DNA of 64,000 nt from Pseudomonadota bacterium (GTDB lineage: Bacteria; Pseudomonadota; Alphaproteobacteria; Kiloniellales; JAKSDN01). The notes under the pieces were generated by a model, which saw only the letters and a program-made list of their open reading frames with translations, had not been told where the DNA came from and ran no database searches. Location of the stretch: assembly GCA_039029395.1 (NCBI GenBank), contig JBCCGG010000018.1, positions 27,773 through 91,772 of the forward strand. Direction: 5' to 3'. The translations under genes and the position numbers were made by a program. Positions 1-64,000 of the stretch are shown here, in pieces (position 1 is the stretch's first letter; every line of letters starts with the position of its first letter).

Positions 1-494
1 GATGGATGTACATGGGCGCAATCAATGCTGCGAGGGAGAGCGTGCGTGTGATGACGCCCTACTTTGTGCCGGACCGCGAGCTCGTGGCCAGCCTGAGCGC
101 CGCCGCAATGCGCGGCGTGAGCGTGAAAATCGTCCTACCAGAGAAGAGCAACATTCCCTTCGTGAGATGGGCGACCGACGCGATGCTCTGGCAGGTTCTC
201 GAACACGGCGTGCAGGTTTACCGTCAACCCCCGCCGTTCACGCATTCCAAGCTCTTCGTTGTTGATGATTGCTATGCGATCGTGGGATCGGGCAACTTCG
301 ACGCTAGGAGCTTGCGCCTCAACTTCGAGTTCAACCTGGAAGTATACGGCGAGGATTTCGTTTCCGTGCTTTCGCAGCATGTCGACCAAGCCAAGGCCCG
401 CTCAGCCCTGGTCACGCTTTCTGAAATGGACGGGCGCCCTTTGGCCATCAAGCTTCGTGACGGCTTCGCGCGTTTGTTTGCGCCCTACTTGTAG
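1..494 (+). CDS. cls: cardiolipin synthase / phospholipase D family protein, C-terminal part (5' end lies outside the window)
   Basis: ORF 6..494 is open to the window edge. It carries the second-PLD-domain HKD motif HSKLFVVDD...GSGNFDARS. Confidence 0.8.
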   Translation, partial: WMYMGAINAARESVRVMTPYFVPDRELVASLSAAAMRGVSVKIVLPEKSNIPFVRWATDAMLWQVLEHGVQVYRQPPPFTHSKLFVVDDCYAIVGSGNFDARSLRLNFEFNLEVYGEDFVSVLSQHVDQAKARSALVTLSEMDGRPLAIKLRDGFARLFAPYL

Positions 495-851
495 TACTGC
501 ATCTCGGCTTGGGCCCGACGGCGAGTTTCGGTAGCTGCAGTGGTCGACCGGACAGTACAGAGCACCGCTAGGCTGCAAAGCTGTTCCATGCGCCGCCAAG
601 TAACAAGTTGCGATCGATCTGAGGGGGAGGGTGCGACCTAGTCATCGTCTCGTTCCAGCGAGGCGGTGGCTCGGCCTTTTGCCTGTGGCAGTAGGTCGGC
701 GGCACGATCGATTTTGGAGAGTTCAGGCTTCCCAAATAGGAATTGCCATCAATGCCCGATATCCGCTACCGGACAACTAAGGTCAGCACTCAGTAGTACC
801 AAAGCCGTCGAATGACAGTATTGAGCCCCTTCAATGAATCTACTCCCCCGA

Positions 852-1004
852 AGGTCCGGATAGGGTCAGAAATGCCCTTCCAGAAAGTGCCGCCGAACAG
901 TCCGCTCCATGGATGGAAGCAGACAGAAGATGCGCGCGTTGCGGTCAGCCGAGACGGCGCCGCCCTTCATCTCCTCGAAGATCTGGAACAGGCTGTCGAC
1001 GGCG
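852..1004 (+). repeat. island repeat family, copy A (long form)
   Basis: Starts AGGTCCGGATAGGGTCAGAAATG. It contains the 28-mer CCGAACAGTCCGCTCCATGGATGGAAGC at 893-920. It aligns without gaps to copy D over about 143 nt. Confidence 0.85.
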
Positions 1005-1628
1005 CGCGCCTGAACCTCCGGGCGCGGCTCGATGTTAGTCATGGGGGGTCGAGGGTAGCCCCGATCGCGAGGGCGGTCACGCCGGGGGGCTAGTTGGTTT
1101 CCGGAGCTTTGGCCCCTGTGTCCGAGGCACGATCGAAAGCGGACTTACCAGCGATGATCGCGAAGCGACGGCCTGGTGAGGGGGCGATAGGGGAACACTG
1201 CCTCGAAAATCATAGTGAGGCTTGGGGTCACCTTGACTCCTTTGTTTCGATCTTTCACTGTCTCAATGTTGGCAATCTGAGTGGGGGCGCTTTGTAGAGA
1301 TTTCTCGGTGCTTTAGTTCTTTTGTTGATGTTGATTCTCCCTGAGTATGGGTTCGGCACCGACGGGCCGCTAGGGGGAATCAGATACAGTGAATCTTGCT
1401 CTTCTTGCCTCGGGCCAGCCGGAAAAGGCGTTGCCAGTTATCCAACGATTTCTGGCAAGGAAGAGTGATACACGGCGGCCTAGTTGAAAGCCTGCAGAGA
1501 AGGTATTTGGCAAGGCACAAACTCATCTCTGATGATTGTGATAGCGAAGCCATGGAGAGATGAGAAAATCGAGAATTCGGCCGGGTGTTTGGATGATACT
1601 GAACACGCGGTTCAATCGGGAGGAAAAC

Positions 1629-2951
1629 ATGAAGATAGTATCAAGTAGCGTCTTTTCGGGAGTCATGGCTGGTGCCTTGGTTCTCGGAGTGCCGTTTGCC
1701 GCTCAGGCGGATCAAAACCAGGGCATGGACGTGCCCAAGATTTCATCTTCCGTCGTCCTGGAAGGACTCGAGAGTCCTTGGGACATGGCTTTCTTGCCAG
1801 ACGGCACAATGTTCTTCACCGAGAAATGCAAAGGTCTTTCGGTAAGAACGAAGGATGGAACCGTGCACCCATTGTACGGAATGAAGGACACCACGGGCTT
1901 CGCCGATAGCGGCAATGACCTTTTTTGCGAAGGACAAGCCGGAATGCTTGGGGTGGTCCCAGATCGACACTTCGCAAAAAACCGCACCCTTTATGTCTAC
2001 TCGACTTCGGACAAGTATCACGGCGATGGCTGCAAGACCAATTTTGAAAAATGCGACGGCAACATCGTCATGAGGTTTAAGGTCAGCGATGACCTCAAGA
2101 GCGTCTCTGATCGGACCGACATCGTGGCGGACATTCAGTATAAGCCGTTCGATTCCAATCAGCCTTTCGGTGGTCCTGGCGCCCACAACGGTGGTCGGAT
2201 TCGCATTGGGCCCGGCGGCTACCTCTGGGTCGCCGGCGGTGACCGCCACCGAGGGGTCTGTCCTCAGGATGGACAGCTACTGTGCGGCAAAGTTCTGCGG
2301 ATCGACATGGACGGGAATGCGCACCCGGACAACAACCCCCCCGAAGGCTTTGACAAGCGCATTTACACTTACGGCCACAGAAATGTCCAAGGCATCGATT
2401 TCCGCCCAAGCGACGGCAAGGCGTTCACGGCTGAACATGGCCCGTGGCACAACGATGAGATCACCGCTCTTGTGAATGGTGGTAATGCCGGTTGGGACCC
2501 CGCGGAAAAAACTGGGGGTAGAGGTGAATGCCCGGATCAGTACTGCGGCTACGAGCCCAATCAAATGGACGCTATGGACCCGGCGCTACGGGCTGCCTAT
2601 ACCCCGATGAGCGACACGCGCTTCGACGATTTGATGCCACCATCATGGAACAACAATGGTTTTTCGCAAGGAACCGGTTCTGCCGCTTTCCTGAAAGGCA
2701 GCAATTGGGGCATCTACGAGGGCCGCTTGGCGGTCGGCATCATGGGTATCGCTTTTGGTGACACACCAGAGGGCTCACGCATCGACATGATCAGCTTGAC
2801 CCCCGATGGTTTGGGGATCAATGGAATCACGCGCATGCCCCTTGGGTTTTCGAAGCGATTCCGTGGCATGGTCATGGGGCCGGATAATGCGCTTTACGTT
2901 GCTGTGGATGACGGCGAGATCTACAGAATCACAGCGGAAAGTATGAAGTAA
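1629..2951 (+). CDS. PQQ-dependent sugar (glucose/sorbosone) dehydrogenase, exported beta-propeller
   Basis: ORF 1560..2951. The ATG at 1629 follows GGGAGGAAAAC. The signal peptide is MKIVSSSVFSGVMAGALVLGVPFAAQA. Family-typical segments include LESPWDMAFLPDG, HNGGRIRIGPGGYLWV and YTYGHRNVQGIDF. Confidence 0.8.
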   Translation: MKIVSSSVFSGVMAGALVLGVPFAAQADQNQGMDVPKISSSVVLEGLESPWDMAFLPDGTMFFTEKCKGLSVRTKDGTVHPLYGMKDTTGFADSGNDLFCEGQAGMLGVVPDRHFAKNRTLYVYSTSDKYHGDGCKTNFEKCDGNIVMRFKVSDDLKSVSDRTDIVADIQYKPFDSNQPFGGPGAHNGGRIRIGPGGYLWVAGGDRHRGVCPQDGQLLCGKVLRIDMDGNAHPDNNPPEGFDKRIYTYGHRNVQGIDFRPSDGKAFTAEHGPWHNDEITALVNGGNAGWDPAEKTGGRGECPDQYCGYEPNQMDAMDPALRAAYTPMSDTRFDDLMPPSWNNNGFSQGTGSAAFLKGSNWGIYEGRLAVGIMGIAFGDTPEGSRIDMISLTPDGLGINGITRMPLGFSKRFRGMVMGPDNALYVAVDDGEIYRITAESMK

Positions 2952-2964
2952 TCCACTCGAACAA

Positions 2965-3007
2965 AGTGCCCGCGGTACTGAGGTAACGCGGGCACTTTTA
3001 CTTTTTC
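2965..3007. terminator. rho-independent terminator between convergent genes
   Basis: A 9-bp perfect stem GTGCCCGCG/CGCGGGCAC with a 12-nt loop is followed by TTTTACTTTTT. It lies between the stops at 2951 (+) and 3056 (-). Confidence 0.75.
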
Positions 3008-3055
3008 CGACGGTCAAAGGTCGTGGTTGAAAGATCTCGGCGATCAAACGCTCGT

Positions 3056-3463
3056 TCAATCGCACAATACTTCAGTCAGGCGTTCGGTTGCGGAACCCAC
3101 CACGATTTGGCGCTTCGGCTTTTCCGATGTATCCGTCCCCATTGCAGGCTTTTTCCAGTGTTTATCTGTGAAAAATGTGCTCTGCAGTGTTTTCTCTGTC
3201 CGCTCGGAGCAGTCGATTTCCAACAGGCTGAGATAGCTGGACGCACCCATGACGGATGTTTTGTATCGGATGCCACTCCAAACTCGACGTAACCTATCGA
3301 TCTTTTCCACGCGTGACGTATCATAAAGATAGACGTCGCCATTCAATGGTTCGGCGTAAATGACCCATTCGCCTTCCCCAGCACCAGCAGCCGAAGCTTC
3401 GCTCGTTGTGACGGTCGATGCCGCTGAACAGATCAAAAATACGGCTAGCATAGTTTTGTTCAT
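3056..3463 (-). CDS. small exported protein of unknown function (tentatively surface-adhesin protein E-like)
   Basis: 135-aa ORF with signal peptide MNKTMLAVFLICSAASTVTTSEASA. The coding sequence is low-GC. The family guess rests only on overall pattern (W.IY....VYLYD.S...). Confidence 0.6.
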   Translation of the reverse strand: MNKTMLAVFLICSAASTVTTSEASAAGAGEGEWVIYAEPLNGDVYLYDTSRVEKIDRLRRVWSGIRYKTSVMGASSYLSLLEIDCSERTEKTLQSTFFTDKHWKKPAMGTDTSEKPKRQIVVGSATERLTEVLCD

Positions 3464-3660
3464 CAGGAATCGACTTCGATAATCATTGCTGTCTGGCCGC
3501 CAAAACTGTTGCTTTTCAGCGACCGGGTCTCAAGTAATGCCTGCCTAGTCTTGAACACTTGATCTAAGTCTTGAGTAAAAGCTGGCACGAGGGACTGCTC
3601 TTGTAAAGCCCCCATGCGATCAACCAGGCGGGCGTCTGTTGTGATCGAGCGCAACCAGCA

Positions 3661-3730
3661 AGGTCCGCTTCGAGTCAGAAATGGCCTTAGAGAATGTGTC
3701 TCCGAACAGTCCGCTCCATGGATGGAAGCC
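3661..3730 (+). repeat. island repeat family, copy B (short form)
   Basis: AGGTCCGCTTCGAGTCAGAAATGG... with the identical 28-mer at 3702-3729. Confidence 0.85.
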
Positions 3731-3744
3731 GTCCATCGCGTAAC

Positions 3745-4086
3745 TTAGTTCCACGGCGTCCCGGAGATGACAACGGCCCCGATGAAAACGCCGTATAGCG
3801 CAGCTGGAACGGCCAGCATCGCGAGGACGACATTGGCAAGTACCAGCTTGGTCGCTCTGCGCGCTGCCAACCCACCGGCGATGATTGCGGCAACCGCGAA
3901 CAAAATGCCGATCCATAACTGCATGTTGAAGCTCGAAATCGACCCATCTGCGAGCCCGACTACGAAGAAGTAGACGACGGCAAGCGCTGCTATGGAGTCG
4001 ATTCCCAACAGAATTCTAAATATCCCATCGGCTCTTCCCTTGTCCGATTTCTTGGCTATGTTTCCCGCCATCGGCACCAACCTCAT
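3745..4086 (-). CDS. small integral membrane protein, unknown function
   Basis: 113-aa ORF starting at ATG. It has three or four hydrophobic helices (IAALAVVYFFVVGL, ILFAVAAIIAGGLAA, VLANVVLAMLAVPAALYGVFIGAVVI). Confidence 0.55.
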   Translation of the reverse strand: MRLVPMAGNIAKKSDKGRADGIFRILLGIDSIAALAVVYFFVVGLADGSISSFNMQLWIGILFAVAAIIAGGLAARRATKLVLANVVLAMLAVPAALYGVFIGAVVISGTPWN

Positions 4087-4304
4087 TCAAGCTCGGCAAG
4101 CGCGTCGTCGTGACCGCTTCTGTGTCGATCGCCATTCTCCAAATGAAATGCGATCAGACCGCAGATTGCGCGGCTTTGGCTTTGTTGACATTGCTCTCTT
4201 GCCCAGAATCCGCCCAAGAAACCCCTACCATGAGCCAAAGGCGTCGCGAAAGGGCTAATGGATCGGTTATGCAGCCCCTATTCAGGGCCATCGCCACTGG
4301 TTGT

Positions 4305-4410
4305 AGGTCCGTAAGCGGGTCAGAAATGGCTCTCCAGAAAGTGGCGCCGAACAGTCCGCTCCATGGATGGAAGCGGACAGGCGAAGGGCACGTTGCGGTC
4401 GACCGAGACG
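4305..4410 (+). repeat. island repeat family, copy C
   Basis: AGGTCCGTAAGCGGGTCAGAAATGG... with the identical 28-mer at 4347-4374. I count 5 mismatches to copy A over the 64-nt core. Confidence 0.85.
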
Positions 4411-4659
4411 AACCCTAACCAAAATCTACCTTCGGATCCCATGTCGTGGTGCCGTGCTGGTCTCGCTCATTGGATGCCGGCGAGGGCGATGAGCCAGGGC
4501 GCTATGTCGCAGGACCAAAAAATCCTATTCGAACATTGTGACGTCGGATAGGGTTGAGGAACGACTCAGCACCGGTTTCTTCCGGTCGATGTCTGATGGA
4601 AGGGTGGCAATCCTAGAGTCGTCTCCGGCGCTTGAGATGACAGGAATGGGAGGCGTGCG

Positions 4660-6166
4660 GTGTTGGGTCGAAACTGGCTACTGGTGTTCGCGGCCGTCAT
4701 TTTTCTGGTGGCATCAGACCTTGGTGCGGTCCTGGCGAGCGGCACCCTGAAGATTGGCCGCAACGAAGACAGTTCGACCTTGGACCCCATCAAGACCGCA
4801 CAATCCGTCAATGTTATGATCAACGAGAATGTTCACGCCACGTTGGTTCGCTTCGTCCGGAATGCAAAGGAGATTGAGGGCGAACTGGCGGAAAGTTGGG
4901 CGTGTCGGACGACAAATTGACCTTCACCTTTCAGCTTCGGGACGCCAAGTTTTCCGATGGCTCGCCTGTCACGGCCGAAGATGCGGCTTTTCCCTGACCC
5001 GGCTGCGCGACGACGAGGAGTCAGCGCACCGTTCGAACTTCGAGAACGTGGAAGAGATTGCGGCCATTGGCGAGAAACCCCTACAGGTTCGTCTGAAAGA
5101 AACCTCGTCGCCATTCCTGTCCAAACTCACCAATATCGATGCCGCAATCCTTCCAAAGACCGCGGTGGAGTCCCTGGGCGACGAATTCGGCGCCTCGCCC
5201 GTGGGCGCGAGCAACTACAAGTTGGCCGATTGGCGCCGCGGCGAGCTTCTGGCCCCTGAACCCAACGAGCACCACTATGACGCGCCCGTTTCCCAGGTGG
5301 ACCGGGTTGAATGGTTGGTCGTACCCAACGACGAAACGCGCGCATTGAAGGTCATGGCCGGAGAGTTGGATGCCGCTGTCACGATCCCCTATACCCTATT
5401 GCCGTATCTGAGCATCCTGACCGATATAGAAGTCCATCTCATCCCTTCGACCCGCCAAGAGCATCTGTTGCTCAATCATGAGAACGAATGGCTTGCCAAG
5501 AAACCGATCCGCCAAGCCATCAACATGGCGCTCAACCGAGAGGCCATCACCCAGTTGGCGACCGCCGGGCAAGGCACGATGGCGAACTCTCTGATCCCGC
5601 CCAGCGTGCTCTACCACAACCCGGACAACCCGTCATGTACCTACGATCGAGAGATGGCCAAGTCCATCATCGAGAAATAAGGCGCGACCGGGGCGCGCAT
5701 TGATTACCTTGTGCCAGCCGGTCATGTCACCCGTGGCAACATTGCCGAGATGGTGCAATTCATGCTGGGCCAGGTCGGATTGGAGGTCGTGATCAGGGAG
5801 ATCGATCCGAGCGAGTACTGGGGCGCCCTGATCGAGGGCAACTATGACATGGCAGCAGTCTACTGGATCTCCAATCTGGACCCCGATCAAAAACTTACCT
5901 TCAGCGTCGGGGCGGATAACAATCTCAGTTACTTCACCCGCTACAACAATCCCGAAGTGACGGCAATAGTGGAACAGGTCCGCAACGAGTTGGACAGCGA
6001 CAAGCGGCGCGGACTTTACTACCAGATACAGTCCATGGTGAAGGATGACGCCCACTGGGTCGACCTCTACTATAGCCCCTTCAGCCACCTTACGCGGACC
6101 AATGTGTCGGGCTTCCACCAAAGTGCGACGGGCGAGATTCGCTTGCACGACATAAGCTTGAACTAG
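4660..6166 (+). pseudogene. ABC transporter substrate-binding protein, family 5 (peptide/nickel type), disrupted
   Basis: One protein is spread over three frames. Frame 1 runs from 4660. Frame 3 runs from about 4902 (VSDDKLTFTFQLRDAKFSDGSPVTAEDAAF). Frame 2 runs from about 4990 (SLTRLRDDEE...). There is also an in-frame TAA at 5678-5680, after which the same frame resumes (5711..6166). Confidence 0.8.
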
Positions 6167-6240
6167 GCTTGCCCTTTCGCGATCTGTGTCGCGTCAACCC
6201 TTCTGGTGTGTGAAGAAGGTGTCTTAGGACACGATCCGCT

Positions 6241-6400
6241 GGATCCGTGCCCGCCTCGGGTCAGAAATCGCCTTCCAGAAGGTTGCGCCGTACGGTCCGC
6301 ACCTTGGACGGAAGCAGACAGACGATGCGCGCGCTGCGGTCGACCGAGACGGCGCCGCCCACCATCTCCTCGAGGATCTGAAGCAGGCTGTCGGAGGCGG
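6241..6400 (+). repeat. island repeat family, copy D (long form)
   Basis: GGGTCAGAAATCGCCTTCCAGAAGG... is colinear with copy A with no gaps. A degenerate partial copy starting at CGGATAGG (6398) follows directly. Confidence 0.85.
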
Positions 6401-6538
6401 ATAGGATTACAATGCCTAAGCCTGAGTGTCCGAAGCGAGGTCAGATGCGGTCGGACGAGCGTCGATCGCGACGCGGCAACTCATAGCACCGAGCCGCCAC
6501 TTTGTTTCCTTGTACAAGGTACGAAACATCAACTCGGT

Positions 6539-7465
6539 TCAGCGCTCGGTACAACGATGAACCTCGACTGTGGCATGTACGACACCTAATTGACCTGGGA
6601 TCTGAGATTTGTAGTACTCAGGAGTGCCGGGATTGTCACTGACGATGGCAATCTCAGCGGCGAGTATTCCGTGGCCAATGCTCCAAAGGTGAAGGTCGGT
6701 GATTTTGTCCGACGAGTCGCCCTCGATTGCCTGCCGTAACTCGATTGCCATGTGATCGCTCGCTTGCTTGTCCAAAAGTACCCGCGATGAATCTTTAATC
6801 AGGCCAAAAGACCACCGCGCGACCAAAGCAGCGCCGACGAAACCCATCGCAGGGTCGAGCCAGTTAGCAGCAAAAAACTTACCCGCTAGAAGAGCAGCGA
6901 TGGCCAAGATTGAGGTCAACGCATCGGCCAAGACATGAAGATAAGCCGCACGCAGATTGTGATCGTGACGGTGTTGATCGTGTGAACGTCCCTGCCCGTG
7001 CTCGTGGGGGGTTGACATGAGAACCCAAGCACTTGCTCCGTTTACGATGAGCCCGATCACGGCCACTATCAGCGCTTGATCGAAGGCAATCGGCAATGGA
7101 TTCATCAATCGGTTGGTACTCTCCGTGACCATCAGAAGAGCAAAGCCCAGCAACAAGACTGCGCTTGCGAATCCCGCTAGGCTGTTGATCTTGCCGACAC
7201 CAAATGAATAGCTTCGATCAGTCGCGGAGCGACGCGACATCACGTACGCGAACACAGCGATGCCAAGCGCAAGTGTGTGAGACGCCATGTGCAGCCCATC
7301 TGCCAACAGCGCCATGGAACCAAAGAGCACGCCGGTGATGATCTCAGTTACCATCATGATCGCTGTGAGTGCTACAACGAACAGTGTTCGCATCTCGCCA
7401 GCACGCTGCTGGTCTTGACCGAACACGTGGCTGTGTTGCCAGTCTTCCAATCGGGTTGTGTGCAT
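6539..7465 (-). CDS. cation diffusion facilitator family metal exporter (CzcD/ZitB-like)
   Basis: ORF 6539..7525; the likely ATG is at 7465 (MHTTRLE...). It has six TM helices, the motif LLADGLHMASH, a His-rich loop HEHGQGRSHDQHRHDHN, and HVLADALTS. Confidence 0.85.
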   Translation of the reverse strand: MHTTRLEDWQHSHVFGQDQQRAGEMRTLFVVALTAIMMVTEIITGVLFGSMALLADGLHMASHTLALGIAVFAYVMSRRSATDRSYSFGVGKINSLAGFASAVLLLGFALLMVTESTNRLMNPLPIAFDQALIVAVIGLIVNGASAWVLMSTPHEHGQGRSHDQHRHDHNLRAAYLHVLADALTSILAIAALLAGKFFAANWLDPAMGFVGAALVARWSFGLIKDSSRVLLDKQASDHMAIELRQAIEGDSSDKITDLHLWSIGHGILAAEIAIVSDNPGTPEYYKSQIPGQLGVVHATVEVHRCTER

Positions 7466-7516
7466 TCGGAGCCTCTTGACGCGCGAAACTGGTGATAAGA
7501 AGCGGATTGGCCGCAA

Positions 7517-7600
7517 TGTCCACAAAGGCTCAGAAATGGCCTTCTAGAAGGTGACGCCGCACAGTCTGCACCACGGGCCGAAGCAGACAGACGACGGGCA
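7517..7600 (+). repeat. island repeat family, copy E
   Basis: GGCTCAGAAATGGCCTTCTAGAAGGTGACGCCGCACAGTCTGCACCACGGGCCGAAGCAGACAGACGA is colinear with copies A and D. It lies just 5' of the CDF gene. Confidence 0.75.
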
Positions 7601-7752
7601 GCAAAGATAGCACCTATCCGTCAGGCGATCCACGGCAGGCGCCCGTCACGCTGCACTCATTCCTATCCGGTCAAGTTCGACCAAAAGCCGAATCGCATAC
7701 TAGAGACATCGCTATTGGTAGCTAGCCTAGTGACTCACCGGTCGGGGATCCC

Positions 7753-8667
7753 TCACTCACAGGCCTCCGGCATGTCGGCCAGCATTTTGCCCTTTTCGAC
7801 GATCTTGACGCCGTCGAGTTCGAAGTTCTTCCCGGACTGCACCGCCGCCTTGATGTAGCCGCAGGTGACCGCCGCCTGGATCGGGTTGGCCATGTTTCGG
7901 TTCAGCACTGCTTGCGCAGTCTCCGACCCGCTCCCCTGGCTCGATTCGACGACGGCTGCGCTTTGGTCCTTTCCAAACTGGCTGATCTTCATGAGGACGC
8001 TCCGTTCTATCGGATTGTGACGATAGGCGAGCATGAGCCGCTGGATCGTGGGATCGGCGTTGTCGAACATGCAGCGCGCGGTGTTGGACGATCCCGCGGT
8101 CAAATATGGCTTCCTGCAGTCATGATAGGGCTCGCCGAAACGCTCGATCCAGCCCGCAGCCATCGCGGCCGGCATGGGTAACTTGGCAAAAACCTCTTCG
8201 CGTTCCTCTAAAAAGGTCACGTAAATCGAATGGATTGGCAGATTTCTGGCGCAGTTTTGAATCTCCGAACCATCGTGGGGCGAGATCAGACTGACGTTTA
8301 CGGTGACGCTTACCTTCTTGGAATTGTGGGAGGTCCAGCTGCAGTCGTCTTGGCGCATCCCCATCTCGTTCATTTTCGCTTCCAGCACCGAGAACGGTGT
8401 CCCGACCGCCGCGCCGAAGGGCTTAAGTGTGTCGATTTCGGTCAGCGGTGGAATGGAGGAATCCTGGGTGTCCTGGTCCGCGCCCGGTGCCGAATAGCCG
8501 AATTGCTGACAAATCTGTGCGATCTCGGTTTGGCAGCAGACCCGCTCGCCCTGCGCTTGCGGCGCGGCGCAATTCGGCGTCTTCAAATCGGACTGCGCGC
8601 GCGCCGGCGTCAACAGCCAGAACCCCGCCAATAGCAGAACAACTCCGACCCTCATGAAAATTCTCAT
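7753..8667 (-). CDS. exported protein of unknown function
   Basis: 304-aa ORF. The ATG at 8667 is preceded by GGGGAGAA. The signal peptide is MRIFMRVGVVLLLAGFWLLTPARA. It is Cys-rich and I recognise no motif. Confidence 0.6.
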   Translation of the reverse strand: MRIFMRVGVVLLLAGFWLLTPARAQSDLKTPNCAAPQAQGERVCCQTEIAQICQQFGYSAPGADQDTQDSSIPPLTEIDTLKPFGAAVGTPFSVLEAKMNEMGMRQDDCSWTSHNSKKVSVTVNVSLISPHDGSEIQNCARNLPIHSIYVTFLEEREEVFAKLPMPAAMAAGWIERFGEPYHDCRKPYLTAGSSNTARCMFDNADPTIQRLMLAYRHNPIERSVLMKISQFGKDQSAAVVESSQGSGSETAQAVLNRNMANPIQAAVTCGYIKAAVQSGKNFELDGVKIVEKGKMLADMPEACE

Positions 8668-8845
8668 GCCGAGTTTCTCCCCGTGGTCTGGAGGCGCCTG
8701 AGGAAGATATCATTATTGTGAAATAGAGTCTCGCGGATAGGAATTACGAGCCGCCGCAGATGGCAGCAATCCGCTCCCGTTGCCGCTCGACCGTCGGCGA
8801 GACGGACGTCTAACAAGGCCGCATTGTGGCCGCAATTGGCCCTAA

Positions 8846-8906
8846 AGGTCTCTCCTTCGGAATGTGAGACCGACGCGTTGCACCATGTACGGGGCAGACG
8901 GACGAT
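8846..8906 (+). repeat. island repeat family, copy F (degenerate)
   Basis: AGGTCTCTCCTTCGGAATGTGAGACCGACGCGTTGCACCATGTACGGGGCAGACGGACGATGG aligns to copy E with indels. Confidence 0.55.
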
Positions 8907-9476
8907 GGCCCCCTGTGGCTTTACTCACATTCTTTGAGCCAGGTCGTTGGATAAAGTATCGGGGCGAGCGACCGGGATTCGTTCGATTTTCTAGCGAATG
9001 CCGCGCGACGACAGTTTGCTTTTATGATCGGCCCAAGGACCGGAGAGGGACCGCTCGGAGAAAAGACGGCGTAGGACCGAGGCATGCTCCAATGACTCTG
9101 CAATTTTGCCACGCAATAGGACGATGAAACTGCGGCGCTTCTTCTCGCGGTGCGATGCGCGAACCTCCTCTCGCTGCGCCTTCGCGGTCGTTTCGGATAG
9201 GATTTCCGGGACGACGGCCGCCCAGCCGAGAGGACTCCACGCCCCGAGGGACGGCGGTTCTAGGGAAGTTTTCGATCGAGACCGAGGATCACGATTGGTC
9301 GACATATTTGGTATCTCCGAGATGTTTGGCACTCGAGGAATAGGAAATTCAACGGACGCCTATGAGAATTTGTCTAAAGTGCTCGAGCAGCGCGGATGAG
9401 GTGAGCTTAGGGCGGCACCGTGAAACACCGGTGGTTTCAACCGTGAAAGTATCGTTAAATCGGAGGCTCCTTCGAC

Positions 9477-11657
9477 GTGATGTACGAACAGATGGACGGC
9501 CTTGTGAGCGAAAAACCACCAGCAGCCATCCTGGAGATCTCGCTGTTTGGAGGGATTCTCCTGCGTCATGGCGCCGAACGGGTGATCGAGCTCAAGAGCC
9601 ACAAGGATCGCGCATTAGTGGGGTTCCTCGCCGTTTCCCCCGGCGTACCCTGTTCGCGCGACAAGCTTGCATCCCTGCTGTGGGGCGACAGCGGCAACAA
9701 GCAGGCCCGCGATAGCTTGAAGCAAGCGCTCATGCGCCTGCGCCGCGCGCTGGGTGCGGTAAGCCCTATGCCGCTGATCACGAACCGCCAGTCGGTGACA
9801 CTCGATCGCGATGCCGTGACGGTCGACGTTGGCACCTTTGAGCAGCTTTTGAGCGATGAGTCCTTTGAATCCAGCCGGCGCGCCACCGAGCTTTATCGCG
9901 GCGACCTGCTGGACGGGATCCAGGTGCGCGATTCGGCGTTCGAGGACTGGCTGCTGGTCGAGCGACAGCGGCTGCGCGACCTGGATGTCGAGGCATCCGC
10001 AAGAGTGATGGCGCAGGCGCTGACAATGGGTCGCCGCGATTGCGCCGCCCTCGCCGCGCGTCGCCTTCTATCGAATGATCCTTTGCACGAAACCGCCTGC
10101 AGAACCCTGATGCAGCTCCACGCCGACCGCGGCGAAGGGACCCAAGCCTTGAAGCTGTTCGAGTCTTTGAGGGACAGATTGAGGCGGGAGCTTTCGGTGG
10201 CGCCGGAGCCCGACACCATCGCGTTGTACGACGCCATTCGCAAACAACGCACCGGCAGTCTTTCCCGGGAGGCCCCATCCACAAACCATGGCGGCGTCGA
10301 GGAGTTGCCCTTGGCGCGGGTCGAACCGGAAAAGCCTTCGATCGCCGTGCTGCCATTCGTCAACATGAGTGACGACGCCGAGCAGGAGTACTTTGCCGAC
10401 GGTCTCTCGGAAGACATAACCACCGATCTCTCCAAGGTTTCCGGTCTTTTCGTCGCGGCGCGGAACAGCGTCTTTACCTTCAAGGGTATGGCCGTTCAGG
10501 TGCAGCAGGTGGCCCGCGAGCTGAATGTCAGCTACGTGCTCAAGGGAAGCGTCCGCAAGGCCGCCGACCGCGTCCGGATCACGGCGCAGTTGGTCGATGG
10601 CACGACCGGCGACCATCTCTGGGCCAACCGCTATGACCGCCGTCTCAGCGACATCTTCGCGCTGCAAGACGAAATCGCCGAGCGCATCGTCGACGTGCTC
10701 AAGGTGAAGCTTCTGCCCGAGGAGCTGAAGTATATCGGCAGCCATTCGACGATCAACGTCGATGCCTATCAATACTATTTGAGGGGCCGCGCCTTTTATC
10801 TGCGTGGCATCGATAAGCACAGCCTGCGCATTGCGCGCGAGATGTTCGTCAAGGCAACCGAGATCGATCCAAGCTATGCGCTCGCCTACGCCTCTATGGC
10901 GATTTGCGAGTCCTATCTTTCCATGAGCGCCTCGATGAAGGACTCCAACGCGAGCTTCGAAAGCTGTTTGGCCAATAGCTTGCGGGCATTGGATCTTGAC
11001 CCGAACTTGGCCGAGGCCTATGCGGGCAAAGGCTTGGCGCTCTATGCCGCCGGTCGCTACGCCGATGCCGCCGCCGAGTTCAAGCAGGCGATCGATCTGG
11101 GACCGCACCTTTTTGAAGCCCATTTCTTCTACGCCCGCAACTGCCGCCTTCAAGGTTTTCGGGAGCAAGCGGCAGCGCTTTTTGAGCGCTCTTCTTCCTT
11201 GCGGCCCAATGACTTTCGGTCGCTCGGCCTCTATTCCGAGGAGTGCCAGGCGCTCGGCCGGCACGACGACTTCATGGCCGCCGCACGGCGTTGCTTGGCG
11301 CGTATCGAAGCGGAGATCGAGACACACCCGGACAACGCGGGCGCTCTTGCCTTCGGCAGCGCCGTTTTGGTCGACCTGGGGCAGCGCGAAAAAGCGGAGG
11401 ATTGGGCCGAACGCGCCCTGATGATCGGCCCGGACGATAGCCTGGTTCACTACAATGTCGCCCGAACCTATAGCTTACTCGGAGCGCTTGATCGGGCGCT
11501 CGGCCATCTGGAGCAATCCTACTGCTGTTCTCCGCTGTTTCAGCGCCGCTTGGCGATGTGGATGAGATATGACGAGGATCTGGACGAACTGCGGGCTCAG
11601 CCCAGGTTCCGCTCGCTGGTTGAGCGCCTAAGGGTCGAGCTCGTCATCGAGTGGTGA
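9477..11657 (+). CDS. BTAD-domain transcriptional regulator with TolB-like central domain and C-terminal TPR repeats
   Basis: 726-aa ORF with GTG at 9477 or ATG at 9480, after GGAGG. The N-terminal winged-helix/BTAD segment reads RDKLASLLWGD...YRGDLLDG...LMQLHADRGEGTQALKLFESLRDRLRRELSVAPEP. The central segment reads PSIAVLPFVNMSDDAEQEYFADGLSEDITTDL. The C-terminus has TPR-like repeats. Confidence 0.8.
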   Translation: MMYEQMDGLVSEKPPAAILEISLFGGILLRHGAERVIELKSHKDRALVGFLAVSPGVPCSRDKLASLLWGDSGNKQARDSLKQALMRLRRALGAVSPMPLITNRQSVTLDRDAVTVDVGTFEQLLSDESFESSRRATELYRGDLLDGIQVRDSAFEDWLLVERQRLRDLDVEASARVMAQALTMGRRDCAALAARRLLSNDPLHETACRTLMQLHADRGEGTQALKLFESLRDRLRRELSVAPEPDTIALYDAIRKQRTGSLSREAPSTNHGGVEELPLARVEPEKPSIAVLPFVNMSDDAEQEYFADGLSEDITTDLSKVSGLFVAARNSVFTFKGMAVQVQQVARELNVSYVLKGSVRKAADRVRITAQLVDGTTGDHLWANRYDRRLSDIFALQDEIAERIVDVLKVKLLPEELKYIGSHSTINVDAYQYYLRGRAFYLRGIDKHSLRIAREMFVKATEIDPSYALAYASMAICESYLSMSASMKDSNASFESCLANSLRALDLDPNLAEAYAGKGLALYAAGRYADAAAEFKQAIDLGPHLFEAHFFYARNCRLQGFREQAAALFERSSSLRPNDFRSLGLYSEECQALGRHDDFMAAARRCLARIEAEIETHPDNAGALAFGSAVLVDLGQREKAEDWAERALMIGPDDSLVHYNVARTYSLLGALDRALGHLEQSYCCSPLFQRRLAMWMRYDEDLDELRAQPRFRSLVERLRVELVIEW

Positions 11658-11716
11658 CGAAGAGGGCATCTCCATAGGCACATGTTCCTCAGCGGCGGTG
11701 CGCGGGACGGCGACGA

Positions 11717-11840
11717 TCCTATCCGACAGCTAGAGCCGAACTCGATCCTTCACGGCTTTGTGAGGCGGGAGAAAAAGGGTGGATCGAAGGACCGACCGGA
11801 TAGACGATGGTCGCAGCGTCGCCGGCGAAGCGGCGCAGGC
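11717..11840 (+). repeat. island repeat family, copy G (most degenerate, rightmost)
   Basis: ...GAGCCGAACTCGATCCTTCACGGCTTTGTGAGGCGGGAG...AGACGATGG... aligns weakly to the A/D core. It is preceded by the reverse complement of CGGATAGG at 11717-11724. Confidence 0.4.
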
Positions 11841-11845
11841 GTACG

Positions 11846-12469
11846 TTACGGCTGCTGCTTCATCTCCGTGTTGATCCGCACCGTTATCTTGTCGGTCGGT
11901 CCGGAGGGAAAAGCGCCGACGCCGAACTCCAGGTGATTGATATCCGTCTCGGCGGCAAAGGCGATCCAGTTGCCCTTGTAGTGGTCGATGTATTGGCCGA
12001 CCGGGTGTTCGCCTCTGTGGGTTAGGGTGACGTGCAATGTGGTTGGCTTGGTGACACCATGAATGGTGAGGTTACCCGTTACATCGGCGGTCGTGTCGCC
12101 GGTTCGCTTCACGCTGGTGCTTTCGAAGGTCGCTGTCGGGTACTTCTCCACGTCGAAAAAATCGCTGCTTTTCAGATGCTTGTCCAGCGCCGGAACCCCG
12201 GTGAAGAGACTGTCCGTGTCGATGGTGACGTTGATCGTAGAGTTTTCGACGTCATCCGGATCGAGCACAAGCGTGCCGTCGGCCTTCCCGAACTCGCCGT
12301 GCTGCATCGAAACACCGGCGTGGCTCCAGGCGAAACCGATCTCGGTGTGCCCCTGATCGAACTTGTAGGTGTCGGCGGCCTGCACACTTCCGGCCAGGAC
12401 CGAAGTCATGAAAAAGGCGAATGCCCCAAGAACGTATTGCGATTTCGGTCGGTGGTTGTGAAGCGTCAC
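11846..12469 (-). CDS. YceI family periplasmic polyisoprenoid-binding protein
   Basis: 207-aa ORF with a signal peptide. YceI-type pattern: YKFDQGHTEIGFAWSH...GEFGKADGTLVLD...LTIHGVTKP. Confidence 0.8.
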   Translation of the reverse strand: MTLHNHRPKSQYVLGAFAFFMTSVLAGSVQAADTYKFDQGHTEIGFAWSHAGVSMQHGEFGKADGTLVLDPDDVENSTINVTIDTDSLFTGVPALDKHLKSSDFFDVEKYPTATFESTSVKRTGDTTADVTGNLTIHGVTKPTTLHVTLTHRGEHPVGQYIDHYKGNWIAFAAETDINHLEFGVGAFPSGPTDKITVRINTEMKQQP

Positions 12470-12609
12470 GAGGTCTCTCCCACTTCAGTTGGAATCACGC
12501 GTTCCCCACGGCGATCACGCCGGATGAACCGTGCTCGGAATCTACTGAGGCGCCAAGCATCGAGCTTGACAAATATTGCTATCTTCGCTGCGCTCGCCCC
12601 GCGGAGCGC

Positions 12610-13518
12610 ATGACGATGGCGATGGCCGGGCAACGACATCGAATGAACCGTGCGATGAACTATGCACGCGCCAATGTCGGGGAGGATTTGGACCTTCATC
12701 GATTGGCGGACATCGCCTGTTTGTCCAAGTACCACTTCCTGCGTGCGTTCCGGGACCACTTTCACGAAACGCCGATCCAGTTTTTGCAACGCATTCGCCT
12801 CGAACATGCCGCCAGCCAGCTCGTCTACTATCCGGAAGCGCGGATCACGGATGTCGCCTTGGACAGCGGGTTCCGGTCAACGGAGTATTTTTCCCGCGCC
12901 TTTCGGTCCCGATTCGGCGTCGCGCCCCGGTCCTTCAAGGCTTCCAACAGATGGTGCTTCGACACCTTCAGGCGGGCCAACCCGCTCAAGCATGAGGTCT
13001 ACATTCCGCCCGCCCGCCTGCGCCAATCGGATATCAAGACCTTTAGGGTCCGCACCGAATACCGGCCGGCGCAGCGCATCGCCTACATCCGACACCTGGG
13101 GCCCTTCGGCGACGTTGGCGACAGCATCACCAGGACGTTCGACGCGCTTCAACGTTGGGCCCGGCAGCGCGGACTTCCGCTGCGCGATGCGTCCTACATC
13201 GGCGTTTGCTCCGGCAACGTCAACATCACGCCGGCGCACCTTTGTTTGTACGATGCCGGCCTCTTTGTGCGGGACGATATCGGGGAAGACGAAACCGTCA
13301 GCGTTCGCGTCATTCCGGAGGGTTGGTACGCGACACTCCACGTGCAATGCCCACCCGAGGCGCTGAACAGCAGATGGCAATGGCTGACCGCGACATGGTT
13401 GCCCGCTAGCGGTTGGAGAATGGCCTTCCGCCCCTGCTATGAACTGTTCCGCTTGGAGGAGGGCCAAAGAGTCCGATCCGAGTTCGGGGCGCGGCTATGC
13501 CTGGCGGTCACCAGATAG
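12610..13518 (+). CDS. AraC family transcriptional regulator with GyrI-like effector-binding domain
   Basis: ORF 12421..13518; the likely ATG is at 12610. The AraC HTH reads LADIACLSKYHFLRAFRDHFHETPIQFLQRIRLEHA...GFRSTEYFSRAFRSRFGVAPRSF. The C-terminal half is GyrI-like. It is divergent from yceI. Confidence 0.8.
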   Translation: MTMAMAGQRHRMNRAMNYARANVGEDLDLHRLADIACLSKYHFLRAFRDHFHETPIQFLQRIRLEHAASQLVYYPEARITDVALDSGFRSTEYFSRAFRSRFGVAPRSFKASNRWCFDTFRRANPLKHEVYIPPARLRQSDIKTFRVRTEYRPAQRIAYIRHLGPFGDVGDSITRTFDALQRWARQRGLPLRDASYIGVCSGNVNITPAHLCLYDAGLFVRDDIGEDETVSVRVIPEGWYATLHVQCPPEALNSRWQWLTATWLPASGWRMAFRPCYELFRLEEGQRVRSEFGARLCLAVTR

Positions 13519-13533
13519 GTGGCGCAACCCGCT

Positions 13534-15225
13534 TCACGTCGGCTCCTCGGCGTTTTGCGCCGGAGCCTCCACGACCAAAGGCAGGCGCACGGTGAAGGTC
13601 GAGCCGACTCCTGGCTCGCTGGTCAGATCGATCTCGCCGCCCATCATCTGGCAAAGCCGCCGGCTGATCGTTAGGCCCAGACCCGTGCCGCCGTATTGCC
13701 TGACTTGCGTGCCTTCTGCCTGAGTGAAGGCCTCGAAGACTTTCTCGCACTGCTCTGGGGTCATGCCGATTCCGGTATCGGACACCATGAGATGGAGCCA
13801 ATCGGCACCGCCGATCCGGCTGCGCCCGGCTTCCAGGGTGACCTCGCCGCCTTCGGTGAACTTGCAAGCGTTGCTCAGCAGATTGAGGACGACCTGGCGC
13901 ACCCTGGTCTTGTCGGCATACATGAGACCCAGATCCTCCGCGCAGCGGATCTCCAGTCGGTTGCCGTTGCGCTTGGCCAGGGGCTGCACGGCGGCCGCGG
14001 TCTCCTCCAACAAGGCGGCGGTGTCGTAGCTCTCGAGAAAAAGGTCGTACTTTCCGGCCTCGATTTTGGAGAGATCCAGCAGCTGGTTGATGAGCTCGAG
14101 GAGGTGCTCGGAGCTGATCAGGATCTTCTCCAGGTTCTCGTACTGCTTGTCCGAGATGGCGGGTTTGGTTTGGCGCATGACCAAGCGGGTGAAGCCGACG
14201 ATGGCGTTCATCGGCGTGCGCAACTCGTGGCTCATGTTGGCCAGGAAGTGGCTCTTGGCCTCGGTCGCGCCGAGCGCTTCTTCCCGGGCCTCGACCAGCC
14301 GCTCCTGCGCCTGCACCCGCTCGAACACCCGGCCGAGCTGGCGGCAGATCTGGGTCATGGCCTGCAGCAGGGGATCGGTGAGCTGGCCCGGCTCGCCGGA
14401 GAAGAACTCGAGCACCGCGACAACCCGGTCGCCGGCCTGGACGGGAAAAGCATAGGCGCCCCTGACGCCGGCCCCGGCCGCCAGCGCGCCCTTGGGGAAG
14501 CCCGGGTCCTGCGAGACATCGTCGATCCAAGCCGCCCGTCCGCTGGCCAGGACACGCCCGAGCAAGCCGGACTCGGCGGCCGACGGGGCGCCTTCGATGG
14601 CCTCCCGCAGGGCCTCGAAGCCTTGGCTGTCGTCCAGATGCCAAATGCCGCTGGGCACCAGCTGGCGGGCCGTTTCGTTGAGCTGGTAGACATGCCCGGC
14701 CGGCCAGCGGGTGTGGGCGCAGACCCGGTCGAGCGCGATGCGCATGGCCTCCTCGGCGCTGGTGGCCTCGTTGGCGGCGCGGGTGATGACCTCGATCAGC
14801 AGCAGGCGCTCGGCCCGGTCCTTCTCGCGCTCGATCTCGCGGGTGTTGCGCTCGACCATGGCCGAGTAGGACTCGATCATCGATTCCAGCTCGCGCATGC
14901 GGGTGATGTTCTGGCACTCGGCCACCAGCAGCGCCTCATCGTTTGAGGTCGCGCGGCTGAGCGCCAGGGCGATCACCAGCGTGCGCCGCTTGGGTTTGAT
15001 CGACAGCTCCACCGAGTGCGAGCGGCCGGCGGCCAGATCGGCCCGCATGGCTTCCAGGTCGACGCCGGGAAAGACCGTGGCCAGGGTGGAGTCGGGCGCG
15101 GGAACGCCGAACCAGCTGGAGAACTTCTCGTTGCTGAAGCGAAATCTCAGGTCCTCTTCACCGAGAATCGCGATGCCGACCCCGATGGCGCGGAGCAGTT
15201 GCTCGTTGATCGCCGCGATGTTCAT
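13534..15225 (-). CDS. PAS-GAF sensor histidine kinase (no receiver domain)
   Basis: 563-aa ORF. The H-box is FLANMSHELRTPMNAIVGF. The HATPase G-boxes are VSDTGIGM and GGTGLGLTISR. The central GAF-like region reads WPAGHVY...AAWIDDV...AYAFPV. Confidence 0.9.
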   Translation of the reverse strand: MNIAAINEQLLRAIGVGIAILGEEDLRFRFSNEKFSSWFGVPAPDSTLATVFPGVDLEAMRADLAAGRSHSVELSIKPKRRTLVIALALSRATSNDEALLVAECQNITRMRELESMIESYSAMVERNTREIEREKDRAERLLLIEVITRAANEATSAEEAMRIALDRVCAHTRWPAGHVYQLNETARQLVPSGIWHLDDSQGFEALREAIEGAPSAAESGLLGRVLASGRAAWIDDVSQDPGFPKGALAAGAGVRGAYAFPVQAGDRVVAVLEFFSGEPGQLTDPLLQAMTQICRQLGRVFERVQAQERLVEAREEALGATEAKSHFLANMSHELRTPMNAIVGFTRLVMRQTKPAISDKQYENLEKILISSEHLLELINQLLDLSKIEAGKYDLFLESYDTAALLEETAAAVQPLAKRNGNRLEIRCAEDLGLMYADKTRVRQVVLNLLSNACKFTEGGEVTLEAGRSRIGGADWLHLMVSDTGIGMTPEQCEKVFEAFTQAEGTQVRQYGGTGLGLTISRRLCQMMGGEIDLTSEPGVGSTFTVRLPLVVEAPAQNAEEPT

Positions 15226-15590
15226 CCGGCGTCTCGGTCCACGATACAGCTTCGGCGCGCTTCGATCTCGCTCAGCACCGCGTTCCGGTCCGCGGCCTCG
15301 AAGCCGAATTCGTCGAGCGTCTCGGCAAGCAGCTCGATCATCTCGTCCATGTCCGGGTCGGAAATGCCAAGCGGCGCGTGAATCACCTTGAGGTGCTCGT
15401 TCGAGTAGGAGGCCGGGCCGCCGAGCAGCGACGACATGAACTTGGTCTGATGGTCCACGACCTTCTTCAGGTCGATGTCCTCGAAGTAATCGCCGATCTG
15501 ATCGGAATCCATCACCTTGTCGTAGAACGACAAGACGACCCGGCTGACCACGGCGAATCCGCCGTATTTCTGAAAAAGCGAGTCCGACAT
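15222..15590 (-). CDS. group I truncated haemoglobin (2/2 globin)
   Basis: ATG at 15590 (MSDSLFQKYGG...), 122 aa. trHb hallmarks are present: the FQKYGG glycine motif, SFYDKV (B9-B10), QTKFMSSLLGGP (E7 Gln plus the GG motif) and VIHAPLGI (proximal His). Its stop overlaps the kinase start as ATGA. Confidence 0.8.
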   Translation of the reverse strand: MSDSLFQKYGGFAVVSRVVLSFYDKVMDSDQIGDYFEDIDLKKVVDHQTKFMSSLLGGPASYSNEHLKVIHAPLGISDPDMDEMIELLAETLDEFGFEAADRNAVLSEIEARRSCIVDRDAG

Positions 15591-16022
15591 CCTAGTCCGT
15601 CCGCGGCGGCAAGCTATTGCACTGTCATAGGACCTAATCTGCAAGTCCAGTCGAGACGGCCATGAGGCGATTTCCTCCGCCCGACCCTTCGCGTCTGGCT
15701 TCTATCACGCTTGCCCGCCGATGTCGGCAGCTAATGCCACAAGCCTCCATTGTCCCCCTCCGGTCGGCCACTACTTGGTCCGGCCCTCCAACCAAGGCAA
15801 GTCTAGCGTCGTCGCGGAGTCGAGTCTATCTCCGCCCAGAGGCTTGCCGGGCGCAACGGCTTCCATAGCCCCGGCCCTTGATACAACTGAAACACAAAAG
15901 CCGCGCCACGGAAGTCAAGCTGAAACAGTGCCTTCCTAGGTCAATGGGCAACCAACACCAGGCCGGTCCAAGACGGGACCGGCGACCGGTACCCTTTGAC
16001 ACCCCGAACGGGAGGGCAAGCT

Positions 16023-17000
16023 ATGTACAAGCTCAGCAGACCCCTACAGGAGACCCTCGCGGCGCCCGCGCTGCTCGCGGCCGCCTTTCTCTACAGCGGT
16101 CCGGCCGGGGCCGCGCCCCCGGCAACCGATCTCGATTGCACGAAGTGCGTCGAGTCGGCGGAGCTTCTGCCTGGCATCATCGGCCCCCGTGAGCTGGCCG
16201 ATGACGCCGTCTTCGTCACCACAGTTCTGGTGCGCGCGGACGGCACGCCCGAGGATAACTGCAATGCCCTGCTCGACGCCTTGGTGGACACCTCCATCGC
16301 GACAGAAACGGACCCTTACCTGATCAAGCTGGAGCCGGGCATCTACAACTGCCCCTTCCCCCTGTTGGTGGAGATGAACTCCTACGTGGATATCGAAGGG
16401 TCCGGCCAGAACACCACGATCATCCGAGGCCACCGGGATCCGGTCGTCGAGATGGCGGCCCACTCGGAGCTCCGCCAGGTCACCGTCGATGCCCATGGAC
16501 TCTTCCCGGAGGGCGTCGAGATGCGCTACACCGACACGCGCCTGGCTGACGTGACGGTGATCGCCAATATCGGAAAGCCGGGCTCCATACCCCTTGGCGT
16601 GCAGATCGGATCGGCCGTCCCGAACCCGAACCAGCCCGCGGAGATCGATCTTGACCACGTGACGGTCAGGGCCGGCTTGGACGGCAAGCTGGACCCCTTC
16701 AACCCGTCCTACGGCACGGCCATCAAGGTCGGCGGCCTGGTGATCGTGCACATGACCGACGTGCACGCGAAGGCCGCCAATTCGGCTCTTGGTTTGGTTT
16801 CACTGAACAGCGCCAGGGTCGTCGCCACTGGCTCGGTCTTCCAGGGCGCCGGCGTGAGCATGTGGGTCGAGACCACCAACACGGCGGTGATGGTCTCCAG
16901 CCAGCTGATCGGCCCCCTGGGCATCATCTCCGGCGTGGCCCGCTGCATCTCCAGCTACAACTTCCTTTACAACGACCTCAATCCCGATTGCACGCCCTAA
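16023..17000 (+). CDS. exported protein, possibly right-handed beta-helix fold, unknown function
   Basis: ORF 15996..17000 with ATG at 16023. The signal peptide is MYKLSRPLQETLAAPALLAAAFLYSGPAGA. It has repetitive V.V/I.G-type strands. Confidence 0.6.
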   Translation: MYKLSRPLQETLAAPALLAAAFLYSGPAGAAPPATDLDCTKCVESAELLPGIIGPRELADDAVFVTTVLVRADGTPEDNCNALLDALVDTSIATETDPYLIKLEPGIYNCPFPLLVEMNSYVDIEGSGQNTTIIRGHRDPVVEMAAHSELRQVTVDAHGLFPEGVEMRYTDTRLADVTVIANIGKPGSIPLGVQIGSAVPNPNQPAEIDLDHVTVRAGLDGKLDPFNPSYGTAIKVGGLVIVHMTDVHAKAANSALGLVSLNSARVVATGSVFQGAGVSMWVETTNTAVMVSSQLIGPLGIISGVARCISSYNFLYNDLNPDCTP

Positions 17001-17034
17001 GGCCCACGATCGAGCCTTCGGTCTCCAAATGGCG

Positions 17035-17075
17035 CGCGGGAGCAGCGGATGTTGCTCCCGCGTGTGTGTCTCTGT
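17035..17075. terminator. hairpin terminator between convergent genes
   Basis: A perfect 10-bp stem CGCGGGAGCA/TGCTCCCGCG with a 7-nt loop is followed by the T-rich TGTGTGTCTCTGTG. Confidence 0.55.
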
Positions 17076-17117
17076 GCTGAATCCGGGAAATTTTGGGGCC
17101 AACCCCCAGTCTCGGCG

Positions 17118-17522
17118 CTAGTGATCTGTCCGTGCTTCGGGTTGTACGATTCGACCCGCTTCGACCATCATCGTGGTCACTTTGGGAAGCGCGCCGTCGG
17201 GAATCTCGGAAGACGCGGGCTCGACGATCAGGGGGCCGGTGAACCAATCGGCCTCGACCTCCTCCAGGTCGTCGAACATTTCGGCAACCCCGGTGTATTG
17301 GCCGTCGCGCCAGGCGTAGAGCCCGATCAGCCACAAGGTATCGTCCCGGATCTCCCACTTTCCTACATAGCCGCGCTTGCAGGTCGGAGTCCGCTGGTCG
17401 AACACGGATTTCGAGTCCAGCGTGCGAAGCCAGGGCAACAGTGGCGTTGTGTAGAGGGTGTGTAGTACACCCTTGATGTAGAGTATCTCGGGAAGCTGCT
17501 CCAGCTCGGCTTGGCGCTTCAT
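17118..17522 (-). CDS. hypothetical protein
   Basis: ORF 17118..17537. The ATG at 17522 is preceded by GGGGAG. I recognise no family. GC is lower than in the core genome. Confidence 0.5.
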   Translation of the reverse strand: MKRQAELEQLPEILYIKGVLHTLYTTPLLPWLRTLDSKSVFDQRTPTCKRGYVGKWEIRDDTLWLIGLYAWRDGQYTGVAEMFDDLEEVEADWFTGPLIVEPASSEIPDGALPKVTTMMVEAGRIVQPEARTDH

Positions 17523-17706
17523 GACATTCTCCCCCAAACGCGAAGGTCAGATTATCATCCGATTCCCGCGCCATCTAGGCAAGCCCGCCGATCGGCGCCT
17601 TGGGCCGACTTCACCGAGACTTGATGGCGCGCGTCTGGTCGGCCAGGGCCCATCTAGGTGCCGATGATCGGAGCCAGGGCAGGAGACGGGCTTCGCTGCA
17701 AAGGCT

Positions 17707-18357
17707 CTAAACTCGCAAATTCCTCACATGGGCTCGAAGAGCCGCGCGATTGACGTTGCTGAGCAACTCGGATTGGCTCTTTTTCCTTTGGGCGCAGATC
17801 TGTGTCAGCCAGTGGTGGAGCAGCCGCAGCCAAGGGTGGCGCAGAGAGATCGTTTCATTCGTTGCTTGATCTGCTGGAAACTCATCCACGATCCGCAAAA
17901 CCGTGATCCACCCCTTGGTCACGGCGAGAATCTTTCTCAAGGCATCTGCAAAACAAAATTTGCCACGACACATTTGCCGCATTGTATCCATCCAGCTCAA
18001 AAGCGTCCTTGTCTGCCGCTCGAAGTCAAGCTCGTCGAAATCAATTGCCGTTATCGCCACATACTCATCTTGCTGTTCTTCCAGAGGTTGGCCAAACAGC
18101 GCCTTCCAATCCGCTCCCAGCGAGTGATTGGCCTGAACCCAGACCCGCGCACCTTCGAAGAAAACCTGCGCGCGCGCCCAGGGTCCGCCATCGCTCAGGA
18201 CCGTCGCGCCGCAGCTGTCGACGGCGCTTCGAATTCTTTCGACACTCTCTTCGAAGGTTTGGTTGTCGATTTCTCCATTTCGATCCAGGGCCAGCTCCGC
18301 GAGCGCCGCCGCCTCGCAAAGGCCTTGCATTGCTGTTCTAAGATCCTGGCGACTCAT
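17707..18357 (-). CDS. hypothetical protein
   Basis: 216-aa ORF with balanced composition. The overlapping plus-strand ORF 17728..18417 is Arg/Pro/Cys-rich and unprotein-like. Confidence 0.55.
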   Translation of the reverse strand: MSRQDLRTAMQGLCEAAALAELALDRNGEIDNQTFEESVERIRSAVDSCGATVLSDGGPWARAQVFFEGARVWVQANHSLGADWKALFGQPLEEQQDEYVAITAIDFDELDFERQTRTLLSWMDTMRQMCRGKFCFADALRKILAVTKGWITVLRIVDEFPADQATNETISLRHPWLRLLHHWLTQICAQRKKSQSELLSNVNRAALRAHVRNLRV

Positions 18358-18383
18358 CGCTCAAGTCGTCCCCGTTCGGCGTT

Positions 18384-19079
18384 CTACCCGAAGAACTGCA
18401 TGATTTTTTCCGTGTAACTGCCAATTCGCTGTCCTAAGGACCTAGCGCCCGAAAAAATGGAGTAGCCCGCCTTCGCCGCCATGATGAAGGTGATATCTCC
18501 GCTTATGACAAGCATGTCCGCGCCAATGATGGCGACATCCTTCAATGCCAAGGACGTCTCTTTCAACAATTCGCGCAATTGGCCCAGCGTCAGGACGTTC
18601 ACCACGCGATCAGAATCATCGGCAGCCCGGCATACGTCGTCTCGAAGGCGTTCAACATTCTCGCGAACCGCGTCGAACTGAAGATCGCCCCTCACCACGA
18701 CCCTGCCTTGCTCGATCAGGTCGTCGCGGGCGCTAATCAGCTGCTCGCGAATGTAGTCGATAAACGCGCCGGCCACCATTTCATTGGGCAATCGATCGCG
18801 AACGAACTTCGCGTGCTCCTCGAGCATCTGATCGAATACATCATCCTCTATGATGCCTCCGTCTCCAATCAAGGCCTCGAGCGTTGCAACCCGGCCATCG
18901 GTCGCGGTCTCGAGAAATCTGTTGAGGAGTTCGCAGGCACGGGCGAAGTACCCCTGCAGCTTTTCCAGTTGCTCCACATCGCATTCGGCGAGGGCCTGAT
19001 CGAGGTTCTCATTCAAACCTTCGACGGCCTCGTCGGTCTCCCCGATCAATTCAATTAGCTGTTGGACAATCTCTTCCAT
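18384..19079 (-). CDS. hypothetical acidic helical protein with hydrophobic C-terminal segment
   Basis: 231-aa ORF. The body is very acidic and helical. The C-terminus VAIIGADMLVISGDITFIMAAKAGYSIFSGA is hydrophobic. It lies 26 nt upstream of the next ORF. Confidence 0.55.
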   Translation of the reverse strand: MEEIVQQLIELIGETDEAVEGLNENLDQALAECDVEQLEKLQGYFARACELLNRFLETATDGRVATLEALIGDGGIIEDDVFDQMLEEHAKFVRDRLPNEMVAGAFIDYIREQLISARDDLIEQGRVVVRGDLQFDAVRENVERLRDDVCRAADDSDRVVNVLTLGQLRELLKETSLALKDVAIIGADMLVISGDITFIMAAKAGYSIFSGARSLGQRIGSYTEKIMQFFG

Positions 19080-19190
19080 CAGTCTTTGCTTTCGTTGTGC
19101 GAGTCACCCAGGGGCCAATTCAAGAATGCAAAACGCTTATTGAAGGGTCCAAGGGAGCCACACCAACCCACGCCGCGCCGCAACCGCCCC

Positions 19191-21578
19191 TCACGACATC
19201 AAGAGCGCCGGGACCTCCTTGCGGCCGGGGCTGAGGCTGCTGGCGGCGTGGACGATGGTCTCGGCGTCGATGCCGAAGTGGCCGTAGAGGTCGCCGATCG
19301 TGCCGGTCTGGCCGAAGTGCTCGACCCCGAGCGGCACAGTCTGGTGGCCGGCCACCGCGCCGAGCCAGGCCAGCGTCGCCGGGTGGCCATCGATCACCGT
19401 GATGATGCGGCAGTGGGCCGGCAGGGGCGACAGCAGGCGCTCGACCTGGCTGAAAGCGTCTGCCTTGCCGCGCCGCCGGGCGCGCTGGGCGGCGGTCCAG
19501 CCGGCGTTTAGGCGGTCGGCCGAGGTCACCGCGAGCACGCCGATGTCGCGCCGGATCTGGGCGATGCGCCCGGCCGCCGCCAGGGCCTCGGGCGCGACGC
19601 AGCCCTGGTATGCGATCACCACCTCGCAGTTCGGGCCCGGTTCGCGCCACCAATAGGCGCCGTCGATCGCGCCCCGGCGGAAGGCATCGTCGCGCCGGGT
19701 GCCGGGCTGCTCGAGGCTGCGGGTGCTCAAGCGCAGATAGACCGAGCCGCCGGTCTCGTCGCGCAGCCAGGTGCGCTCGTCCGGGTCGCCCTCGCCGTCG
19801 CGCTGAAGGTAGTCGAAGGCCCACGCCAGGATCACCGCGAGCTCGTCCAGATAGGCCGGCTCGAAGGCGGCCAGGCCGTCCTGGCTCATGCCGATCAGCG
19901 GCGAGCCGATCGACTGGTGGGCGCCGCCCTCGGGCGCCAGGGAGACGCCCGAGGGGGTGCCGGCGATCAGAAAGCGGGCGTCCTGGTAGCAGGCGTAGTT
20001 CAGGGCATCCAGGCCTCGGGCGACGAAGGGGTCGTAGACCGTGCCGATTGGAATAAGCCGCTCGCCGAACAGGGCGTGGGACAGACCCGCCGCGCCCAGC
20101 AACAAGAAGAGGTTCATCTCGGCGATGCCCAGCTCCAGGTGCTGGCCGCCCTCCGAGAAGCGCCACTTCTGGGCCGAGGGGATGCGCTCCTCCCGGAAGG
20201 TGTCGGCCAGCTCGGCGCGCCCGAAGAGACCCCGGCGGTTGACCCAGGCGCCCAGGTTGGTGGAGACCGTGACGTCCGGCGAGGTGGTGACGATGCGCTG
20301 GGCCAGGTCGCTGTCGGAGATCGCCAGCTGGTCCAGCAGCTTTCCGAACCCGGCTTGGGTCGAGAGCGCCATGTCGTCCGGCGCGGCCAAGGTCGGCACG
20401 GCGATCTTGGCTGCGGGATAGCGTCGGGGGCCGGCGGCGAAGAACGGCACTTGGTCCAGGAAGGCTTGCAGGGCGGCCGGGTCGGCGACGCCGGCGAAGG
20501 GCTCCCACTCGGCGCCATCGGGCACCCCCATGGTGGCGCGGAACGCGTCCATTTGCGCCGGGTTCATGATGCCCGCGTGGTTGTCCTTGTGGCCGGCCAG
20601 CGGCGTGCCCCAGCCCTTGATGGTGTAGGCCAGAAAGGCGGTCGGTCGGTCGTGGTCGATGGCGTCGAAGGCGGCCGCCAGGGTCTCCAGGCACTGGCCG
20701 CCCAGGTTGGTCATGAGCGTCCCCAGCTCTTCGTCCGTGCGCCGCTCGAGCAAGGCGGTGACGTCCCCTTGATCGCCGATCTCGTCCATGAGCCGTTTGC
20801 GCCAGGCGGCGCCGCCCTGATAGGTGAGCGCCGAATAGAGCTGGTTCGGGCAGCGGTCGATCCAATCGCGCAGGCGCTCGCCGCCCGGCTCCTTGAAGGC
20901 GGCCTCCTGCAGGGCGCCGTACTTGAGGCGCACGACCTCCCAGCCGAAGGCGCCGAAGATCGCCTCGATGCGCTGCCACAGACCCTCGCGCACTACCCCG
21001 TCCAGGCTCTGGCGGTTGTAGTCGATGATCCACCAGGTGTTCCTGAGATCCTGCTTCCAGCCCTCCTGCAGGGCTTCGTAGACATTGCCCTCATCGAGCT
21101 CGGCGTCGCCGACCAGGGCGATCATGCGGCCGGCCGGGCGGCGCGCGGCCCAGGGCTTGGCCGCCAGGTAGTCCTGGATCAGGGACGCGAAGGCGGTGAT
21201 CGCGACGCCCAGGCCGACCGAGCCGGTCGAGAAGTCCACGTCGTCGATATCCTTGGTGCGGCTCGGGTAGGATTGGGCGCCGCCGAAGCCGCGGAAGCGC
21301 TCCAGCTTGTCCCGGGTCTGATTGCCCATGAGGTAGTGGGCGGCGTGAAACACCGGCGAGGCGTGGGGCTTGACCGCGACCCGGTCCTCGGGCCGCAAGG
21401 TGCGGAAGTAGAGCGCGGTCATGATCGAGACCAGCGACGCGCAGGACGCCTGGTGGCCGCCGACCTTGAGGCCATCGGGCTTGTCGCGCAGGTGATTGGC
21501 ATTGTGGATGGTCCAGCAGGCGAGCCACAGCAAGCGCCGCTCGATCTCCTTCAGCTGCCGGATCTCGTCACTTGTCAT
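19191..21578 (-). CDS. thiamine-diphosphate-dependent 2-oxoacid dehydrogenase E1 component, homodimeric AceE type
   Basis: 795-aa ORF with ATG after GGGAGGG. Segments parallel to AceE: VGGHQASCASLVSIMTALYF, HASPVFHAAHYLMG, GDAELDEGNVYEAL and IIDYNRQSLDG. Confidence 0.8.
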   Translation of the reverse strand: MTSDEIRQLKEIERRLLWLACWTIHNANHLRDKPDGLKVGGHQASCASLVSIMTALYFRTLRPEDRVAVKPHASPVFHAAHYLMGNQTRDKLERFRGFGGAQSYPSRTKDIDDVDFSTGSVGLGVAITAFASLIQDYLAAKPWAARRPAGRMIALVGDAELDEGNVYEALQEGWKQDLRNTWWIIDYNRQSLDGVVREGLWQRIEAIFGAFGWEVVRLKYGALQEAAFKEPGGERLRDWIDRCPNQLYSALTYQGGAAWRKRLMDEIGDQGDVTALLERRTDEELGTLMTNLGGQCLETLAAAFDAIDHDRPTAFLAYTIKGWGTPLAGHKDNHAGIMNPAQMDAFRATMGVPDGAEWEPFAGVADPAALQAFLDQVPFFAAGPRRYPAAKIAVPTLAAPDDMALSTQAGFGKLLDQLAISDSDLAQRIVTTSPDVTVSTNLGAWVNRRGLFGRAELADTFREERIPSAQKWRFSEGGQHLELGIAEMNLFLLLGAAGLSHALFGERLIPIGTVYDPFVARGLDALNYACYQDARFLIAGTPSGVSLAPEGGAHQSIGSPLIGMSQDGLAAFEPAYLDELAVILAWAFDYLQRDGEGDPDERTWLRDETGGSVYLRLSTRSLEQPGTRRDDAFRRGAIDGAYWWREPGPNCEVVIAYQGCVAPEALAAAGRIAQIRRDIGVLAVTSADRLNAGWTAAQRARRRGKADAFSQVERLLSPLPAHCRIITVIDGHPATLAWLGAVAGHQTVPLGVEHFGQTGTIGDLYGHFGIDAETIVHAASSLSPGRKEVPALLMS

Positions 21579-21611
21579 AGCGCCCTCCCAGCCCGCCTTG
21601 GCCGAGCGCGC

Positions 21612-22625
21612 TCAACCGTTGCGGTAGATGTAGCTGTATCCGTTGATCGCCGGCACCCCGCCCAGGTGGGCGTAGAGCACCTTGGAGCCGGCCGGGAAGT
21701 AGCCCTTGCCGACCAGATCGATCAGGCCTTGCATGGATTTACCCTCATAGACGGGATCTGTCATCATGCCTTCCAGGCGCGCGGCCAAGCGAATCGCATC
21801 GTTGGTCTCGGCCGAGGGCACGCCGTAAGCGGGATAGGCGTAGTCGGCCAGCAGCACCAGATCGTCCTCGGTGATCTCGCGGCCCAGCTCGACCAGCGCG
21901 GCGGTGTTCCTGGCGATCTCCATCACCTGGGCGCGAGTCTGATCCAAGGTGCCAGACGCATCGATGCCGATCACACGGTTCGCGCGGCCGTCCTTGGCGA
22001 AGCCGACCAGCATGCCGGCGTGGGTCGAGCCGGTCACCGTGCAGACCACGATATAGTCGAAAGCAAAGCCGAGCTCAGCTTCCTGGGCGCGCACCTCGTC
22101 GGCGAAGCCGACGAAGCCGAGCCCGCCCAGTTTGTGCACCGAGGCGCCGGCCGGGATCGCATAGGGCTTGCCGCCACGGGCCTTGACGTCCTCGAGCGCG
22201 CGCTCCCAGCTCTCCCGAATGCCGATGTCGAAGCCCTCGTCGACCAGGTCGATCTGAGCGCCCATGACCCGGCTCATCAGGATGTTGCCGACCCGGTCGT
22301 AGACCGCGTCCTCGAAGGGCACCCAGCTTTCCTGCACCAGGCGGCACTTCATGCCAAGCTTGGCGGCGACCGCGGCGACCTGGCGGGTGTGGTTCGACTG
22401 CACCCCGCCGATGGTGACCAAGGTGTCCGCGTTGGAAGCCAGCGCGTCGGGCACGATGTATTCCAGCTTGCGGATCTTGTTGCCGCCGAAGGCAAGGCCA
22501 GAGTTGCAGTCTTCGCGCTTGGCATAGATCTCGACCGCGCCGCCCAAATGCTCCGAGAGGCGGCTCAGCTTCTCGATTGGGCTCGGCCCGAAGGTCAGCG
22601 GATAGCGTTCGAATTTGTCTAGCAT
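21612..22625 (-). CDS. acdS: 1-aminocyclopropane-1-carboxylate deaminase
   Basis: ATG at 22625, giving 338 aa. Sequence: [29 protein letters not shown]...[23 protein letters not shown] (PLD-Lys). The diagnostic [10 protein letters not shown] and YAHLGG segments are present. Confidence 0.92.
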
Positions 22626-22768
22626 GAGGCCCTCCCGGTCAGGCGTATGACTGGCAGGATGCTGCCATAAAGCAGCCAAAATGTGCTTTCGAATTTGGTT
22701 TGAATTTTGCCCAATACTCTCACATGAGCTAAGATTCTATCGATCTTTGTGAACTCGAGGACAGAATC

Positions 22769-23248
22769 ATGGAAGAATCTTCCGTCGAAGGTGACCTGGA
22801 CCGGATCGACCGGCGGATCTTGCAGTATTTGCAAGGGGAAGGCCGCCTGACCAACGCCGAGCTGGCCAAGAAGGTTCATGTCAGCCCGGCGACCTGCCAC
22901 CGGCGGACCCAGCGCCTCTTCGCGGAGGGCTTTCTGACCGGCGTGCGCGCCCTGGTGGCGCCTCAGAAGGTGGAGCGCGGGGCGCTGGTCTTCGTCGGTG
23001 TTGTGCTCGACCGCTCGACCCCGGAAAGCTTCGGCGCGTTCGAGAAGGCGATCGTCAAGCTGAGCTTCATCTTGGACTGCCACATCGTCGCCGGCGACTT
23101 CGACTACATCCTCAAAATCCGCGTGCGCGACATGGCCGACTTCAACCGCCTCCACGGCACCAAGCTGATCGCCCTGCCGGGCGTGCGCCAAACCCGCACC
23201 TTCTTCGTCATGAAAGAGGTCATCGACAACGCACCGCTCGAGTTCTGA
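22769..23248 (+). CDS. acdR: Lrp/AsnC family transcriptional regulator, divergent from acdS
   Basis: 159 aa. The HTH reads LDRIDRRILQYLQGEGRLTNAELAKKVHVSPATCHRR, followed by a RAM domain. This is the classic divergent acdR-acdS arrangement. Confidence 0.88.
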   Translation: MEESSVEGDLDRIDRRILQYLQGEGRLTNAELAKKVHVSPATCHRRTQRLFAEGFLTGVRALVAPQKVERGALVFVGVVLDRSTPESFGAFEKAIVKLSFILDCHIVAGDFDYILKIRVRDMADFNRLHGTKLIALPGVRQTRTFFVMKEVIDNAPLEF

Positions 23249-23422
23249 CGCCGCAGACGCGGCCGGTGCCATTGAAAGTGTCACGTATCGACGAGCGCTT
23301 CGACGTGGCGAGCCCCTTACGAAGCTGGCAGTGGCAAGCTATGCTCTTCCGCCTCCGGGCCGTCACGCTAGAGTTGATACCTTATCTTAGAAGGGCGTTG
23401 GGAAGAGGGTTAGAGCGCAGCG

Positions 23423-25066
23423 ATGTCTCCAAGCAAGGACTTCGACTATGTCATCGTTGGCGCGGGCTCCGCGGGCTGCACCCTCGCCCATCGCCTATCG
23501 ACGGAGCGAGAAGTTCGAGTCCTGCTGCTGGAAGCAGGTGGCTGGGACCGTGACCCCCTGATTCATATTCCCCTTGGTTGGGGCAAGATCCTTCAGAAGC
23601 GCCTGCACGATTGGATGTACTTTTGCGAGCCCGAGGAAAATGTCGGCGGCCGCCGGGTCGAGTGCGCGCGTGGCAAGATCGTCGGCGGGTCGTCTTCGGT
23701 CAACGCCATGGCTCATGTCAGGGGCAACCGCCGCGACTATGACCGCTGGGCGACCGAGGGGCTGACGGGCTGGTCCTACGCGCACCTCCTACCCTATTTC
23801 CAACGCCTGGAGACCTGGGAGGGCGGCACCGACGATTTCCGGGGCGGCGAAGGGCCGGTTCACGTGCAGGCCTGCAAGTTCGCCGATCCCTTGGTCGAGG
23901 CCTTCGCCGCCGCCGGGCGCGAGGCCGGCTACGGCTGGACCGACGACTACAACGGCCGCAGCCAAGATGGCTTCGGGCGATTGCAGATGACCATCAAGCG
24001 CGGGCGCCGCCAGAGCGCGGCCACGGCCTATCTGCGGCCGGCGCTCGGGCGGGCCAACCTAACCGTGTTGGTCAAGGCTCAGGCGACGCGCATCTTGCTC
24101 GAAGGCGGGCGCGCGGTCGGGATCGAGTATCGCCACGACGGCAAGTTGGAGAAGGCCACGGCGGCCCGCGAGGTGATCCTGGCCGGCGGCGTGATCAACT
24201 CGCCGCAGCTGCTCATGCTGTCGGGCATCGGCGACCCGGATGGTCTCGGCCGGCATGGCATCGAGGTCGCCGCCGCCCTGCCGGGCGTTGGCCAGAATTT
24301 CCAGGATCACGTATCGACCATCTTGATGTACGCCCGCCGGGAGCCCGGGCCCTTTCACCGTGCCATGCGCTACGACCGTATCGCGTTTGCCATGGTCCAG
24401 GCCTATCTGTTCAGAAGCGGCTTCGCGGGCGACGTGCCGGGCGGCATCACCTGCTTTCTAAAGAGCGACGAGTCGCTGGAGGTTCCGGACATTCAGCTTC
24501 TCTTCACCGCGGCGCCCTTGGGCGCCAAGCCCTACTTCGAGCCCTTTATCAAATCGTTTCAAGATGGCTTCGCCTGCCGCGTCGTCATGCTCCACCCGGA
24601 AAGCCGGGGCCGCGTCGAACTGGCGAGCAGCGATCCCATGGATCTCGCGCTCATCCGGGCGAACTTCCTCGGCACCGAAAGGGACCAGATCACCATGCGC
24701 CGGGGCGTGGAGATAGCGCGGGAGATCGCCGCCCAACCGGCCTTGGAGCCATTTATCAAGGCCGAGATCGCACCGGGCGCGGACAAGTCCGATGGGGCCG
24801 CGATCGACGCTTACATCCGCGCCGCCGCCATCACGGTGCATCATCCGCTCGGGACCTGCCGCATGGGAGGCGACGACGATCCCGCAAGCGTGGTCGATCC
24901 TCAATTGCGGGTGAAGGGCATCGAGGCTCTGCGCGTGGTCGACGCCTCGGTCATGCCCGAGATGATCAGCGGAAACATCAACGCGCCGGTCATCGCGATC
25001 GCCGAACGGGCCGCCGACCTGATTTTGGATCGCACGCCGCTCGCGCCCGACGCGCGGTTCGTTTGA
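23423..25066 (+). CDS. GMC family FAD-dependent oxidoreductase (choline dehydrogenase-like)
   Basis: 547 aa. [13 protein letters not shown] (FAD fold), GGSSSVNAM, and the C-terminal HPLGTCRMG...VVDASVMP. Confidence 0.9.
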
Positions 25067-25076
25067 AACGAGAGTC

Positions 25077-25826
25077 TTAGTCGGCCGCGTCGGAAGGGAT
25101 CACGGTCGATCCCACCGGAACGACATCGGCGAAAATACTGCGATGCACGTCGCCTAGATGCTCTTGCATCAGCCGTTCCGCCCCATTGGTGTCGCGCTCG
25201 GCGATCGCTTCCACGATGCGCCGGTGAAAGGCGACATGCTCTGCCTGGCGCTTGAAGCAATGCCCGTTCTCGCCGAAGCGCTCGAGCGCCGTATCGCGCA
25301 ATGCCGTGCTGAGCACGGCCTGCAGCTCCACGAAGACGGAGTTGCGCGACAGCTCGCCGATCATCCGATGGAATTCCATGTCGGCCTCTTGATAGGCCTG
25401 ATAGTTGTCCGCCTGGCTGGTCAACTCGGCCTGGCGCCGCAAACGCGCCACATCCAGGCGCGAAGACCGCAGGGCCGCCAGCCGGCACATCACGGGCTCC
25501 AGCGCCAGGCGCAGTTCGACCAGCTCGACGGGGTTGGCGGTATCCAGAAGCGACAGAAGCTCGCTGCCGGAGCCGCCGGGCACCTCCCCGGCCGCCGAAG
25601 CCGGCGCCTCGTCAGCTGATCGCCCCGCCACGAAGGTGCCCCGGCCCTGATGGCGCACGATCTTGCCGTTCTGCTCCAAGGTGCTGAGCGCACGGCGCAG
25701 AACGCGCCGCCCGATGCCGAGCTTGTCGGATAGCTCCCGCTCCGTGGGCAGGCGGCCATCCTTGGCCAGCTGCTCGCCGCAAATCAACTGCTCGATAGCG
25801 TCCAAAGTCTCTTCGTAACGATCCAT
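25077..25826 (-). CDS. GntR family transcriptional regulator, FadR (FCD) subfamily
   Basis: 249 aa. The N-terminal wHTH reads LPTERELSDKLGIGRRVLRRALSTLEQNGKIVRHQGRGTFV. The C-terminal domain is helical and FCD-like. Confidence 0.88.
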   Translation of the reverse strand: MDRYEETLDAIEQLICGEQLAKDGRLPTERELSDKLGIGRRVLRRALSTLEQNGKIVRHQGRGTFVAGRSADEAPASAAGEVPGGSGSELLSLLDTANPVELVELRLALEPVMCRLAALRSSRLDVARLRRQAELTSQADNYQAYQEADMEFHRMIGELSRNSVFVELQAVLSTALRDTALERFGENGHCFKRQAEHVAFHRRIVEAIAERDTNGAERLMQEHLGDVHRSIFADVVPVGSTVIPSDAAD

Positions 25827-25955
25827 GCTAGATCCTAACTCTAGCCGACGGTGTCAGGGCGACAGATCCAAATGGATGGACGACACGGGTAAAAGCCTGA
25901 ACGCCCCTTTTCTTGCGTGCAAGCGACTGGCGCTTCCATTTTGTGTATCAAACGC

Positions 25956-25968
25956 GAACCAATATCAA
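25956..25968. promoter_or_regulatory. candidate operator half-site GAACCAATATCAA
   Basis: This 13-mer is identical to the one at 43793-43805. It sits in the 483-bp GntR/ABC divergent intergenic region. Confidence 0.45.
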
Positions 25969-26113
25969 GGGCTAAGCCCGACTTGAGCGGATATTTTGGG
26001 CGTTTGGCGCAGGATTCGGCCAATCTTTCTCGACAATCGTCCGAATGACATCCTCGCGATTGACATGTTTCAGGCGATTGGTATCATTTTACTCTGTTGA
26101 CTCGCCTCGCGGC

Positions 26114-26158
26114 GGAACCAATTTCGTGAAGGCCCTACAATACCTCTAAATTGGTTCC
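26114..26158. promoter_or_regulatory. candidate operator: inverted repeat GGAACCAATTT (N23) AAATTGGTTCC
   Basis: Perfect 11-bp inverted arms at 26114-26124 and 26148-26158, upstream of the ABC operon start (26310). Confidence 0.5.
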
Positions 26159-26309
26159 CATCGAGGCGTCTGCGCGGCAGAATCTGGCTTGAGAGGTCGG
26201 AGCCCCCGACGGCTTCACCAGGGCCCCAACAGCGGCGGCGAAGATCGGTTTCCGAGGCGATTAACCGCCCCGACATCTTCGCCAGGGCAGAAGAACAAGG
26301 GAGACAGGC

Positions 26310-27359
26310 ATGAGGCGCATTGGAAGGCAAATCGTTTCAGGTTTGACGGCGAGCGCGATCGTCGCTCTAGGATTGACCGCTTCCACCTTGGCTGGCGAGG
26401 TTAAGAGCATTGCCGTGCTCGTGCCCGAACAGGGAACCGACTACGGCTGGAACCAGCAAGGGGTGGATGCCGCGCGAGCGGTTGCCGAGAAGTACGGGCT
26501 CGAGTTCATTCCGGCCGAAGGTTTGGGTTATGGCGATGTCCGGCCGACCCTGCGCGAGTTGGCCGAGGACGGCGCGAGCCTGATGATCGCCCATGCCAGC
26601 GGCTACAACACCGCGGCGCCCGAGATCGCGATAGAGACCAATGTTCCCGTGGCCGTCGTCGACCGCCCCGACGACATCAAAGCGGGCCTGGTGGCCGACT
26701 ACACGCTGCACGGACACGAGGCCGCCTTCATGGCCGGCCAGATGGCCGCCGGAATGACCCGCACCGGCACGGTCGGGATTGTGGTTTCCGGCGAGCCGCC
26801 GTCCTGGAATTCTCAATCGGCGGGCTTCGCCCAGGGCGTTCGGGCGGCCAACCCCGACGTCAAGATCCTCTACGCCGTGATCGGCCCGGCCGCTTATGGC
26901 GACGCGGCCGGCGGGCGGCGGGTGACTGAGTCGGTGATCTCCGCCGGCGCCGACATCATCTTCGGCCAGGGCAACGGCTCCAGCTTCGGCATGATCCAGG
27001 CCGTCGAGACGACCAAGGCGGTCGACGGCGGCAAGGTCTGGTTCATCGACGTGATCGGCGACAAGACCTCGCTCGACAAGGGCCACCTGCTGTCCTCCGT
27101 GCTGTGGAACATGGCACCGGTCTATGGCGCCATGGTCGAGGACCTGAAAGCCGGCACCTTCGGCACCAAGCACTACAAGATCCAGCTGTCCGACGATTCC
27201 GTTAAGCTGCTGAAGACCGATCATATTCCGACCGATGCCTGGAATCAGGCCATGGCACTGCGCGACGACATCATCGCCGGCAAGGTGGCGGTCGATCTGG
27301 TCACCGATGCCCAAGCGGTCCGCGCCCTCATGACCTCCGTCGACGCCAAGCAGGAGTAG
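26310..27359 (+). CDS. BMP family (PnrA-like) ABC transporter substrate-binding protein
   Basis: 349 aa with a signal peptide. BMP-type segments include IAVLVPEQGTDYGWNQQG. Confidence 0.85.
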   Translation: MRRIGRQIVSGLTASAIVALGLTASTLAGEVKSIAVLVPEQGTDYGWNQQGVDAARAVAEKYGLEFIPAEGLGYGDVRPTLRELAEDGASLMIAHASGYNTAAPEIAIETNVPVAVVDRPDDIKAGLVADYTLHGHEAAFMAGQMAAGMTRTGTVGIVVSGEPPSWNSQSAGFAQGVRAANPDVKILYAVIGPAAYGDAAGGRRVTESVISAGADIIFGQGNGSSFGMIQAVETTKAVDGGKVWFIDVIGDKTSLDKGHLLSSVLWNMAPVYGAMVEDLKAGTFGTKHYKIQLSDDSVKLLKTDHIPTDAWNQAMALRDDIIAGKVAVDLVTDAQAVRALMTSVDAKQE

Positions 27360-27362
27360 CGC

Positions 27363-27412
27363 CAGCGGCCGGCGCCCCAAGAGACACGAGGGTGCCGGCC
27401 GGCTCTTTTTTC
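27363..27412 (+). terminator. intra-operon hairpin (attenuating terminator) after the binding-protein gene
   Basis: AGCGGCCGGCGCCC / GGGTGCCGGCCGGCT forms a roughly 13-bp GC stem and is followed by CTTTTTTCT. Confidence 0.65.
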
Positions 27413-27521
27413 TCGCGGTCATGGCCTATGATGGTGAGCCGATGAGGGAGTTGGGGCCGGCGGCCGCCCACCGCGTTCGCGGCCGCGGTCAAAGTATTAG
27501 GTTCAGCGGCGAGGTCAGGGC

Positions 27522-29123
27522 GTGCGCTCGAGTTCCGTGAATCCCGATAGCCATGATGTCGCGATCGCGCTCAACGGCATCACCAAGCGGTTCCCGGGTG
27601 TGGTCGCCAATGACCGGATCTCGCTGACCTTTCGCCGTGGCGAGGTCCATGCCCTGCTTGGCGAGAACGGCGCGGGCAAATCGACCCTGATCGCCATCAT
27701 GTCGGGCATGCAGCGCCCGGACTCCGGCCAGATCCAAGTGGCTGGCCGGTCGGTGCGAATCACCTCGCCCTCGGCCGCCCTTCGCCTTGGAATCGGAACG
27801 GTCTACCAGCACGTCCTGCTGGTGCCCAGCCTGACCGTGCTCGAGAATCTCATGCTCGGCGCGCCCTGGTGGCGGCCCTGCAACCGAACGGCAACGCTGA
27901 AGCGCTTCGAGGAGCTGAGCGCGCTGCTCTCCACCAACGTGGCGCCGGACTCCCTGGTCGGCCGGCTGTCCCTGGGCCAGCAGCAGCAGGTCGAGATCAT
28001 GCGCGCCCTTTGGCATGGCGAGCTGGTGCTGATCCTGGACGAGCCGACCTCCATGTTGACGCCCCAAGGGGTCGCGGAGCTCGGCGTGGTCGTACGCCGC
28101 CTGCGCGATCACGGTGTCGCCGTGGTTTTCATCACCCACAAGCTGAAAGAAGCCTACGACCTGGCGGACCGTGTCTCGGTGCTCCGGCTGGGCCGGGTGG
28201 TCGGCGAGCTGGGCCCCGAAGACCTTCGGGCGAAGTCGGAGCTGGAGGCGATCGACGCCGTGGTCGCCATGATGTTCGGGCGCGAGGAGGAGCCCGAGGA
28301 TCTCAAGACCACGCTCCTGGGCGGCGCGCGCGAGCGCGACGGCCTGAGCGTGGCGGAACGAAGCGGCGAGCCAGCTCTTTCGATGCGCGGCTGCCATAGC
28401 CACGGCGATCCGGGCGAGTGCCCCTTGGCCGGTGTCGATCTGGATGTCTGGCCCGGCGAGATCCTGGGCATCGCGGGTGTCGACGGCAACGGACAGAAGC
28501 ATTTCGCGGAGGCCTTGGCGGGACAGCGGCGTCTCAGCGCCGGATCGATCCTCCTAGGCGGCGAGGCCGTGGAAAGAACCGACGTCATCCAGCGGCGCGC
28601 GCGGGGGGTCCGCTACATTACGGACGAGCGGCTCGGCGAGGGAACGGCGGCTCGGCACTCGGTCGCGACAAACCTGATCCTGAAAGAGATCGGAAAATCG
28701 GCCTTCTGGCGCCACGGCCTCACTCAGTGGCGCCAGATCAACGAGCACGGCCGGAAGATGATCGCGGAGCACGACATCCGCGCGCCCTCGGAGCGAACCA
28801 CCATCGAGAAGCTTTCCGGCGGCAACATCCAGAAGGTCCTGCTGGCCCGGGAGTGGGCGCCGGATGCGTCCCTGGTGATCTTCAACAAGCCGACCTACGG
28901 GCTCGACCTGCAGACCACGAAGCGCGCGCGGGACTGGATCAAGAGCGGTGCCGGCGCGCCGGGCGCGGTCATCATCGTGATCTCCAACGAGCTCGACGAG
29001 CTGATCGAGGTCTGCCACCGGATTGCCGTGATCGACCGGGGAAGGATCGCGGGCGTGGTCGACGCGGGCGACGGCGCGACAAGCGAGATCGGGCGCCTGA
29101 TGACCGGCGCGGAAGCCGCCTGA
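27522..29123 (+). CDS. ABC transporter ATP-binding protein with duplicated ATPase domains
   Basis: 533 aa with GTG start after GAGG. Walker A is GENGAGKST. The signatures are LSLGQQQ and LSGGNIQK. There are two NBDs. Confidence 0.9.
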   Translation: MRSSSVNPDSHDVAIALNGITKRFPGVVANDRISLTFRRGEVHALLGENGAGKSTLIAIMSGMQRPDSGQIQVAGRSVRITSPSAALRLGIGTVYQHVLLVPSLTVLENLMLGAPWWRPCNRTATLKRFEELSALLSTNVAPDSLVGRLSLGQQQQVEIMRALWHGELVLILDEPTSMLTPQGVAELGVVVRRLRDHGVAVVFITHKLKEAYDLADRVSVLRLGRVVGELGPEDLRAKSELEAIDAVVAMMFGREEEPEDLKTTLLGGARERDGLSVAERSGEPALSMRGCHSHGDPGECPLAGVDLDVWPGEILGIAGVDGNGQKHFAEALAGQRRLSAGSILLGGEAVERTDVIQRRARGVRYITDERLGEGTAARHSVATNLILKEIGKSAFWRHGLTQWRQINEHGRKMIAEHDIRAPSERTTIEKLSGGNIQKVLLAREWAPDASLVIFNKPTYGLDLQTTKRARDWIKSGAGAPGAVIIVISNELDELIEVCHRIAVIDRGRIAGVVDAGDGATSEIGRLMTGAEAA

Positions 29124-29124
29124 G

Positions 29125-30183
29125 ATGACCGACAGCAGCCAGCCGCGCTGGGCCCCGGAAGCCCTTCATAGGGTTCTTCGCGTCCTGCTGCCGATTCTAT
29201 TGGCGCTGGGTGCGGGCGCCGTCCTGCTTGTCATCCTGGGCAAAGACCCGCTCGCCTACTACGGATACGTTCTCAAGCGCGGCCTCTACAGTCCCTCGGG
29301 CTTCGAAGCGTCGATCACCCGCATGGCGCCCTTGCTGTTGATCGCGGCCGGGCTGATCGTCGCGTTTCGCGCCGGGCTTTGGAACCTCGGAGTCGATGGC
29401 CAGTTTCTCTTGGCCGCCGTCTTCGTATCGGCCCTGACGCCCGCCCTCCTGCCCTTTATGCCGGCGATCGCGGCCATCGTCCTGGCCTTTCTGGTGGCGG
29501 TCGCTGTCGGCGCGGCCTGGTCCTTGATACCGGCTTTCTTGAAGGCGCGGCACGGCATCAACGAGATCATCTCGACCCTTATGATGAGCTTTCTGGGCGT
29601 CAGCTTCGCCAACGTGCTGATCAAGATCCCCTTCAACGATCCAAGCACCACCGTGCCGCAGACCGCCACCTTGCCAGTCGATGACCGGCTTGCGAGGCTG
29701 GGCGATAGCACGGTCCATTGGGGCGTGGTGCTCGCGGTCATCATGGTCGTCGCGGTTCATTACCTGATGGAGCGAACCTCCCTGGGGCTGAAGCTTCAGA
29801 TCGTCGGCACCAACCCGCGCACCGCGATCCACTGCGGGCTGGACGTGAAGCGGCTGACCTTCGTCGCCTTCGCCATCAGCGCTGGGTTGGCCGGGCTGGC
29901 CGGGGCGGTGGATGTCTTGGGCGTGCACGGAACGATCCGGGCCGATTGGAACCCGGCCTATGGCATCGTCGTCATCCCCTTGGTGTTCCTCGCGCGCTTC
30001 AACGGCTTCGCGGTCATCGCTTTCGTGTTCTTCTTCGCCGTCTTGATGATCGGCGGCGAGAGCGCGGCGCGGCGCCTGGGCGTGCCGAGCTTCTTCGTCC
30101 TGGTCTTGGTCGCCTTGTTGATGCTGTTCTTCGCGGTGATCGAGTTCCTCGATCACGCCCGGCGCAATCGGGCGGGGAGCTGA
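29125..30183 (+). CDS. ABC transporter permease
   Basis: 352 aa and polytopic. The start is 2 nt after the ATPase stop. Confidence 0.85.
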   Translation: MTDSSQPRWAPEALHRVLRVLLPILLALGAGAVLLVILGKDPLAYYGYVLKRGLYSPSGFEASITRMAPLLLIAAGLIVAFRAGLWNLGVDGQFLLAAVFVSALTPALLPFMPAIAAIVLAFLVAVAVGAAWSLIPAFLKARHGINEIISTLMMSFLGVSFANVLIKIPFNDPSTTVPQTATLPVDDRLARLGDSTVHWGVVLAVIMVVAVHYLMERTSLGLKLQIVGTNPRTAIHCGLDVKRLTFVAFAISAGLAGLAGAVDVLGVHGTIRADWNPAYGIVVIPLVFLARFNGFAVIAFVFFFAVLMIGGESAARRLGVPSFFVLVLVALLMLFFAVIEFLDHARRNRAGS

Positions 30184-30186
30184 GTC

Positions 30187-31122
30187 TTGGACGCGCTTTT
30201 GACCGAGGTCTTCATCGGATCGCTGATATTCGGCGCGGTCACGGCCGGCGTGCCCCTGCTGTTGGCCGGATTGGGCGAACAGGTCTCGGAGAAATCGGGC
30301 GTTCTCAACATCGGCCTGGAAGGCATGATGCTGATCGGCGCCTATGCCGGATTCACGGCCGCTTATCTGAGCGATTCCTTCCTGCTAGGGTTCTTGGCGG
30401 GCGGGTTCGCCGGCCTTGCCACCGCGGCCTTGATGGCTTTGCTTTGCGTGATCCTCGGCATGAATCAAATCGTCGTCGGCATTGCGATCACCTTGGGCGC
30501 GGAGGGTTTGACCGCGCTGCTCCATCATTTTCAGTTCAGCCGCAGCTATCCCCGCCTGTCGAAAGTGGAAACCTGGCCGATACCGGGCCTGAGCGATCTG
30601 CCCTACGTCGGCTCCGCGCTGTTCGACCGGAATGTCCTGATCTACTTTGCAATCCTTCTGACCGTGGCGATGGTCTGGGTCTTCAGGCGCACACATTTCG
30701 GGCTCAACCTCCAGGCCGCCGGAGACAAGCCGGCCGCGTTGGACGCAACCGGCGTGAACGTCAAGGCGACGCGGAGCGCAGCGGTCCTCATAACCGGCTT
30801 TCTCGGCGGACTTGGCGGCGCCTACATGTCGACCGTGGGTGGCGGCCTGTTCCTGCCCTTCATGACCGGCGGCGCCGGCTTCATCGCCATCGTGCTCGCG
30901 ATGCTGGCCCGCGGACATCCCTTATGGGTTCTGGTCGGCGCGCTGCTGTTCGGCGCGAGCCTTTCCATGGCGACCGCCCTGCAGGTGGCCGGCGTGAACA
31001 TTCCCACCGACGTGGTTCAGATGTTGCCCTTCGCGATGGTGATCCTGGTGCTGGTGCTCTTCGCGCGCCACAGCCAGCTACCCCCCGCGCTGGGAATTCC
31101 CTATCATCGCGGGGAGCGTTAA
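30187..31122 (+). CDS. ABC transporter permease
   Basis: 311 aa and polytopic. TTG start 4 nt after the previous stop. Confidence 0.8.
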   Translation: MDALLTEVFIGSLIFGAVTAGVPLLLAGLGEQVSEKSGVLNIGLEGMMLIGAYAGFTAAYLSDSFLLGFLAGGFAGLATAALMALLCVILGMNQIVVGIAITLGAEGLTALLHHFQFSRSYPRLSKVETWPIPGLSDLPYVGSALFDRNVLIYFAILLTVAMVWVFRRTHFGLNLQAAGDKPAALDATGVNVKATRSAAVLITGFLGGLGGAYMSTVGGGLFLPFMTGGAGFIAIVLAMLARGHPLWVLVGALLFGASLSMATALQVAGVNIPTDVVQMLPFAMVILVLVLFARHSQLPPALGIPYHRGER

Positions 31123-31176
31123 AGCCGAAGCGACGATGGCGCACTCATCAATCGACTGGACGGAGGAGACGCACAG

Positions 31177-31998
31177 ATGACCGACACGAAAGTACACCTG
31201 CTGGACGGCGGCACCTTGGTGATCGACGGCTTCCACGCCTTTTGGAACCGGGGTCCCGGCGGCGAGCTGCGCTTCCCCTGCTATGCGGTGTTGGTCGAGC
31301 ACAAGGACGGGCTCTACATATTCGATACCGGCTACGACCACGACCATGTCATGAAGGTGCTGCCATTCGAAAAGCCGCTGCAGACGCCTGAGCAGACCAT
31401 TCCCGGCGCACTGGCGGCCATCGGCAAAAGGCCGGAGGACGTAAATTACGTCATCAACTCCCACTACCATTTCGATCACTGCGGCGGGAACAAGCATCTG
31501 AAGACCGCCTGCACGATCTGCCATTCGGCCGAGCTTGATGCCTGTACCGGCCATCAGCCCTTCGAGCGGCTTGGCTACTCCGACACCAGCTGCTTTGCCG
31601 GCCTCGGCATCGAAACCGAAGACGGAAGCTCGGTCGGTGGATCCGGCGACCCGGAGATCGACATCTACACACCCAAGTACGAGACCTTCACCGGCGATCA
31701 GGAGATCGCCAAGGGCCTCTGGCTGTTCGAGACTCCGGGCCACACGGCAGGCCACTACAGCATGATGGTGGAGCTTGCCAACCGACGTCCCATGCTGTTC
31801 ACCGCCGACGCCTGCTATAGCCAGAAGAACATGGAGATGATGTGCATCTCGAGCTTCCACCTGGACCCGACGGCGAGCGTGAAGTCCATGCAGCGATTGA
31901 AGGACCTGGCCGAAAAGCACGATGCGGAGCTGTTCTACTCCCACGATCCCGAGAGCTTCGTGGACTACGTCAAGGCACCGGACGGGTACTATTCTTGA
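31177..31998 (+). CDS. metallo-beta-lactamase-fold lactonase (AHL-lactonase / 4-pyridoxolactonase-like)
   Basis: 273 aa with ATG after GGAGGAG. The zinc motif is SHYHFDHCGG (HxHxDH), followed downstream by TPGHTAGH and FTADA. Confidence 0.8.
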   Translation: MTDTKVHLLDGGTLVIDGFHAFWNRGPGGELRFPCYAVLVEHKDGLYIFDTGYDHDHVMKVLPFEKPLQTPEQTIPGALAAIGKRPEDVNYVINSHYHFDHCGGNKHLKTACTICHSAELDACTGHQPFERLGYSDTSCFAGLGIETEDGSSVGGSGDPEIDIYTPKYETFTGDQEIAKGLWLFETPGHTAGHYSMMVELANRRPMLFTADACYSQKNMEMMCISSFHLDPTASVKSMQRLKDLAEKHDAELFYSHDPESFVDYVKAPDGYYS

Positions 31999-32024
31999 GC
32001 CCGGACGGGCGCTCTGCGATCTGC

Positions 32025-33203
32025 CTAGGGCGCGCCTTGGTCGATGACCGCCAGGGCGCCGGCCACGCCGGCCGGCACGTCGGCGGCGAACCCCAGTTTG
32101 CGCAGAGCGCCGCCCAAGGCGGTCACGGCCACGACGGCATAAATCGGTTCCGCGGTCGGGCCCATATGGCCGATGCGCAGCAGCTTGCCCAGGGTATCGC
32201 CGCGCCCGACCGAGAGCACCACGCCGTAGAGATCGCGCGCCGCCGCGACGATCGCCCCATCGTCGAGACCATCGGGCAAGCTGACGGCGGTGGTTGTCGG
32301 CGAGGCGATCGCCTCGGACGCCGGCCACAGCGTGCAGCCCATCGCGGTAACTCCCGCTCGGCAGGCCGCGGCGGTCAGGGCATGGCGCGACCAGACCACT
32401 TCCGGCCCCTCCGCAAGATAACGCTCGATCGCCGCGGCGAGGCCGCTGATCTCGGAAATCGACGGGGTGAAGGGAAAGGGCTCGGTGCGGCGCCAGGCAT
32501 CCTTCCAATCCAGATAGCTCAGGATCGAGGCCCTCGGGCTATCGGGGTTCTGCTCCATGTGGCGCCAGGCCTTCTCGCTGACAGCGACGAAGGTGATCCC
32601 CGGCGTTCCGCCCAGGCACTTGCCGGGCCCGGTGATGAATACATCAGCCTGGCAGTCGCTCGGATGAATATCCATTCCGCCGAAGGACGACACTGCATCG
32701 ACCAGCAGCATCGCGCCGTGGTCGGCGACGGCCGCGCCGATCTCGACCAGCGGATTAATGGTGCCCGACGGCGTGTCGTGATGGACGACGGAGACCACCG
32801 AGATCTCCGGGTGCGCCTTGAGCGCCTGCGCCACGGCTTGGCCGGTTATCGCCTCGTTATAGGGAACCTCGATCTCCACCATGTCCTTGTGGTAGCGCGC
32901 CGACCAATACCCGAAGCCCTTGCCGTAAACTCCGGAGGCGAGATTCAGCACCACGTCCTGCTTGGAGATCAGCGAGGCCGCCGCCGCCTCGATGGCAACC
33001 GCCGGCTCGGCCTGAAGAATCAGCGCGGGGTCGGGCCAGCGCAGGGCCTCGGCGCATTTGACGGCGGTTTCCTCATAGAAGGCCTGAAAGCTTGGGTCGT
33101 AGTCGTAACCGAGCGGCCGCGCCATGGCCTGCAAGACATCGGGATAACCCTGAACCGGCCCCGCCGTCAGGGTTATGACGGGTGGCTTAATCTCTGTGGT
33201 CAT
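32025..33203 (-). CDS. class V (fold-type I) pyridoxal-phosphate aminotransferase, alanine-glyoxylate / pyridoxamine-pyruvate aminotransferase-like
   Basis: 392 aa. Segments: VVSVVHHDTPSGTINP, LLVDAVSSFGG, and GPGKCLGG (PLP-Lys region). Confidence 0.85.
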   Translation of the reverse strand: MTTEIKPPVITLTAGPVQGYPDVLQAMARPLGYDYDPSFQAFYEETAVKCAEALRWPDPALILQAEPAVAIEAAAASLISKQDVVLNLASGVYGKGFGYWSARYHKDMVEIEVPYNEAITGQAVAQALKAHPEISVVSVVHHDTPSGTINPLVEIGAAVADHGAMLLVDAVSSFGGMDIHPSDCQADVFITGPGKCLGGTPGITFVAVSEKAWRHMEQNPDSPRASILSYLDWKDAWRRTEPFPFTPSISEISGLAAAIERYLAEGPEVVWSRHALTAAACRAGVTAMGCTLWPASEAIASPTTTAVSLPDGLDDGAIVAAARDLYGVVLSVGRGDTLGKLLRIGHMGPTAEPIYAVVAVTALGGALRKLGFAADVPAGVAGALAVIDQGAP

Positions 33204-33261
33204 GTCGCTCGCTCCTCGAAAGAGTCAACGATAAAGCCTGTTGGCTTGGACATTCGCCGCG

Positions 33262-34821
33262 ATGGCTTATGACTATGTCATCGTCGGCGCCGGATCGGCC
33301 GGCTGCGTTCTCGCGGCCCGGCTGAGCGAGGAAGAGTCGCTCTCCGTTTGCCTGGTCGAGGCGGGCGGTCCCGCGCTTGATCCAGCGATCGCGGACCCGG
33401 CCATGTGGCCGGCGCTGCAAGGCCGGGAGATCGATTGGGGCTTCGAGACCACGGCCCAACACCATACGGCGGCGCGGCGCCACGCTTGGCCGCGCGGCCG
33501 TGTGATCGGCGGCTCGAGCGCGCTCAACGCCATGGCCCACGTGCGCGGCCACCCTAGGGATTTCGACAGCTGGGCGGCGGCCGGCTGCGACGGATGGGGT
33601 TACGCCGACTTGATGCCATACTTCATCAAGTCCGAGACCTCGGACCGCCCGGGCTCGCCTTACCATGGCTATGGCGGCCCGATTACCCTCATGACGCCCA
33701 GCGAGCCGCACCCGATCACGCGCTGCTACATGGCGGCCGGCGAAAGTCTCGGCATCCCACCGACCGACGAGCACAACGGGCCCTGCATGCTCGGGCCGAC
33801 CCTCAACAGCCTGACCATCGTCGAGGGCAAGCGCCAAAGCGTGGCCGACGCCTATCTGACGCCCGCGCTCGGGCGGCCTAATCTGGAAATCCGCACGGGC
33901 TGCCTCGTCGACCGGGTCGTCATGACCGGCGACGGTCTTTGCCGTGGGGTGGAGGTTCTGCAAGACGGTCAGCGCCAGGTGATCGCGGCGGGGCGCGCCG
34001 TGCTTCTGTGCGGCGGCACCGTCGGATCGCCTATGGTTCTTGCGCGCTCCGGACTTGGCCCGGCGTCGGATCTGACCGCTCTGGGTATCCAGGTGCAAGC
34101 GGACTTGCCGGGCGTCGGGCAAAACCTCCACGATCATCTGCTGAGCGGCGGCAACCTCTACCGCGCCAAACGCCCGGTGCCGGCGAGCAAGTACCAGCAT
34201 TCCGAATCGCTGATGTATCTGGAGGGTGACGGCGATCGGCGCGCGCCCGAGATGGTGCTGGCCTGCGTCTTGGCACCGGTCGTGACCGAGTGTTTCGAGG
34301 CGCCGGCGCCGGGCAAGGCCTATACCATCATGTTCGGCGTCACCCATCCCCGCAGCCGGGGCGCCTTGCGCCTTGTCTCGGCCGACCCGACCGCGGCGCC
34401 GGTGATCGATCCGAACTACTTGGCAGAGGCCTACGACCGGGAGACCTACGTCAGAGCCTTGGAACGGGCGCGCGCGGTTGGCGCCGCGGCGGCCCTCGGG
34501 GACTGGCGCCAGGCCGAACTTTTGCCGGGACCGGGCGTTCGCTCCGAGCAAGAGCTGACCGCGTTTCTGGCCAAGGCCGCCTTCACGCACCACCACCCCG
34601 TGGGTACCTGTCGCATGGGCAGCGACGAATTGGCCGTCGTGGGCTCGGACCTGTCGGTGCGCGGGGTCCAAGGTCTCTATGTCATCGATGGCTCGATCCT
34701 CCCGAGCATTCCCACCGGGCCGATCAACGCGGCCATCGTCGCCATCGCAGAGCGGGCAAGCGACCTTCTGCGCGGCAAGGCGCCGCTCGCGCCCTTCGAC
34801 CCGCGCGCGGCGCCGACGTGA
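33262..34821 (+). CDS. GMC family FAD-dependent oxidoreductase (second copy)
   Basis: ORF 33241..34821; the likely ATG is at 33262 ([15 protein letters not shown]). GGSSALNAM; HPVGTCRMG...VIDGSILP. Confidence 0.9.
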   Translation: MAYDYVIVGAGSAGCVLAARLSEEESLSVCLVEAGGPALDPAIADPAMWPALQGREIDWGFETTAQHHTAARRHAWPRGRVIGGSSALNAMAHVRGHPRDFDSWAAAGCDGWGYADLMPYFIKSETSDRPGSPYHGYGGPITLMTPSEPHPITRCYMAAGESLGIPPTDEHNGPCMLGPTLNSLTIVEGKRQSVADAYLTPALGRPNLEIRTGCLVDRVVMTGDGLCRGVEVLQDGQRQVIAAGRAVLLCGGTVGSPMVLARSGLGPASDLTALGIQVQADLPGVGQNLHDHLLSGGNLYRAKRPVPASKYQHSESLMYLEGDGDRRAPEMVLACVLAPVVTECFEAPAPGKAYTIMFGVTHPRSRGALRLVSADPTAAPVIDPNYLAEAYDRETYVRALERARAVGAAAALGDWRQAELLPGPGVRSEQELTAFLAKAAFTHHHPVGTCRMGSDELAVVGSDLSVRGVQGLYVIDGSILPSIPTGPINAAIVAIAERASDLLRGKAPLAPFDPRAAPT

Positions 34822-35222
34822 TCAAGCGTTTTGGGATCTTCATCGCCGCCGCGTTCGCCGTCGCGGGCTCGGGACATGCCGCCGACCCACAAAATATACA
34901 CCTGCGGATCGAGAATGCCTCCGAGGTATCGATACGCTGCGTGATGGTCCTGGCGCATTTCGTCACCAAGGACATGCCGCCGATCCCATCGGGAAGCAGC
35001 TACACAACGACTCTGATCCGGGACCCGGACCAGGGCACCTTGAGCTATGGCTCTTTCGACGACCATCCTATGATGCTCGAGAACCTCCTGTGCGGCAGTC
35101 TCTCCGATTGGACGACGACCTCTCGGGATCTTCCAATTCTGAACCTACGCTCCGCCGAGGCCACGCGATTCCACTTTCAATGCACCTTGCAGGACGAACG
35201 CCTCGCCTGCGCGACGCGTTAG
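34818..35222 (+). CDS. small exported protein, unknown function
   Basis: The GTG at 34818 overlaps the GMC stop (GTGA). Signal peptide VIKRFGIFIAAAFAVAGSGHA. 134 aa. It is in frame with the listed ORF 34290..35222. Confidence 0.5.
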   Translation: MIKRFGIFIAAAFAVAGSGHAADPQNIHLRIENASEVSIRCVMVLAHFVTKDMPPIPSGSSYTTTLIRDPDQGTLSYGSFDDHPMMLENLLCGSLSDWTTTSRDLPILNLRSAEATRFHFQCTLQDERLACATR

Positions 35223-35963
35223 CTACCACCGCACCATGCCGGCATCCGCGTTGAGCGCCTGACCGGTAATCCAATGAGCCTCCTCGGAGGCCAGGAACGC
35301 GATGGCCGGAACGATGTCGGGTGGCGTCCCGCGCCCCTTGATCGCCTGCAGCATATCGACGAACTCGAAGGCGTGCTTGTGGTCGGTCTTCTGCACGCCC
35401 TCCGTATCGGTGAGGCCGGGGCATACGCAGTTGACGGTGATCCGGTCGGCGCCCAGCTCGGTCGCCAAGGCCCGGGAGAAGGTCAGGACGCCGCCCTTCG
35501 AAGCCACGTAGTGCGCCATATTTGGCGTGCCGGCGAAAATCGAATTGGAGCATACCGACACGATCCGGCCGTACCCGCCTTTGCGCATGGCATCGGACGA
35601 GGCCCGGCACATGAGATAAAGCCCGTCCAAGTTCACCCGAAGAACCCGCCGCCACTCTTCAAAGGTCAGCTCGTCCCACGGCACGAAGGGCACGATCGCC
35701 GCCGAATTGATAAGGATGTCGATCTTGCCGCACTTGTCCAGGACAGCCTTGTGAAGCGCAGCCACCGAGTCCGGATCGCCGATATCGCAGTGCACGACGA
35801 AGCAGCCCTCGCCAAGGTCCGCCGCCTTGGCCTCGACGCCCGCGTGATCGATGTCGACCGCCGCCACGGTGGCCCCTTCGCTTGCCAGGCGCTTGGCCGT
35901 TTCCGCGCCAATGCCGCTCGCCGCGCCGGTCACGATGGCGACCCGACCTTCAAACCTGCTCAT
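35223..35963 (-). CDS. short-chain dehydrogenase/reductase (SDR)
   Basis: 246 aa. TGAASGIGAET (the TGxxxGxG motif), NSAA, and the catalytic YVASK. Confidence 0.9.
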   Translation of the reverse strand: MSRFEGRVAIVTGAASGIGAETAKRLASEGATVAAVDIDHAGVEAKAADLGEGCFVVHCDIGDPDSVAALHKAVLDKCGKIDILINSAAIVPFVPWDELTFEEWRRVLRVNLDGLYLMCRASSDAMRKGGYGRIVSVCSNSIFAGTPNMAHYVASKGGVLTFSRALATELGADRITVNCVCPGLTDTEGVQKTDHKHAFEFVDMLQAIKGRGTPPDIVPAIAFLASEEAHWITGQALNADAGMVRW

Positions 35964-36000
35964 GCCTTATCTCCCTGTTCATTTGCCTTGTACCGAATGC

Positions 36001-36546
36001 CTAGACCGTCGCCCGGCCCTTTCCGACCCGGGGCGCCGGGCGGCCGCCGTCCGAATAGGCCAAGATCGCGAGTATCTCGTTCGGCCGTGGGGCATCGCCG
36101 ACCATGAGGGTCATGGTGTCCAGCTCGTCGAACGACCAGACCTCGTCCTTGTGGGCCAAAGGCACATCGATCGCCGTGCCCGCGGCGGCCACCTTGGTGA
36201 CCGACGGTATCAGCGCCTCGCCACCGCCGCAGGCCGCGCGCATAGGCTTGCCGAGCTTGGGGTGCAGCAGGGCGGCGGCGTGCTCCAGGTCGCCATTGAC
36301 TCCGACGATGGCCGCCTTGCCGTAGGCCTTGGCCGGCCGCTCCAGCATGGCGACCGCGGTCGCCGCCAACGCCTCGCCGAACTGCATACCCATGTCGAAC
36401 AGGGCCTCCAGGTCCTGCTCGAAGCGGCCGGCAAAGGGGTTGTCCAGCACCGCGAGCGCGGCGACCCGGGTTACCGGGACCTCCGCGGCCTTGCCGGCCT
36501 CGGCCAGAACCCGTTCCTTTATGAACAGCGTTTTACGCATCGTCAT
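36001..36546 (-). CDS. amino acid synthesis family protein (AA_synth / DUF1185-like)
   Basis: The ATG at 36546 gives 181 aa (MTMRKTLFIKERV...NPFAGRF...). The family call is from recollection of this about 180-aa family. Confidence 0.55.
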   Translation of the reverse strand: MTMRKTLFIKERVLAEAGKAAEVPVTRVAALAVLDNPFAGRFEQDLEALFDMGMQFGEALAATAVAMLERPAKAYGKAAIVGVNGDLEHAAALLHPKLGKPMRAACGGGEALIPSVTKVAAAGTAIDVPLAHKDEVWSFDELDTMTLMVGDAPRPNEILAILAYSDGGRPAPRVGKGRATV

Positions 36547-36566
36547 GATCGCGCTCCCCCTCTTGC

Positions 36567-37577
36567 TCAGCGTTTCGCCTCGACCACGCCGAGCAGTTTT
36601 TCGTACTCGGCGGCGACGTCGGCGTCGGCGCTCAAGATCTGGTCGCTGACCGACTTGAAGGTTTGATTCATGCGGGCGCGATCTTCGTCGCTCAACTGGT
36701 GGATTTGGCCGCCTTGTTCGAGCCAGACTCGGTTGGTGCGCTCGACATTGTCGATGCCCCATTGGAGCACCGCTTCCTCGGCAGCGCGTCCGGCTTCCAA
36801 GATCGCGGTTTGAACCTCTTCCGACTGGGCCTGGAACCAAGCCTCGTTGACCACATTGACCGAGACGATGATGGAAAACTGAAGATCCGTGACGTTTTCG
36901 GCGATATCGTAATACTTGAAGGCCACTAAGATGGGCATGCCGGCCAACATGCCGTCGATGTTGCCGGACTGGAGCGCCGGCACCACTTCGCTCAAGGGCA
37001 AGGGCAGAGCGCTGGCGCCGATCGCCTCCATGGGCCGAATCTGAAGGGGCGAGGCGAAGGTACGGATCTTGAGGCCCTTGAGATCGTCCAGCTTCGGCGC
37101 CGGCGCCTTGGTCAGCACGATAAAGGGGCTGTTGTAGATCGCGCCGATGATTCTCAAGCCCTTGCTGAGCGCCAGCTGTTCCAGATGATCCCGATAGTCC
37201 GGGTCGTGAATGACACGCGCCAGGTGTTCGGGAGAGTCAAAAAGACCGGGCGCGTCGAAGACCTTGAACTTGGGCTCGGCCCCGACCAGAAAGGCGGTCG
37301 GCGAGATGAAGGATTCGATGGTGCCCAGTAACACGCCCTCGGCCATGCGCGGGATGGTGCCGAGCTGGCTTGCCGGGTAGATCTCGACAACAATTTGATC
37401 GCCGATCCGCTTGCCCAATTCGCTGGCAAAAGTTTTTTGCCATTCATGCTGCACGTCGTTGATGGTGGCGCTGGCCATCTTCATGACCGTTTGCGCCTGG
37501 ACCAGCTGGGCGGGCAGAACGACGCCCATCGCGAGCGCAACGACGAAACCCTTCAATGAGATGCGCGTCTTGATCAT
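36567..37577 (-). CDS. dctP: TRAP transporter substrate-binding protein (DctP family)
   Basis: ATG at 37577 after GGGAGGAG. It has a signal peptide and is 336 aa. It sits directly downstream of dctQM. Confidence 0.85.
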   Translation of the reverse strand: MIKTRISLKGFVVALAMGVVLPAQLVQAQTVMKMASATINDVQHEWQKTFASELGKRIGDQIVVEIYPASQLGTIPRMAEGVLLGTIESFISPTAFLVGAEPKFKVFDAPGLFDSPEHLARVIHDPDYRDHLEQLALSKGLRIIGAIYNSPFIVLTKAPAPKLDDLKGLKIRTFASPLQIRPMEAIGASALPLPLSEVVPALQSGNIDGMLAGMPILVAFKYYDIAENVTDLQFSIIVSVNVVNEAWFQAQSEEVQTAILEAGRAAEEAVLQWGIDNVERTNRVWLEQGGQIHQLSDEDRARMNQTFKSVSDQILSADADVAAEYEKLLGVVEAKR

Positions 37578-37602
37578 GAAGTGCTCCTCCCTTCTTGTTG
37601 AA

Positions 37603-38898
37603 TCAGCCGACGAGCCATAGGGACAGGCCGGGCAGATAGGTGATTGCGAGCAAGGCAACCGTCTGGACGACAAAAAAACCGAAGACGCCCTTGTAGAGAT
37701 CGGTCAGATCGGCCGTCATCACCGATTGTGCGACGAAGAGGTTGAGGCCGAAGGGCGGCGTAAACATCCCGATGCTGAGGTTGACCGTCATGACGATACC
37801 GAAGTGGATCGGGTCGATGCCCAGCTCCAAAACGATCGGCAGAAGGATCGGCGTCAGCACCAGGATGGCCGAGGTCGGATCGATGACGCACCCCAAGGCC
37901 AGCAGCAAGACGTTGATCGCGAGGAGAAAGGTGAATCTCGAAAGCTCGGCCTGCTCGACCCAGGCGACCAACGCTTGGGGTATGCCCTGAACCGTCAGCA
38001 ACCAAGAGAACACGGCGGCGCACGAGAGGATGATCAGGATCTGACCGGTGAGCACTGCCGAATCCGAGGCCGCCTCCAGTATCTCGCCCCAACTCAAGCT
38101 CCGGTAGGCGAAGCGCGCCAGCAAGATGGCGTAGAGGCAGGCGACGCCGCCGGCCTCGGTCGGCGAGAAGTAGCCAAGATAGATCCCCATGAGCACGATC
38201 ACGGGCATGGCCAGCGCGCCGGACGCGTGAACCGTCGCGCGGGCCAGGGGCATCGTCCCACCCTCGGCGTCTCGCACCCTCTGCCCGGCAGGACCGACCG
38301 CGCCCCGCTCGGCCTTGCGCCGCACCCAGATCAGCACGAAGACCGCCATGACGACGGAGATCAATAGGCCTGGCAGGATTCCGGCGATAAACAGCTTCGG
38401 CACCGATTGCTCGGCGCTCGCGCCGTACAAGATCATCGCGATGCTGGGCGGAATCACGATGGCGACCGACCCGCTCGACGCGATCAGGCCAAGGGAAAAG
38501 CGTTTGCTGTAGCCGTCCTTTAGGAGGTCGCCATAGAGGATCCGCCCCGTTGCGGCGACCGTGGCCGGGCTCGATCCGGATACCGCGCCCAGAAGGGTGG
38601 AGGTGCAGATCGTGGTGAGCCCGAGCGCCCCGCGAATTCCGCCGAGGAGACTCTGGCTCCAGACGACCAGTCGGGCCGAGACTCCGCATCGCCCCATCAG
38701 TTCGCCGGCGAAGAGAAAAAAGGGTATGGCGAGCAGAGCGTACTGGTCGACCGCGCCATACATGACCTGGTGAATGATCAAGGGCGGGACGTTCACCACG
38801 AACAAGACGGTGGCGGTGCTGGCCGCCAACAGGACGACCCATATCGGGAATCCGAGCAGAAAAAGGGCGACCGGAACGACCAGAAGAGTCGCAATCAT
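37603..38898 (-). CDS. dctM: TRAP transporter large permease (DctM family)
   Basis: The ATG at 38898 (MIATLLVVPVALFLLGFPIW) gives 431 aa. It is polytopic and overlaps the dctQ stop by 4 nt. Confidence 0.9.
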   Translation of the reverse strand: MIATLLVVPVALFLLGFPIWVVLLAASTATVLFVVNVPPLIIHQVMYGAVDQYALLAIPFFLFAGELMGRCGVSARLVVWSQSLLGGIRGALGLTTICTSTLLGAVSGSSPATVAATGRILYGDLLKDGYSKRFSLGLIASSGSVAIVIPPSIAMILYGASAEQSVPKLFIAGILPGLLISVVMAVFVLIWVRRKAERGAVGPAGQRVRDAEGGTMPLARATVHASGALAMPVIVLMGIYLGYFSPTEAGGVACLYAILLARFAYRSLSWGEILEAASDSAVLTGQILIILSCAAVFSWLLTVQGIPQALVAWVEQAELSRFTFLLAINVLLLALGCVIDPTSAILVLTPILLPIVLELGIDPIHFGIVMTVNLSIGMFTPPFGLNLFVAQSVMTADLTDLYKGVFGFFVVQTVALLAITYLPGLSLWLVG

Positions 38899-39404
38899 GG
38901 CCCGTCCGGCCCCGCCGCGGGGTCGTCCTCCACGCCACTCCCTGATCCTGTGCGCGCGGTGGGCCGCACCGCATAGACCAGGGATATGAGGCAGATCAGG
39001 CCAAGGCCGACCGGAACCGCGCCATGGGGAACGATCATGGGAATCTCGCTCGCCATGCTGGTCTGCCCGACCCGCGCAAGGGTTTGGAGAACGCTCCAGG
39101 ATTGCCAGGTCACATAGCCGCTCAAAAGCGCCACGCAAAGGTAGCGGCCGCGGATCAGCTGGCCGCGCCAGCGCGCGCCCAAGAGTCCGGACAGTTGGTC
39201 GAAGCCCAGGTGACGCCGGTCGAGCGAAACCAAGGCGGCGCCCAGGAACACCAGCCAAACCATGGCGAACACCAGTATCTCGTCGGATCCTGGAATGGCC
39301 TTCTGAAAAAGATAGCGCCCGGCGGCATTGGCGACATTCAAGATCACCATGGCGAGCAGCAAAAGCCCGAGGGCGTAGCGAACGATGGCGCGCGCCACGC
39401 TCAT
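38895..39404 (-). CDS. dctQ: TRAP transporter small permease (DctQ family)
   Basis: 169 aa with four TM helices, directly upstream of dctM. Confidence 0.85.
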   Translation of the reverse strand: MSVARAIVRYALGLLLLAMVILNVANAAGRYLFQKAIPGSDEILVFAMVWLVFLGAALVSLDRRHLGFDQLSGLLGARWRGQLIRGRYLCVALLSGYVTWQSWSVLQTLARVGQTSMASEIPMIVPHGAVPVGLGLICLISLVYAVRPTARTGSGSGVEDDPAAGPDGP

Positions 39405-39419
39405 AGGTGGGCTCTTACA

Positions 39420-40376
39420 CTAAGCGCTTTTCGGCCCATCGTCCTTCCGATCCTGATCCTCCCTTTCCAGGGCGCGGCGGACGGCGATGAAGCGCTCGGC
39501 CCTTTTGGCGCGTAGGGCGTCGATGCCTCCCTCCTCGTAGCCGAAGATTCCCTTCCCCGTTTTGAGACCCAGCTGGCCGTCCTCCGTCCGTCGGGTGACA
39601 TAGGGGCTGACGTCGGAGCGGGTCGAGAGCGCGCCGTTCAAATAGCTTCCGACTGACTGGTAAATGTCGAGCCCGGCCATGTCGAGCAGGGCCATTGGGC
39701 CGACGATGGCCAGCTTGTAGCCGATTCCCCAGGACACGCAGGTGTCCAGATCTTCAGGCTCGATGACGCCATCCTCCACCAGATCCAAGGCTTCGCGCAT
39801 GATCGCGTAGAGTACGCGGTTTTCCACGAACCCGGGGACATCCCGCTTGACTATGACGGGGATCAGGTTGAGGCCCCGAATGGTCTCGGCCATCCACCGG
39901 GTCGTGGCGGCGCTGGTTTGCGCGCCGGCGACGACCTCTATCATGGGAATGATGTGCGGCGGATTGGACCAGTGCATCCCGATGACCCGTTCCGGTGCGG
40001 AAAGAGTCTCTTGAAGCTTGGTGATGGGAATCCCCGAGGTGTCGGACGCGATCACGCAGGATTGGCTGACCAGTCCATCGATCTCCGTCAGCACCTGGCG
40101 TTTCAGGTCCAGGTTCTCCGGTACGTTTTCGACCACTAGGTCGGCGCCCGCCACCGTTTCGGTCAAGGTCTGGCAAAAAGCAACGGCGGTCGCGTCGCCC
40201 TTGGCGGGCATGGCCAACTTGTCGAGCACGCCCGCGATAACGGCGAGGCTGGCGCGCGACCTGGCCACCGCCGCCTGGTCGACATCGAAGGCTCTCACTT
40301 GCAGACCCGCGCGCGCCATGACCGCGGCGATGCCTGCGCCCATTGTTCCTAACCCGATCACGGCTGCGATGGTCAT
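39420..40376 (-). CDS. 3-hydroxyacyl-CoA dehydrogenase family NAD-dependent oxidoreductase
   Basis: 318 aa. The Rossmann motif is AVIGLGTMGAGIA. 3HCDH signature regions: SDTSGIPI, GMHWSNPPHIIPMIEV, PGFVENR. Confidence 0.88.
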   Translation of the reverse strand: MTIAAVIGLGTMGAGIAAVMARAGLQVRAFDVDQAAVARSRASLAVIAGVLDKLAMPAKGDATAVAFCQTLTETVAGADLVVENVPENLDLKRQVLTEIDGLVSQSCVIASDTSGIPITKLQETLSAPERVIGMHWSNPPHIIPMIEVVAGAQTSAATTRWMAETIRGLNLIPVIVKRDVPGFVENRVLYAIMREALDLVEDGVIEPEDLDTCVSWGIGYKLAIVGPMALLDMAGLDIYQSVGSYLNGALSTRSDVSPYVTRRTEDGQLGLKTGKGIFGYEEGGIDALRAKRAERFIAVRRALEREDQDRKDDGPKSA

Positions 40377-40407
40377 GCGTAGGCGCCCCGGTTGTAAGAT
40401 CCTGAAT

Positions 40408-40995
40408 TTAAGCTGCCACGACCTTCTGGAAGGCTGGCCGCGCGCTCAAGCGCTGGTGCCAGGCGCGCAGGGACTCCAGCGGCGGCAGATCGACCGGGAA
40501 GTTAAGGCAGCGGTGCACGATCGGCGCGAGGCAAATGTCGGCCAGGCTGAGGTCATCGCCGGCGAGATAGGGCGATTGCGCAAGGCGGCCGTCCAGCACC
40601 AAGAGGGCCGCCACCAGTTCCTTCGCCGCCGCCTCGGGAACCGCTTGCTCCCCCTTCACCGCCTTGAAGATCGTGACATAGGGCCCGTTCAGGGAGGCAA
40701 GCAGCCAATCCATCCAAGTCTCGACCCGGCTTCGGCCGGCCGGATCGCTGGGATAGAGGGAGGCGCCCGCGGTCGCGGCGATGTAGCGCAGGACTGTGTT
40801 GGATTCCCAGATGACCTGATCGCCGTCGATCAGGGTCGGCACCTTGCCGGTCGGGTTCATCGACAGGTATTCCTCGCTGGCCGTGTTGCCGAACTGACGG
40901 CCGTAATCCTCGCGCGTGTAGCTGGCGCCGATCTCCTCGAGGAGAAGAATCACCTTCTGCACGTTGCCCGACGTGCTACGCCCCAGAACTCTCAT
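40408..40995 (-). CDS. glutathione S-transferase
   Basis: The ATG at 40995 after GGGAGGAGGG gives 195 aa. The N-terminal thioredoxin-like segment is MRVLGRSTSGNVQKV...GKVPTLIDGD, followed by a helical C-terminal domain. Confidence 0.85.
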   Translation of the reverse strand: MRVLGRSTSGNVQKVILLLEEIGASYTREDYGRQFGNTASEEYLSMNPTGKVPTLIDGDQVIWESNTVLRYIAATAGASLYPSDPAGRSRVETWMDWLLASLNGPYVTIFKAVKGEQAVPEAAAKELVAALLVLDGRLAQSPYLAGDDLSLADICLAPIVHRCLNFPVDLPPLESLRAWHQRLSARPAFQKVVAA

Positions 40996-41046
40996 GCGAA
41001 CCCTCCTCCCTTGAAAATCGTCCATGAACTCTTCGGCACGCGCGCT

Positions 41047-41442
41047 TCAAGCCTGCTGGGGGTGAAAGGCGATCGCATCCATTTCGATCTTGGTATCGAT
41101 CACCGCGCGGGCTTCGACCGTGGTGCGCGCAATTCCGCCGTCGGGGAAGTAATCCGCGAAGGCGCGGTTATAGCGTCCGAAGTTGCGGGTATCCTCCAGA
41201 TAGACGGTGATCCTGACCACGTCCTTCAGATCGGCACCGGCGGCCTTCAGGACGCGGCGGATCGACTCGATGGTCCAGCGCGTCTGCTCCTCGATCGGGC
41301 CATCGCACATCTTGCCGTTCTCGTCCTTGGCGACCTGCCCCGAGACGAAGATGAAATCGCCGGCCCGAACGGCAGGATGGAACGGCAAGTTAGGATTCTC
41401 GGTCCCGATTGGGGTGATCGCCTTGTCTCGACCTGCGTCCAT
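41047..41442 (-). CDS. RidA/YjgF family reactive-intermediate (enamine/imine) deaminase
   Basis: 131 aa. AVRAGDFIFVSGQ...VRITVYL...ARTTVEA pattern. ATG after GGGAGGGG. Confidence 0.85.
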   Translation of the reverse strand: MDAGRDKAITPIGTENPNLPFHPAVRAGDFIFVSGQVAKDENGKMCDGPIEEQTRWTIESIRRVLKAAGADLKDVVRITVYLEDTRNFGRYNRAFADYFPDGGIARTTVEARAVIDTKIEMDAIAFHPQQA

Positions 41443-41459
41443 TTGCCCCTCCCGATTGC

Positions 41460-42587
41460 TCAGAACACCGTTGTTTCCACGATATCGACCCCCCGCTGTC
41501 GATCGATCAGGTAGATCAAGCCCCGCCCATCGATCGTAACGTCGTTGGAAGAGGCCCGGTCAAACCCCTCCGGGGGATCGGACTCGTAGTAGCCGACCTC
41601 GCGCGGGCAGAACGGATCGGCGAAGTCGACCAGGCGCAATCCTTGGGCAAACCACGCGAAGGGCACGACGCTGGTGCCGGTCAGCCGCTCGGACGGCTGG
41701 TGGCAGCCGGTCATGGGTTGTTGAGCTTGGCCGTCCCGGTCGAGCCCCTCGACTTGAAATGTCGAAATGGACGTCGGGTTGCGCTCGTCTGTGATGTCGT
41801 AGACCCATGTGAAGGCCGGCGGCGAGGGATAGAGCTTGGCCACGTCCTCGTCGGCGACGATCATCACGTCGCGACCCTTGAGCGCCATCGGCATGCGCAG
41901 GCAGGTATGGGTCGGGTGCGGAAAACAGCTGCTGGTGTTGCGCGCGGAGATCAGCTTGGGCTGGGACATGTCGCTGATATCCAGCACGAAGAAACCGTGA
42001 TGCCAATAGCTGACGTAAAGCCGGTCGCCGACCCGCAGGGGGTGGTGACAGCGCGGCGGCACGTAGTCGCCCCAGGGATAGGCCTCGCCGCCGGCCTCCC
42101 ATTGGCCGGGAATCCACCAGCGGCCGACCTCCTCGGGCTTGGTCGGATCCTGAAGGTCCAGGATCATGACGATGTTGCCCACATAGCCCTCGGCGGTGGG
42201 CGAAATGTAGGCATAGCGCCCATCGAAGTCGTAGCGGTGGACGCCTTTGCCCTGTGTCGACCACTTTGCGATTTGACGAGGCTCGGACGGCGTCGAGACA
42301 TCGTAAATCCCGAGACCGCCGCCGAACTTGGGATCGCCCTCTCCCAGGCGCTCGTGATTGACCACCATGATGCCGTTCGCCGACCGCACCTTGTGGGAAT
42401 GCCATCCCTGGGGAAGCTCGATCCGCGCCAGAAGCTTGGGCGCGGTTGGATCGGCGACGTCATAGATCGACGTGCCGCTTGGCGCGCGCATGTGTCCGAC
42501 GAAAAGCAGCTCTCCGTCGATCCAGACCTGACCACCGCCGGGACAGTCGATGTGGCCAACCCGCTTCGTGTTACTGGCCTTGCCCAT
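41460..42587 (-). CDS. beta-propeller protein (LVIVD-repeat-like), unknown function
   Basis: The ATG at 42587 gives 375 aa. It has repeated strand motifs (GLGIYDVS, GFFVLDIS, GLRLVDFA, GLIYLIDRQRGVDIVE). The family name is tentative. Confidence 0.6.
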   Translation of the reverse strand: MGKASNTKRVGHIDCPGGGQVWIDGELLFVGHMRAPSGTSIYDVADPTAPKLLARIELPQGWHSHKVRSANGIMVVNHERLGEGDPKFGGGLGIYDVSTPSEPRQIAKWSTQGKGVHRYDFDGRYAYISPTAEGYVGNIVMILDLQDPTKPEEVGRWWIPGQWEAGGEAYPWGDYVPPRCHHPLRVGDRLYVSYWHHGFFVLDISDMSQPKLISARNTSSCFPHPTHTCLRMPMALKGRDVMIVADEDVAKLYPSPPAFTWVYDITDERNPTSISTFQVEGLDRDGQAQQPMTGCHQPSERLTGTSVVPFAWFAQGLRLVDFADPFCPREVGYYESDPPEGFDRASSNDVTIDGRGLIYLIDRQRGVDIVETTVF

Positions 42588-42613
42588 TCCTACCTCGCAA
42601 AAAGCCCATAGCC

Positions 42614-43771
42614 TTATGGGAAAAGTTTGACCACATCGCCGCTCTCGTCGCGCCCCCAGCGCTTGTAGAGTCCGACCTTCCTCAAGGTCGGCTCGTCGCT
42701 GGCCACGAAAAGAATGATCGGCTGATCCGTCCCGTTGACGTGCTCGACCCAACTGCCGCCGGGCACCGCCACGGTGTCGAACTGCGCCCAATCGTGGCGC
42801 TCGCCATCAATCATCGAGTATCCCGGTGGGCCCTCGAAAGGCGCCACCAACTGGTTCGCGGTCTGCTTGAGCGGCAGGGTCCGCTCGCCCGGCCGAAGCA
42901 ACTGCGCGAAGAACGTCATGGTCTGGAACACGGGCCCGCCGTTCGTCGGGTCGATGTACTCGATCTTCAAGCCGTCGTAGGGATCGCCGTCGGCGTCGGC
43001 GTTTTCGTCCAGAAACTCGCGCATGGGCGCCCAGCGATAGACGTACATGGGCGAGGCCGCGCCGGTGCCCCGGTCGTGCGGCACGAAATGGGGCTTTAGG
43101 CCGCCTCGGCCATAGATGAGCTTGGAATAGTCGGCGCCGAAGCGCGCGGTCTGCTCCATGCGCTTGGCCAGCTTGCCATCGGCCTCTTCCTTGTAATCGT
43201 GTTCGAAATAGACGGCATTCAAGGTCTCGACCAGCGGCAGGTCCAAGACCGACAGATTGATCGCCGGCTCGTCGCCTTTGTTGCCGTGGTTGTGCCAAGT
43301 ATCGTGCGGCGTGAGCACCATGTCGCCCGGCCCAAAAACGATATCCTCTCCCTCGACGCCGGTGAAGTTCTGCGCGCCGGTCAAGCCGAAGCGGATGGCG
43401 TTGGGCGAGTGCCGGTGGGGTGGCATCACCTCTTGCGGGTCGTTGAGACGGTAGGCGGTGTACATGGTCGTGACCGATGCCCGGCGCGGCGCCAAGCCCG
43501 GATTGACGAGGATCAGCGAGCGGCGCTCGGAATCGGCCATGCTGACCAATTCGGCGGAGCGCTGCAAAAGCGGCCGGATGACCTCCGCGTAGCTCCAAAC
43601 GAAGGGCACGGCCTTCGCGCTGTTCATCAGCTGCCGGACTTCGTCGTGATCGACCTTGGTCGTGGTCGCCCAGAAGGGGAACATGTGGGCTTTGTAGACG
43701 TCGTCGTAGAGGCCTTTTAGGGCCGCCTCGTGATTGCCGGCCTCATGTTCCGATGCGGTCTTGGTGCTCAT
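42614..43771 (-). CDS. gentisate 1,2-dioxygenase-type bicupin ring-cleavage dioxygenase
   Basis: 385 aa. The N-terminal cupin metal motif is MPPHRHSPNAIRF...TPHDTWHNHGN. A second cupin domain follows. It is the first gene of a 10-gene minus-strand operon. Confidence 0.8.
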   Translation of the reverse strand: MSTKTASEHEAGNHEAALKGLYDDVYKAHMFPFWATTTKVDHDEVRQLMNSAKAVPFVWSYAEVIRPLLQRSAELVSMADSERRSLILVNPGLAPRRASVTTMYTAYRLNDPQEVMPPHRHSPNAIRFGLTGAQNFTGVEGEDIVFGPGDMVLTPHDTWHNHGNKGDEPAINLSVLDLPLVETLNAVYFEHDYKEEADGKLAKRMEQTARFGADYSKLIYGRGGLKPHFVPHDRGTGAASPMYVYRWAPMREFLDENADADGDPYDGLKIEYIDPTNGGPVFQTMTFFAQLLRPGERTLPLKQTANQLVAPFEGPPGYSMIDGERHDWAQFDTVAVPGGSWVEHVNGTDQPIILFVASDEPTLRKVGLYKRWGRDESGDVVKLFP

Positions 43772-43792
43772 CGCGCGACAGCCCCTCCAAGT

Positions 43793-43815
43793 GAACCAAT
43801 ATCAAAATTGGTTTC
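43793..43815. promoter_or_regulatory. candidate operator: palindrome GAACCAAT ATCAAA ATTGGTTTC
   Basis: This inverted repeat sits 22-44 nt upstream of the dioxygenase start codon. It shares the 13-mer GAACCAATATCAA with 25956-25968. Confidence 0.55.
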
Positions 43816-44238
43816 GCTCCAAACCCTCGAACATCCTCTCCGAGATCATAGCCTTGCCGCGCGATCAATGTCAAAGCCGCGCACTGGCGCAATCTCGTGC
43901 GGCAGGCAGGAGGTAGATACGCTACAGCATACTGATATAAAACAATAAACTGTAAGCTCAACAAAACTCACGCAACGGCAGGAAGGTCCGGTATGGGGGA
44001 TCGGACCATTTAATCCGCTGGCGTGATCATTATGCTATCGGCTGGAGCAAATCCGATCGACAAGCCGGAACCAAACGCCTTTCGCGCCATCTTTCCCCTG
44101 AATGGCGACGGCTCATGCACTGGTCATATCGTCTGCGCACCCGCCATGCTTCCTCCGTTTCAACACCCCGTGGTAGGTTCACTGCGCCTCGGCGACGGAA
44201 CCTTTTGCCCGGACGTCGGGGGTATCGGAGGAAAAAGC

Positions 44239-44784
44239 GTGGGCTATTTCGACGCGCTCGCAAGCGGCGCCTTCAAGACCACCGAGGATGGGCGGCAGCT
44301 CTTCTTTCCCTGGGGCATATTGGGCCGTGGCTACCTCATCCCCAGCGAAGAGGAAGCCGACCGTCTGCGCCGGGCGATGGACAGCTATCTGAAGATTACC
44401 TTGCTTCTGGTACTGCCGGTCGCTCTTGCCGTCTTCACCTGGCTGGGATTTTGGAGCACCGCCATCCTTGTGGTCGCCGTCATCGTTCCGAGCATTTTTT
44501 GGATGCGCAGGCAATGCCGCGATCTGCAACCAAGCGAAGAACGGGTGACGCTGAGCGAAAACCTCGCAGCCCAGGCGCGGGCCCATAGCGCGCTCAGCCT
44601 GTGGTTCTTGGAGCTCGTCTCGCTCGCCTTCGTCGCGCTCGGCGTGTTTCTTCTTGTAGCTGACAGCGGAAACTGGCCGATCGCCCTCGCCTCGATCACC
44701 TTCTTCGGCCTCTGCGCGGCCGTCTTCACGACGATGCTCTTGATCCGGCGCCGCGAGAGCCGTGGGCGGGGCCCACGGCTCTGA
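44239..44784 (+). CDS. integral membrane protein, unknown function
   Basis: ORF 44023..44784; the likely GTG at 44239 follows GGAGGAAAAAGC. It has four predicted TM helices. Confidence 0.5.
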   Translation: MGYFDALASGAFKTTEDGRQLFFPWGILGRGYLIPSEEEADRLRRAMDSYLKITLLLVLPVALAVFTWLGFWSTAILVVAVIVPSIFWMRRQCRDLQPSEERVTLSENLAAQARAHSALSLWFLELVSLAFVALGVFLLVADSGNWPIALASITFFGLCAAVFTTMLLIRRRESRGRGPRL

Positions 44785-44807
44785 CGGGTCTAACGCTTGG
44801 GGGGGCC

Positions 44808-47408
<2,601 letters not shown>

Positions 47409-47546
47409 ATGTCGTGCCCTCCTCGTGCGCAGCCGCTTCGCGCAGCCTGCGATCGACGATGCTAAAAGTTAAAGACGTTCCCCCCATGGCCTCCGAAGAC
47501 AGCCAACAGCAGGGCAGCGGATCCCTCAGAAACCCGCCATATCTCC

Positions 47547-47575
47547 ATATGGGGGTGTGGCAAAAAAGACACAAG
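47547..47575 (-). promoter_or_regulatory. sigma32 (RpoH)-type heat-shock promoter of clpB
   Basis: The minus strand reads CTTGTGT-N14-CCCCATAT, about 140 nt upstream of the clpB ATG. This matches the TTGAAA-N13-15-CCCCATNT consensus. Confidence 0.6.
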
Positions 47576-47686
47576 AGGGCAAAAAGGGTTAATTCCGTAG
47601 GAAGAGAGGCCGGCAGCGGTGGCGTCCTCGGGCCGCGGCCGGCAGGCTTGGCCGAGCCGCGCCGCCCCCTTAGGATTGCCCCCGCC

Positions 47687-48439
47687 ATGTCGATCACCGT
47701 CGCAGAGATCTGCCGCTTTCCGGTCAAGGGGCTGTCCGCCGAACGCCTGGAGGAGGTCACGCTGACGGCCAACAAAGGTCTGCCCGCAGACCGCGCCTTC
47801 GCCCTGGCCCACGGGGCCGTTGAGTTGGGGGCCGGGTGGCACTCCAAGGCCAATTTCCTGACCTTGGAGAAGCACGAGAAGCTTGCCCAGCTTCGGGTTC
47901 GCTATGACGCGGAGGCCCAAGTCCTGGCAATCGACCGCGGCGGCAAGCAGGTGGTCCAGGGCCAGGTGGGCACCCCCATGGGCCGCATGCTGATCGGCCA
48001 ATTCTTCGCCTCCTTCATGGCCGGCGAGACCCGGGGCACGCCGAAGCTCTTGGCCGCCAAGGACTTCTCCTACAGCGACCGCCAGGAGGAGCTGGTCTCG
48101 CTGATCAACCTGGCCAGTGTGAGCGATCTGGAACGGGTGGTCCGGGCGCCGGTCGCCCCAGGGCGGTTTCGCGGCAACCTCTATCTAGAGGGCGTGGAGG
48201 CCTGGCAGGAAATGGCCTGGGCCGGCAAGACACTGACCCTGGGCGAAGCGCGCCTGGAGGTGCTCGAGCCGATCGGCCGCTGTGCCGCGACCAATGTCGA
48301 TCCGGAAACCGCCGCGCGGGACCTCAACCTGCCGCTCACTTTGACGCGCGGTTTCGGTCACCGCCAGATGGGCGTCTACGCCCGAGTCGCCCAGGGCGGC
48401 AGGATCGCCACCGGCAACGAGATAACCTTAAATTCTTAG
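47687..48439 (+). CDS. MOSC domain-containing protein
   Basis: The ATG at 47687 gives 250 aa. The N-terminal beta-barrel segment is ICRFPVKGL. The conserved Cys segment is EPIGRCAATNVDP. Confidence 0.8.
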   Translation: MSITVAEICRFPVKGLSAERLEEVTLTANKGLPADRAFALAHGAVELGAGWHSKANFLTLEKHEKLAQLRVRYDAEAQVLAIDRGGKQVVQGQVGTPMGRMLIGQFFASFMAGETRGTPKLLAAKDFSYSDRQEELVSLINLASVSDLERVVRAPVAPGRFRGNLYLEGVEAWQEMAWAGKTLTLGEARLEVLEPIGRCAATNVDPETAARDLNLPLTLTRGFGHRQMGVYARVAQGGRIATGNEITLNS

Positions 48440-48441
48440 GC

Positions 48442-49305
48442 TTAAGCGCTGACTTCCTCGGTCTCGCCCTTATCGCCGTCGGTTTCCGAAGACTCCTCTG
48501 GGGCAGCCTTCTTCTTGCGCGTGGCCTTGGTGGCCGTCTTCCGGGTGGTTCCGGTGCCCGCCGCGCGCTTGGTCTTGGGGCGCCCGCGCCGGGGCGCCGG
48601 CGCGGCCTCGGCCTTCTCTTCCTCAGGCGGATCGATCGGGATCGCCGGTGGCAGGGCCACGGGGGACTCGACCTCCGCCTCGGGCTCGGCCTTTACCGGT
48701 TCAGGCGGCGTCGCCTCCGCCTTGGGCTCGGCCTGGGCCGTCTCGGCGGCCGGGCGACGCTCGGCGTCTAGCGGCAATTCAGGGTCCCGATTGGATGGCC
48801 GGCCGCCCCGCGGTTCGCGCCGCCCCCGGCCCTCGGAGCCCCGCTGATCGCCGGACGGCCGGGCCGATTCGCCCGACTCCGACCGGCGCTCTGCCGGGTT
48901 GCGGTCGTGGCCATTGCCAGCGTTGCCGGCATTGCCCGAGCCCGACTCGGGCCAATCCACGTGCGGCTGCTCGTCGCCCCCGTAGGGCCGATTCGGCCGG
49001 CCGCGATTTTCGTCCGTATTCGCCCGCTGCGCGTCACTCGCCGGTGCCGCCCGTTGGGGATCGGTCGTGTCGTTCATGATACGGAAGTAGTGCTCGGCGA
49101 ACTGGAAATAGCTCTCCGCACCGACGCGATTTCCCGCTGCCGTTGCATCTCGAGCAAGGGCCAGATACTTCTCGTAGACCTGAGGCGCATTCCCACGGAT
49201 TCGCACATCCGGACCATGACTGTCGTAGATCTGCGCTCTCGGTGAAATGTGCTGCTTACGGTTCGGTCGGCCTCGCAGCCGCCGTGAGTTGTTTCCTTGT
49301 CTCAT
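48442..49305 (-). CDS. DUF4167 domain-containing protein
   Basis: 287 aa. The N-terminus is MRQGNNSRRLRGRPNRK...VYEKYLALARDA...AENYFQ-like, followed by a low-complexity basic tail. This family is typical of alphaproteobacteria and is usually found next to prmC/prfA. Confidence 0.75.
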   Translation of the reverse strand: MRQGNNSRRLRGRPNRKQHISPRAQIYDSHGPDVRIRGNAPQVYEKYLALARDATAAGNRVGAESYFQFAEHYFRIMNDTTDPQRAAPASDAQRANTDENRGRPNRPYGGDEQPHVDWPESGSGNAGNAGNGHDRNPAERRSESGESARPSGDQRGSEGRGRREPRGGRPSNRDPELPLDAERRPAAETAQAEPKAEATPPEPVKAEPEAEVESPVALPPAIPIDPPEEEKAEAAPAPRRGRPKTKRAAGTGTTRKTATKATRKKKAAPEESSETDGDKGETEEVSA

Positions 49306-49512
49306 AGCTCCGTTACTTCAAAACGGATGACATAAACTCGCATCCCTTAAGCCGTCGCCCTCAAGGCGAACCTGCGAGCAGTTTGGTCACGAACTCTGTC
49401 TGGAGGACCAATCGCATCCCTTTAGGACACTCGGGCCCCTTAGGCCCTGCCGATCAACCTAGTCGTGATCGCCCGCTATTCCAACACTTTTTTTCTCAAC
49501 CCCCGGAGCGCT

Positions 49513-50397
49513 TCACGAGCCCGTCTCCCGGGATTTTCGCGCCAACAGGCAGCGCTCGACTCCAGCCAGATCGCGCTCTCGTCCAATGATACAAAGGCCC
49601 GCCGCCGTCAAGAGGCTCGATACGGCATTTGCCTGGCCATGGCCGATCTCCAGGGCGAGCAGCCCCCCCGCCGCGAGCAGCCCGGCCGCCTGGGGAATCA
49701 TCCGGCGATAGGCCTTTAACCCATCCGCGCCGCCCGCCAGGGCTTGCCGTGGCTCGTAAAGCGCCACTTCCGGGGCCAGCTCGGTCAAATCACCGTCCCT
49801 TATATAGGGGGGATTACTAACGATCACTTGCCAACTGCCGGAAATTCCCTCAGTCCAATCGCCGAGCTTGAAGGCAGCGCGCGCCGCCAAACCCAGCGTC
49901 GCCGCGTTCCCGGACGCGGTTTCGACCGCACCAGGCGCGATGTCCAGGCCCAGGCCGCGCGCTTCGGGCAGCTCCCAGAGCAGCGCCAGCAGGAGGCAAC
50001 CGCTGCCGCTGCCCAGGTCGAGAATCTCCAGATCGCCGCCCTTTGGCCCGATTTCCCTGAGCACGGCCTCGACCAGGATCTCGCTTTCAGGTCGGGGGTC
50101 GAGGGTGTCGGGCGTGATTTCGAAGGGCAGGCTCCAGAACTCCCGGTAACCGAGGATGCGCGACACCGGCTCGCGCCGGCCGCGCCGCGCCACCAGGGCT
50201 GCGAACCGCCGCTGGGCAACAGGCGCCATGGGGCGCTCGGGATAGCCGATAATCTGGTCGAGCGTCACGTCGAGGGTGTGGCTCAGCAACAGGCGGGCGT
50301 CCCGCCGGGCCTCCTCGATTCCGGCTGCGCGCAGCTCGGCAGCGGCCCAGCGCACGGCGGACGCGATATCGGGTAACTCCATCAGCGTTAAAATCAC
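49513..50397 (-). CDS. prmC: peptide chain release factor N5-glutamine methyltransferase
   Basis: 294 aa. SAM motif LDLGSGSGC and catalytic VSNPPY. It overlaps the prfA stop. Confidence 0.92.
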
Positions 50398-51470
50398 TGC
50401 AGGTCGGCCAGGCGGGCGGCCTGGTCCTCGGCAATCAGCGCCTCGATCACCTCGTCGAGTGCCTCGCCGTTCAAGACCTTATCGAGCTTGTAGAGGGTGA
50501 GATTGATCCGGTGATCGGTTACGCGGCCTTGGGGAAAGTTGTAGGTCCGCACACGTTCCGAGCGGTCGCCGCTGCCGACCTGGGTGCGCCGGTCGTCGGC
50601 CCGGGCTTGGGCCAGCTCTTGGCGCTGGTGGTCGTAGAGTCGGGCGCGCAGCACCTTGAGCGCCTTGGCCTTGTTCTTGTGCTGGGACTTTTCGTCCTGG
50701 CAGCTGACCACCACGCCAGACGGCAGATGGGTGATTCGCACCGCGCTGTCCGTGGTGTTGACATGCTGGCCACCGGCACCCTGGGAGCGGAAGGTGTCGA
50801 TGCGCAGGTCCTTGTCCTCGATCGCCACGTCGACCTCCTCGGCTTCGGGCAGGATCGCCACGGTCGCCGCCGAAGTGTGGATCCGGCCGCTCGATTCGGT
50901 GACCGGCACCCGCTGTACCCGGTGCACGCCGCTCTCGAACTTGAGCCGGGCGAAGACCCCCCGGCCCGAAATGCTGGCCGAGGCTTCCTTGGTGCCGCCG
51001 ATGCCAGTATCCGACAGGCTCAAAATCTCGAACTTCCAGCCGTGCAGTTCGGCATAGCGCTGGTACATGCGCAGCAGGTCCGAGCCAAAGAGCGCCGCCT
51101 CGTCGCCGCCGGTGCCGGCGCGCACCTCCAGGATCGCGTTGCGGTCGTCGGCCTCGTCCTTGGGCAGCAGCAGCACCTTCAAGCGGTGCTCGATGTCCGG
51201 CAGGCGATCGGTCAGCTCGGCCGCCTCCTGATCGGCCAAGGCGCGCATCTCGTCATCGGATTCGGAGTCTGCCAGCAGCGCCTCGGCGTCGGCGATCTCC
51301 GAGAGGATCTTGTCTCGCTCATCCAGCAGCTCGACCAGCGGCGTCAACTCGGCGAACTCCTTGAGCATGGCGGCATAGTCGTCCGAGCTTGGGTCGCTGT
51401 GCTCGGCGACGGTATGGCGCAGCTCGTCGTAGCGGGCGCTTACCTTGGCTAGACTCTCGTCCAAGCTCAC
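50394..51470 (-). CDS. prfA: peptide chain release factor 1
   Basis: 358 aa. GGQ motif ([24 protein letters not shown]) and a PxT-type (PVT) motif region. Confidence 0.97.
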
Positions 51471-52762
51471 GTCTCGTCGTCCTTCTTGTCCTTGTCCGGC
51501 TCGTCGATCGGAAAGAGCTTGGCCAGGGCCTCGGTCATCTGCTCGGCCTCGGGCCGGTTCTCGGCGGCCATGCCGCGCAGGGTCTTGCTCGGCCCGTGCA
51601 GCAGCCGCTTTATCAAGAGGCGCGTCGCGCTCTCCGCGTCCAGCTTACCTTGGGCCAGCACCTGGTCGCGCACCCACTCGAAATGGCCGCGCAAGTGGGC
51701 GACCGCCGGTACCGCCGCGCGCTCGGCCGCCTGGCGGTGAAGCGCCGCGATCTCCTGATCGACCAGGCGCCAGGCCGCCCGCTCGCTCTCGGCGCGACCG
51801 CTGCGGCCTTCGCGCGCGACAGCCTCCAGATCGTCCAGATCGTAAACGAAGGCGCCGTCGAGCTCTTGCACCGCCGGCTCAATGTCGCTCGGTACCGCCG
51901 TGTCGATGAAGAATATCGGCCGCCGTCGGCGCCGGCGCAAGACCTCCTCGACTTGCTCCGCGCTCAGGCTATAGCGCCCCAGCCCGACCGCCGAGACCAC
52001 GATATCGGCCTCGCCAAGCGCTTCCAAAAGCTCCTCCCAAGGCCGAAAGTGGCCCTCGATGCGCCGGGCGACCGCCTCGCTGCGCGCGGCCGAGCCGTGC
52101 ACCACGGTGATGCCGGCGACCCCAGCCTCGCCCAAATCTGCGGCCATCAACTCGGACAGCTCACCCAATCCGATCAACAAGCCGCGGCAGCCGGCCAGGT
52201 CGCCATGAAGCTGGCGGGCGACCTGGAGCGCGCAGGCGACCAGGGTCACCGGGCCCTGGGCCAGGGGCGTCTCGCTGCGCACCCGCTTGGCGGCGCCATA
52301 GGCCACCTGCAGGGCGGTCTCCAAGGCCGGTCCGGTCAATCCCGCCGCCCGGGCCTGGCGGTGGCTCTCCTTGACCTGGCCGAGCACCTGGGGGTCGCCG
52401 ACCAGCTGGCTGTCGAGCGCAGCGGCCACGGCGAAGAGGTGGCGCAGCGCGGCCGGGCCCCGATGTTCCACCAACTGGTCGTCGATCAACTCGGGCGCCG
52501 CCTCGACCCATTGGGAGAAAAGGGCCCGCAACTCTGCCCCAGTCGCCGCGGCGTCATCAGTGAGCGTGACGATCTCGAAGCGGTCGCAGGTCGCCAAGAG
52601 CAGGGCTTCGCCGATGCCGGCACGGCGCAGATCCTCGAGATAGGGCGCCGGCTCAATCGGCTCGGCCATCAGCCGGTCGCGCAGGGCCTGGGTCGCGGTA
52701 CGGTGGCTGGCCCCGATGATCAGGAGCCGTTCCGTAAAATGGGAAGGCGTGGGCTCGGCCAT
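51467..52762 (-). CDS. hemA: glutamyl-tRNA reductase
   Basis: 431 aa. IIGASHRTA, catalytic-Cys segment LATCDRFEI, and [24 protein letters not shown]. It overlaps the prfA start by 4 nt. Confidence 0.85.
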
Positions 52763-52771
52763 GGCCGCCGA

Positions 52772-54019
52772 TCACGTGACGGCGGCTAAACGCTCGGCGA
52801 GCCCGTCCAGCGGGACCTCTTCCTGGTGTCCCGAATCCAGATCGCGCAGGGTCGCCGCGCGGCGCGCCAGCTCATCCTCGCCGAGCAGGAGAGCCAGGCG
52901 CGCGTTGATCCTGTTGGCTCGCTTCATGCGCTTCTTGAGGCCACCGCCGTAGCCCAACTCGACCGTCCAGCCGGCCTTGCGCAGCTCTTGGGTTAGCGTG
53001 AGGGCCGCGCGCTCCTGGGCGTCGCCGACCGGCACAACCAGGATCGGGCGCGCCGGCGCGGACGCGTCCTCGAGCAAGAGCGCCAGGCGCTCGATACCGG
53101 CCGCCCAGCCGACGCCCGCCATGGCCGGCCCGCCCATGGTCTCCATCAGATAGTCGTAACGCCCGCCGCCCATGACCGTGTCCTGGGCGCCCAGGTCGTC
53201 GGTCTTGAACTCGAAGGCGGTGTGGCAATAGTAGTCGAGGCCGCGCACCAGGCGGGGGCTGTACTCATAGGCGATGCCCAAGGCCTCGAGGCCATCCTTG
53301 ACCTGGCCGAAGAAGTCCTGGCTCGCCTGGTTCAGATAGTCCGTGAACTTCGGCGCGTCCGCCACCACCTCCCGGTCGCCCTCGTTCTTGGAATCGAGGA
53401 TCCTCAAAGGGTTGCGATCGAGCCGCTCCTGGCTGTCGCGCGACAGGCGCTCCTTGTGGCCGGTGAAGTAGTCGACCAGGGCGGCCCGATAGGCCTGGCG
53501 GCTTTCCGTATCGCCCAGGGTGTTGAGCTCGAGCCGGGTGCGCGCGAGCACCCCCAGCTCCTCCAGGATGTGCGCGCCGACCGCGATGATCTCCACATCG
53601 CCCAGGGGCTCCGGCACGCCGAACAGTTCGACGCCGATCTGGTGAAACTGGCGCTGGCGTCCCTTCTGGGGCCGCTCGTGGCGGAACATCGGGCCGTCGT
53701 AGAAGAACTTGAGCGGCAACTGCTGGGTTAGGCCGTTGGACATCACCGCCCGGGCCACGCTGGCGGTGTTCTCTGGCCGCAGCGTGATCTCGGCGCCGTC
53801 GTCGCGCAGGGCGAAGGAGTACATCTCCTTCATCACAACGTCCGAGGTTTCGCCCAAGGTGCGCCGGAACACTTCGCTGAACTCGAAGATCGGAGTCGCC
53901 ATCAGCTGATAGCCGTAACGCGCGGCCACGTCCCGGGCGCGCTCGCCGACCGCGCGGTGATGGCGCATGTCCTCGGGCAGAAGATCGTGGGTGCCGCGAA
54001 CCGGCTGCAGGCCACTCAA
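52772..54019 (-). CDS. hisS: histidine--tRNA ligase
   Basis: 415 aa. VRGTHDLLP, FRHERPQKGRQRQFHQ (motif 2), and GGGRYD (motif 3). Confidence 0.96.
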   Translation of the reverse strand: MSGLQPVRGTHDLLPEDMRHHRAVGERARDVAARYGYQLMATPIFEFSEVFRRTLGETSDVVMKEMYSFALRDDGAEITLRPENTASVARAVMSNGLTQQLPLKFFYDGPMFRHERPQKGRQRQFHQIGVELFGVPEPLGDVEIIAVGAHILEELGVLARTRLELNTLGDTESRQAYRAALVDYFTGHKERLSRDSQERLDRNPLRILDSKNEGDREVVADAPKFTDYLNQASQDFFGQVKDGLEALGIAYEYSPRLVRGLDYYCHTAFEFKTDDLGAQDTVMGGGRYDYLMETMGGPAMAGVGWAAGIERLALLLEDASAPARPILVVPVGDAQERAALTLTQELRKAGWTVELGYGGGLKKRMKRANRINARLALLLGEDELARRAATLRDLDSGHQEEVPLDGLAERLAAVT

Positions 54020-54196
54020 GAGACGTTCTCCGAAAACTGGCTAAGAGGCGTGCGCCGAGGCGCCGAGGCGGCTGTGCCGGCTGAACTTACGATCGGGCGC
54101 TCTGCTCATGGGTCGGGCTCTCGTCTCGGGCCGCGTGGAATCGGCCACAAGATGCGCCTTGAGCGGGCCAAACTCAAGCCCGCTGGGGCACCAAGC

Positions 54197-55417
54197 CTAA
54201 TTGGTCGACGGCTGGCTGCCGAGCAGCAGGGCCGGCTCTAGCGCGACGTCCCGGCGCACCGCGCCGACCGGGCCCATGGTACCCAGCGAGGTGCCATCGA
54301 CCAGGATCTCCAGGCCGCCGGCATTTCCGGTCACCATGGTGATGCCGGGCTCGTTGGGCACCCGGTAGCTCTCGCCGGCCCGTAGCACGCGCGCCATGAG
54401 CAGGCCGTTGCGGCCATCGCGCACCTGGACCCAGCTGTCCTGAGAGGCCTTGAGGGTGACCCTGGAATCGTTGTGCTCCGATCCGTAGACCTGTTGGCCG
54501 GCGGCCGCGCTCGCGCTGGCCTCGGGCGCGGCGGGAATCTCCGGCGCGGTCGGCGCCGCCGGAATCGCCTCGTCGAGCGCGGCACTTTGTTCGGCGACTT
54601 GTTCGGCGGTTGGCGCCGGGCTCGGTGGACTGGCCATGAACTCGGTCTGCTCCAGAGGCTCGGGCACCAAGGGCTCGACCGGTGCCAGCAGCGCTTCGGC
54701 CGGCTGCGGCACTGGGGCGGCCGCACTCTCGGATTCGAGATCGGCCGACGGCGCCTCCACGGCTATCGGGGCATCGGCGCCTGGGGTATCTGCGACCGGG
54801 GCATTGGCGACTTGGGCTTGGCTCTCCAAAGGCTCCGGCGCTGGTTCGACGGACGGTGTGATCTCCACGGCAACCGGCGCGTTGGCATCCTGATCGTCGC
54901 CGCCGACCAGATCCATGAGCCGATCCGGCACCTCGGGGATCAGGTCGGCGACCTCTCCGTTCCGGCTCGAGACATAGGACCAGCCGCCATAGGCCAGGCC
55001 GAGGAAGACCAGGGAGATCAGGATCAGGGCGCCGCTCGGCAAGCGGCTCTCGGGCACCGGAGTCGGGAAGTTGAGCTCGGTCTGGCGTTCCAGGCCGCGC
55101 TCCTCGTCCTTGAAACGGCGCACCATCTCGTCGCCGTCCAGGCCCAGATACTCGCTGTAGGCGCGCACGAACCCGACCGCGTAGGTGGTGCCCGGCAGGT
55201 CGCCGTACTCGCCCGCTTCGATCGCCTGAAGGTACACTTTTCTTATGTTGAGGACGTGGGCGACGTCGCTCAGCTCGAGCTGAAAGTCTTCGCGGCAATT
55301 GCGCAGGGTGTCGGCGACGGTCTCGTAGATCGGCACGGTCGGCTGGGCCGGCGCCACCCGCGGCTCCGCCTGAGGATCCTTGGCACCGCGATTACGGAGC
55401 TTGTTCTTAAAGGCCAT
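54197..55417 (-). CDS. RodZ-like cytoskeleton protein (HTH + TM + DUF4115)
   Basis: The ATG at 55417 gives 406 aa. The XRE-type HTH is LSDVAHVLNIRKVYLQAIEAG. It has one TM helix, a Pro/Ala-rich linker and a C-terminal DUF4115-like beta domain. Confidence 0.75.
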   Translation of the reverse strand: MAFKNKLRNRGAKDPQAEPRVAPAQPTVPIYETVADTLRNCREDFQLELSDVAHVLNIRKVYLQAIEAGEYGDLPGTTYAVGFVRAYSEYLGLDGDEMVRRFKDEERGLERQTELNFPTPVPESRLPSGALILISLVFLGLAYGGWSYVSSRNGEVADLIPEVPDRLMDLVGGDDQDANAPVAVEITPSVEPAPEPLESQAQVANAPVADTPGADAPIAVEAPSADLESESAAAPVPQPAEALLAPVEPLVPEPLEQTEFMASPPSPAPTAEQVAEQSAALDEAIPAAPTAPEIPAAPEASASAAAGQQVYGSEHNDSRVTLKASQDSWVQVRDGRNGLLMARVLRAGESYRVPNEPGITMVTGNAGGLEILVDGTSLGTMGPVGAVRRDVALEPALLLGSQPSTN

Positions 55418-55628
55418 GGTAGGGCTCAGTCCATCAGACCGTCGAACGGCGTCGCCTTCGACGTCACCGCGTGACACGCGCGGCCCGGCGCTGCCCGTCG
55501 GCGCCCTGCCGGGATGCACCCCACCCCAGGTCCCAGATTGGCTGCTAAGCGCCGCGAAGCTAGCCGATAAGGACTAACAAAGTGATCCCGCGAGGTCGAG
55601 TCGGTCAATCGCCGGGCCGTTCGCACCA

Positions 55629-56846
55629 TCAAATGGCATCCAGCCCGTAAGCGGCATGCAGGCTGCGCAGAGCCAGCTCGGTGTATTCCTCGGCGATCAG
55701 CACGCTGACCTTGATCTCGGAGGTCGAGATCACCTGGATGTTGATGCCTTTTTCGGCCAGGGCCGTGAACATCTGCTGGGCGACGCCGGCGTGGGAGCGC
55801 ATACCTACCCCGATCACGGAGACCTTGACCACGTTGTCGTCGGCCAGAAGGTTCTCGTAGCCGATGCCGGTCAGGCTCTCCTCGAGCACGGCGACGGCGC
55901 GCGCCAGATCGGCTTTGCCGACCGTGAAGGTCAAGTCCGTATGCTCGCCCTCGGCCGAGACGTTCTGCACGATCATGTCGACGTTGATCGCCGCCTCGGC
56001 GAGCGGCCCGAAGATTCGCGCCGCGACGCCCGGCTGATCGGGCACCTGGACCAAGGTGATCTTGGCCTCGTCGCGGCTGTAGGTGATCCCACTGACGATA
56101 GCTTTTTCCACGATCTCGTCCTCGTCTACCACTAGGGTGCCTGGCACCTCTTCGAAGCTGGAGAGCACCTGGACCGGCACCCGGTGCTTCATGGCGATCT
56201 CGACCGAGCGGGTCTGCAGCACCTTGGCGCCCTGGGACGCCATCTCGAGCATCTCCTCGTAGGTGATGCGGTCCAGCTTGCGGGCCCGGCCGACGATCCT
56301 GGGGTCGGTGGTATAGACCCCGTCCACGTCGGTATAGATGTCGCAGCGCGCCTCCAAGGCGGCGGCCAGGGCGACCGCCGAGGTGTCGGAACCGCCGCGG
56401 CCGAGCGTGGTGATCCGGCCCTGGCTGTCGACCCCCTGAAATCCGCCGACCACCGCCACCTGGCCCTCATCGAAACGGCGAATGATCTCGCTGCCGTCGA
56501 TGTCCTCGATGCGGGCATTGCCGTGGGCGTCGTTGGTTTGGATCGGGATCTGCCAACCCATCCAGGAGCGCGCCGGCACGTCCAGGCCCTGCAGCGCCAA
56601 GGCCAGCAGCCCGGCGGTCACCTGCTCGCCAGAGGAGACCACGACGTCGTACTCGCGCAAGTCGTAAAGGGTCGCGGAGTCCCGCACCTGGCCGACCAGC
56701 CGGTCGGTCACGCCGGCCATGGCCGAGACCACCACGGCGACTTCGTTGCCGCGCTCGACCTCTTTCTTGACCCGCCGGGCGACGTTGGCGATGCGCTCCA
56801 AGTCGGCGACCGACGTTCCGCCGAACTTCATGACAATTCGGGCCAT
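55629..56846 (-). CDS. lysC: aspartate kinase
   Basis: 405 aa. MARIVMKFGGTSV, GRGGSDTSAVALAA, and two C-terminal ACT domains. Confidence 0.96.
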   Translation of the reverse strand: MARIVMKFGGTSVADLERIANVARRVKKEVERGNEVAVVVSAMAGVTDRLVGQVRDSATLYDLREYDVVVSSGEQVTAGLLALALQGLDVPARSWMGWQIPIQTNDAHGNARIEDIDGSEIIRRFDEGQVAVVGGFQGVDSQGRITTLGRGGSDTSAVALAAALEARCDIYTDVDGVYTTDPRIVGRARKLDRITYEEMLEMASQGAKVLQTRSVEIAMKHRVPVQVLSSFEEVPGTLVVDEDEIVEKAIVSGITYSRDEAKITLVQVPDQPGVAARIFGPLAEAAINVDMIVQNVSAEGEHTDLTFTVGKADLARAVAVLEESLTGIGYENLLADDNVVKVSVIGVGMRSHAGVAQQMFTALAEKGINIQVISTSEIKVSVLIAEEYTELALRSLHAAYGLDAI

Positions 56847-56990
56847 GGCACTCTCAGCTCAAGGAATTCCGGCTCTCGAGGTGGGTCTGGTGACGCCGCG
56901 ACGCCCGACAAAGATCCATTGCCTGGCGCGCGGCGGCTATCCATACTCTCAAGCAGCGGCCCGCTCAAGGGTTTCACCGGAAAGCAGGAC

Positions 56991-57731
56991 ATGACCAAAG
57001 CCGCCAGCATCGACCCCCAGGAGGTCGCCAAGTTTGCCGCTCTGGCCGACGACTGGTGGAACCCGGAAGGTCAGTTCCGGCCCCTGCACCGGCTCAACCC
57101 GACGCGCCTGGCCTTTATCCGGGACCGGGCCGCCGGCCACTTCGAGCGCGAGGCCGAGGAACCTGGCCCCCTGAAAGGTCTCAGCCTGCTCGATATCGGC
57201 TGCGGCGGCGGGCTGCTGTGCGAGCCGCTTGCGCGCCTGGGCGCCGATGTCACCGGGATCGACGTCACCGAGGAAAACATCGCCGCCGCCCGGAGCCACG
57301 CCGAGGCGGCCGAGGTCCCCGTCGTCTATGAAGCCATTCCGGCGGAGGACCTGGCCCAGAGTGGCGCTCAGTTCAACATCGTGGTTTCCATGGAGGTGGT
57401 CGAGCACGTGGCGGATTTGGGCGGATTCCTCAACGCCAGCGCCCAGCTGGTCAAGCCCGGCGGGATCTTCCTGACCGCGACCTTGAACCGCACGCCCAAG
57501 TCTTTCCTGATGGCGATCGTCGGCGCCGAGTACGTGCTGCGCTGGCTGCCGCGAGGCACACACGACTGGCGTCGCTTCGTGCGCCCCTCCGAACTTGTGC
57601 GCCACCTGCGCGCCGGCGGACTGACCGCCAAAGAGGTGACCGGCGTGGTCTACAACCCGCTAGCCGACAGCTGGCGCCTTTCGGCCGACAGCGACGTCAA
57701 CTACATGGTCTCGGCGATCAAGGACGGATGA
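56991..57731 (+). CDS. ubiG: bifunctional 3-demethylubiquinol 3-O-methyltransferase / 2-polyprenyl-6-hydroxyphenol methylase
   Basis: The ATG at 56991 gives 246 aa. EVAKFAALADDWWNPEG.FRPLH and the SAM motif LLDIGCGGGLL. Confidence 0.92.
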   Translation: MTKAASIDPQEVAKFAALADDWWNPEGQFRPLHRLNPTRLAFIRDRAAGHFEREAEEPGPLKGLSLLDIGCGGGLLCEPLARLGADVTGIDVTEENIAAARSHAEAAEVPVVYEAIPAEDLAQSGAQFNIVVSMEVVEHVADLGGFLNASAQLVKPGGIFLTATLNRTPKSFLMAIVGAEYVLRWLPRGTHDWRRFVRPSELVRHLRAGGLTAKEVTGVVYNPLADSWRLSADSDVNYMVSAIKDG

Positions 57732-58154
57732 TTAGGAGTTCTCGTTCGGCAGCCAAGGGATGCGCTGGACCTTGACCCCTTCATCGTCGAGCGACTTGGC
57801 CTCCTCGGCGGTCGACTCGCCGTAGATGCCCCGGGCGTCGGCCTCGCCGTAGTGGATCTTGCGGGCCTCTTCGGGGAAGCGCTCGCCGACGTAGTCGCAG
57901 TTCGCCTCGACCTGGCGGCGCAGCTCGCGCAGGGCCTGACGGGTCTCTTGGGCGCTGGGGTTTTCCTGCGGTGCCGTGGCACGGCCCTTGGCGCGGCCTA
58001 GATTTGGCGCCATCAAGGCCTTTTCGACCTTTTTGCTGCCGCACGAGGGGCAGCGCACGTCGCCGGCCGCCTGCTGCTCGTCAAAGGCGGCGCTGTCCCG
58101 GAACCAGGCTTCGAACTGGTGGCCTTTGTGGCATTTCAGGTCATAGACGATCAT
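57732..58154 (-). CDS. DUF1178 family protein
   Basis: The ATG at 58154 gives 140 aa. MIVYDLKCHKGHQFEAWFRDSAAFDEQ...CPSCGS is typical of this family. Confidence 0.75.
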   Translation of the reverse strand: MIVYDLKCHKGHQFEAWFRDSAAFDEQQAAGDVRCPSCGSKKVEKALMAPNLGRAKGRATAPQENPSAQETRQALRELRRQVEANCDYVGERFPEEARKIHYGEADARGIYGESTAEEAKSLDDEGVKVQRIPWLPNENS

Positions 58155-58253
58155 CGGCGCTCTGGTGCCTCGGTTGGCGTGACCCTTAAAGATGGCGATT
58201 TCCGACGCTTTGCGCAAGCCTTTGAAATCAAGCTCTAATCCCGCGCGACTTTC

Positions 58254-58829
58254 GTGCCGGGCCGGAAATCTGCTATGGCATTGCGGGTCATGAGGGGGAA
58301 TCGCCATCACGAGCAGCGGGTGCCGTCACCTTGGATCGTGCGCTTCGCGCCCGAGGTGCCGCGCGGCGCCCGGGTGCTCGACCTGGCCTGCGGCGGCGGA
58401 CGTCACAGTCATTTGTTCCTGAAACGGGACTGCCGGGTGCTGGCGGTCGACCGGGACATCTCTGGCATGGGCTACCTCGCCCACTGGCCGACCCTGCAGA
58501 CCCTGCAAATGGATCTGGAGACCGGCGAGCCCTTCCCGCCGAGGGGCGCCCGCTTCGACGCGGTGGTCGTGGTCAACTACCTGTACCGGCCCTTGCTGTC
58601 CAATCTGGTGGCCGCCGTCGCGCCCGGCGGCGCATTGATTTACGAAACCTTCGCCCAGGGCAACGAAGCCTTCGGCAAACCCAGCAACCCAGACTACCTG
58701 CTCAGGCCCGGCGAGCTGCTCGACGCGGTGTGGGGTGCGCTCAAGATCGTCGCCTACGAGGACCTGGTGGTGGAAAAGCCGGCGCGGGCCGCCGTGCAGC
58801 GCATCTACGCCCGGCGGGAGAGCTCATAG
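58254..58829 (+). CDS. class I SAM-dependent methyltransferase
   Basis: 191 aa. The start is uncertain (GTG 58254, or ATG 58275 or 58290). SAM motif VLDLACGGGRHS. Confidence 0.75.
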   Translation: MPGRKSAMALRVMRGNRHHEQRVPSPWIVRFAPEVPRGARVLDLACGGGRHSHLFLKRDCRVLAVDRDISGMGYLAHWPTLQTLQMDLETGEPFPPRGARFDAVVVVNYLYRPLLSNLVAAVAPGGALIYETFAQGNEAFGKPSNPDYLLRPGELLDAVWGALKIVAYEDLVVEKPARAAVQRIYARRESS

Positions 58830-59641
58830 GGTCGCCCGTGGGCGAGCGCGGGAATCATCCGGCGGGCACGCGCCACGGCGCTCGGGTCGATTGTTGCACT
58901 CACCGCGCCGACAGCATCGCCGCCGTCGGCCAGTACCTGGCCCCAGGGATCGACGATCAGGGAATGGCCATAGGTCTTGCGCCCAGCCTCGTGGTCGCCG
59001 CATTGGGCGGCGGCGAAGACGAAGCAGCCGGTCTCGATCGCCCGGGCCCGCAGCAGGGTCTCCCAATGGGCCCGGCCGGTGTAGCGGGTGAAGGCCGAGG
59101 GCACGATCAGAAAGTCGGCGCCGGCTTGGGCCAGAGCCCGGTAGAGCTGGGGAAAGCGCAAGTCGTAGCAGATCGTGAGCCCCAGCCGGCCCCATGGCAG
59201 GTCGGCCAGAACCAGCCGATCGCCCGGCCGGTAGCTGCGGGATTCCCGGTAGCTGGTGCCGTCGGGGATCTCCACATCGAACATGTGGATCTTGTCGTAG
59301 CGCGCGGCGATGCGGCCCGCGGGATCGAACAGGAAGGAGCGGTTGGCCAGGCGTTCCTCGGTGACCTTGACCACCAGGGAGCCGGCCGAGAGCCATATGC
59401 CCAGCTTGGCCGCCAAGGCGGCCAGGCGCTCAACGCCGCCGTGGTCGGCCTCGGGCCGGGCGGTCGCCAAGGCCTCGCGCCGGTTGTGGGCCATCAAGTC
59501 GCTGGTCTCGGGGGTCAGCACCAATGCGGCGCCGTCGGCCGCCGCTTGGCGGATCAGCGCGTCGAGGGTCTTGAGGTTGGCCTCGGGATCGGGCCCCGAG
59601 GTGATCTGGATGCAGGCGGCCCGGAAGCCACCCTGGGTCAT
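58805..59641 (-). CDS. carbon-nitrogen hydrolase (nitrilase superfamily, Nit-like)
   Basis: The ATG at 59641 gives 278 aa. The catalytic triad context is TPE, YDKIHMF and TICYDLRFP. Confidence 0.88.
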   Translation of the reverse strand: MTQGGFRAACIQITSGPDPEANLKTLDALIRQAAADGAALVLTPETSDLMAHNRREALATARPEADHGGVERLAALAAKLGIWLSAGSLVVKVTEERLANRSFLFDPAGRIAARYDKIHMFDVEIPDGTSYRESRSYRPGDRLVLADLPWGRLGLTICYDLRFPQLYRALAQAGADFLIVPSAFTRYTGRAHWETLLRARAIETGCFVFAAAQCGDHEAGRKTYGHSLIVDPWGQVLADGGDAVGAVSATIDPSAVARARRMIPALAHGRPYELSRRA

Positions 59642-59901
59642 GTGGCCAGGCCGAGCAGTTGGTCGAGCCGGCCGTCCGCCTCTAGGGCGAAGAGCTCGTC
59701 GCTGCCGCCCACATGGGCGCCGTCGATGAAGATCTGGGGAACAGTGTGGCGGCCGCCGGCGCGTTCGCGCATCTCCTGGCGCTTCGAGGGATGGAACATC
59801 ACGTCGACCTCGTTGTAGGTCACGCCCTTGGCGTCGAGCAACCGCTTGGCGCGGTGGCAATAGCCGCACAGCATTGACGTGTAGAGCTCGACCTCGGCCA
59901 T
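59638..59901 (-). CDS. grxC: glutaredoxin 3
   Basis: The ATG at 59901 gives 87 aa. CGYC active site, TVPQIFIDG and GGSDEL. Confidence 0.92.
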   Translation of the reverse strand: MAEVELYTSMLCGYCHRAKRLLDAKGVTYNEVDVMFHPSKRQEMRERAGGRHTVPQIFIDGAHVGGSDELFALEADGRLDQLLGLAT

Positions 59902-59995
59902 GGGCACTTTTCTCCTCGTCCGGCAGATTGAACTGGCCTGAAAAGATGTTACCAGCAGCCGCTCGGTCAAGTCACGTGATCGTGGGTCGGCCCCC

Positions 59996-60760
59996 TCATT
60001 CGGGCCGCTGGGGCCGCAGCACCCGGGCCAGGACCAAGACGTCGACCCCGGCCGCGCCGGCGCGCCGCAGGACCTTGGCGCAGGCGGCGGCGGTGGCGCC
60101 GGTGGTCAGCACGTCGTCAACCAGCAGCACGCGGCGGTCCCGCAGCGCGCTTTCGCGGGCCGGATGGATCTTGAAGGCGCCGGCCACGTTGCGCCGCCGG
60201 GCGGCCGGGCTGAGCCGGCCCTGGGGCGGCGTGTTGCGCCGGCGCACCAAGAGGTCCGGCACCAAGGGCCGTTCGATCCTGCGGGCCAGCGCCGCGGCCA
60301 GCAGGGCCGACTGGTTGTAGCGCCGCTGGAACAGGCGTATCCAATGGAGCGGCACCGGCGCCACCAGGTCGACCTCGGGCACCAGCTCGGCGGCGCCCCG
60401 GGCCAGCCAGTCGCCATAGGCCGGCGCCGCCTCGGTGCGGTCCCGATGCTTCAACGAGATCACCAGGCCCTTGCTGGCCTCGTCGTAGGCCATGACCGCG
60501 CGCGCCCGGTCGAAGGGCGGCGCTTCGCGCAAACAGGCGCTGCAGAGCGCGTCGGGCCCGGGGTCATACTCGAAGGGCGTGCCGCAGCAGGCGCAGTGGG
60601 GCGGCGTGATGAAGGAGATCGCGCCCCAGCAAGAGGCGCAGAGCACGCCGGCCCGGTCGACGGACCCGGCGCAGGCCAGACAGCGCGGCGGCAGTAAAGC
60701 GTTGAGCCCCAGGCCGGGCAGCTGCCGCAGCCCACCGGCCAGGCCTTCAAGTCTCCCCAT
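59996..60760 (-). CDS. ComF family protein (phosphoribosyltransferase domain)
   Basis: 254 aa. It has an N-terminal Cys4 zinc-finger pattern (CLAC...CASCW...CACCG...CSAC) and the C-terminal PRT motif VLLVDDVLTTGAT. Confidence 0.85.
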   Translation of the reverse strand: MGRLEGLAGGLRQLPGLGLNALLPPRCLACAGSVDRAGVLCASCWGAISFITPPHCACCGTPFEYDPGPDALCSACLREAPPFDRARAVMAYDEASKGLVISLKHRDRTEAAPAYGDWLARGAAELVPEVDLVAPVPLHWIRLFQRRYNQSALLAAALARRIERPLVPDLLVRRRNTPPQGRLSPAARRRNVAGAFKIHPARESALRDRRVLLVDDVLTTGATAAACAKVLRRAGAAGVDVLVLARVLRPQRPE

Positions 60761-60816
60761 GGACCCAGTGTGAAGCGCCCCGTGCTGAGGTCAAGGGGAG
60801 CGGCTATAGTAGGCCC

Positions 60817-61725
60817 ATGAGCGACGCGATGATCGTCTTCGACCGGGCCCTGGTGCGGGCCCGCCGAACCCGGGCGGTGGCCAGCCTGGGCCAAGCCGAT
60901 TTCCTCTTCCGCGAGGCGGCCGAGCGCCTGGTGGAGCGCCTGGAGGACATCACCCGGGTTTTCCCCATGGCGCTCGACATCGGCTGTCACGACGGCGCCG
61001 TGGGGCGCGCGCTCGGCGGCCGGGGCGGGGTCGAGACCTTGGTCCAGTGCGACTTCTCGCCGGCCATGGCGGCGGCGGCCGGCGGCTTGGCTTTGGCCGC
61101 CGACGAGGAGTCCCAGCCCTTCGCGCCGGGCGCCTTCGATCTGGTCTTGAGCGCGCTTAGCCTGCATTGGGTCAACGATCTGCCGGGCGCGCTCTTGCAG
61201 CTCAGCCGGGCGCTCAAGCCCGACGGCCTGCTGCTGGCTTCCATGCTGGGCGGCGAGACGCTGATCGAGCTGCGCCAGGCCCTGATCGCGGCGGAGAGCG
61301 AGCTGGAAGGCGGCGCCGGGCCCCGGGTCTCGCCCTTCGCCGACGTGCGGGACCTGGGCGGCTTGCTGCAGCGCGCCGGTTTCGCCCTGCCGGTGGTCGA
61401 CGCCGACACCCTGACCGTCAGCTATCCCGACCCCTTCGCCCTGATGGCCGACCTGCGCGCCATGGGCGAGACCAGCGCGCTTCTAGAACGGCGGCGACGC
61501 CCATCGCGCCGCACCACCTTCCTGCGCGCCGCCGAGCTCTACCAGGACCACCATGGCGGCCCGGACGGGCGCGTGCCGGCGACCTTCCAGATCCTCACCA
61601 TGACCGCCTGGGCGCCCCACGCCTCCCAGCAGCAGCCCTTGCGGCCCGGCAGCGCCAAGGCGCGCCTGGCCCAGGCGCTGGGCGGCGAGGAGGTCTCGGC
61701 GGGGGAGAAGGCGGGGCGGGACTAG
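60817..61725 (+). CDS. SAM-dependent methyltransferase (type 11, BioC/NDUFAF5-like)
   Basis: 302 aa. ALDIGCHDG, then FDLVLSALSLHWVNDLPGAL and LKPDGLL. Confidence 0.8.
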   Translation: MSDAMIVFDRALVRARRTRAVASLGQADFLFREAAERLVERLEDITRVFPMALDIGCHDGAVGRALGGRGGVETLVQCDFSPAMAAAAGGLALAADEESQPFAPGAFDLVLSALSLHWVNDLPGALLQLSRALKPDGLLLASMLGGETLIELRQALIAAESELEGGAGPRVSPFADVRDLGGLLQRAGFALPVVDADTLTVSYPDPFALMADLRAMGETSALLERRRRPSRRTTFLRAAELYQDHHGGPDGRVPATFQILTMTAWAPHASQQQPLRPGSAKARLAQALGGEEVSAGEKAGRD

Positions 61726-61731
61726 GGCCGG

Positions 61732-62193
61732 CTACAAAAAATCTCTCAACATCGCCACCAGCGGCGCGTCGGCCGGCGGCATGGGATAGTCGGCGAGGCG
61801 CACGGGGCGGACCCACTTGAGGCTCTGGCCCTCGAGCGGCGTCGGTTCGCCTTGCCAAACCCGGCAGAGGTAGAGGGGCATCAGCAGGTGGAAGTCCTCG
61901 TAGGCGTGGGAGGCGAAGGTGAAGGGCGCCAGACAGCTGCCCCGTGTGTCGATCGCGAGCTCTTCCTTGAGCTCGCGGATCAGCGCGTCTTCCGGCAGCT
62001 CGCCCGGGTTCACCTTGCCGCCGGGGAACTCCCACAAGCCCGCCATGGCTTTGCCCTCGGGGCGCTGGGCGATCAGCACCCGGCCGTCGATGTCGACCAG
62101 GGCGACCGCGGCAACCAGCACGATTGGCAGACCTGCGGCCCCGGCGCGCTCGCCCGCCGCCCAGCAACCGCTGTCCTGCTCCGGGCCGGCCAT
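61732..62193 (-). CDS. mutT: Nudix hydrolase, 8-oxo-dGTP diphosphatase (MutT-like)
   Basis: 153 aa. Nudix box GLWEFPGGKVNPGELPEDALIRELKEEL. Confidence 0.85.
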   Translation of the reverse strand: MAGPEQDSGCWAAGERAGAAGLPIVLVAAVALVDIDGRVLIAQRPEGKAMAGLWEFPGGKVNPGELPEDALIRELKEELAIDTRGSCLAPFTFASHAYEDFHLLMPLYLCRVWQGEPTPLEGQSLKWVRPVRLADYPMPPADAPLVAMLRDFL

Positions 62194-62198
62194 GGCGC

Positions 62199-63431
62199 TT
62201 AGCTGCGATAGTCGGCGTTGATGTCGATGTAGCCGTGGGTCAGATCGCAGGTCCAGACCGTGGCCCGGCCCCGGCCGACCCCCACGTCTACGTCGATTTC
62301 GATCTCCCGGCCCTTCATGTGGTCGGCCACCGGCGCCTCGTCGTAGCCCGGCACGACCTCGCCCTTTTCGGCCACCGCGATACCGCCGATGGCGATCGCC
62401 AGGCGGTCCCGGTCGGCCTTCTCGCCGGCCTTGCCGACCGCCATCACGATACGCCCCCAGTTGGCGTCCTCGCCGGCGATCGCGGTCTTGACCAGGGGCG
62501 AATTGCCGATCGCCAGGCCGATGCGCCGGGCCGCCTTGGACGAGGCGGCGCCGGAGACCCGGATCGTGATGAACTTCTGGGCGCCCTCGCCGTCCTTGGC
62601 GACCTGCTGGGCCAGATCGACCAACAGGTCCTCCAACGCTGCCCGGAAGGGCTTGAGGCGCGGGTCGCCGGCCTCCGCGATCTTGGGGTGGCGGGCCTGG
62701 CCGCTGGCCGCCAGCAGCAGGGTGTCGCTGGTCGAGGTGTCGCCGTCCACGGTTATCGCGTTGAAGGAGCGGTCGGCGCCCCGGGCAATCAGCGGCTGGA
62801 GCACGGCCGCCGGCAGCTTGGCGTCGGTGCAGACAAACGCCAGCATGGTCGCCATGTCCGGCGCGATCATGCCCGAGCCCTTGGCGATGCCGTTGATCGT
62901 TACCGGCGCGCCGCCGATCTCGGTCTGCCGGCTGGCGCCCTTAGGGAAGGTGTCGGTGGTCATGATCGCCTTGGCGGCCGCCGCCCAGGCGTCGCCGGAC
63001 AAGTCGCGCTTGAGCGCCGGCAAGGCCGCCTTGACCCAGCCATCGGGCAGGGGCTCGCCGATCACCCCGGTCGAGGCGACCAAGACCTGCTTCTTGGGGC
63101 AGGCGAAGGCCTTGGCGGTGGCGTCCACCACGGTCTTGACCGCGTTCGCGCCGCGCTTGCCGGTGAAAGCGTTGGCGTTGCCCGAGTTGACCAGGATCGC
63201 CCGGGCCCGACCGCTGGGCAGCGCTGCCCGGCACCACTCGATCGGCGCCGAGGCGGTGAGCGAGCGGGTCAGCACCCCGGCCACGGTGGCGCGGGGCGCC
63301 AGCTCGATCAGGCAAACGTCCGTCCGGCCCCGGTACTTGATGCCGCAGGCCCGGGTCGCCAACCGTACTCCGGCGATCGCCGGCAGACGCGGAAAGGCGG
63401 CCGGCGCCAGCGGCGAGACCGGACCGGTCAT
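62199..63431 (-). CDS. argJ: bifunctional glutamate N-acetyltransferase / amino-acid acetyltransferase
   Basis: 410 aa. GIKYRGRTD, the autoprocessing site ATMLAFVCTD, and the C-terminal GYIDINADYRS. Confidence 0.96.
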   Translation of the reverse strand: MTGPVSPLAPAAFPRLPAIAGVRLATRACGIKYRGRTDVCLIELAPRATVAGVLTRSLTASAPIEWCRAALPSGRARAILVNSGNANAFTGKRGANAVKTVVDATAKAFACPKKQVLVASTGVIGEPLPDGWVKAALPALKRDLSGDAWAAAAKAIMTTDTFPKGASRQTEIGGAPVTINGIAKGSGMIAPDMATMLAFVCTDAKLPAAVLQPLIARGADRSFNAITVDGDTSTSDTLLLAASGQARHPKIAEAGDPRLKPFRAALEDLLVDLAQQVAKDGEGAQKFITIRVSGAASSKAARRIGLAIGNSPLVKTAIAGEDANWGRIVMAVGKAGEKADRDRLAIAIGGIAVAEKGEVVPGYDEAPVADHMKGREIEIDVDVGVGRGRATVWTCDLTHGYIDINADYRS

Positions 63432-63460
63432 AGCTCCTCCCTTTGCTCCCTAGCGTCGGC

Positions 63461-64000
63461 TTACTGGGCGCTTTCCTCGGCCGCGCCGCCCTCAGCCTCG
63501 GCCTCTTCCGGCTGGGGCGTCAGGATCTCGATCTCGGCATTGTCCCGCAGGCCGGCGATAAGCTCGGCGAACTCGGCACGCGACGCCTCTTCGCGCAGCT
63601 GGGGCTCGACCTCTTCAAAGCTCGGCGGCGCCGTCTCGCGCTGATCCTCGGACTTGATCACGTGCCAGCCGAATTGGGTCTTCACCGGCTCCTTGGTGTA
63701 GGTGCCCGGTTCGAGCGCAAAGGCGGCGGTCGAGAACTCGGGCACCATCTGCCCCTCAGCGAAGTAGCCCAGATCGCCGCCCTGGGCCGAGGACGGCCCG
63801 GTCGAGCGCTCCTTGGCGAGCTCGGCGAAGTCGGCCCCGCCGTCGAGCTCGGCGATGATCTCCTTGGCGGTCTCCTCCTCGGGCACCAGGATGTGGCGCG
63901 CGTGGACCTCGCTCTTGGGCGGATTGGCGGCCAAGTACTCGTCGTAGGTCTCCCGCAGAGTCTCGTCGGTCACGCGTTTCTCCAGCTCGCGCTGCAGGTA
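63461..64000 (-). CDS. PpiC-type (parvulin) peptidyl-prolyl cis-trans isomerase, C-terminal part (5' end outside window)
   Basis: The reading frame is open to the window edge. Rotamase domain: ARHILV...AKERSTGPSSAQGGDLGYF...PEF...FGWHVIK. Confidence 0.85.
   Translation of the reverse strand, partial: YLQRELEKRVTDETLRETYDEYLAANPPKSEVHARHILVPEEETAKEIIAELDGGADFAELAKERSTGPSSAQGGDLGYFAEGQMVPEFSTAAFALEPGTYTKEPVKTQFGWHVIKSEDQRETAPPSFEEVEPQLREEASRAEFAELIAGLRDNAEIEILTPQPEEAEAEGGAAEESAQ

Follow-up and report, generated by a model that had tools for sequence, protein, structure and literature searches.

The gene array downstream of cls

The window, by which we mean the whole 64-kb stretch of DNA analysed here, opens with the 3′ part of cls, whose product is 87–90% identical in amino acid sequence to P0002 and P0003 of close relatives. 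It continues with small gene modules separated by copies of one directly repeated sequence (Table 1). As the first-pass annotation had listed, the cargo comprises a GSDH sugar dehydrogenase, an Adhesin_E-like protein, a 113-aa protein, an SBP_bac_5 protein, a Cation_efflux exporter, a 304-aa orphan and a BTAD/TPR regulator, and the order continues past the regulator to YceI and AraC+GyrI genes. Module genes lie in mixed orientation. The SBP_bac_5 gene is decayed, with PF00496 positions 42–274 and 301–362 matched in separate ORFs. The BTAD/TPR regulator (P0122) is an uncertain member of the array; BTAD and TPR families are assigned to it and to its homologues, and the best non-self ones, 73% and 70% identical, lie in unrelated contexts.

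The GC content is 0.545–0.59 over 1–10 kb against 0.62–0.73 elsewhere in the window, bearing out the lower GC that had been noticed by eye. GC3 of the cargo ranges from 0.54 to 0.77 and varies by module, compared with 0.83–0.94 in core genes; this difference between modules suggests separate origins. The window contains no tRNA or tmRNA genes, and no integrase, transposase or resolvase domains were detected in 50 of the 56 called ORFs (scanned to 58.8 kb), in agreement with the annotation, which had also reported no attC-type site.

Comparison of the orthologous locus in relatives, proposed as a check, showed that the DNA directly downstream of cls is different in all three close relatives. 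Homology of L080 to the window is already lost at 492. In L081, positions 264–933 correspond to window positions 2–671 at 86.7% identity (blastn), and homology stops at 671; the palindrome CGGGTCAGA-N10-TCTGACCCG lies at the L081 synteny break.

Table 1 Features of the array and its flanks (positions in the window)
Feature	Position	Strand	Description
cls, 3′ part (cardiolipin synthase/PLD family)	6–494	+	conserved left flank; PLDc_2, E = 3.7e-31
Native DNA downstream of cls	495–671		still common to relative L081
Segment E0	672–868		window-specific, without ORF; ends in 17-nt terminus AAGGTCCGGATAGGGTCA
c1	851–1042	−	longest repeat copy (direct repeat 851–1007); terminus + b segment + palindromic core + activator codons 40 to 1
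28-nt block	893–920		CCGAACAGTCCGCTCCATGGATGGAAGC; identical in c1, c2 (3702–3729) and c3 (4347–4374)
Module 1	1163–3676		portable unit ending ...AAGGTCCGCTTCGAGTCA
PQQ/GSDH sugar dehydrogenase	1629–2951	+	module 1; GSDH
Adhesin_E-like exported protein	3056–3463	−	module 1; Adhesin_E-like
c2	3660–3731		shortest copy; terminus + b + core
113-aa membrane protein	3745–4086	−	module 2 cargo; no Pfam match
c3	4305–4470		type II right part; linker homologous to segment adjoining module 1 in L090
SBP_bac_5 solute-binding gene	4660–6166	+	module 3 cargo; decayed, split over at least two frames
c4 with 80-nt left extension	6165–6405	−	c4 = 6246–6405; activator codons ~12–90
Motif CGGATAGG(AWT)	6398–6409	+	one of eight sites; others 857+, 4545+, 7613−, 7662−, 8734+, 9194+, 11718−
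CDF (Cation_efflux) metal exporter	6539–7525	−	module 4 cargo; PF01545, E = 6e-38
c5	7515–7605		terminus + b + core + ~20 nt of gene fragment
304-aa exported orphan	7753–8667	−	module 5 cargo; no Pfam match
c6	8826–8918		decayed copy; ~17 nt deleted around the junction of TCA and GAAATG
BTAD/TPR (SARP-like) regulator (P0122)	9477–11657	+	after c6; BTAD and TPR families

Copies of the repeat

The repeat family consists of five robust copies (c1–c5) and a decayed sixth (c6), all intergenic, in one shared orientation and with one copy per gap. All six fall within 8 kb, and none lies in the remaining 52 kb (about 45 gaps). An nhmmer search of the 64 kb recovered 850–1007, 6243–6403, 4301–4461, 7514–7599 and 3658–3731 at E values from 1e-50 to 9e-17, all on the plus strand, with no further match better than E = 0.008. 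The claims of a uniform orientation and of a repeat-free 52 kb are thereby sustained. Over 85 nt the five copies are 75–80% identical to c1, and c1 and c4 share 84% identity over 149 nt. Three copies share one 28-mer without a mismatch, where chance alone would give 0.

At least seven copies had been proposed, and six of them stand. The copy placed at 8846–8906 maps to 8826/8837–8908/8918 (p = 0.001–0.003 against the whole 809-nt gap); its Smith–Waterman-type score is significant against both c4 (z = 3.7, p = 0.003) and c5 (z = 4.15, p = 0.001), and it has about 10 extra left-side nucleotides in common with c5. The seventh, at 11717–11840, scores like control intergenic gaps (p = 0.18–0.57) and is missed by both repeat profiles. 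Outside the window, about 1.8 Mb of other loci contained no copy except in the closest module relatives; over the 64 kb and these loci, an HMM scan of the kind suggested shows a repeat that is clustered rather than dispersed. Exact-pattern scans of genome and metagenome collections did not find it. The intervals between repeats have no mutual similarity beyond the junction.

Anatomy of the junction

Each junction is a composite of up to three parts: a 17-nt terminus, AAGGTCCG-N8-GGGTCA; a segment of about 57 nt with a palindromic core; and, on the minus strand, a piece of variable length taken from the opening ~40 codons of a gene for a sigma54-dependent PAS activator. The left end is sharp, and the left boundary of c1, c2 and c3 is identical to the nucleotide despite unrelated left flanks. 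The right ends form a nested series (72, 88, 115–165, 157 and at least 190 nt); in c2, homology stops 6 nt beyond the core spacer on the right, where it abuts the neighbouring gene's stop codon. The repeat had been described as starting AGGTCCG..GGGTCAGAAATG; these letters are correct, but the initial 17 nt are the tail of the left module and not part of the remaining element.

Within the ~57-nt segment, 28 nt are identical in c1–c3 and form an inverted repeat, CAGTCCGCTCC-ATGGAT-GGAAGCrGACAG, whereas the 42 nt flanking this block are 24–38% diverged (Fisher p = 0.0045, 0.0045 and 0.0001). The block includes a short palindrome, TCCATGGA, about 50 nt away from the mapped breakpoint after GGGTCA. 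The right edge of c4 falls at CGGATAGG (6398); the motif CGGATAGG(AWT) has eight exact sites, all in intergenic gaps of the array between 857 and 11725, compared with a mean of 1.66 and a maximum of 5 in shuffled versions of the whole window.

Judged by sequence matches, a large share of the repeat is a fragment of the sigma54-activator gene. Residues 7–51 of P0243 match window positions 1054–920 in c1 (53% identity, E = 2e-9), and residues 24–90 align with 6398–6165, that is, c4 and its extension. The left-flank peptide of c4 resembles the activator (z = 4.8, p = 0.0005), while those of the other copies score at chance. GC3 is 0.90–0.95 at 926–1045 and this stretch stops at ATG; at the DNA level the match to the activator gene runs only as far as DRNARIV, its most conserved motif. 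The copy c1 reads as a 58-aa ORF (866–1042, minus strand) without a Shine–Dalgarno sequence; a search of 5.8 billion clusters found no relative of ORF58, and Pfam and NCBIfam return nothing for the coding part of the repeat. A tblastn search of the 64 kb with P0243 found two 5′ fragments only, and a full-length activator is absent. This absence of an intact activator where one is expected at the array end counts against tandem accretion of the modules, as does the lack of a recombinase or tRNA in the window.

One in-frame TGA and one boundary between gene fragment and core are common to all copies, in-frame stops are present in c2 and c5, and substitutions among the copies show no codon-phase bias and no coding constraint. 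Because coding constraint is missing and c4–c6 are decaying, the array may be a fossil. The shared TGA and boundary point to descent from a single sequence and raise the idea that one ancestral junction, created by an insertion into the activator gene, was copied by segmental duplications or rearrangements in an old, decaying island. The repeats would then have no role in mobility, and their cassette-like appearance would be coincidental. The lack of codon-phase bias, the stops, the deletion in c6, the SBP pseudogene and the missing recombinase all fit such a history. We nevertheless regard it as improbable: intervals that are dissimilar outside the junction are not duplicated segments, and six copies in one orientation, one per gap, are not readily accounted for.

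Module 1 is a portable unit

Cross-genome comparison of modules, which covers module 1 only, revealed a discrete portable unit with its boundary inside the repeat. Module 1 is 85–89% identical in nucleotide sequence to L086–L092, themselves 93–94% identical to one another, and this similarity is limited to about 1163/1199 to 3633/3676. The flanks in L086–L092 are ordinary chromosomal genes that differ between contigs, and module 1 is thus known from four or more further chromosomal contexts (marine metagenomes). Its GC3 is 0.54–0.64 in the window and in every relative, a foreign composition throughout. The proposal that the repeats partition the stretch into unrelated cargo holds, and this cargo is of foreign composition.

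The 17-nt terminus is kept at the end of module 1 in L089 and L090, to which the first 17 nt of c2 are orthologous. Homology among the window, L089 and L090 runs 17 nt into c2 and then splits at one base, directly after GGRTCA; L089–L090 identity is 0.86–0.94 up to this breakpoint and drops to background beyond it. L090 carries a diverged junction element of the c3 type at this end of the module (c3 against L090: score 47, z = 5.4, 0 of 2,000 shuffles; c3 itself is recovered by profile t2 at E = 2e-40). Both the independent occurrence of module 1 with its terminus attached and this family member at the corresponding end of the module in a different genome argue against the passive copying of one ancestral junction.

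No recognisable junction element was found left of module 1 in L089 and L086. In the contigs of the relatives module 1 is single and without flanking direct repeats, and further breakpoints lie at other sequences (1163, 1199 and after CCGRTC). Single occurrence, the missing left element and several breakpoints away from GGGTCA count against accretion. A stretch of 144 nt between direct repeats of the 7-bp sequence CAGGACC distinguishes L090 from L091 and L092; because the c3–L090 homology crosses the edge of this indel, it is a deletion and not an insertion.

Known element classes

Several known classes were compared with the repeat. The attC sites of integrons were rejected because R″ (RYYYAAC) and R′ (GTTRRRY) boxes are not conserved: the candidate AAC (GCCGAAC) is TAC in c4 and CAC in c5, and the candidate GTT is missing from c2 and c5. 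Nor is there an attC hairpin, since c1, c3 and c4, folded as single strands in either sense, have z scores of −1.0 to +2.0 relative to shuffles, and in alifold the covariation term is unfavourable for either strand. No Phage_integrase domain (IntI) occurs in the 50 of 56 window ORFs scanned, although CALINs may lack the integrase. It is thus extremely unlikely that the array is an integron cassette array minus integrase (CALIN) with unusual attC sites. Direct-orientation repeats bounding one- or two-gene cargo, cassettes of 0.6–2.8 kb and the lack of a local integrase do recall one, but boxes and a spanning imperfect hairpin are missing, the genes point both ways and part of the repeat derives from a gene.

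The repeat retains only one small hairpin, GTCYGC-N13-GCRGAC, and its whole fold is no better than shuffles, which rules out a REP/BIME-type palindromic unit. A MITE was rejected because there is no inverted partner, the copies are nested truncations and the 144-nt indel is a deletion. IS26-like and ISCR-like arrays were set aside since the coding part of the repeat matches the N terminus of a sigma54 activator, not a transposase. A permissive Rfam scan of 1–14000 gave two chance-level matches, both elsewhere, and known structured RNAs were excluded. An ordinary dispersed repeat (REP/BIME/RIME or MITE) that happens to be locally dense would likewise be very unlikely. The copies are intergenic, short (70–160 nt) and moderately diverged, and the 144-nt segment with its 7-bp repeats first resembled a target-site duplication. 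Against this stand the empty 52 kb and collection scans, the absence of terminal inverted repeats, the unremarkable fold (z −1 to +2), the coding-gene fragment within the element and the reading of the indel as a deletion.

Origin of the array

The observed anatomy of the junctions, portability of module 1, common breakpoint and variability of the locus lead us to a tentative reading, to which we give slightly less than an even chance: the region of about 0.67–9 kb may have arisen by tandem accretion of small non-autonomous modules at one spot downstream of cls, with the repeats as junction scars. Since module 1 sits at different places in other marine bacteria, the array would be a stepwise build-up of cassettes at one chromosomal spot. 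The module family would insert at, or recombine through, a single site tied to the sigma54-activator gene, and each insertion would regenerate or duplicate the junction, as attL/attR copies do where integrative elements lie in tandem. Subsequent deletions trimming the gene-fragment side would produce the nested right ends. Joining could be catalysed in trans or proceed through homologous recombination; as no enzyme for it is encoded in the window, an enzyme would have to act in trans. Site-specific joining, the order of these events and any present-day activity are what we infer. Among the hallmarks of tandem integration, direct repeats of target-gene origin that share a sharp boundary are present (c1–c3), and independent occurrence with the same ends was found for module 1, the one module compared; a reconstituted intact target gene at the array end is absent from the window.

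Much of the same pattern could also stem from homologous recombination between portable homologies or from inheritance of a single ancestral junction. In the first case, which we consider possible but rather unlikely, the junction is plain repeated DNA on which RecA-dependent recombination, homologous or unequal, and gene conversion would act, and relatives would gain, lose and shuffle copy-flanked modules after transformation, GTA transfer or conjugation, with no dedicated site-specific recombinase. The window indeed lacks a recombinase, and copies of 72 to more than 160 nt with 70–100% identity would suffice for recombination. The 28-nt block in three neighbouring copies resembles a conversion tract, and identity produced by gene conversion would speak against accretion. 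Further, c2 switches from the module-1 type to the c1/c3 type inside the most conserved stretch, GGGTCAGAAATG; DRNARIV, where the activator DNA homology ends, is a natural anchor for homologous recombination; and the varied breakpoints in relatives and the CAGGACC microhomology deletion fit as well. However, recombination of this kind leaves unexplained the original fusion of at least three unrelated modules to the element at an identical nucleotide and the single-base break common to the window, L089 and L090, and 70–80% identity over less than 100 nt is a poor RecA substrate.

The first-pass annotation had suggested a cassette or accretion system with a new recombination site. The partition and the portability of module 1 support the former part, but a dedicated site is not borne out, the repeat being largely a gene fragment. 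We think it improbable that an undescribed cassette system, integron-like yet mechanistically unrelated to integrons, uses the junction as its recombination site. If it did, promoter-carrying modules ending in AAGGTCCG-N8-GGGTCA would be captured successively in or beside the sigma54-activator gene, the enzyme would be an unlinked recombinase of marine Kiloniellales-like alphaproteobacteria, and the palindrome of L081 would be an unoccupied attachment site.

Comparison with known systems

Tandem accretion that includes integrase-less derivatives is known from the fda locus of Streptococcus thermophilus, where CIMEs lie next to ICEs, and tandem accretion also built the SCC and pseudo-SCC composite islands at orfX/rlmH in staphylococci. 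The window array resembles these in its direct repeats of a target-gene fragment, in one orientation, between successive modules, in modules without recombination genes that would depend on an enzyme in trans (some modules, in CIME/SCC), and in a common boundary that is sharp at the crossover side. It differs in that its modules are very small (0.6–2.8 kb) and none of the six has a recombinase, that its fragment is the 5′ end of a gene and not the 3′ end, that this fragment is fused to a further segment of ~75 nt, and that the intact target gene is missing. SXT/R391 elements integrate into the 5′ end of prfC and form tandem arrays. Their site likewise lies in the 5′ coding part, and 5′ gene fragments remain beside inserted DNA; SXT elements are, in contrast, ICEs of about 100 kb with their own integrase, whereas the window units are gene-sized and have no int.

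Minimal mobile elements of Neisseria exchange through conserved flanking genes, and NIME repeats are dispersed genome-wide. A fixed spot between conserved genes, strain-variable cassettes and repeats that act as portable homology after DNA uptake would be common to both; minimal mobile elements, however, use flanking genes and not internal repeats, and the window element is local while NIME is genome-wide. Integrons and CALINs share with the window unrelated cassettes of one or two genes and a same-orientation element that travels with the cassette (module 1, L089 and L090), but the window lacks attC structure, core sites and intI, has genes in mixed orientation and has a repeat that is partly a gene fragment.

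Last, PAISt of Streptomyces turgidiscabies is reported to integrate at the bacA 3′ end, in an 8-bp palindrome, TTCATGAA, and to excise modularly by way of an internal copy of the palindrome (PMC4057263). This island is a large ICE that encodes its integrase, and the window breakpoint after GGGTCA is distant from the candidate palindrome; in both cases a short palindrome, here TCCATGGA, lies in repeated junctions whose multiple copies define modules.

The array and its direct repeats

Self-comparison of the window revealed one dominant direct-repeat family and neither a second family nor an inverted partner. The 85-nt copies (n = 5; c1–c5) are 75–80% identical to the first, c1 and c4 agree at 84% over 149 nt, and an exact 28-mer occurs in three copies where chance predicts zero. 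A profile built from three copies recovered all five on the plus strand (E = 1e-50 to 9e-17) and, in the 64 kb, nothing further with E better than 0.008, bearing out the same-orientation family proposed in the first-pass annotation. That annotation had listed two more copies. The one at 8846–8906 (c6) is real and on the plus strand but decayed (P = 0.001–0.003 against the whole 809-nt gap), with about 17 nt missing around the TCA/GAAATG junction (slashes mark breakpoints throughout). The other, at 11717–11840, behaves as control intergenic DNA (P = 0.18–0.57) and is no longer counted.

The earlier gene list was correct, and the lower GC content noted by eye was evident on measurement: 0.545–0.59 over the first 10 kb versus 0.62–0.73 elsewhere, with GC3 of 0.54–0.77 in cargo versus 0.83–0.94 in core genes. 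The rest of the window is ordinary chromosome (clpB, prfA, hemA, hisS, aspartokinase, rodZ). As also stated there, the window contains no tRNA (or tmRNA), and a scan of 50 of its 56 called ORFs found no recombinase domain. The first kilobases hold a local array of unrelated foreign modules, with one composite junction repeated between them.

Beyond the window, degenerate exact-pattern scans of 596 Gb of genomes and of a metagenome collection gave zero matches to the repeat, and DNA and tblastn searches of plasmid and phage collections yielded nothing. A REP or MITE family fails defining structural tests and is very improbable. An integron likewise fails its own and is barely credible: attC boxes are not conserved among the copies, and single-stranded DNA folding of the window copies was not better than that of shuffled sequences (z −1.0 to +2.0). 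The array is not an integron and very probably not a dispersed repeat; GInt elements were judged not applicable as an analogue. A structured RNA was rejected as well, a permissive Rfam scan being empty and consensus folds of both strands giving weak energies with covariation penalties; the consensus fold has one small hairpin with a single compensatory pair.

A second motif, CGGATAGG(AWT), often CGGATAGGAWT, has eight exact sites in the 64 kb (shuffles: mean 1.66, maximum 5), all in the intergenic gaps of the array and in both orientations. Copy c4 has one site at its right edge, and a degenerate site lies at the left junction of module 1, the PQQ dehydrogenase (GSDH) and Adhesin_E-like exported protein between c1 and c2. 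These associations were made post hoc; the motif could serve as an accessory recombination site or bind a local regulator as its operator.

Anatomy of the composite junction

Aligned in register, the copies have a single sharp left end and nested right ends. Copies c1, c2 and c3 start at the identical nucleotide despite unrelated left flanks, and c5 and c6 have about 10 nt extra in common on the left. On the minus strand c1 is a 58-codon ORF (ORF58), with GC3 of 0.90–0.95 over 926–1045 that drops exactly at the ATG; over the last 20 codons, the part common to all copies, GC3 is only 0.55. ORF58 has no Shine–Dalgarno sequence, no Pfam or NCBIfam match and no relative in 5.8 billion clusters. 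Exhaustive phmmer searching found P0243, a sigma54-dependent activator of 487 aa (PAS, Sigma54_activat and HTH_8), whose residues 13–50 align with ORF58 residues 3–40 at 61% identity (E = 1.3e-4 library-wide; tblastn within the window, E = 2e-9), a match based on 38–45 residues; the N-terminus expected of an intact sigma54-activator orthologue reads MTNIEPRPEVQARAVDSLFQIFEEMKGGAVSADRNARI.... P0242 (1035 aa, 15 stretches) was a tandem-repeat artefact.

Homology of c1 and c4 DNA to the P0243 gene ends at its codon 50, the boundary between gene fragment and core. In the peptide of the adjoining ~57-nt segment no PAS likeness was detectable, leaving that segment unsupported as PAS coding sequence (P = 0.27–0.96). 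In c4 only, the same frame runs on through the shared TGA into the 80 nt left of the repeat, which resemble P0243 residues 60–90 (z = 4.8, P = 0.0005) and lack the GC3 signature (0.53); the flanks of other copies score at chance. The idea that the repeat is a small paralogous protein gene was rejected: the GC3 of ORF58 is convincing, but there is no family and no relative, the copies differ by substitutions without codon phase (9/8/5, 9/8/7, 8/7/6), and homology to a real gene is limited to the first 40 codons. In-frame stops are present in c2 and c5. A reading of the repeat as a gene's 3′ end was overturned by the P0243 match, which makes the fragment a 5′ end. From these alignments the repeat is a composite junction of three parts, with a palindromic core that includes TCCATGGA. 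The TGA and the fragment/core boundary are shared by all copies, which therefore descend from one ancestral junction.

A 28-nt block is identical in c1–c3 whereas the adjacent 42 nt are 24–38% different (Fisher P = 0.0045, 0.0045 and 0.0001); in c4 and c5 the differences are spread evenly along the length. The block could be a gene-conversion tract, or it could have been conserved as a protein-binding site. RecA-dependent exchange with unequal crossing-over, in which the repeats serve as portable homology, is the main rival to joining at a fixed site; it accounts for this conversion-like block and for the absence of a recombinase in the window, yet leaves the identical joining point of unrelated modules unexplained, and we consider it rather unlikely.

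Coordinates of the junction copies, motif sites and other features (window positions unless stated)
Feature	Position	Description
c1	851–1042	right end at least 190 nt
c2	3660–3731	right end ~72 nt
c3	4305–4470	right end 115–165 nt
c4	6246–6405	right end 157 nt
c5	7515–7605	right end 88 nt
c6	8826–8918	decayed
Junction part 1		17-nt terminus AAGGTCCG-N8-GGGTCA
Junction part 2		~57-nt segment including CAGTCCGCTCC-ATGGAT-GGAAGCrGACAG
Junction part 3		variable remnant, 5′ end of sigma54-activator gene
CGGATAGG sites, plus strand	857, 4545, 6398, 8734, 9194	exact
CGGATAGG sites, minus strand	7613, 7662, 11718	exact
CGGATAGG site, minus strand	4524	near-match
CGGATAGG inverted pair	4524–4552
GSDH and Adhesin_E-like pair	1629–3463	convergent genes
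Kinase and globin genes	13534–15644	also L001 9555–11686; L002
ORFs without Pfam match	15996–19079	334, 139, 216 and 231 aa
GMC oxidoreductase genes	23423–25066 and 33241–34821	paralogous, ~9.8 kb apart
YceI/AraC overlap	12421–12469	49 nt

Module 1 in other genomes

Marine metagenomes contain many close relatives of the PQQ dehydrogenase, with amino-acid identities reaching 92%, and in about 50 of the 80 retrieved loci (L086–L165) the dehydrogenase gene is followed by the Adhesin_E-like one; the two form a conserved convergent pair in some 50 marine metagenome contigs. The closest contigs (L086–L092) are 85–89% identical to the window in nucleotides and 93–94% among themselves, with homology confined to window ~1163/1199–3676 (2687–5325 in L089, JAAUYJ010013502). 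The flanks differ from contig to contig, carry ordinary chromosomal functions and, in these closest contigs, encode no recombinase. In every one, GC3 of module 1 (0.54–0.62) lies well below that of the flanks (0.75–0.89), which marks the pair as a module of two genes that moves horizontally.

On the right, homology among the window, L089 and L090 (JAAUYF010012310) extends through AAGTCYGCTTCGRRTCA, the first 17 nt of c2, and all three diverge at the same base after it; identity between L089 and L090 is 0.86–0.94 before this breakpoint and at background after it. What was read as the start of each 'repeat' is therefore the end of the left-hand module, and the junction is at GGGTCA/GAAATG, after the last sense codon and before the TGA on the minus strand. 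At the left junction module 1 starts GG/AACAyTGCCT; the DNA just before this start reads GGCGATAGGGG in the window and GGCGATTCAGG in L089 and L086. Module 1 is the one that was compared across genomes. At least one module is an independently transferable unit whose end coincides with the junction. That the array arose passively, when an old island was rearranged, is less credible because module 1 occurs independently together with its terminus, and we regard this origin as improbable.

Beyond the breakpoint, L090 carries a diverged collinear homologue of c3 (score 47, z = 5.4, 0/2000 shuffles); a member of the junction family goes with module 1 in another genome. Among 165 loci, a profile of c3 and L090 detected the element in the window and L090, with a partial match in L091 and L092, and nowhere else. 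In the downstream flanks of L091 and L092 the right part alone was found, weakly (E = 0.005); the downstream flank of L089 was not significant as a family member. L090 has a 144-nt segment between two CAGGACC repeats (2155–2298) that is absent from L091 (2245–2252) and L092 (6155–6162). The homology to c3 spans the edge of this segment; L091 and L092 therefore carry a microhomology deletion within the junction element, and the segment is not an inserted MITE with a 7-bp target-site duplication. After 33 more shared nt, L090 and L091 part again (..GCCGGTC/ versus ..GCCGATC/). As a single strand, L090 2202–2345 is strongly structured (z = −3.3), with a perfect 10-bp stem, CTGCTTCGGA/TCCGAAGCAG, enclosing the breakpoint; this pairing is lost in the window copies.

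The locus in related genomes and proposed assembly of the array

Two closer relatives were reached through cls, the cardiolipin synthase gene on the left flank: L080 (ERZ23487392 scaffold_2541; 88.6% identical in nucleotides) and L081 (GCA_022361275.1, a Kiloniellales MAG; 86.7%). In L080, homology is lost exactly at the cls stop codon and unrelated genes absent from the window follow; in L081 it continues up to window 671. The three genomes therefore have three different sequences downstream of cls, and the locus is variable among relatives. Just right of the equivalent of window 671, at the synteny break, L081 has a perfect inverted pair, CGGGTCAGA-N10-TCTGACCCG (944–971). Copies c3 and c4 have the 9-mer CGGGTCAGA as their junction motif; in 1.84 Mb of retrieved loci it occurs only five times, two of these in the L081 pair. 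Noticed post hoc, the pair may be no more than the cls terminator, or it may be an unoccupied attachment site. The BTAD regulator was rejected as a handle for the orthologous locus, its relatives being only paralogues at 70–73% in unrelated contexts.

We suggest that modules were added singly, by recombination at one fixed point of the junction, a tentative reading that falls just short of probable. The joining enzyme would be supplied in trans, and the gene-fragment side would have been trimmed by later deletions. So understood, its build-up resembles the way in which integrative elements, and derivatives of these that lack an integrase, accrete in tandem. The array is real and unusual, and is best filed under tandem cassette or element accretion with a putative joining mechanism. 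As c4–c6 are decaying, the system may no longer be active.

If joining is site-specific, the array would stand outside the integron paradigm as a platform by which an abundant but poorly studied marine lineage captures genes in very small recombinase-less cassettes, and GGGTCA/GAAATG with the palindromic core would be a defined candidate site; interest would be high were a dedicated recombinase and site demonstrated. Even under homologous recombination, a fragment of a regulator gene would have become 'portable homology' by which unrelated accessory genes pile up at one locus. In either case the PQQ dehydrogenase/exported-protein pair is identified as a mobile module widespread in marine metagenomes.

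Other features of the window

The window comes from a Rhodospirillales/Kiloniellales-like alphaproteobacterium. A histidine kinase was rejected as a handle for the orthologous locus: the nearest genome, a Rhodospirillales MAG, has only a kinase and globin pair in common with the window (73% aa). This histidine kinase (GAF/HisKA/HATPase-like) and the adjoining bacterial-globin gene make up the only synteny with the nearest genomes (73% and 69% aa) and may be a globin-linked sensor pair. Four consecutive ORFs without a Pfam match lie in a local GC dip (0.58 at 17–19 kb) and may mark a second foreign patch. The two GMC oxidoreductase genes share stretches of 79–82% identical DNA, and each adjoins transporter genes. 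The divergent YceI (minus) and AraC/GyrI-like (plus) genes overlap when each is taken as its longest ORF, and the true AraC start is probably further downstream; its effector domain also matches the Cass2 'integron-associated effector binding protein' family, a likeness of GyrI-like fold only.

Follow-up and report, generated by a model that had tools for sequence, protein, structure and literature searches.

A widely conserved, uncharacterised gene set in place of the canonical lower branch of vitamin B6 breakdown, probably opening the pyridine ring by different chemistry

The bacterium studied here has all the known genes for the first six steps of vitamin B6 breakdown, but the three textbook enzymes that complete the pathway are replaced by an uncharacterised, widely conserved gene set (an iron dioxygenase, a beta-propeller protein, RidA and a GST) that probably opens the pyridine ring by different chemistry; we found no description of it in the searchable literature. 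As a starting point we considered a window of 64,000 nucleotides (contig JBCCGG010000018.1 of assembly GCA_039029395.1, positions 27,773 to 91,772), in which positions 35223-43771 of the minus strand form a tightly packed ten-gene operon. An initial annotation, made from the sequence alone, had proposed that a bicupin-centred module replaces the canonical lower B6 pathway in this operon. All ten genes lie where it placed them (some start positions were refined), and comparative genomics supports its central idea as far as it can, although the chemistry is inferred and there are no biochemical, genetic or expression data.

The operon lies in a genuine vitamin B6 catabolic island, the features of which are as follows:

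43845..43874, minus strand: sigma-70-like promoter (TTGACA-18-TATGAT) of the operon
43795..43812: operator-like palindrome ACCAAT-N6-ATTGGT, between the promoter and the bicupin start codon
42614..43771, minus strand: bicupin of the gentisate/salicylate 1,2-dioxygenase superfamily, proposed ring-cleaving dioxygenase for HMPDC
41460..42587, minus strand: cytoplasmic LVIVD-repeat beta-propeller of 375 aa, proposed metal-dependent hydrolase acting on the ring-fission product
41047..41442, minus strand: RidA-family imine/enamine deaminase (PF01042)
40408..41025, minus strand: GstB-like glutathione S-transferase of unknown role, possibly isomerising the ring-fission product
39420..40376, minus strand: FHMPC dehydrogenase orthologue, which makes HMPDC
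36567..39404, minus strand: TRAP transporter dctQMP (DctQ 38895-39404, DctM 37603-38898, DctP 36567-37577)
36001..36546, minus strand: AA_synth/DUF1185 protein of unknown function (PDB 2QTP and 3BYQ, both uncharacterised)
35223..35963, minus strand: SDR-type pyridoxal 4-dehydrogenase
33241..34821, plus strand: pyridoxine 4-oxidase (GMC family)
32025..33203, minus strand: pyridoxamine-pyruvate transaminase
31177..31998, plus strand: 4-pyridoxolactonase
26310..31122, plus strand: "putative B6" BMP-type ABC importer (binding protein, ATPase and two permeases)
25077..25826, minus strand: GntR/FCD regulator (PyrR-like)
23423..25066, plus strand: 4-pyridoxic acid dehydrogenase orthologue (GMC family)

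All six upper enzymes of degradation pathway I, as known from Mesorhizobium loti/japonicum MAFF303099 (mlr6785-mlr6807) and Pseudomonas sp. MA-1, are present and were identified by curated models or PDB orthologues. Pyridoxine 4-oxidase matches PDB 4HA6/3T37 with 478 bits (next best 317 bits), pyridoxamine-pyruvate transaminase scores 627 bits on NF046070 (cut-off 600), the SDR pyridoxal 4-dehydrogenase 400 bits on NF047923 (cut-off 325) and 4-pyridoxolactonase 447 bits on NF047925 (cut-off 325), while the 4-pyridoxic acid dehydrogenase is 63% identical to the GMC gene next to FHMPC dehydrogenase in canonical clusters. The FHMPC dehydrogenase scores 494 bits on NF042925, just under the cut-off of 500, but groups with the canonical enzymes on a phylogenetic tree. 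The ABC importer exceeds the cut-offs of NF047927, NF047930 and NF047929. The GntR regulator, the BMP-type ABC importer, the TRAP system and an AA_synth gene are also shared with the canonical pathway.

By contrast, the canonical lower enzymes are absent from the window and from the whole 98%-complete genome. Using reference proteins from an M. loti-type cluster, validated against PDB 2Z7B, 3ALJ and 3KXP, a tblastn search of the genome gave a best hit of 23-30% identity and 50 bits for HMPDC 4-decarboxylase (class II aldolase fold, Mlr6791), no hit at E<1e-3 for the flavin MHPC oxygenase (Mlr6788) and a best hit of 26% identity and 71 bits for AAMS hydrolase (alpha/beta hydrolase, Mlr6787), none of these hits being on the contig of the window. 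One of the eight class II aldolase genes was checked against PDB and scores only 43 bits to 2Z7B. A PEBP-family gene found in canonical clusters is missing as well, and in place of these genes stand the bicupin, the LVIVD propeller, RidA and the GST.

We then examined how these genes are distributed among other genomes. Of 50 genomes with an FHMPC dehydrogenase orthologue, 17 carry the canonical MHPC oxygenase and HMPDC decarboxylase and the other 33 carry the bicupin, always beside FHMPC dehydrogenase, with no genome having both or neither. In a class-wide sample of 401 genomes, the FHMPC dehydrogenase orthologue and the bicupin occur in exactly the same 10 genomes, 1-4 kb apart, and all 12 order-level relatives show the same linkage. 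Of 80 species-representative loci, 73 carry the bicupin and 77 the propeller; most of the loci without a bicupin match are short contigs or are cut at the relevant end, and two appear rearranged. Bicupin, propeller and FHMPC dehydrogenase remain linked through three gene orders. However, the canonical clusters form one clade on the FHMPC dehydrogenase tree, and the clean mutual exclusion may therefore reflect a single replacement event rather than many independent ones.

AA_synth, the TRAP system and the SDR, which the initial annotation had listed with the module, also occur in canonical M. loti-type clusters and are not part of the replacement, the core of which is the bicupin and the LVIVD propeller. 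RidA and the GST accompany this core in about two thirds of loci and, being missing from about one third, are not essential. Nor is this the alternative B6 pathway II, to which the initial annotation had alluded, as pathway I is kept up to HMPDC.

About 40% of bicupin-type loci have no upper B6 genes within 10 kb, and one variant, with no lactonase, PLDH or PPAT within 10 kb, instead carries hydantoinase A/B and a 2OG oxygenase together with the bicupin, propeller and HADH-family dehydrogenase. It is therefore conceivable that this trio degrades a different hydroxy-carboxy (hetero)aromatic compound, a possibility that the initial annotation also raised, and is only recruited next to B6 genes in some genomes, B6 itself being broken down only as far as HMPDC or 4-pyridoxic acid. 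We consider this unlikely here, although it is not excluded for variant loci that lack the upper genes: in this window and in about 60% of loci the trio lies inside a cluster with curated B6 enzymes and the "B6" ABC importer, under a shared dyad, the dehydrogenase is the orthologue of the characterised FHMPC dehydrogenase, and genomes with the trio never have the canonical lower genes, or the reverse, among those compared.

Gaps between the genes of the operon are 15-37 nt, or a 4-nt overlap, and the only sigma-70-like site found in 34800-44900 (TTGACA-18-TATGAT, 11 of 12 matches, at 43874-43845) lies 74 nt upstream of the bicupin ATG. Interestingly, half-sites related to the ACCAAT-N6-ATTGGT palindrome occur in the GntR/ABC intergenic region (26117-26155 and 25957), there are only 8 such dyads in the 6.16 Mb genome, and a like palindrome lies upstream of the bicupin in 27 of 73 relatives, against 1 of 73 control stretches. 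In most relatives the GntR regulator sits divergent from the bicupin. The palindrome ties the bicupin operon to the GntR/B6-ABC control region, and a GntR repressor probably controls the operon through this dyad.

The bicupin (Cupin_2) is named only "cupin domain-containing protein" in public records, although JGI auto-annotation calls it "gentisate 1,2-dioxygenase". It aligns over its full length with PDB 2D40 and 3BU7, and the 3-His iron site (H119, H121 and H160, all invariant), H162 and the carboxylate-binding R127 are conserved. It nevertheless scores only 167 bits or less to solved members of the gentisate, salicylate, 1-hydroxy-2-naphthoate and 5-aminosalicylate 1,2-dioxygenases (PDB 2D40, 3BU7, 2PHD), and falls below both equivalog cut-offs, with a full-length match of 210 bits to the gentisate 1,2-dioxygenase model TIGR02272 (cut-off 442) and 206 bits to NF049978 (cut-off 650). 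Six positions, Y104, Y107, R108, N110, D111 and S174, are invariant in the clade and differ from the relatives; the nearest paralogues and two solved gentisate dioxygenases have Gln or Ser at position 108, and the paralogues have Asp at 174. An ordinary gentisate or salicylate pathway fragment that happens to lie next to the B6 genes is thus close to refuted, since in addition to these scores and distinct pocket residues there is no zeta-class isomerase and no FAH-type hydrolase, and the bicupin is 100% linked to FHMPC dehydrogenase across at least 15 genera.

Orthologues of the propeller are 73-83% identical and all named "hypothetical protein". Its AF2 model (pLDDT 84, pTM 0.87) has a predicted seven-bladed LVIVD propeller fold, the best match of which is Sb-PTE, the phosphotriesterase of Sphingobium sp. 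TCM1 with a binuclear metal centre (PDB 5HRM; Foldseek E 1e-17, against 1e-8 for generic propellers; TM 0.69-0.72). Both share LVIVD-type repeats and many His, Cys, Asp and Glu residues of the propeller are invariant, but identity is 19%, Sb-PTE is about 120 residues longer, and the genomic context and likely substrate are unrelated. RidA keeps the Arg that binds the 2-imino-acid carboxylate ("ARTTVE", aligned with "ARVAVE" of PH0854) but is below the TIGR00004 (81.5 bits, cut-off 106.25) and RutC cut-offs; it would play the same logical role as RidA/RutC deaminases of the pyrimidine Rut pathway and 2-aminomuconate deaminase, removing a reactive enamine or imine after ring opening. The GST, which the initial annotation had related to maleylpyruvate isomerases, is GstB-like (best PDB hits 6NV6, with 137 bits, and 4KH7) and not zeta class, with 64 bits on the maleylacetoacetate isomerase model TIGR01262 (cut-off 171) and 51 bits to the structure 2CZ2.

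The mechanism that we infer begins with the bicupin as an Fe(II) 3-His enzyme opening HMPDC between C3, which bears the OH, and C4, which bears the COOH, with no prior decarboxylation, to give an N-substituted 2-iminopropanoate joined to an (aminomethylene)oxaloacetate skeleton. The GST may isomerise the C5=C6 double bond, and the propeller, as a remote relative of a binuclear-metal propeller hydrolase, would hydrolyse the enamine/imine or acyl linkage and so stand in for AAMS hydrolase. RidA would convert the released 2-iminopropanoate/2-aminoacrylate-type fragment to pyruvate and ammonia, the remaining C4-C5 acid, a formyl-oxaloacetate-like compound, entering central metabolism. As 4-pyridoxic acid and FHMPC also carry the 3-OH/4-COOH salicylate-like motif, they cannot be excluded as the dioxygenase substrate, in which case the HADH-family enzyme and the other proteins would act on ring-opened products; this would still be a new lower branch, with a different substrate and order of steps. 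Some bicupin-type loci indeed have no GMC 4-pyridoxic acid dehydrogenase within 20 kb. This earlier opening nevertheless appears improbable, because FHMPC dehydrogenase is retained in every bicupin-type genome and is orthologous to the canonical enzyme (it lies in the same clade, and Rhizobiaceae members score 523-565 bits, over the cut-off), because this window keeps the 4-pyridoxic acid dehydrogenase, and because the invariant extra Arg108 and the Asp-to-Ser change at 174 fit, by inference, a substrate with an additional carboxylate.

We therefore favour, with reasonable though not full confidence, the view that the operon encodes the end of a catabolic pathway for vitamin B6 (pyridoxine, pyridoxamine, 4-pyridoxolactone, 4-pyridoxic acid), which keeps the known pathway I as far as 3-hydroxy-2-methylpyridine-4,5-dicarboxylate (HMPDC) and after that uses a different, uncharacterised lower branch.

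The region 35223-43771 holds ten co-directional genes on the minus strand, separated by gaps of 15-37 nt except for dctQ and dctM, which overlap by 4 nt. In the order in which they follow the promoter-like site, they are:
42614-43771, minus strand, bicupin
41460-42587, minus strand, LVIVD-repeat beta-propeller (375 aa, no signal peptide)
41047-41442, minus strand, RidA
40408-41025, minus strand, GST
39420-40376, minus strand, HADH-family FHMPC dehydrogenase
38895-39404, minus strand, dctQ
37603-38898, minus strand, dctM
36567-37577, minus strand, dctP
36001-36546, minus strand, AA_synth/DUF1185
35223-35963, minus strand, SDR pyridoxal 4-dehydrogenase

Two further ORF calls, 37574-38974 and 41560-42405, were rejected as wrong frames or wrong starts for DctM and the propeller. 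The only sigma-70-like site in 34800-44900 is TTGACA-18-TATGAT at 43874-43845, 74 nt upstream of the bicupin ATG, and ClpB, at 44808-47408, ends the island on that side. Between the promoter-like site and the bicupin start lies the palindrome ACCAAT-ATCAAA-ATTGGT (43795-43812); related half-sites occur in the GntR/ABC intergenic region (26117-26155 and 25957), and only eight such dyads exist in the whole genome. A like palindrome, mostly 28-70 nt before the start codon, is present upstream of the bicupin in 27 of 73 relatives but in only 1 of 73 control stretches. This ties the bicupin operon to the B6 regulon.

The surrounding island is a genuine B6 catabolic locus, as curated models or solved orthologues identify each of the upper enzymes (scores in bits, followed by the model cut-off where one applies):
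33241-34821, pyridoxine 4-oxidase (PDB 4HA6, 478; next best 317)
32025-33203, pyridoxamine-pyruvate transaminase (NF046070, 627 against 600)
35223-35963, pyridoxal 4-dehydrogenase (NF047923, 400 against 325)
31177-31998, 4-pyridoxolactonase (NF047925, 447 against 325)
23423-25066, 4-pyridoxic acid dehydrogenase (63% identical to the canonical GMC gene)
39420-40376, FHMPC dehydrogenase (NF042925, 494 against 500)
26310-31122, 'putative B6' ABC importer
25077-25826, GntR/FCD regulator

Pathway I is therefore complete down to HMPDC. In addition, a small exported ORF of 134 aa (34818-35222, plus strand) overlaps the stop codon of the pyridoxine 4-oxidase gene; it has no Pfam match, but a homologue (31-50% identity) lies beside the same GMC gene in 14 of 80 related loci and it may be a conserved periplasmic partner of the oxidase. 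Just upstream of the island, at 19191-23248, an ACC deaminase (TIGR01274, 575 bits) is followed by a stand-alone AceE-like E1 component, with a divergent Lrp-type regulator, as already noted in the initial annotation.

By contrast, the canonical lower pathway is absent from the whole genome. A search of a plasmid collection with the FHMPC dehydrogenase for annotated canonical clusters gave no match. We obtained reference proteins from locus L152, an M. loti-type cluster in the Mesorhizobium family, and confirmed them by PDB matches (HMPDC decarboxylase to 2Z7B, 469 bits; MHPC oxygenase to 3ALJ, 795 bits; AAMS hydrolase to 3KXP, 507 bits). Using tblastn against the window's own genome (6.16 Mb, 98.4% complete), only distant superfamily members were found for HMPDC decarboxylase (23-30% identity, 50 bits) and AAMS hydrolase (26% identity, 71 bits), and nothing at E<1e-3 for MHPC oxygenase. 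To look for a hidden HMPDC decarboxylase, all eight class II aldolase genes of the genome were compared with NCBIfam and one of them with PDB; none matches any B6-specific model, and the one compared with PDB scores only 43 bits to 2Z7B.

We then examined the distribution of the module in other genomes. Among order-level relatives, thirteen of 61 genomes, including this one, have an FHMPC dehydrogenase orthologue, and in all 12 relatives fetched the genes for bicupin, LVIVD, RidA, GST and FHMPC dehydrogenase are contiguous (65-78% identity) and lie beside the B6 ABC importer, the lactonase and a divergent GntR gene. In an even class-wide sample of 401 genomes, the FHMPC dehydrogenase orthologue and the bicupin orthologue (63% identity or more) occur in exactly the same 10 genomes, 1-4 kb apart, the next-best bicupin homologues being only 38-42% identical. 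A scan of species representatives found 586 relatives of the dehydrogenase, the best 80 loci of which include Tistlia, Virgifigura, Dongia, Hypericibacter, Kiloniellales, Mesorhizobium zhangyense and Bradyrhizobium.

Genes found within 10 kb in the best 80 species-representative loci (number of loci out of 80).
LVIVD propeller: 77
Bicupin: 73
GST: 53
RidA: 51
Lactonase: 49
PLDH: 46
PPAT: 42
AA_synth: 15

Most of the loci without a bicupin match are short contigs or are cut at the relevant end; two loci of this set, L052 and L108, appear rearranged. Three gene orders occur: bicupin-LVIVD-RidA-GST-dehydrogenase, as in this window; bicupin-LVIVD-dehydrogenase-AA_synth, without RidA or GST; and bicupin-dehydrogenase-LVIVD, accompanied by hydantoinase A/B and a 2OG oxygenase and with no upper genes nearby. 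This last arrangement is seen in locus L061 (6571-17450) and also in loci L054-L069, where a 2OG-Fe(II) oxygenase is followed by the bicupin, an FHMPC dehydrogenase-like gene and LVIVD, and then by hydantoinase/oxoprolinase A and B, no upper B6 genes lying within 10 kb; it may represent a related pathway for another substrate, or a different downstream treatment of the ring-fission product. Several other bicupin-type clusters (loci L013-L024 and L030-L033, from Dongia-like genomes of the group designated g12) have the lactonase, the ABC importer and FHMPC dehydrogenase but no PLDH, PPAT or GMC 4-pyridoxic acid dehydrogenase within 20 kb. For clusters without the GMC gene, substitution by FHMPC dehydrogenase itself was considered but is not favoured, since for the M. 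loti enzyme the reduction of FHMPC to 4-pyridoxic acid appears to be practically irreversible (Yokochi et al. 2009).

In the Mesorhizobium family, 28 of 301 genomes have the dehydrogenase. Seventeen of these have the canonical order (PNOX, GntR, AAMS hydrolase, MHPCO, AA_synth, PEBP, HMPDC decarboxylase, 4PADH, FHMPC dehydrogenase, TRAP, ABC), whereas eleven have LVIVD-RidA-GST upstream instead. The AA_synth/DUF1185 gene, which the initial annotation had included in the replacement module, is found in both kinds of cluster (44-47% identity) and is a conserved but uncharacterised member of B6 catabolic clusters, matching only uncharacterised structures; in canonical clusters it sits between MHPCO and HMPDC decarboxylase (L152, about 11400-12000, plus strand) and is followed by a 152-aa PEBP-family gene (PF01161; L152 12006-12464, plus strand). 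AA_synth is commoner in loci that lack RidA and GST (12 of about 26, against 3 of about 51), but as it also occurs in canonical clusters and, in this window, together with RidA and GST, we did not retain it as a substitute for them.

Across 50 genomes with the dehydrogenase, the MHPCO orthologue (76% identity or more) and the HMPDC decarboxylase orthologue (72% or more) are in the same 17 genomes, the bicupin (59% or more) is in the other 33, and no genome has both or neither. Two bicupin-type genomes do carry an unlinked flavin monooxygenase 45% identical to MHPC oxygenase (genome G107, contig C1, 1913949-1914950; genome G408, contig C6, 110182-111186), which is probably a different hydroxypyridine or aromatic hydroxylase. 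On an FHMPC dehydrogenase tree, the canonical-linked enzymes form one supported clade (97/99) nested among bicupin-linked ones, so that a single change explains the pattern; the mutual exclusion is therefore clean but may rest on a single replacement event. Better evidence for functional coupling is that the bicupin-propeller-dehydrogenase linkage persists through rearrangements and across many families. In this sample, the textbook arrangement looks like the derived minority.

The bicupin aligns end to end with the E. coli and S. pomeroyi gentisate dioxygenases (167 and 158 bits) and keeps H119, H121 and H160, plus H162 and R127, but fails the equivalog cut-offs for gentisate and 5-aminosalicylate dioxygenases. 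Residues Y104, Y107, R108, N110, D111 and S174 are invariant in 28 orthologues, while seven nearest paralogues have Ser or Gln at position 108 and Asp at 174, and both solved gentisate dioxygenases have Gln at 108. Gaining an Arg and losing an Asp is the direction expected for a substrate with an extra carboxylate, although this remains an inference. The propeller is 73-83% identical across orthologues and has many invariant His, Cys, Asp and Glu residues; its model (pLDDT 84) matches the binuclear-metal phosphotriesterase Sb-PTE far better than generic propellers (E 1e-17 against 1e-8). RidA keeps the Arg that binds the carboxylate of 2-imino acids. The GST, which the initial annotation had related to the family that supplies maleylpyruvate isomerases, is GstB-like and not zeta class.

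From these data a mechanism can be proposed by inference only. Enzymes of this dioxygenase family cleave between the carboxyl-bearing and the hydroxyl-bearing ring carbons, as established for gentisate, salicylate, 1-hydroxy-2-naphthoate, 5-aminosalicylate and 5-nitrosalicylate, and in HMPDC that bond is C4-C3. Cleavage would give -OOC-C(CH3)=N-CH=C(COO-)-CO-COO-, in which the N1-C2(CH3)-C3 part is a 2-iminopropanoate unit, the canonical RidA substrate once it is released, and the rest is an (aminomethylene)- or formyl-oxaloacetate. The propeller would be the hydrolase, and so the functional analogue of AAMS hydrolase, and the GST would be an optional isomerase, whereas RidA would speed up a deamination that can also occur spontaneously, which fits its absence from a third of loci. 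The expected end products are pyruvate, ammonia and a C4/C5 keto-acid, or formate plus oxaloacetate, where the canonical route instead yields succinic semialdehyde, acetate, ammonia and CO2.

Vitamin B6 catabolism is taught from two pathways worked out in a few strains, and genes are known only for the M. loti version of pathway I. Full-text literature searches, which did not cover subscription journals, found no paper linking B6 catabolism to a cupin dioxygenase, LVIVD or RidA, and NCBI has curated models for the neighbouring B6 genes but none matched these proteins. Current annotation pipelines call the two core proteins 'cupin domain-containing protein' and 'hypothetical protein', and pathway reconstructions therefore report an incomplete B6 pathway for these organisms. 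Every FHMPC dehydrogenase-bearing genome that we sampled outside one rhizobial clade lacks the three lower enzymes and carries this module instead: 13 of 13 order-level relatives, 10 of 10 genomes in the class-wide sample, all of the 80 best species-representative loci that are long enough to judge, with the reservation that L052 and L108 appear rearranged, and 11 of 28 in the Mesorhizobium family.

We consider it about as likely as not that a gentisate-type bicupin dioxygenase directly cleaves the pyridine ring of HMPDC, which would be a new substrate class for that family and would skip the decarboxylation and flavin oxygenation of the textbook route, and that a cytoplasmic LVIVD beta-propeller is a new metallohydrolase family processing the ring-fission product. 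On this reading, such a route, rather than the textbook M. loti one, would be the predominant and probably older way in which Alphaproteobacteria mineralise vitamin B6 and 4-pyridoxolactone/4-pyridoxate. Its resolution would provide a first catalytic role for a cytoplasmic LVIVD propeller, a pyridine substrate for the gentisate dioxygenase family and the end products of B6 mineralisation, and is relevant now because 4-pyridoxolactone and 4-pyridoxate were recently proposed as signals exchanged between marine microbes (bioRxiv 10.64898/2026.01.20.700305).
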